A stretch of DNA of 20,650 bases from the NCBI GenBank assembly GCA_045105515.1, contig JBGCDR010000077.1, positions 1 through 20,650 of the forward strand. The letters run 5' to 3'. Shown one piece after another: positions 1 through 20,650 of the stretch. Position numbers and translations under genes: made by a program. Each line of letters opens with the position of its first letter. Positions within the stretch are counted from its first letter, which is position 1. This stretch comes from Oligoflexales bacterium. Its GTDB lineage: Bacteria > Bdellovibrionota_B > Oligoflexia > Oligoflexales > Bog-1112. Under the pieces are notes generated by a model. The model worked only from the letters and a program-made list of their open reading frames with translations, ran no database searches and was not told the origin of the DNA.

Positions 1-96
1 TAGGGAATATCTCTTTCCTTTGGCTTTTCTATAGTCTGGCAATTGTTGGCAAGAATGAATAAAAATTCCGATGGTGGTAGATTCAAGGTCTATCAT
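1..96 (-). CDS. ISAs1-family transposase, N-terminal 32 aa (truncated by the window edge)
   Basis: AAGGAG ribosome-binding site, then ATG at 96. The frame is open to position 1: MIDLESTTIGIFIHSCQQLPDYRKAKGKRYSL. LPDYRKAKGKRYSL fits the lpDpR..xGkRY.L start of the DDE_Tnp_1_assoc domain of ISAs1 transposases. Confidence 0.8.
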   Translation of the reverse strand, partial: MIDLESTTIGIFIHSCQQLPDYRKAKGKRYSL

Positions 97-252
97 TTTT
101 GGACTCCTTTTATTTTTTAATAAAAGTGAGCCATTTTTTTAAGTTTTTTCTTCCTATATTTTTTTTATCTAGTCACTTTTGGTACTGCGGCTTAGAATTT
201 TTCTGACCTATTTAATGAAAAATTGGAAAAAATCTTATTTGAATCAGCCCTG
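1..252 (-). mobile_element. ISAs1-family (H-repeat) insertion sequence, left end; the element continues beyond the window start
   Basis: The minus strand from 252 reads CAGGGCTGATTCAAATAAG, matching the CAGGG(C) start typical of ISAs1 terminal inverted repeats. It points into an ISAs1-type transposase N-terminus about 155 bp away. Confidence 0.75.
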
Positions 253-265
253 GAGGCTTGGCTTT

Positions 266-1087
266 TTAATGCCGCCTTTTCTTTTTCTTTCGACGTTTGA
301 TTTTACCTTTAGAATACTTTTTAGACTTAGGTACAAAAAAGGGATCGTCTTTGTGGTTTTTTAAAAAATTTGTAAGGTTATTTACTTCTTTTAAGCTCAA
401 GTCAAGGGGTTGAAAAAATAAACCAACATAGTCAGGCTTGAGTGGTGATATAGCACGGTATTCAATGTCGCTATCAAATTGAACATCAGCAAACACAAAA
501 GTACCACCATCAGAATATATTTCTAGAATTTCTTCTTCATCGTCCTCTAGATCTCCTAGAATTTGAATATCTATCATGATCTCGTCATATCCATCATCTT
601 CTTCAGCAGAAAAACTTGATACTACTGAATCAGAATCTTCAAGACCTTCCATACTCTCTGCCGAAGATATGCTATTTCTACGAATCAAACGATCACTAAT
701 TGTTCTTTGGAAGCGGTTTAATTGCTTTCTAGCTTTTTTAGCTGCCCTAGATCTATTTTCCCAACACTTGACCTCAGCGATAAGCACTACTTTGCTGTCA
801 GCTTTGCTTACCACTACGATATCTAATTCTCCCAATCTAATTCTATTTTCCTTTTCTGCTTCTTTTTCATAAACCACATTGGGAACAATCAAATAACTTC
901 GGAGTGGAAATTCTTTTTCGAGTTGTAATTCAGCAACCCGCTCACAAACTTTTCCAACATCTGAAACATCTTCAAAAGGAAGATTCTTAAGTTGCTGAAA
1001 ATATTCACGGCTTAACTTACTTACTGCGAACGAATATGAGGAGCTCGTAACTAGGGAAACTATGGTAATAACAAGAAATTTTAGCAT
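266..1087 (-). CDS. Secreted hypothetical protein with a PD-(D/E)XK restriction-endonuclease-like motif, an acidic insert and a polybasic C-terminus
   Basis: Signal-peptide-like N-terminus (MLKFLVITIVSLVTSSSYSFA). Motif G45xxxE49...GELD89IVV...E105VK107CW. Acidic D/E-rich middle region. The protein ends KSKKYSKGKIKRRKKKKRRH. Confidence 0.7.
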   Translation of the reverse strand: MLKFLVITIVSLVTSSSYSFAVSKLSREYFQQLKNLPFEDVSDVGKVCERVAELQLEKEFPLRSYLIVPNVVYEKEAEKENRIRLGELDIVVVSKADSKVVLIAEVKCWENRSRAAKKARKQLNRFQRTISDRLIRRNSISSAESMEGLEDSDSVVSSFSAEEDDGYDEIMIDIQILGDLEDDEEEILEIYSDGGTFVFADVQFDSDIEYRAISPLKPDYVGLFFQPLDLSLKEVNNLTNFLKNHKDDPFFVPKSKKYSKGKIKRRKKKKRRH

Positions 1088-1414
1088 ATAAAATTCCTAT
1101 ATTTAGACAAGACAGATCAATGAATTCTTAATATATGACTTACTAAAATTAGAGAGCAATTATTACTGCGGTCTTACCTCCAGGTCATTTTTTTTCAAAA
1201 AAAAAACGATGGTATAACATCGTTGTTATTCTACTTCTTCTTATTGATGAGTTTCTTTTTTTCAATTTAGCATGCAATATTAGCATTGAAAGACAAAACC
1301 CCAGAAAATAGCTTTTACTCTCATGTAGAGATAGACTATCCTGAACAGCTTGCCAAGAAAAAAATTTTTAAATGTCCCTAAGTGCCCAAGAGGTCGAAGG
1401 AATTAATAAAAGCT

Positions 1415-1443
1415 TTGAACATCAGACTACTATCCACTATAAT
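1415..1443 (+). promoter_or_regulatory. Sigma70-type promoter for the GST gene
   Basis: TTGAAC (1415-1420), a 17-nt spacer and TATAAT (1438-1443), 32 nt upstream of the TTG start at 1476. Confidence 0.6.
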
Positions 1444-1475
1444 CCACGCTTTTTTAATCATGTGAGACGATAAAC

Positions 1476-2090
1476 TTGATAAAGCTCTATGCCCATTCTT
1501 CATCACCCTATAGCCAAAGAGCTAGCCTGTTGCTTGAAGAATTGAAACTTGAATACAAATTTATCTCAGTGAATTTCGAACAAGAGGAACACAAATCAGA
1601 TCAATTTCAAATTTTGAATCCCTATGGTAGAGTCCCTTGCCTTGAATGGAACGAAATCAAGATATCAGAGTCTTTAGCTATCTGTCGCTATCTTATTGCC
1701 CGAACTGAGGCTTTTCATTTATACCCTTCGAACATATTAGAGCGCGCCCTTGTTGATCAATGGGTCGATTATACAAATATCCACCTAGGACTTGCATTCA
1801 CTAACTTAGCTTGGCAACGTTATTGGTGCCCTCTATTCGGCATGACAACAGACCATCAGCATGCAAATAGGCTCGAAAAAAGAATAAAAAAAGAATTGCC
1901 AATTCTCGAACATCAGCTAACAAACAGGTCGTACTTGCTTTCAGAATCTCCTACCCTATGTGATTTTAGTTTTTTCCCTCAGATTGGGGTCTACGACAAA
2001 GCAAAGATAAGTCTGGAAGAATATCCGAAGATCATGAACTGGTTGAAGATCATGACAAAGCGAGATACTTGGAAAGCCTTACTCTCCTAA
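1476..2090 (+). CDS. Glutathione S-transferase family protein
   Basis: N-terminal thioredoxin-like GST motifs (SPYSQR, LNPYGRVPCL, ISESLAICRYL) and a C-terminal helical domain (YLLSESPTLCDF, YPKIMNW). TTG start. Confidence 0.93.
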   Translation: MIKLYAHSSSPYSQRASLLLEELKLEYKFISVNFEQEEHKSDQFQILNPYGRVPCLEWNEIKISESLAICRYLIARTEAFHLYPSNILERALVDQWVDYTNIHLGLAFTNLAWQRYWCPLFGMTTDHQHANRLEKRIKKELPILEHQLTNRSYLLSESPTLCDFSFFPQIGVYDKAKISLEEYPKIMNWLKIMTKRDTWKALLS

Positions 2091-2284
2091 TAATTCTCAA
2101 CCTTGTTTTTACAATTTTCATCTACTTTTGCACCACAAATTTGGCAGTCACCATCATCACTCTGATACACATTATTAAGCCCTCCACACGAGCCAGAAAT
2201 AGGCTTGCGCTTGAAGATAACCCCTACTGACATTGCAAGGATCACCAAGCTAAAAGTGACAAAGACAACAAAAAAAGTACCCAT
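2087..2284 (-). CDS. nqrM: Na+-NQR maturation factor NqrM (DUF539)
   Basis: A single transmembrane helix followed by MSVGVIFKRKPISGSCGGL and further Cys residues (CQIC, C). It lies directly after apbE in the nqr operon. Confidence 0.92.
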   Translation of the reverse strand: MGTFFVVFVTFSLVILAMSVGVIFKRKPISGSCGGLNNVYQSDDGDCQICGAKVDENCKNKVENY

Positions 2285-2285
2285 T

Positions 2286-3365
2286 TTAACTTCTCCGCTG
2301 CTCAGGAATAGATTTCAAAAATGCGGCAAAGTCCTGGTTATACCACTCCAAAAAATCATTGTCTTGCTTTTCAATCAGGTAGACTGGAATCCTAAGTACC
2401 TGGGCAATTTCCTTAACTTTTTTCTCATCTAAAACAGAGAAGGCTGTTGCCCAAGCATCGGCCAGCATACTTGAAGAACTGATCACTGTCACAGAAGCGA
2501 TCTTATGTTTTATGGGGTAGCCAGTTCTTGGGTCAATAATATGGGAAAACCTTTGTCCGTCCTCTTCGTAATAATTTCTATAGTCACCTGAAGTTGCAAT
2601 TGCCGAATCACCCAACTGCACAACCCTAAATATAGACCTTCTAAAGTCATTTTCGCTCGGCCTCTCAACTGCAATTTCCCAAGGTGTGCCAAACTTATTC
2701 CCCGAAGTCCGGATCTCGCCTCCAATCTCTGCGATGAAATTTGAATACCCACGCGAAATCAATAAATCCGCAAGAACATCGACTCCATATCCTTTTGCAA
2801 TTCCTGATAGGTCAACGTAAGTTCTAAAATCTGCCTTCTTGACAGCTGGTGGTTCATCCTGGATGGATAGTAAAGAAAACTTGCTGTATTCGAGAATCCC
2901 TTCAATCTTTGCTTGCTGAGGAATGCTGAGCGGTCTGTCCATAGGCCCAAACCCCCACAGATTTACTAGAGGTCCGATTGCAATATCAAATGCGCCTTCG
3001 CTCAATTTCCCTATCTGAATTCCTGCCTTGAGCACCTTAAGGGTCTTTGAGGAAACATTAAACCAGTCAAGGGAACGAGAACTATTAAACAAAGAAAGCT
3101 CAGATTCAGGAATATAGGTCGACATGAGCATGTTGACCTCTTTGAGAGCTTGTTCACACGCAAGCTCTAATCCATGCTTACTCTGCATATCTAGCTGCTC
3201 AGCCACCTTGACCGTATAGCTCGTCCCCATAGTAGGCCCAGACCAAATAGCAAGTGCTTGCTGGTCCGGGGAAGCGCTGGGATGATTCTTACTTTTCCAA
3301 ATAGACTGTAAAATGAAAAAGCTAGAAGCAAACGAAGCAAAAATTATCAAGAGGGTTAGCTTCAA
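2286..3365 (-). CDS. apbE: FAD:protein FMN transferase ApbE
   Basis: Motifs GPTMGTSY, MSTYIPESELSLFN, GAFDIAIGPLVNLWGFG, DLSGIAKGYGVD, EIGGE, ATSGDYRNY, SHIIDPRTG and ADAWATA. The likely start is TTG at 3365, just after the nqrF stop, rather than GTG at 3413. Confidence 0.95.
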   Translation of the reverse strand: MKLTLLIIFASFASSFFILQSIWKSKNHPSASPDQQALAIWSGPTMGTSYTVKVAEQLDMQSKHGLELACEQALKEVNMLMSTYIPESELSLFNSSRSLDWFNVSSKTLKVLKAGIQIGKLSEGAFDIAIGPLVNLWGFGPMDRPLSIPQQAKIEGILEYSKFSLLSIQDEPPAVKKADFRTYVDLSGIAKGYGVDVLADLLISRGYSNFIAEIGGEIRTSGNKFGTPWEIAVERPSENDFRRSIFRVVQLGDSAIATSGDYRNYYEEDGQRFSHIIDPRTGYPIKHKIASVTVISSSSMLADAWATAFSVLDEKKVKEIAQVLRIPVYLIEKQDNDFLEWYNQDFAAFLKSIPEQRRS

Positions 3366-3369
3366 ACTT

Positions 3370-4593
3370 TTAACCCCCAAAATCATCCAGCATAATGTTT
3401 TCTTCCTCGACACCTAGATCAAGTAGCATATTGATGACAGCTGTGTTCATCATTGGTGGTCCACATAGGTAGTATTCAAGGTCTTCTGCATTAGGATGGT
3501 CTTTTAGATAATTCTCATATAGCACCTGATGTATAAAACCAGTATCACCGGTCCAATTATCTTCCTTGAGGGGGTCAGACAGTGCAACATGCCAAGTGAA
3601 GTTCTCATTCTCTTCTTGCAGCTTGTCGAAATCCTCGGTGTAGAACATCTCACGCTTGCTCCGGGCACCGTACCAGAAAGTCATTTTGCGTTTAGTGTGA
3701 ATACGCCTGAGTTGATCAAAAATATGGGAACGCATTGGCGCCATACCCGCACCACCACCGATAAACACCATTTCATTATCAGTTTCCTTGGCAAAGAACT
3801 CACCAAATGGCCCAGAAATCGTAACTTTATCACCAGGCTTTAGATCGAATATATATGAAGACATGATACCAGGCGGTGCACTATCCATACGAGGAGGTGG
3901 TGTAGCTATCCTAACGTTGAGCATGATAATACCCTTTTCCTCAGGATAGTTTGCCATTGAGTAAGCTCTTATGGTTGTGTCGTCAACCTTGGACTTGTAC
4001 TTCCACAAATTAAACTTATCCCAATCACCTTTGTACTCTTCTTCAACTTTAAATGATTTGAAGTCAAGTTCATGGGGAGGGCATTCAATTTGGATAAAAC
4101 CACCAGCTCGGAAGTCTACATTCTCTCCAGCAGGTAATTCTAAAACCAGCTCTTTGATAAAGGTAGCAACATTTTCATTGGAACGAACCGTACATTCCCA
4201 CTTACGACAGTCAAAAACCTCAGCGGGAACTTCTATACGCATATCTTGCTTACAAGCCACTTGGCAAGAAAGTCTGACTCCTTCTTTGGCCTCCTTTTTA
4301 TTAATATGCGATTTTTCGGTAGCAAGTAAATCACCACCTCCTTCGAGCACTTTCACTTTGCATTGAGCACAAGTTCCCCCACCACCACACGCTGAGGAAA
4401 CAAATATCTTTTCAGAGGCGAGTGCATTAAGAAGTTTTCCTCCTGCTGGCACCTTGATTGCTTTAGAGCTATCATCATTGATAAGAATATTAATATCACC
4501 ACTAGCAACCAACTTAGACCTTGCGAGCAGGATAAAAGCCACCAAACATAAGATGACAGTGGTGAACATAAAGACACCGAGCACTATTTCCAT
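3370..4593 (-). CDS. nqrF: Na+-translocating NADH:quinone oxidoreductase subunit F
   Basis: N-terminal transmembrane helix, 2Fe-2S motif [12 protein letters not shown]...RLSCQ, FAD motif RAYSMAN, NAD motif [15 protein letters not shown] and C-terminal DDFGG; 407 aa. Confidence 0.98.
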
Positions 4594-4633
4594 TAATCTA
4601 TCCTTTTTATAACTGGTCCGAGAAATTGACCGA

Positions 4634-5242
4634 CTACAGCTGAATTCCTGAAAAAGCCATAAACCCTAGCGCCATCAAACCAACAGTAATAAAGGTGATC
4701 CCCAGCCCTTTTAGACCATCTGGAACATCGCTATATTTGAGCTTCTCACGAATCCCAGCTAAAGCTGCAATAGCCAAAGCCCAACCAAAACCTGAACCTA
4801 GACCATAGACAATACTTTCTGTGAGGTTGTAATCCCTCTCCACCATAAATAAGCTGCCACCAAGAATGGCGCAATTTACAGTAATGAGGGGCAAGAAGAT
4901 GCCCAAAGCGTTGTATAGCGGTGGAAAAAACTTATCCAAAAACATTTCCAGGATTTGGACTATCGCCGCAATTACACCAATGTAGGAAATAAGTCCCAAG
5001 AATCGCAAATCAACATTTTCTAGACCAGCCCAGGACAAAGCCCCTTCGTTAAGAAGATATTGATAAATCACATTATTAACAGGTACCGTAATAGTTTGGA
5101 CCACAATAACTGCGACACCCAAGCCAACTGCGGTTTTTACCTGCTTAGAAACGGCTAAAAAAGTACACATCCCGAGAAAAAATGCTAAAGCCATATTTTC
5201 AATAAAAACGGCCTTAATAAATAAATTAATATAATGCTGCAC
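4634..5242 (-). CDS. nqrE: Na+-NQR subunit E
   Basis: [31 protein letters not shown] and C-terminal FSGIQL; position in the operon. Confidence 0.97.
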
Positions 5243-5247
5243 GATCT

Positions 5248-5874
5248 CTACCCCTCATGTTCTACTTGGTCTTTTTTCCAGGACCGCAGTAACCAAATGA
5301 ATAAGCCAATGATAAAAAAGGCACTTGGCGGTAAGAACATTAAGCCATTAGGAACATACCAGCCATTTTCGCTTGCCAAAGGCAGGATCTGCACATCGTA
5401 AAGCTTTCCGCCACCAAAAAGTTCTCGGATAACCCCAACAAAAAATAGTACCGCACTATATCCTAAACCATTGCCAATGCCATCAAGCAAGCTAGGGATT
5501 GGAGGGTTTTGCATGGCAAAAGCTTCTGCCCGACCCATCACTATGCAGTTGGTAATAATTAGTCCCACAAATACAGAAAGTTCTTTGCTCACGGAAAACA
5601 TGAAAGCTTTTAATATCTGATCAACTAAAATCACCAGGGAGGCAATGATAGCCATTTGCGCAATGATACGAATGCTATTCGGTATATAGTTTCTGATCAA
5701 ACTCACAGAAAAGTTCGATAAGGCAACCACAAAAATCACGGCTATGCACATAGTGGTAGTGGTTTTGAGATTCGATGTTACAGCCAACGCAGAACAAATT
5801 CCAAGAATCTGTAATGCAATGGGGTTGTTTACGAAAATAGGACCCAGAAGGATATCCTTACTTTTGTCCGCCAT
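5248..5874 (-). CDS. nqrD: Na+-NQR subunit D
   Basis: [36 protein letters not shown] and PPSAFF; position in the operon. Confidence 0.97.
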
Positions 5875-5887
5875 TTAATATAACTCC

Positions 5888-6664
5888 CTATGATTTTTCT
5901 TTAATGTGTTCAAAATAGTTTTTAAATCCATTTTCGCCAAGCCAGAAGCGTACCATATGACTTACCCCACGAGCTGTAATGGTAGCTCCCGACAAGCCAT
6001 CAACCTGATGAAGAGCCTCTTCACGGGCAAGGTCAACCTTGCCTTTAATGACCTCAATCTGTAGGTTTCCTGCTTTATCACGGATCTGCTTACCTTTCCA
6101 GCTAGCCTTCCAATTAGGATTATCCACCTCACCACCAAGGCCAGGTGTTTCTCCGTGTTCATAATAACCGAGGCCTTTTATTGTATTGCCATCAGAGCTT
6201 ACCGAGACAAAACCATATAAAGTCGACCAAAGACCTTTACCATGAATTGGAACCACCACCTGATCAAGCTTGCCATCTTTCTCAACTTCGTAGACGACAG
6301 CATAGCGGGCTATCATCCGCAAGCCAGCAAGATCGACTTTAGGGTCAAGCACAACCCTTTCCTCTGAGTTTTTAGATTCTTTATACTGATCATACTCTTG
6401 GGCATCCTGGCCTTCAACATAGCTACCATCAGCTAAATTAACCAGCTTAGGCTGCACAAACTTCTTAAACAATTTTTCTACTTCAGCACCTTCTTCATAG
6501 AGAGAGGCTGCCATTAAAATGTTGGTTTTCTTATCCAGAGCTTTGTTCTTTTCCTGGATAGGTCGTAGCTTGACTGCGGCAACCGAAACAATCACCGAGC
6601 ATACTAAACTCAGAGTAGCGGCGATTATTATAGTTTGCTTTACCGTATCTTTTCCTTGACTCAA
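5888..6664 (-). CDS. nqrC: Na+-NQR subunit C
   Basis: N-terminal transmembrane helix, GKGLWS, HGETPGLGGEV and the covalent-FMN motif VDGLSGATIT. TTG start with a GGAAGGGG ribosome-binding site. Confidence 0.97.
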   Translation of the reverse strand: MSQGKDTVKQTIIIAATLSLVCSVIVSVAAVKLRPIQEKNKALDKKTNILMAASLYEEGAEVEKLFKKFVQPKLVNLADGSYVEGQDAQEYDQYKESKNSEERVVLDPKVDLAGLRMIARYAVVYEVEKDGKLDQVVVPIHGKGLWSTLYGFVSVSSDGNTIKGLGYYEHGETPGLGGEVDNPNWKASWKGKQIRDKAGNLQIEVIKGKVDLAREEALHQVDGLSGATITARGVSHMVRFWLGENGFKNYFEHIKEKS

Positions 6665-6687
6665 GTTTAACCCCTTCCTAGTCGGTC

Positions 6688-7902
6688 CTATTCAACAGCA
6701 GTACGAGCTTGTCTACGTTTGATATTAGCTTGAACTACGTAATAATCGATCAAAGGTGCAAATAAATTTCCAAATAAGATGGAAAGCATGACCCCTTCAG
6801 GGAAGGCAGGGTTGAGCGAACGCACAATAATTGACATAGCTCCTATAAGAAAGCCATAAACCCACTTGCCTGTCTTTGTCATTGCCGCAGACACAGGGTC
6901 TGTGGCCATAAAAACCATACCAAAAGCAAAGCTACCAATCACAAAATGCCATAAAGGGCTCACGCTAAACATGGGGTTAGTGCTGCTACCGGTACAATAA
7001 AGAAGGGTAGACACACTAAAGCCGCCAAAAAGCATACTTAGCATAATGCGCCAAGAGCCTATTCCCGTGGTAACCAGAAGGCCTGCTCCCATTAGGCAAG
7101 CTAGAGTGGAGGTTTCTCCCATGGAACCAGGAATAATTCCTAAGAACGAGTCCCAAAGAGAGAAACTCGCTTCAAGACCCTGAACACCATCTACTGCAGC
7201 AACTGCTAAAGCTGTTGCGCCGCTAAAACCGTCCACTGCAGTCCAAACAGCATCCCCAGAAATATCTGCCGGATAAGCAAAGAATAGAAACGCCCTTGCA
7301 GTCAAAGCTGGATTAAGGAAATTCTTACCAGTGCCCCCAAAGACTTCTTTGCCAATGATTACTCCAAAAGCAATACCCACTGCTACCTGCCACAAAGGAA
7401 TGGTTGGAGGTAGAGTTAAGGGAAAAAGGATTCCAGTTACCAGAAAGCCTTCGTTGATTTCATGCTTTCTTATGATCGAGAAGGTTGCTTCACAAATACC
7501 CCCAACTATGTTGGTGACTAAGAAGACTGGAACAAAATAAAGGGCTCCATGAGCCAAGTTTGAGAGAAAACATCCGGAATCGAAAGACAAACCCAACCAA
7601 GCTAGTACGATCCCTCGCCAGGTATCCAAGCTAGTGACACCCTGGGATTGTAGGATATGATTTGCCTGCAGGCCTGTGTTAAACATCGCCATAAATATGC
7701 AGGGGCCCAGAGCAACGCCAACGGTTACCATGATACGCTTCAAGTCAATGCTATCCCGCACATGACTTGCCCCCTTTGTTATCTCCCCGGGAGTAAACAA
7801 GAAGGTATCCGCCATTTCATAAAGAGGATAAAGCTTCTCTAACTTGCCTCCTGAAGAAAAATGCGGGTGAATCTGATCAAAAAAGTTTCGCAGTGCCTTC
7901 AT
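6688..7902 (-). CDS. nqrB: Na+-NQR subunit B
   Basis: [29 protein letters not shown] motif [15 protein letters not shown] and FMATDPVS. The likely start is ATG at 7902, 1 nt after the nqrA stop. Confidence 0.97.
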
Positions 7903-7903
7903 C

Positions 7904-9253
7904 CTACCCTTCCTTTTCAATGGTCGTAAGGATCTCCCTCAACATCGGCCCATATTCTACCTTACCTGGACATACAAATGTACAGAGACCTAAATCTTCT
8001 TCATCCAACTCTAAGGCTCCAAGTAATGCAGCCTGCTCAGTGTCCTTAGACAAAAGTGAGCGCAACAAAAAAGTTGGCTCTACATCTAAAGGCATCACTT
8101 TTTCGTAAGATCCCACAGGAACCATTGCTCTCACACTCCCACCTGTGGAAGTGGTAAAGGGAAAACGCCGTCCACCAGGCAACAGTTTTGAGAAAAAAGC
8201 ATTCTTGACAGAATACTTATCAAAACCTGGCATCTGCCATCCTAAAAGTTCTCGCTCTCTTCCTTCTTCTAGAACACACACCTGAAGATGGTATCGACCC
8301 AAAAAACTAAGTGGTCCCTGAGCATGATGACCGGAAAAAAGCGAACCTGAAACAACTCGAAGTTCAGCATCCTCTACCAGATCTTTACAGAGATCGTCAG
8401 TATTTGCCCCTAAAGGCACCTCGTATAAACTCGGATTTTTCACCATTGGTCCACCAAGAGAAATGACCCTCTTGCTCCAAAGCTTACCTGTGGTAAAGAG
8501 TTTTCCGATTCCAATTACATCCTGATAGGAAATATGCCAAACTGTTTTGCGTTCGCTAACAGGTTCGAGAAAGTGAATATGTGTCCCGACCAAACCAGCA
8601 GGATGCACCCCTGAAAAAGTGTTTACTTTCAACTTTTTGGGGAGCTCTTTAGGAAGATAGGTATGAGGATCATGACAGAGGTAAACCACTCCATCTGTGA
8701 GATGCTCTATAGTTTTCAGCCCATTTTCGAAGTCTTTCATATGAGCTTCAATGACAACCCCTGGATATGGAGACAGAGGATTGGTATCCATTGCATTAAC
8801 AAATATAGCTGCTGGCTTACTTTCCAGGCTTGGAATCCGACTGAAAGGTCTGGTTCGAAAACTAGTCCATAGACCTGATTTGACTAAATTTGCTTTTACT
8901 TTTTCAAGGCCTAAGCTACTTAGCTCGGAATTCTTGTAGGAATCGAAGGAAACGGCTTCGTCTTTACCATCCAGCTCTATCTGCACTGATTGCAGCGCTC
9001 TACGATTACCTCGATTAATTGCCGCAACTTTTCCACTTGCAGGTGCAGTGAAGATAACCCCAGGGTTTTTTTTGTCAGAGAATAATTCTTGGCCAGATTT
9101 AACCTCTTCTCCCACCTTGACTGCCATAGTCGGTTTCATGCCCACATAGTCATCTCCAATGACTGCCACAGATCTGATGTTCGGACACTCACCCAGCTCC
9201 TGCCTTGGTTCCCCCTCGATGGGCAAGTCAAGGCCCTTCTTAATCTTTATCAT
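7904..9253 (-). CDS. nqrA: Na+-NQR subunit A
   Basis: [12 protein letters not shown] start with a GGAG ribosome-binding site before ATG at 9253. Also [38 protein letters not shown] and C-terminal IEKEG. Confidence 0.97.
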
Positions 9254-9311
9254 ACGTCTCCGTTCCTGTGTTTCACCCATGTGGGTTCTGGCTGAATCAT
9301 AAGCTATTGGC

Positions 9312-9339
9312 AATGTACCAATTTCTATGATTCAAGCAA
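9312..9339 (-). promoter_or_regulatory. Candidate sigma70 promoter of the nqr operon
   Basis: The minus strand has TTGCTT-N16-TACATT with an extended -10 TG, about 60 nt upstream of the nqrA ATG. Confidence 0.3.
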
Positions 9340-10064
9340 CCAAGTTTTACCCGCATCACCCACGCCTTCAAGCAAGAATAATGTAGCAAGGGCGCTACCC
9401 TTCAGCTAAAACTTTTTTCTGACCTAAATTTTGGCTGAAAATGCAAAGTATAGCACAACTGCATGAAAGCATCTGTTCGCGTGATCTTTTTTTAGGCATG
9501 AGCCTTAGCACGGAACATTTTAGACTTAGAAGCTTTGCTGTATATGATAACTTGCACGTCGTGAAGGGCGACAACTTTTGTTGAACTATGATCGGCATTG
9601 AGTCCAGACAGATAAAAATCATTCTCCAAAATTTACTGTCTGCACCGGTTCTAAAATTTTTCTAAGACTTATTCCAATATTTTTCATCTTCTGTATTATT
9701 TCAGCTTACTACATTTCTTCATTACGTTTAAAACATAGAGATAGAAATCGATAAAATTGTTGAATGATTTACAAAATAATTAAAAAAACCCTCTTTTTAA
9801 GGAATAATATCTGTTCCAATGAATTAGGTTGTTTATAATTGAAAAAATCTTATTAGGAGGGACTTTAAAGTATTATTCTCTAAGTAGGTACTGCTTCAGA
9901 CATCCAATAGCAATGGCAAATTACTTAAAATTTTTGTTATAATACATTTACATTTTTGTATAGCTTTTGGATCTATAGATATTCGTATTTACCATAAAAA
10001 ACAAACCAGGAAGTGGCATACAGACACATAGTAGGTTTGCAATTTTCTACTATCAGGAGCAAAG

Positions 10065-12908
10065 ATGACTGAAAAGTTTATTTCCATCAGGAAGAAGATG
10101 CTCCTGATCGTCTCACTGATTATTGCAGTCGCTGCTATATTTATGATCGTAGGCACTGCATGGTCAGGAAAAAATCGTTTTGAAAACGCAACTCAGAAAC
10201 AATTCGACCTTTCCATCAGCCTAACCAAGCTTACTATTAACCAACTCTTATCTGATGTCAAGACAGGGCTGAATGGACTAAATAACAACGCCGAACTCTC
10301 ACGAGACCTCATCACAACACTCACTGCACCAAAGCCCAGACGCAGAAATTTCTACAAATTTTTTTATTTGATATATGAATTTTCAAAAGATTATAGTCTA
10401 AGTCAAACCACTATCCACTTAAAATCCTCGGGAAGAGAAAATTTTCAAATATATTCCCTTTCAGATTTGGCTGCAGATAAAGTTCTAAGCTTTTCCACAA
10501 AGCTTGGAGAAAACGGCAAAAAACAAATCCAGCTTACTCGAGATAAATTTGGCTTCATTGGCCGTGATAAAGAAGCTGAAAAAATCACTGAATACAGCTT
10601 TCCTCATACTCTCCGCAATGATAAAACCCCAGCAATATTCCATACAAATGAAAAAAAACTCTTTTTTGACATTCAATACAATTTGGTCAATCACTTGATT
10701 GGCAAGAAAAAAGAAGATCAAGAAAGTGAAGAAGATAATCAAGAAGATAATGGGTTTGCTAGTCTAGGGATGACCTACGGAATCATCCGCACTTTTGCTG
10801 AATTGAAACCAAATTTTTTAGAGAATTTAGAAAAACAAGCTGGTGTTCACCTAGATATATTCTCAAACAGCGGGGCTCATCTTTTAGGAAATTTAAGCTC
10901 AAATCCATCAATGGATGAGTTAAAGGATGGTGAGTTTTTTTCCCTCCTATCACAAAAAAATAAATATATTAGTCAAGGGTCACCAATCGAAGTCGAAGGT
11001 AAAAAGGTCGGTTTTTTAGTCAGTTCAGTACCACAATCTCAATTAACAAGCGAAATCATTAGTATTGCTTTCCAACTCATCGCAATAATCTGCATCACCT
11101 GTAGTCTTGGGGTAATATTTATCAGCTTATTCTTAACTAAGACAATTACCAACCCACTTCTTCTTTTAGGGAAGTCGGTAAAAAAATTAGCTGCTGGAGA
11201 ACTTACTCACCAGGCAGCTATTACGATTCATGATGAAATAGGCTCACTGGCACTTTCAGTAAATAAAATGGCAAGCGATTTGAATGTCGCATTTCATACC
11301 ATTGAGGATCAAAAACATAATCTAGAACTCAGGGTTGAAGAACGAACCAAAGAGGTTCAGGAAAAAAGTCAAAATGTTCGGGTCATGCTGAGTAATCTCC
11401 AACAAGGGGTATTTATCCTTCTAGCTGGTAATTACATCGACAAAGAGTATTCCAATCATCTTTGTGAAATCATGGAAACCGACGATATTTCTGGAAATAA
11501 TCTGGAAGACTTTCTTCTTGAAAATAGCGACTTAAGTACGGATGCTAAGTCTGCTGTGACTGCAACCCTGGTTAACACCATTGGTGAAGAAACGATCATG
11601 TACGATCTTAATTATCCAAATTTGGTTACCGAGCTAGAAAAAAAGGTAAACAATAAATATAAGAGTTTAGAAGTAGACTGGAATCCCATTGTAAATGACG
11701 ATATTGTAAGTAAAATGATGGTCACTATCCGAGATGTCACTGAGCTTAAAAAACTGCAACTCCAAGCAATGAATCGAAGACGGGATTTGGAAATCATCGG
11801 TCAGATCATTGCAATCACTCCTGCTAAATTCAAGCAATTTATGACCGGATCTCACAAGTTGCTTGAGTCATCCCGTGAGATTTTAGAAAAATGTGACTCT
11901 CCTGATGACTTAAATGCACTCTTTCGCAACATGCACACAATTAAGGGAAATTCTAGGATTTACAATTTTACGATAATTTCAGACAAATCTCATCAAGTGG
12001 AAGTTATTCTCGATAAGTTGAGAAAAGATCCGCCCAAAATACTTCCAAAGGAACAACTCATTGCAGAATTCGACTCATTGAAAAATACCTTACAGCACCA
12101 TGAAAAAATCAATAGGGAAGATCTGGGTCGAGAAGCAAACTCTGAGCAAATTGACCCAGATTCTGTAATGGTACAACTTGATGTGGTGTCTGAAGCTCTC
12201 TCTCTTTTAAAAAATATCAACTCCAGTAGCATTGAAACTCTGCGTAACAACACAAGCTTAGTTATGCAACATTTACTTCGCATTGGCAGTCAACCCCTTT
12301 CCGAAATGATCTCGGGTGTAACAGAATCTATTCCATCGCTAGCAGAAGAGCTTGGTAAGTCAATTCCAGTTATCAAAATAGACAATACCTGCTTATTACC
12401 CAAATTAGCTATTTCCGAGCTCCTAAACGATATTTGTATGCACATATTTCGGAATGCTATCGATCACGGAATTGAACCTGAAAACGAGCGCAAAAAACTT
12501 GGAAAGCCCTCCCATGGTGCAATCAATTTATCAGTAAAGAATGACGGAGAAATGGTTGTCTTTCTCTTTTCTGACGACGGAGGTGGCTTAAATCTAAAAT
12601 TACTTATGGAAAGAGCACAGGAAAAAGGTCTACTGCAAAAAGAGGTTACTCTGAGTAATCAAGGAGCGGCAAATCTAGTATTCGTACCTTCAATATCCAC
12701 AGCGTCAAAGGTAACAAAAATATCAGGACGTGGGGTGGGTATGGACGCTGTCGCATCTTTTGTAAAGAATTATCATGGTGAAATAAAGCTGAATTTGCTT
12801 GGTGAGCTAAAAAATGAACGCATCCCTTTTGAAATAGAGATCCAGCTGCCGAAAAAGTACTTTACTGAAATCGAGCTAGAAAAGATGAGCGTTGCACTAG
12901 ATGCCTAA
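10065..12908 (+). CDS. Membrane-bound CheA-like histidine kinase (TM - extracytoplasmic sensor - TM - HAMP - PAS-like - Hpt - HATPase)
   Basis: AGGAG ribosome-binding site and two hydrophobic segments. HAMP (ITNPL...LAAGEL...DEIGSLALSVNKM), Hpt (LFRNMHTIKGNSR) and CheA-type ATPase boxes (HIFRNAIDHGIE, DDGGG, SGRGVGMDAV) are recognisable. Confidence 0.88.
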   Translation: MTEKFISIRKKMLLIVSLIIAVAAIFMIVGTAWSGKNRFENATQKQFDLSISLTKLTINQLLSDVKTGLNGLNNNAELSRDLITTLTAPKPRRRNFYKFFYLIYEFSKDYSLSQTTIHLKSSGRENFQIYSLSDLAADKVLSFSTKLGENGKKQIQLTRDKFGFIGRDKEAEKITEYSFPHTLRNDKTPAIFHTNEKKLFFDIQYNLVNHLIGKKKEDQESEEDNQEDNGFASLGMTYGIIRTFAELKPNFLENLEKQAGVHLDIFSNSGAHLLGNLSSNPSMDELKDGEFFSLLSQKNKYISQGSPIEVEGKKVGFLVSSVPQSQLTSEIISIAFQLIAIICITCSLGVIFISLFLTKTITNPLLLLGKSVKKLAAGELTHQAAITIHDEIGSLALSVNKMASDLNVAFHTIEDQKHNLELRVEERTKEVQEKSQNVRVMLSNLQQGVFILLAGNYIDKEYSNHLCEIMETDDISGNNLEDFLLENSDLSTDAKSAVTATLVNTIGEETIMYDLNYPNLVTELEKKVNNKYKSLEVDWNPIVNDDIVSKMMVTIRDVTELKKLQLQAMNRRRDLEIIGQIIAITPAKFKQFMTGSHKLLESSREILEKCDSPDDLNALFRNMHTIKGNSRIYNFTIISDKSHQVEVILDKLRKDPPKILPKEQLIAEFDSLKNTLQHHEKINREDLGREANSEQIDPDSVMVQLDVVSEALSLLKNINSSSIETLRNNTSLVMQHLLRIGSQPLSEMISGVTESIPSLAEELGKSIPVIKIDNTCLLPKLAISELLNDICMHIFRNAIDHGIEPENERKKLGKPSHGAINLSVKNDGEMVVFLFSDDGGGLNLKLLMERAQEKGLLQKEVTLSNQGAANLVFVPSISTASKVTKISGRGVGMDAVASFVKNYHGEIKLNLLGELKNERIPFEIEIQLPKKYFTEIELEKMSVALDA

Positions 12909-12936
12909 CAATTCAGTATTTTTTTACCGATTATCG

Positions 12937-14136
12937 TCAATATCCTGCCAACTTACGTTCAAGCAATTGATCCAACTCTGCTATCATTGTCATAGTCAGA
13001 TGATTTTCTTTAAGGGTCCACTCACCCAGTTGCTCTTGCTTAAACCTCTGCCAACTTCTTTGTGAATCGAAAGCTCCTGAATATAATTCCTCGTTTTTTA
13101 AATCTTTGGAAATAGTCTGATAAATTTCGGGCAAGATCTTATCAACAATTCTTAGCAATTTCAGGAGGGCAACTTTTTCTGAAGTCCGGAAGGACACTCT
13201 GCTCATATCTATGGTTTCTAAAGATTGCTTTCGTGCTTTTTTGACTTCACGACTGCTACCAGAACACCAAGTTTTAAATCTAAAATCCCTTAGCACTATT
13301 TCTTTTGGGGACATGTTAACTTGATTTTGAAACACAATGCTCCTCAACTGCCAAAGGGCAGAAGGGCTCAAATACTTATCTTCAAATTGGCTTTCAGCTT
13401 GCTGTTTTACTTTATAAAAAGGTTTATTGAATTTACGGTCCAAGTAGTAGAAATAAAGCAGCGGAGCCCCTGAAGATGCGGCACTCAGGGCACTAATACT
13501 TGCTGCAACTCCTACATTCAACCCATAACACCTTACTGCCCGCTTCGAAGATACCCAAATTTCCGTCAAAATCTCAATACCGACTATCTCACTGGTAAAT
13601 AACATCAGAGCCAAGGTGCATTGAATATGACAATTCCAATCTTGATTAGAAATTTCACTTTCTTTTTTTAGAAGAAAAGCCCTGATCTTTTGACCTAAAA
13701 TTTCAGAAATAAATTCTAGATGCAAGTTGCCCCCAGCTCCTTCACCTAAACTTGCATTGATTTGCTCGGAAGTACTTTCTTGCCATATTAGGTTATAGCG
13801 GGAAATTGGGGTACTCTGTAATATTTCTTCGAACCGGTTATATTTTACAACTTTTTGAGTCTTGTAAGCTTTGGTTTTGAGAAATTCCTGCATAAAAAGG
13901 AAAGTCTCATCTTCAAGTTGCACTCCATTGAAGGAACCTTTTCTCAAGAATTCTTTAACTTTATCGTCCTTTAAGAACATATCTTCTAACCTGAGCACTT
14001 CACTAACTGAAAGAAACGAAAACACTCTTCCGAGGATCTCGTCCGAAAAAGGAGTTAAGTTCCCTTCTGAAGCATTCGCTGCCGCTCCAATATTCCCTGC
14101 TAACAAGGTAAAAAATAGCACTACCTTTAATTTCAT
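12937..14136 (-). CDS. Secreted hypothetical protein with an N-terminal F-box-like motif
   Basis: 399-aa ORF with a GAGGG ribosome-binding site. Signal peptide MKLKVVLFFTLLAGNIGAAANA is followed by LTPFSDEILGRVFSFLSVSEVLRL. Confidence 0.7.
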   Translation of the reverse strand: MKLKVVLFFTLLAGNIGAAANASEGNLTPFSDEILGRVFSFLSVSEVLRLEDMFLKDDKVKEFLRKGSFNGVQLEDETFLFMQEFLKTKAYKTQKVVKYNRFEEILQSTPISRYNLIWQESTSEQINASLGEGAGGNLHLEFISEILGQKIRAFLLKKESEISNQDWNCHIQCTLALMLFTSEIVGIEILTEIWVSSKRAVRCYGLNVGVAASISALSAASSGAPLLYFYYLDRKFNKPFYKVKQQAESQFEDKYLSPSALWQLRSIVFQNQVNMSPKEIVLRDFRFKTWCSGSSREVKKARKQSLETIDMSRVSFRTSEKVALLKLLRIVDKILPEIYQTISKDLKNEELYSGAFDSQRSWQRFKQEQLGEWTLKENHLTMTMIAELDQLLERKLAGY

Positions 14137-14177
14137 TAGGCCCTCTAATTATTAAAATAACTATAAATTAATTCTGA

Positions 14178-14796
14178 TCACTCTTTCATATATTCAATGT
14201 TTATAAAAATTTGCTCAAGCTTACTTAGCCATCTATCAACAAGCTTAAATTCGATAGTGCCAAATAACTCCCTCTGTTTCCAAGCTTCAATAGTTTCTAG
14301 GAATTGTTCAGAATTATAAACACCTTTTTCTGTCGGATAAAAATCATTAATCGAACCATAAGCATCATTTAGGATAAGAGCAAAATTGGTATCTAAATAA
14401 GCAAGAGCGTATATTTGCGAATAATAGTGAGATTCATATGCGTTCTCACCAAATTTATCCAAGCTAAAAAGCATAGAAATAATTTTTCCCATCTCCCTTG
14501 TCGTTACGTTTTTTAGGTCTCTAAACCAATCATTATTCATCTTCATCACATAAGCTGAACATACTGTCGATAAATCTGCTAATTCTAGAAAAATCATTGT
14601 GAGAAAGAAAAGGCCACAGCTTTCGAGTGGAAGTCGTTTGATGTTCAATATGGACACAACGAGGGCTAAGTTCAAAACTGACCAAATTTTCTACAAAATA
14701 CCCTGAACTGCCACCTTCTAATTCAGATCTTAGCTTCGTACTACCATAGAGGTTTGCTGATGACAAAAGTTGTACTACCACTAACACCCATTTCAT
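14178..14796 (-). pseudogene. Frameshifted hypothetical exported protein split over two overlapping ORFs (pseudogene or sequencing error)
   Basis: The 5' frame starts at ATG 14796 (GAGG ribosome-binding site, signal-like MKWVLVVVQLLSSANLYG) and stops at 14533. The +1 frame is open from 14690 (KIWSVLNLALVV...) to 14178 and has no good start or ribosome-binding site of its own. Confidence 0.6.
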
Positions 14797-15082
14797 TTTA
14801 AACCTCAAAAACTACGAGTTGCAAAAACACCGTATTTACTATCAGAGGATTCAATAAAAGTGAAGATTTTATAAAGCTGTCGTTAATAGGTTCCCTTACT
14901 CGAACAAAGAATTTTGTAATTCGCTTCAAACATAATATATAGCGCTTATAAAAATAAGGGGCTTAATATCTCTGTCTTACCGTTTTTTTTATATTTTCGA
15001 GGTTTTGCACTTTGAGCATCGAGCTTTGAACTCTATAATGGCCATCAGGCACTGTTCCCATTGCTTGCAAGGATTAGTGAAT

Positions 15083-15991
15083 ATGAACCATCACCATCAC
15101 CATAGCCTTAAAGGCAAAAAACTTGCATGGACAATTGCACTCAATATGCTCATCACCCTATGCCAAACTGTTGCAGGGATTTTTTCGGGTAGCCTTTCTT
15201 TATTGAGTGACGCTTTACATAATTTTAGCGATGTTCTATCTCTTATTATTAGCTCAATTGCTGAGCGGCTTACCCAAAAAAAATTCAGCATGGATCAAAC
15301 CTTTGGCTATAAGCGCGCTGAAATAGTCGCTGCATTAATAAACGCCTCTACCCTCCTTGGGGTTGCATTTTTAATATGCAAAGAAGCGGTGGTAAGGTTT
15401 ATCCATCCAGAAGAAATCCACTCACCAACAGTTATAGCTCTCGCTGGACTTAGCATCTTAATTAACGCACTTAGCGTCTTGCTGCTTCAAAATGAGGCAA
15501 AAAAAAGCCTCAATATCCGTTCAGCTTACCTCCACCTTTTCTCAGATATGCTTACTTCCATTGTTGTTATGCTTGGAGGGATAGCCATATTCTGGCTCAA
15601 GGCCTACTGGATCGACAGCCTTCTATCGATTTTAATTGCAATATACCTAGTTTATTCTTCATGGCAGCTAGTGATGCAAACTCTGCGGGTTCTGATGCAG
15701 TTTACCCCAGCGCATTTATCAATTAAGGAAATAGAAACTGATGTTTTAAATTTTGAGCAAATTCAAAACATCCATCATGTCCACCTATGGCAATTAACGG
15801 ATCAAGACATCCATTTTGAAGCTCATTTAGATTTTTACAAGGACTTACCCTTAAGTGAAGCTTCTAAAATTCTGTCAGAAATTCGCAAACTTCTTGCTAG
15901 TAAGTTTAAGATTAAGCATTCGGTCCTCCAAGCTGAATATGGTGTTGATGACCCTAAACAGCTGGTTGCAGACCATTGCAACTTAAAATGA
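15083..15991 (+). CDS. czcD: Cation diffusion facilitator (CzcD/ZitB-like Zn/Co/Cd exporter)
   Basis: His-rich N-terminus MNHHHHH, SLSLLSDALHNFSD, TFGYKRAE, NIRSAYLHLFSD and IHHVHLW. The likely start is ATG at 15083 after AAGGA. Confidence 0.93.
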   Translation: MNHHHHHSLKGKKLAWTIALNMLITLCQTVAGIFSGSLSLLSDALHNFSDVLSLIISSIAERLTQKKFSMDQTFGYKRAEIVAALINASTLLGVAFLICKEAVVRFIHPEEIHSPTVIALAGLSILINALSVLLLQNEAKKSLNIRSAYLHLFSDMLTSIVVMLGGIAIFWLKAYWIDSLLSILIAIYLVYSSWQLVMQTLRVLMQFTPAHLSIKEIETDVLNFEQIQNIHHVHLWQLTDQDIHFEAHLDFYKDLPLSEASKILSEIRKLLASKFKIKHSVLQAEYGVDDPKQLVADHCNLK

Positions 15992-16585
15992 GGAACCAGG
16001 CTCCTTGAGGAAGCTTAACTCCTCCTCAGTACTTTCCCGAGCAAGAATCTCATTTCGATGGGGAAATCTTCCAAATCGTTCGATGATATCGTGATGTTTA
16101 ACAGCAAATTCATAAACGGACTCCATGACAGGTTTTGCATAGTCAGGGCATTTGTCTTTGAGGAGCTTAAAATGGTCCAGTCCTTGTTTCTGAGCGGCAA
16201 GATCTTCAGAATGCATGAAAGGCATGAGCGCAAATTGACCAAATACTGGCAGTACTTGTAAATACAATACTGAGTCTGCAAATAACTTGGCTACAGAGAG
16301 GGCCTTGGTATCAAAGTGAAAGGACTTAGCATGGCTCCGATAGATATTACGAGGAAATTGATCTAGCATAATGATCAGGGCCACACTCCCAAGGGGCTCA
16401 GAAATCCAGCGATCAAATGCGCCCATATATGCAGTATATAGGTACTCTGCAAATTTTTTTTTGACCACTTGATCAAACTCTTGGTCTTTTTTAAACCATC
16501 GGCTTGTGACTTCAGGCTTCACTTTCCCGTCCTCGCCGATTTCACCAAACCAAAATTCTAAAACTTTTTTTGCTAAAAACTCCAT
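15983..16585 (-). CDS. DUF924 family protein
   Basis: VLEFWFG, WFKKD..FD, IIMLDQFPRNIYR, MPFMHSED, HHDIIERFGRFPHRNEILARESTEEE and C-terminal PGSSF. Confidence 0.93.
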   Translation of the reverse strand: MEFLAKKVLEFWFGEIGEDGKVKPEVTSRWFKKDQEFDQVVKKKFAEYLYTAYMGAFDRWISEPLGSVALIIMLDQFPRNIYRSHAKSFHFDTKALSVAKLFADSVLYLQVLPVFGQFALMPFMHSEDLAAQKQGLDHFKLLKDKCPDYAKPVMESVYEFAVKHHDIIERFGRFPHRNEILARESTEEELSFLKEPGSSF

Positions 16586-16947
16586 GCAGTACAAACCTTT
16601 TCTACTTACTTTAATTCCACCACAATAGGAGACTATATACTCAAATCTAGCGTTTCATCAAGTCATCTCCGTTATCTGCAATACTGAAGTGCAGCAGAGC
16701 ACTGCCTTAATATCCGATTTTCTTGAAATTTTTAACACCTAAAAAAGCTAAACATAATTTAAAGTTATAAAACATATAGCATGCATAGGGTCGTTTTTAT
16801 ACCGGAAACATTTAATTATATTATATGTTTAGAAAAAAGTATTAGTTTAGGCAGGTAGAGTACCGAATAGAATACAGTAAGGTATGAACTAGTTTTCTAC
16901 ATGACAAGTTAGCCGAATTGATCAGCAATTTTTTGATCGGAAACACT

Positions 16948-17361
16948 ATGAATACGGAAAAAAGAAAAATAATTATAGCTGGGGATGATGAAAAATTACT
17001 AGAAACACTTTATTCGACCTTTGAGTCGGACTTTGAAGTGTTTTTAGCTAAGGACGAAAAAGAGGCATATGAAATATTTTTTCAAATAAGACCTTCGCTG
17101 ATTATCACTAGTTTTAAAATGAATATCATGGATGGAATAAATTTAACTAAAAAAATAAAGATGCTTTCTCCTAGCACTATCGTGTATTCAATTTGCAGCG
17201 AGAAAGAAACTATCGAACAGTCAGCAGAAGGCGGGCCTGATAAAATATTTGCAGAGAATGATTCTTCTTTATTTAATGAAGTCTGCAAATCGCTCGATAA
17301 TTACTCAGCTATAAACTCGTCACAATTCCCCCTGAAGATAGAAATACAGCTTGAAGCTTAA
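16948..17361 (+). CDS. Stand-alone receiver-like (REC) protein, atypical
   Basis: REC pattern KIIIAGDDEKL...FEVFLAKDEKEA...RPSLIITSFKMNIMDGINLTKKIK. The likely start is ATG at 16948. Confidence 0.8.
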   Translation: MNTEKRKIIIAGDDEKLLETLYSTFESDFEVFLAKDEKEAYEIFFQIRPSLIITSFKMNIMDGINLTKKIKMLSPSTIVYSICSEKETIEQSAEGGPDKIFAENDSSLFNEVCKSLDNYSAINSSQFPLKIEIQLEA

Positions 17362-17575
17362 TCCCAATCCGAAATTTTGATTATCCCTGTCATCCCCAAT
17401 TAAAGCTTTTTAGTAGATATCCCTCAAGTGTAGTTGTAAAATCCTGCAAAACTTTCAGGAGGTGACTTTTTTACGGCATTTGAGAATTATTTCCTGGATT
17501 CCTCCAAGAAATTTGTTAATTTCGTGACCTACATTAGACCTGCGGATATGACTATTTTTTGAAAAGGATAATAGG

Positions 17576-18439
17576 ATGAAAAAAAATTCATTAGTAAATA
17601 ATGCCTTTTTAATAGTATTGCTGCTAGTTTCTTTTTCCATATTTGGGGAAACTACAGATACATTAATTAAGCATTACTGGCTTAAGCAAGAGCGTAGTTA
17701 TTCTTTTAATAGTGGAAAAATAACGAAAATTGCCTTAGTCCTTTCGACGATTTTAGGGGGGCATGTTAAAGCTTTGGATTGCAATGTTTGTCGAAACGGA
17801 GGAGAAATTACTAATCCAGAAAATGAATTTACCATGACAAACTCAGCAGGTGAGGAGACTACCTGGACTTGCGGTTTTTTACAAGAATCCATGGCAGATG
17901 TAAAAGCTACAGGTGGAGCCCCTGGTGAAGCACGCTGGTGTGCCTTAGGGCAACTTTGGGCAGACAAGGAATGTTCATGCAGTGGAGACCCAGTACCAAC
18001 ACAACCACCAAAGGACCCCAATCCATCTTGTGATTTGTGCAAATCTCTCTCAGGTCAAGAAGCTTACGATTTTAACTACGTGCCCGTGGAATTGGAAGAA
18101 GAGCTTGTAGAAACCGAATTTTTCGGACGAATACCGTGTGGTGGCCTATATCTTGCTTTAGCTGAAGGAGTTATTAGTAATGATATTTGTCCGATATTGC
18201 GTGAGAAAGTTGGCAAACTCTGCTGTAATGCTCCTTTTTTAGATAAGGGTGACAATGAAGAATATTCATGTGGTAAGCTGCACGCCAATTGTTCTTCGCA
18301 GGCTTGCTGTTCTGCATTCACATGTAAAAGTAGATTTCTTGGCAGAGATCCCATTTGCTCATCTAAATCGAAAGGTCGGACAAGGCTTGGTTCAGGGTTT
18401 GGAGGAGCTGGTGGAAGGCAAAGGCATCAAGAAAATTAA
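17576..18439 (+). CDS. Secreted cysteine-rich protein: two 6-Cys domains and a C-terminal knottin-like 6-Cys module
   Basis: AAGGA ribosome-binding site and a signal peptide. 18 Cys in three groups of six, a Pro-rich linker and a Gly/Arg-rich tail. Confidence 0.8.
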   Translation: MKKNSLVNNAFLIVLLLVSFSIFGETTDTLIKHYWLKQERSYSFNSGKITKIALVLSTILGGHVKALDCNVCRNGGEITNPENEFTMTNSAGEETTWTCGFLQESMADVKATGGAPGEARWCALGQLWADKECSCSGDPVPTQPPKDPNPSCDLCKSLSGQEAYDFNYVPVELEEELVETEFFGRIPCGGLYLALAEGVISNDICPILREKVGKLCCNAPFLDKGDNEEYSCGKLHANCSSQACCSAFTCKSRFLGRDPICSSKSKGRTRLGSGFGGAGGRQRHQEN

Positions 18440-18484
18440 GACAAGCCTCTCATCCTATCATCACTAATGCCTTTCTTAGTAAGG

Positions 18485-18531
18485 TTAAGGGGATCTCCCT
18501 CAAGTATAAGAGGGAAAACAAGATACCTTAA
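18485..18531. other. Imperfect stem-loop between convergent genes, possibly a terminator
   Basis: Inner stem TCCCTC-AAGTATAA-GAGGGA with imperfect outer pairing TTAAGG(G)GATCT / AGATACCTTAA. A T-run follows shortly downstream. Confidence 0.3.
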
Positions 18532-18774
18532 GATGATCTTTTTTCGTTCGGTAGTTAAACTTGCGAGATAGATGAAGTAATATTTTATGATAAATAATGA
18601 AATATTTTACACAAAAAGAAAGTTAAGCTCAAACCTGCCACACAGTGAATCTTGGTCCATTAATCGGGATTCTGTGGTCCATTTGGCCCATTGATCGCAT
18701 TTCAATTTGTATTTATTCGGACTACCATTCGTTTGATGGAATGGATGAGCAAATTAGACAATAATAAAAATAAC

Positions 18775-20538
18775 TTATAAATCACAATTGTTTTTGTCTT
18801 TACATCTACCCAATATATCAATAAAGAAGTTTGGATTATTTTCTAGCACTTTATCAGGAGAATTTCCATTATAATAGTTCCAGTTGTGAGCTGGTTCTAT
18901 CGAGGTTCCTTCGCCCCACTCGTTAAATGTAGTTATCAGCTGCCAACTTGCATCCGATTGGACACATTCTTTAACAATATTTTCCCATTCTGATGCATCT
19001 CTTTTTAGAAATTTTCCATCATAATTGGATCTTCTGTATCCTGGAGCTATAGCACATGAACTTAAGCCATTCCATGGAGAGGAATCAAGATGATCATGCT
19101 TTTGAATTGAAGCATCAGGACCATATTGATGCCAAGAAAAAGTAACATAGTTGTCCTTGCTACTATCGCAAATTCTCCAATCACGAAAGACTTTCAATAC
19201 TACATGCCACTTAATTTTCGCTCGATTGGCAGCTTCTCTCCACCTGTTAACCAGTTCACACGTCTTATCATTGGCGCTATAAACGAAGATTATAGGTTTT
19301 GGATCATCATTTGGTTCTTCTATGTGAGCATAGACTTCTCTATATTTATCGACAAAATTGGTTTCTATATATTCAAAGTCTGATTGCAACTCGTCAACTT
19401 TTAAACCAGTATCAAATCCCTCTTTTTCATAATAGAGGGCCCATTTAAGTTCAGGATTATCCTCTCTAGTTAATTCAAGCAATTTTGGAAGACTTTCACC
19501 TTCTCTACCCTGCCCCCACCAGGATACAATCCCCATATCCACGTGAGCATTATCTAAGTATTCTAAATGTCTCTTAATGACATCTTCATCACTGCTATGA
19601 TACCTAGAATTTTTGTCATTTTTATAGTCAGCATTATTTTCTCTATCGTACCATGTTTCATACATTACCATATCATCTTTGACAGTCCAGGTATTAGGAA
19701 ACCAAAGGTAATAAAATGCACCTCTAACTGGGAAGCTCAAAGCGCTATTTTGCTCAACGTTATCGTCTGTTTTGCCGTCGTCATTATCAGTAAAAATAAT
19801 TTTGGAACTTGCTACAATCTTATTCCCACATTGGAGTAACAATTGCCCTTTAAGGTTTACACCGAGTTTAACGTCTGGATCACTGCATGTACCGTTCATT
19901 ATTTCTTCACGACCATCTTTTCCATCAACTATTAACCTAGCTAGGTTACCGCCTACTGCAACGAGCAGGCTAGTATTTTGCTCTTGTACTCGATCTTCAC
20001 CAAAGAATCCTGCTTCGCGAATCACTTCCTCAAAGGGGCCCTTATTTACACCGTCTTTATTTATAACAATGTTTCCATCAGCCTGATATAATACTTGAAG
20101 CGGACCATAACTGAGGAATACTTGATCTGGAGATACTCTTTCATTTTTAGGCCAGGTTTTTAATTCAAATAATTCTTTAGATCGTGCGACAATACCAGAT
20201 CCACAATAGAGCAATAACTGACCTAATAAGTTAACTTCAAGTCGAACATCTGGATCATTGCAAGAGCCACTCATCAACTCTTTGCTACTAGTTTTTCCCT
20301 CAACTATTAAGCTAGCTAGGTTACTGCCTTGAGCAAGTACTAAATTTGTATTGTGCTCCTCCACATTATCTTCACCAAAGAATCCTGCTTCGCGAATTTT
20401 TTTCTCAAATGGGCCTTTGTTTGTACCATTTTTTCTTATGACAATATTTCCATCTGCTTGATAGACTGCTTGTACATCTCCGATATCTAAAAATATTTGA
20501 TCAGGTTCTACTGCTCGGTCATGTCCAATTTGACCCAC
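18775..20538 (-). CDS. GH99-like (endo-alpha-mannosidase/mannanase-like) glycoside hydrolase with two N-terminal bulb-lectin-like repeats; 5' end uncertain
   Basis: C-terminal domain with AFYYLWF, YHSSDEDVIKRH, GIVSWWG, IAPGY and WQLITTFNEWGEGTSIEPA, which matches the GH99 ITSFNEWxEGTxIEPA motif. The N-terminal 125-aa tandem repeat carries YQADGNIVI in each copy. Confidence 0.8.
   Translation of the reverse strand: MGQIGHDRAVEPDQIFLDIGDVQAVYQADGNIVIRKNGTNKGPFEKKIREAGFFGEDNVEEHNTNLVLAQGSNLASLIVEGKTSSKELMSGSCNDPDVRLEVNLLGQLLLYCGSGIVARSKELFELKTWPKNERVSPDQVFLSYGPLQVLYQADGNIVINKDGVNKGPFEEVIREAGFFGEDRVQEQNTSLLVAVGGNLARLIVDGKDGREEIMNGTCSDPDVKLGVNLKGQLLLQCGNKIVASSKIIFTDNDDGKTDDNVEQNSALSFPVRGAFYYLWFPNTWTVKDDMVMYETWYDRENNADYKNDKNSRYHSSDEDVIKRHLEYLDNAHVDMGIVSWWGQGREGESLPKLLELTREDNPELKWALYYEKEGFDTGLKVDELQSDFEYIETNFVDKYREVYAHIEEPNDDPKPIIFVYSANDKTCELVNRWREAANRAKIKWHVVLKVFRDWRICDSSKDNYVTFSWHQYGPDASIQKHDHLDSSPWNGLSSCAIAPGYRRSNYDGKFLKRDASEWENIVKECVQSDASWQLITTFNEWGEGTSIEPAHNWNYYNGNSPDKVLENNPNFFIDILGRCKDKNNCDL
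19792..20511 (-). repeat. Intragenic tandem duplication with a 375-nt (125-aa) period
   Basis: aa 10-124 align without gaps to aa 135-249 (PDQ.FL, YQADGNIVI, NKGPFE..IREAGFFGED, C.DPDV.L.VNL.GQLLL.CG). An identical 30-mer, ATCTTCACCAAAGAATCCTGCTTCGCGAAT, occurs at 19993-20022 and 20368-20397. Confidence 0.95.
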
Positions 20539-20650
20539 CCAGTCATGTAAAACTGACCCACCACGGAGCCATAGGCGACGACCTTAAAAATCTCCTATCA
20601 GCTTAATATTGAATCAGCAACATTATTGAATGATTTACGATAAGAATCTC

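What the first reader, a model, noticed from the sequence alone, without database searches (positions are those of the whole stretch)
17576..18439. Eukaryote-style, disulfide-rich modular secreted protein (2 x 6-Cys domain plus knottin) in a bacterium
Seen in sequence: 18 Cys arranged as domain 1 (CNVC...WTC...RWC...ECSC), a Pro-rich linker (GDPVPTQPPKDPNP), domain 2 with a similar pattern (CDLC...IPC...DIC...LCC), a third 6-Cys module and a tail KSKGRTRLGSGFGGAGGRQR. Established knowledge: dense multi-disulfide modular proteins are typical of eukaryotic secretomes and uncommon in bacteria. Inference from recall, not from a search: the CxxCxxGxxxxNP...TC..L...C...CxC unit resembles Cys-rich repeats in diatom/stramenopile secreted proteins, which suggests eukaryote-to-bacterium gene transfer or host mimicry.
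Basis: partly seen in the sequence, partly recalled or inferred. Interest (0 to 1): 0.75.

Follow-up and report, generated by a model that had tools for sequence, protein, structure and literature searches.

The report
Diatom-type knottin protein in a bacterium
A bacterium from a lineage known to attack microalgae carries a well-integrated gene for a secreted, disulfide-rich protein whose only named relatives are diatom proteins, so it was most likely captured from algae and reused in dealing with them.

Summary
ORF 17576-18439 (+) encodes 287 aa with 18 Cys in three 6-Cys modules plus a basic Gly-rich tail. It is full-length collinear with an unnamed protein family (111 cluster representatives). 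All five named members come from Bacillariaceae diatoms (Nitzschia inconspicua x2, Nitzschia sp., Fragilariopsis kerguelensis x2).

The gene really sits in the bacterium. Per-run contigs from three runs bridge it and both neighbours without a difference. The contig backbone (nqr operon) is 76% identical to a same-genus genome that NCBI labels Oligoflexales. The gene's codon usage is typical of the host.

The close family was found in 1 of 131 genomes of the phylum, and in no GTDB species genome, plasmid or phage searched.

The C-terminal module is an ICK knottin. The two N-terminal modules share a beta-beta-alpha-alpha topology, are modelled at pLDDT 92, and have no PDB match.

The bacterial form has a new signal peptide placed upstream of what aligns with its relatives' signal peptide.

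Best reading: diatom-to-bacterium transfer of a secreted protein, now exported as a factor acting on the alga. Direction is inferred, not proven: no named eukaryote lies on this gene's side of the tree. Function is untested.

The genus also holds divergent paralogues.

The parts
17565..17568 (+). Shine-Dalgarno-like AGGA, 7 nt before the ATG
   Evidence: Read directly from the sequence.
17576..18439 (+). Whole gene: 287-aa secreted Cys-rich protein (P0001), stop codon included
   Evidence: Homologues. Codon usage typical of the host.
17576..17647 (+). aa 1-24: N-terminal Sec-type signal peptide (MKK + hydrophobic core + FG|E), seen only in the bacterial-type members
   Evidence: Sequence features and the alignment. 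Predicted helix 8-20. No signal-peptide predictor was available, so cleavage is inferred.
17648..17716 (+). aa 25-47: spacer of the N-terminal extension, modelled at low confidence
   Evidence: Alignment. pLDDT about 50.
17717..17773 (+). aa 48-66: second hydrophobic segment (KITKIALVLSTILGGHVKA). It aligns with the N-terminal signal peptides of the relatives, so it is a probable relic of the ancestral signal peptide.
   Evidence: Alignment columns 56-80. No ATG, GTG or TTG lies in frame between codons 36 and 66, so the upstream start is required.
17774..17986 (+). aa 67-137: Cys domain 1 (C69, C72, C99, C122, C133, C135), beta-hairpin plus two helices
17987..18022 (+). aa 138-149: Pro-rich linker, ending in the conserved DPN(P) motif before domain 2
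18023..18235 (+). aa 150-220: Cys domain 2 (C152, C155, C188, C205, C216, C217), with the same beta-beta-alpha-alpha order as domain 1
18236..18268 (+). aa 221-231: short acidic linker. Measured from the CC of domain 2 to the knottin it is 14 aa, against 20-74 aa of low-complexity sequence in most relatives.
18269..18358 (+). aa 232-261: inhibitor-cystine-knot (knottin) module, C-x6-C-x4-CC-x4-C-x10-C
   Evidence: PF07740 matches 9 of 16 family members. PDB profile hits are ICK peptide toxins only. Fold match to purotoxin-1: Z 3.8, rmsd 1.9 A over 35 of 35 residues, TM 0.75 by target.
18359..18436 (+). aa 262-287: basic Gly-rich tail with the family-wide R-x-R ... GG(A/G)(A/G)GR-x-R motif
   Evidence: The same GGAAGR motif occurs in the divergent paralogue on contig C309.

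Best explanation
The gene is a resident, intact gene of an Oligoflexales (Bdellovibrionota) bacterium. It belongs to a protein family otherwise known only from diatoms and from unnamed environmental sequences. It was most likely captured from a diatom. After transfer its codon usage shifted to that of the bacterial genome, its low-complexity linker shrank, and it gained a new 5' end that supplies a ribosome-binding site, a start codon and a bacterial signal peptide. This new end lies upstream of the now internal, fossil signal peptide. The product is exported by Sec and oxidised in the periplasm to about nine disulfides; the genome encodes a VKOR-thioredoxin fusion and a DsbA-like protein. It is then released or displayed as a very stable three-module protein: two novel beta-beta-alpha-alpha Cys domains, an ICK knottin and a basic Gly-rich tail. 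Inferred function: a factor directed at the alga. It would either imitate the diatom's own secreted protein and engage that protein's partner, or use the knottin to block a surface receptor or channel. This fits an alga-attacking or alga-attached lifestyle. Shown here: homology, bacterial residence, narrow bacterial distribution, and the folds. Inferred: direction of transfer, export, disulfide pattern, target and role.
For: Homology:
- P0001 is full-length collinear with the family. All 18 Cys and the tail motif are conserved.
- 111 representatives match at E<=1e-3.
- All five members that carry an organism name come from Bacillariaceae diatoms. The two N. inconspicua paralogues lie on 6.36 Mb and 2.97 Mb scaffolds.

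Residence in the bacterium:
- Single per-run contigs of 9.7, 20.3 and 20.2 kb in three runs cover 14000-20539 with 0 differences.
- Window 262-9355 is 76% identical over 9154 nt to contig C4 of same-genus genome G010. The NqrA of G010 is the NCBI protein labelled 'Oligoflexales bacterium'.
- The contig's tetranucleotide correlation to the genome is 0.991, rank 129 of 169.
- The gene's codon score is at the 58th percentile of 2943 ORFs. Its GC3 is 0.293 against a genome mean of 0.335 +/- 0.044. Diatom-type loci have GC3 of 0.32-0.48.

Rarity in prokaryotes:
- The A1 profile finds only G000 in 16 family, 95 order and 131 phylum genomes.
- Two pattern scans of 185,579 species genomes confirmed nothing.
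- Nothing was found in plasmids, phages or viral contigs.

Derived state of the bacterial form:
- It has an extra N-terminal leader ahead of a segment that aligns with the relatives' signal peptides.
- Its linker is the shortest seen.

Oxidative folding genes are present.

Folds.

Context:
- The gene lies in a variable region that is absent from the collinear G010 contig, about 2 kb from a multi-copy repeat.
- Oligoflexales bacteria have been reported to attach to, enter and replicate inside the stramenopile alga Nannochloropsis (PMC12865303, passages read).
Against: - Direction is not proven. In the careful 46-row tree the four named diatom rows are on one side of a 95/93 branch. P0001 is on the other side with 19 unnamed sequences. 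I take those to be eukaryotic only from their short, transcript-sized contigs and their eukaryote-style low-complexity linkers. The tree is unrooted.
- Transfer from bacteria to diatoms is the direction usually documented (bioRxiv 10.1101/2023.03.06.531300, passages read).
- The genus holds an older, very divergent clade of the same superfamily, in both G000 and G010. That clade could mark a bacterial origin.
- P0001 itself gets no Pfam hit even at E<=1.
- I have no signal-peptide prediction, no coordinates to check disulfide pairing, and no test of function.
- I saw no DNA context for P0002, P0003/P0125, P0005 or P0006. Calling them bacterial is inference.
Confidence: 0.62

Rival explanations
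1. Reverse direction. The family arose in this bacterial lineage or an unsampled relative, and passed to Bacillariaceae diatoms, where it expanded. P0001 would then be a native or re-acquired bacterial gene.
For: - Bacterium-to-diatom transfer is well documented (passages).
- The genus has an old, divergent clade of the superfamily shared by G000 and G010: C309/C630 and C246/C544.
- No named eukaryote sits on P0001's side of the tree.
- Member L003 lies beside an IS630 transposase (276.9 bits, cut-off 100), which shows the family is mobile in bacteria.
Against: - The close family is in 1 of 131 phylum genomes. The divergent clade is in 2 of 131, both of one genus.
- No other GTDB species genome matched in the pattern scans.
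- The diatom-type side is much more diverse. N. inconspicua has paralogues in two deep clades.
- The N-terminal leader added in front of a signal-peptide-like segment, and the shrunken linker, look derived in the bacterium.
- ICK modules are typical of eukaryotes (recalled knowledge; every PDB hit is an animal toxin by name).
Confidence: 0.17
2. Artefact. The ORF is diatom DNA wrongly joined to, or binned with, a bacterial contig.
For: - The genome is a MAG of 461 contigs with 4.83% estimated contamination.
- The sample type is labelled 'plant metagenome', so algae may be present.
- A low-depth record diverges at 17600 in two runs.
Against: - Three per-run assemblies give one contig each across 14000-20539 at uniform depth (11.3, 34.9, 36.7) with 0 differences. 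They come from one study that may be the source, but the assembler is independent of the MAG's.
- The flanks are bacterial and collinear with a congener.
- Codon usage and GC3 match the host.
- A bacterial-type RBS and leader are present.
Confidence: 0.03
3. Same origin, different role. The protein is a general toxin or antimicrobial peptide carrier aimed at grazers, competitors or prey bacteria, not at diatoms. Alternatively it is a structural surface protein of the bacterium.
For: - Solved ICK relatives include insecticidal and antimicrobial peptides such as tachystatin B and Ep-AMP1.
- Nothing here shows a diatom target.
Against: - The whole three-module diatom architecture and the tail motif are retained. 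That favours the same binding partner as the diatom protein over a generic toxin.
- The neighbouring gene is a GH99-like endo-alpha-mannosidase relative carrying repeats. The genome also holds secreted RING-finger proteins. Both point to dealings with a eukaryote. These are hints only.
Confidence: 0.15

Closest known systems
Nitzschia inconspicua protein annotated 'ion channel inhibitory toxin' (P0010) and its diatom paralogues (P0012, P0129, P0058)
   Same: They are collinear over the whole mature protein: two 6-Cys domains, a DPNPxCxLC junction, an ICK module and a GGAAGR tail. P0010 is 37% identical over 82% of P0001, E 2.3e-39.
   Different: The diatom forms start with one signal peptide directly before the first Cys. 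They have long Gly/Ser/Gln/Pro linkers and mostly end in Gly plus one residue. P0001 has a 47-aa added leader, a 14-aa linker and host-type AT-rich codons. My searches found no published study of the diatom family.
Spider, remipede and anemone ICK toxins (Pfam PF07740 Toxin_12; e.g. purotoxin-1 2kgu, Xt3a 7rz3, psalmotoxin in 4fz1)
   Same: They share the six-Cys C-C-CC-C-C spacing and the fold. Fit to purotoxin-1 is rmsd 1.9 A over 35 of 35 residues, Z 3.8. The family profile hits Xt3a at E 0.0018.
   Different: Here the knot is the C-terminal module of a 220-aa multidomain protein, not a free 30-40-aa peptide. P0001 itself is below Pfam detection. No channel activity is known for it.
Eukaryote-like secreted or effector proteins acquired by interdomain transfer in eukaryote-associated bacteria (Legionella and Chlamydiae type; recalled concept)
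   Same: A gene of eukaryotic type sits in a bacterium of a lineage that lives on or in eukaryotic cells. Its bacterial distribution is patchy, its codon usage matches the host, and it lies in a variable genome region.
   Different: The likely donor is a diatom. The protein is an extracellular disulfide-rich type exported by Sec, not a cytosolic-domain effector injected by a type III or IV system. The host lineage (Oligoflexales) and the family are new for this phenomenon.
Six-Cys repeats of diatom adhesive-trail protein CaTrailin3 (bioRxiv 10.1101/2023.03.06.531300, passages read)
   Same: These are diatom extracellular repeats with six conserved Cys and no match to known domains.
   Different: This was not compared.

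Membership tests
Diatom 2x6-Cys + ICK secreted protein family (unnamed; P0010-like) | Full-length collinear sequence homology | tested here: met
   E 2.3e-39 to P0010 and 1.4e-63 to P0004. The A1 profile scores 334 bits on P0001.
Diatom 2x6-Cys + ICK secreted protein family (unnamed; P0010-like) | All 18 Cys and the family-invariant residues retained | tested here: met
   In A1, 28 columns are invariant. They include the first 10 of the 18 Cys (C69 to C205); the other 8 are nearly invariant (90% or more). P0001 has every one.
Diatom 2x6-Cys + ICK secreted protein family (unnamed; P0010-like) | C-terminal R-x-R ... GG(A/G)(A/G)GR tail | tested here: met
   P0001 has GRTRLGSGFGGAGGRQR.
Inhibitor cystine knot / Pfam PF07740 Toxin_12 | Six Cys with C-C-CC-C-C spacing | tested here: met
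   C232-x6-C239-x4-C244C245-x4-C250-x10-C261.
Inhibitor cystine knot / Pfam PF07740 Toxin_12 | Match to the Pfam model | tested here: inconclusive
   P0001 has no hit at E<=1. Of the 16 aligned family members, 9 match, best E 1.5e-05. One MMETSP member carries PF07740 precomputed.
Inhibitor cystine knot / Pfam PF07740 Toxin_12 | Knottin fold | tested here: met
   The model of residues 230-265 has pLDDT of about 89-95. It fits purotoxin-1 at Z 3.8, rmsd 1.9 A over 35 of 35 residues, and other ICK toxins. Z is low because the domain is small.
Inhibitor cystine knot / Pfam PF07740 Toxin_12 | 1-4, 2-5, 3-6 disulfide connectivity with a threaded knot | not testable with these tools
This needs mass spectrometry or a solved structure.
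Inhibitor cystine knot / Pfam PF07740 Toxin_12 | Ion-channel modulating activity | not testable with these tools
   This needs electrophysiology.
Interdomain (eukaryote-to-bacterium) horizontally acquired gene | Patchy or narrow distribution in the recipient lineage | tested here: met
   Found in 1 of 16 family, 1 of 95 order and 1 of 131 phylum genomes. Not found in same-genus genome G010, which is 94% complete.
Interdomain (eukaryote-to-bacterium) horizontally acquired gene | Recipient sequences nested within labelled donor diversity | tested here: inconclusive
   The P0001 clade (100/99) lies among unnamed sequences. The named diatoms lie across a 95/93 branch. No outgroup was available.
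Interdomain (eukaryote-to-bacterium) horizontally acquired gene | Physical linkage to bona fide recipient genes | tested here: met
Sec-exported periplasmic or extracellular protein | N-terminal signal peptide | tested here: inconclusive
   The n-, h- and c-region pattern MKK / AFLIVLLLVSFSIF / G|E can be read from the sequence. No predictor was available.

The most novel reading that the evidence does not exclude
An alga-attacking Oligoflexales genus has captured members of one diatom-specific secreted protein family more than once. The captures would be an old, now very divergent set (C309/C630, C246/C544, C437) and a younger one (this gene). In at least three members seen here (this gene, C246, C309), a bacterial leader appears to sit upstream of a second hydrophobic segment that, in this gene, aligns with its relatives' signal peptide. 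The bacterium would export these proteins as hyperstable mimics. They would engage the diatom's own receptor or ion channel for this ligand, with the knottin as the active part. That would be molecular mimicry of an algal extracellular signalling or defence protein, using a fold not yet in the PDB.
Probability: 0.25. Interest if true: 0.85.

Novelty: new variant of a known kind. Interest (0 to 1): 0.68.

Why it matters
Gene flow from bacteria into diatoms is well known. The opposite flow, from a microalga into a free-living or predatory bacterium, is rarely shown, and here it involves an extracellular multi-disulfide protein rather than a cytosolic-domain effector. The case gives three things. 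First, it gives a concrete candidate molecule for how Oligoflexales, a group reported to kill microalgae, deal with stramenopile hosts. Second, it points to an uncharacterised, expanded diatom family that joins a knottin to two domains with no solved structural relative. Its only annotation, 'ion channel inhibitory toxin', is automatic. Third, it is a natural example of how a foreign secretory gene is refitted for bacterial export: a new leader, a fossil signal peptide, a trimmed linker and codon usage shifted to the host's. If the diatom target were found, it would open a new ligand-receptor or toxin-channel pair in diatom biology.

Tried and rejected
- Pfam and NCBIfam on P0001: no family.
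- phmmer of P0001 against PDB sequences: 0 hits at E<=10.
- ESM Atlas for P0001: no usable feature hit, and structural rows with TM<=0.32 that I disregarded.
- Fold searches of the domain 1+2 model: best VIA Z 3.5 (unrelated helical pieces), best Foldseek PDB E 1.3, best BFVD E 0.33. None was accepted.
- Genome-contig scans: 29 and 7 pattern stretches, none confirmed. These scans see only members that carry the chosen motifs.
- Viral contigs: 43 stretches, none confirmed.
- Plasmids and phages by tblastn: none.
- Rfam on the window: nothing.
- Terminator scan of 17300-18900: 0 found. Promoter-like sites were no more frequent than in shuffles.
- No RNA holder was listed among the sequencing runs.
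- Cluster look-ups of 30 representatives gave organism names for only one further cluster. I could not label the sequences nearest to P0001.
- AU test that six bacterial-looking rows form one clade: p 0.043. The group was named after the tree was seen. I leave single versus multiple acquisition open.
- My 'bacterial-like' label for P0021, P0025 and P0030 (lipobox-like N-termini) is weak. P0021 and P0025 lie on 1.5-1.7 kb contigs like the presumed eukaryotic ones, and they lack the knottin.
- DsbB and DsbC_N were not found in the genome, which is 90.9% complete.
- Literature searches for diatom + 'ion channel inhibitory toxin', diatom + knottin, and diatoms + 'inhibitor cystine knot' gave 0, 23 and 0 papers. 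None of the 15 listed papers from the knottin search was relevant by title or abstract.
Full report
**The observation**

The window is the whole 20,650-nt contig C77 of a metagenome-assembled genome (G000: 6.29 Mb, 461 contigs, 90.9% complete, 4.8% contamination). An AGGA lies 7 nt upstream of the ATG. The product has 287 aa and 18 Cys, arranged as three sets of six. It has a Pro-rich linker between the first two sets, and a basic Gly-rich tail. It is the 10th most Cys-rich of 4227 ATG-ORFs of at least 150 aa in the genome.

**Relatives**

Pfam and NCBIfam give nothing for the protein itself. The word-indexed search found 16 proteins at E<=0.01, the query included. The exhaustive search of 1.84 billion representatives found 111 at E<=1e-3, 72 at <=1e-10 and 14 at <=1e-30. 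A 16-sequence alignment (A1) is collinear from the first Cys to the C-terminus:
- two 6-Cys domains joined through a conserved DPNPxCxLC junction;
- a variable linker;
- a C-C-CC-C-C module;
- a tail with R-x-R ... GGAAGR-x-R.

Every member that carries an organism name is from a Bacillariaceae diatom:
- Nitzschia inconspicua P0010 ('ion channel inhibitory toxin') and P0129, on 6.36 Mb and 2.97 Mb scaffolds;
- Nitzschia sp. MMETSP0014, P0012;
- Fragilariopsis kerguelensis MMETSP0733, P0058/P0140.

I looked up the clusters of 30 representatives.

**Is the gene really in the bacterium?**

- Logan's independent per-run contigs from three runs of one study (possibly the source) each cover 14000-20539 as one piece. 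They show 0 differences and flat depth of 11.3, 34.9 and 36.7. One low-depth record in two of the runs diverges at 17600; I take it to be a minor variant or a graph branch.
- The neighbours are bacterial: nqrA-F plus apbE, a GST, a HAMP/Hpt/HATPase kinase, a CDF transporter, DUF924 and a receiver domain.
- Window 262-9355 aligns at 76% identity over 9154 nt with contig C4 of the same-genus genome G010, and DUF924 aligns at 74%. The NqrA of G010 is 100% identical to the NCBI protein labelled 'MAG... [Oligoflexales bacterium]'. This checks the taxonomy given in earlier notes of this scan.
- C77 has the genome's tetranucleotide signature: r = 0.991, rank 129 of 169 contigs of at least 10 kb.
- The gene's codon usage is ordinary for the host. 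It is at the 58th percentile of 2943 ORFs, with GC3 of 0.293 against 0.335 +/- 0.044.

Misassembly or contamination is therefore very unlikely.

**Distribution in prokaryotes**

- The A1 profile finds only G000 among 16 family, 95 order and 131 phylum genomes.
- Two pattern-plus-tblastn scans of 185,579 GTDB species genomes confirmed nothing. These scans see only members that carry the chosen motifs.
- Plasmid, phage and viral collections gave nothing.
- G010 is 94% complete and has no match. Its contig is collinear up to DUF924 and then continues with different genes, so the gene lies in a variable region.
- The last 139 nt of the contig are a repeat found at 14 places in G000, almost all at contig ends. 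Its read depth is roughly 34-39 times that of the contig.

The closest homologues are P0002 (65% identical, 71 kb contig) and P0003/P0125 (61%, 212 kb contig). They share the window protein's peculiar N-terminus and are probably orthologues in unsampled congeners. I could not see their DNA.

A JGI fragment, L003 (GC 52%), encodes a family member next to an IS630 transposase (276.9 bits, cut-off 100). At least one other bacterium therefore carries the family.

**Anatomy and folds**

In nearly all relatives, a single signal peptide directly precedes the first Cys. In P0001, P0002, P0125 and P0005, that segment is internal (P0001 aa 48-66, KITKIALVLSTILGGHVKA). About 47 extra residues precede it and carry their own signal-peptide-like start. 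No alternative start codon exists further in.

AlphaFold2 with 144 sequences gives mean pLDDT 80.5, and above 90 over most of residues 70-220 and 240-265.

The C-terminal module fits ICK toxins:
- purotoxin-1: Z 3.8, rmsd 1.9 A over 35 of 35 residues;
- psalmotoxin: TM 0.75 by target;
- the family profile's 29 weak PDB sequence hits are all small ICK peptides, best Xt3a at E 0.0018;
- PF07740 matches 9 of 16 family members, though not P0001.

Modelled alone, domains 1+2 reach pLDDT 92.1 and pTM 0.83. Each has a beta-hairpin followed by two helices. Nothing convincing matches them in the PDB or BFVD: best VIA Z 3.5, Foldseek E 1.3 and 0.33. The two domains align with their Cys in register, but only at hhalign E 0.011.

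The genome has a VKOR-thioredoxin fusion frame and a DsbA-like gene. No DsbB or DsbC_N was found.

**Direction of transfer**

A quick 86-row tree and a careful 46-row tree give the P0001/P0002/P0125 clade 99-100% support. In the careful tree, the four named diatom rows lie on one side of a 95/93 branch. The P0001 clade lies on the other side, in a poorly resolved group with 19 unnamed sequences.

I read those unnamed sequences as eukaryotic for three reasons:
- Most sit on contigs of about 1-3.5 kb that hold little beyond the ORF.
- They have 22-74-aa Gly/Asn/Pro/Ser/Thr-rich linkers and sequon arrays like the named diatoms, whereas the P0001 clade has a 14-aa ordinary linker.
- None of their motifs occurs in any GTDB species genome.

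This is inference, and the tree has no root. An AU test of one clade for six bacterial-looking rows gave p 0.043. The group was chosen after seeing the tree, so I leave the number of acquisitions open.

The following favour diatom to bacterium, at about 3:1 in my judgement:
- the much greater diversity on the diatom-type side;
- paralogues of one diatom in two deep clades;
- the near absence of the family from prokaryote genomes;
- the derived leader and linker of the bacterial form;
- the eukaryotic character of ICK modules.

The following count against it:
- Transfer from bacteria to diatoms is the commonly reported direction.
- The genus holds an older, divergent set of the same superfamily.

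**Divergent paralogues**

The Cys-rich ORF scan turned up three further G000 proteins: on C246 (206 aa), on C309, and on C437. G010 has counterparts on C544 and C630.

- They align with the family in Cys register: hhalign E 0.031 for C246, and 17-35 bits against the 144-sequence profile.
- The C309 protein also ends in ...GRGGAAGRNRGGR, the family's tail motif. C246 and C309 again show two successive hydrophobic N-terminal segments.
- The C246 type occurs in 2 of 131 phylum genomes, both of this genus.
- The four that I placed in a tree (C437 was left out) form a long-branch clade apart from P0001 (the tool warned of long-branch effects).
- The Atlas's nearest cluster to C246 is a Bacillariophyta cluster, at score 0.77. 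That is a lead only.

The genus therefore holds at least two lineages of this superfamily, one old and one (this gene) much closer to the diatom-type sequences.

**Likely working**

Shown: an intact, conserved gene with host-typical codon usage, encoding a three-module Cys-rich protein with an N-terminal hydrophobic leader.

Inferred: Sec export, periplasmic oxidation to about nine disulfides, and release or surface display.

Oligoflexales bacteria have been reported to attach to, enter and replicate in the stramenopile alga Nannochloropsis (PMC12865303, passages read). The gene next door encodes a distant GH99 endo-alpha-mannosidase relative behind two repeats. The genome also encodes signal-peptide-bearing RING-finger proteins.

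I therefore propose that the protein acts on the algal partner. It would either imitate the diatom's own secreted protein or use the knottin to block a surface receptor or channel. Nothing here tests that.

**Verdict**

The gene is a real bacterial resident that shares recent ancestry with a diatom family. It was probably acquired from a diatom. Its role is unknown but plausibly directed at the alga. I found no paper on diatom knottins or on this family.

Noticed in passing
window 18775-20538 (-): The convergent neighbour is a 587-aa protein. Two ~130-aa N-terminal repeats are visible in the translation. They contain YQADGNIVI, which resembles the bulb-lectin QxDxNxVxY motif that I recall, but Pfam gave no lectin hit. 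The C-terminal part is distantly related to GH99 endo-alpha-mannosidase (PF16317 E 2e-9; PDB 4acy E 3.3e-8). It was found in 2 of 95 order genomes, G000 and G010, and in G010 it has a rearranged architecture.
   Followed up: partly
window 20512-20650: The last 139 nt of the contig are 100% identical at 14 places in G000, almost all at contig ends. Read depth is 389, 1272 and 1436, against 11.3, 34.9 and 36.7 for the contig. It is the end of a 1380-nt Logan contig, so probably a multi-copy insertion element. Contig C309, which carries a divergent paralogue, ends in the same repeat.
   Followed up: partly
window 9355-15983: This block is missing from the otherwise collinear contig of same-genus genome G010, except for a 90-nt remnant of the CDF gene. 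It holds the HAMP/Hpt/HATPase kinase at 10065-12908, two ORFs without any family (12937-14136 and 14178-14675, both on the - strand) and the CDF transporter.
   Followed up: partly
G000 C246:2057-2677 (+), C309:436-996 (-), C437:1663-2406 (+); G010 C544, C630: Divergent genus-specific paralogues of the same Cys-domain superfamily. C309 and C630 keep the GGAAGR tail. C246 and C309 show two successive hydrophobic N-terminal segments, as in the window's protein.
   Followed up: partly
G000 C303:14274-14987 (+) and C57:11620-12264 (-): Two small Cys-rich proteins with signal-peptide-like N-termini and RING-finger matches. The C303 protein matches zf-C3HC4 at 28.3 bits, above the cut-off of 21. The C57 protein matches RING and IBR models below their cut-offs. 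These are eukaryote-type domains.
   Followed up: no
G000 C121:3167-4108 (+): A 313-aa protein with a signal-peptide-like start, a Cys-rich N-terminus and a violaxanthin de-epoxidase lipocalin domain (PF07137, 55.6 bits, cut-off 25.7). PF07137 matches 8 of 131 phylum genomes, 7 of them above the cut-off, and no control genome above the cut-off.
   Followed up: partly
L003:2-505 (+) and 526-1623 (-): A JGI metagenome contig (GC 52%) with a partial family member that lacks the Gly-rich tail. It lies 20 nt from an IS630-family transposase gene.
   Followed up: partly
window 17600: In runs X1 and X2, one low-depth record matches up to 17600 and then continues with unlike sequence. Depth in that bin rises by about 0.7-0.8. 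It may be a minor strain variant or an assembly-graph branch at the A-rich start of the gene.
   Followed up: no
G000 C298:2746-3786 (-): VKOR (PF07884) and a DsbA-like thioredoxin domain (PF13462) lie in one 395-aa open frame. This is a fused disulfide-forming system, and no DsbB was found.
   Followed up: no
family tail, e.g. P0012 ...ARTRPRVSIAGTGIGGAAGRVRAGK; window 18359-18436: The conserved tail is flanked by basic residues, and in diatom members it mostly ends in Gly plus one residue. This resembles a prohormone-type processing and amidation layout, a comparison I make from recall. I have no explanation for its conservation in the bacterial copies.
   Followed up: no
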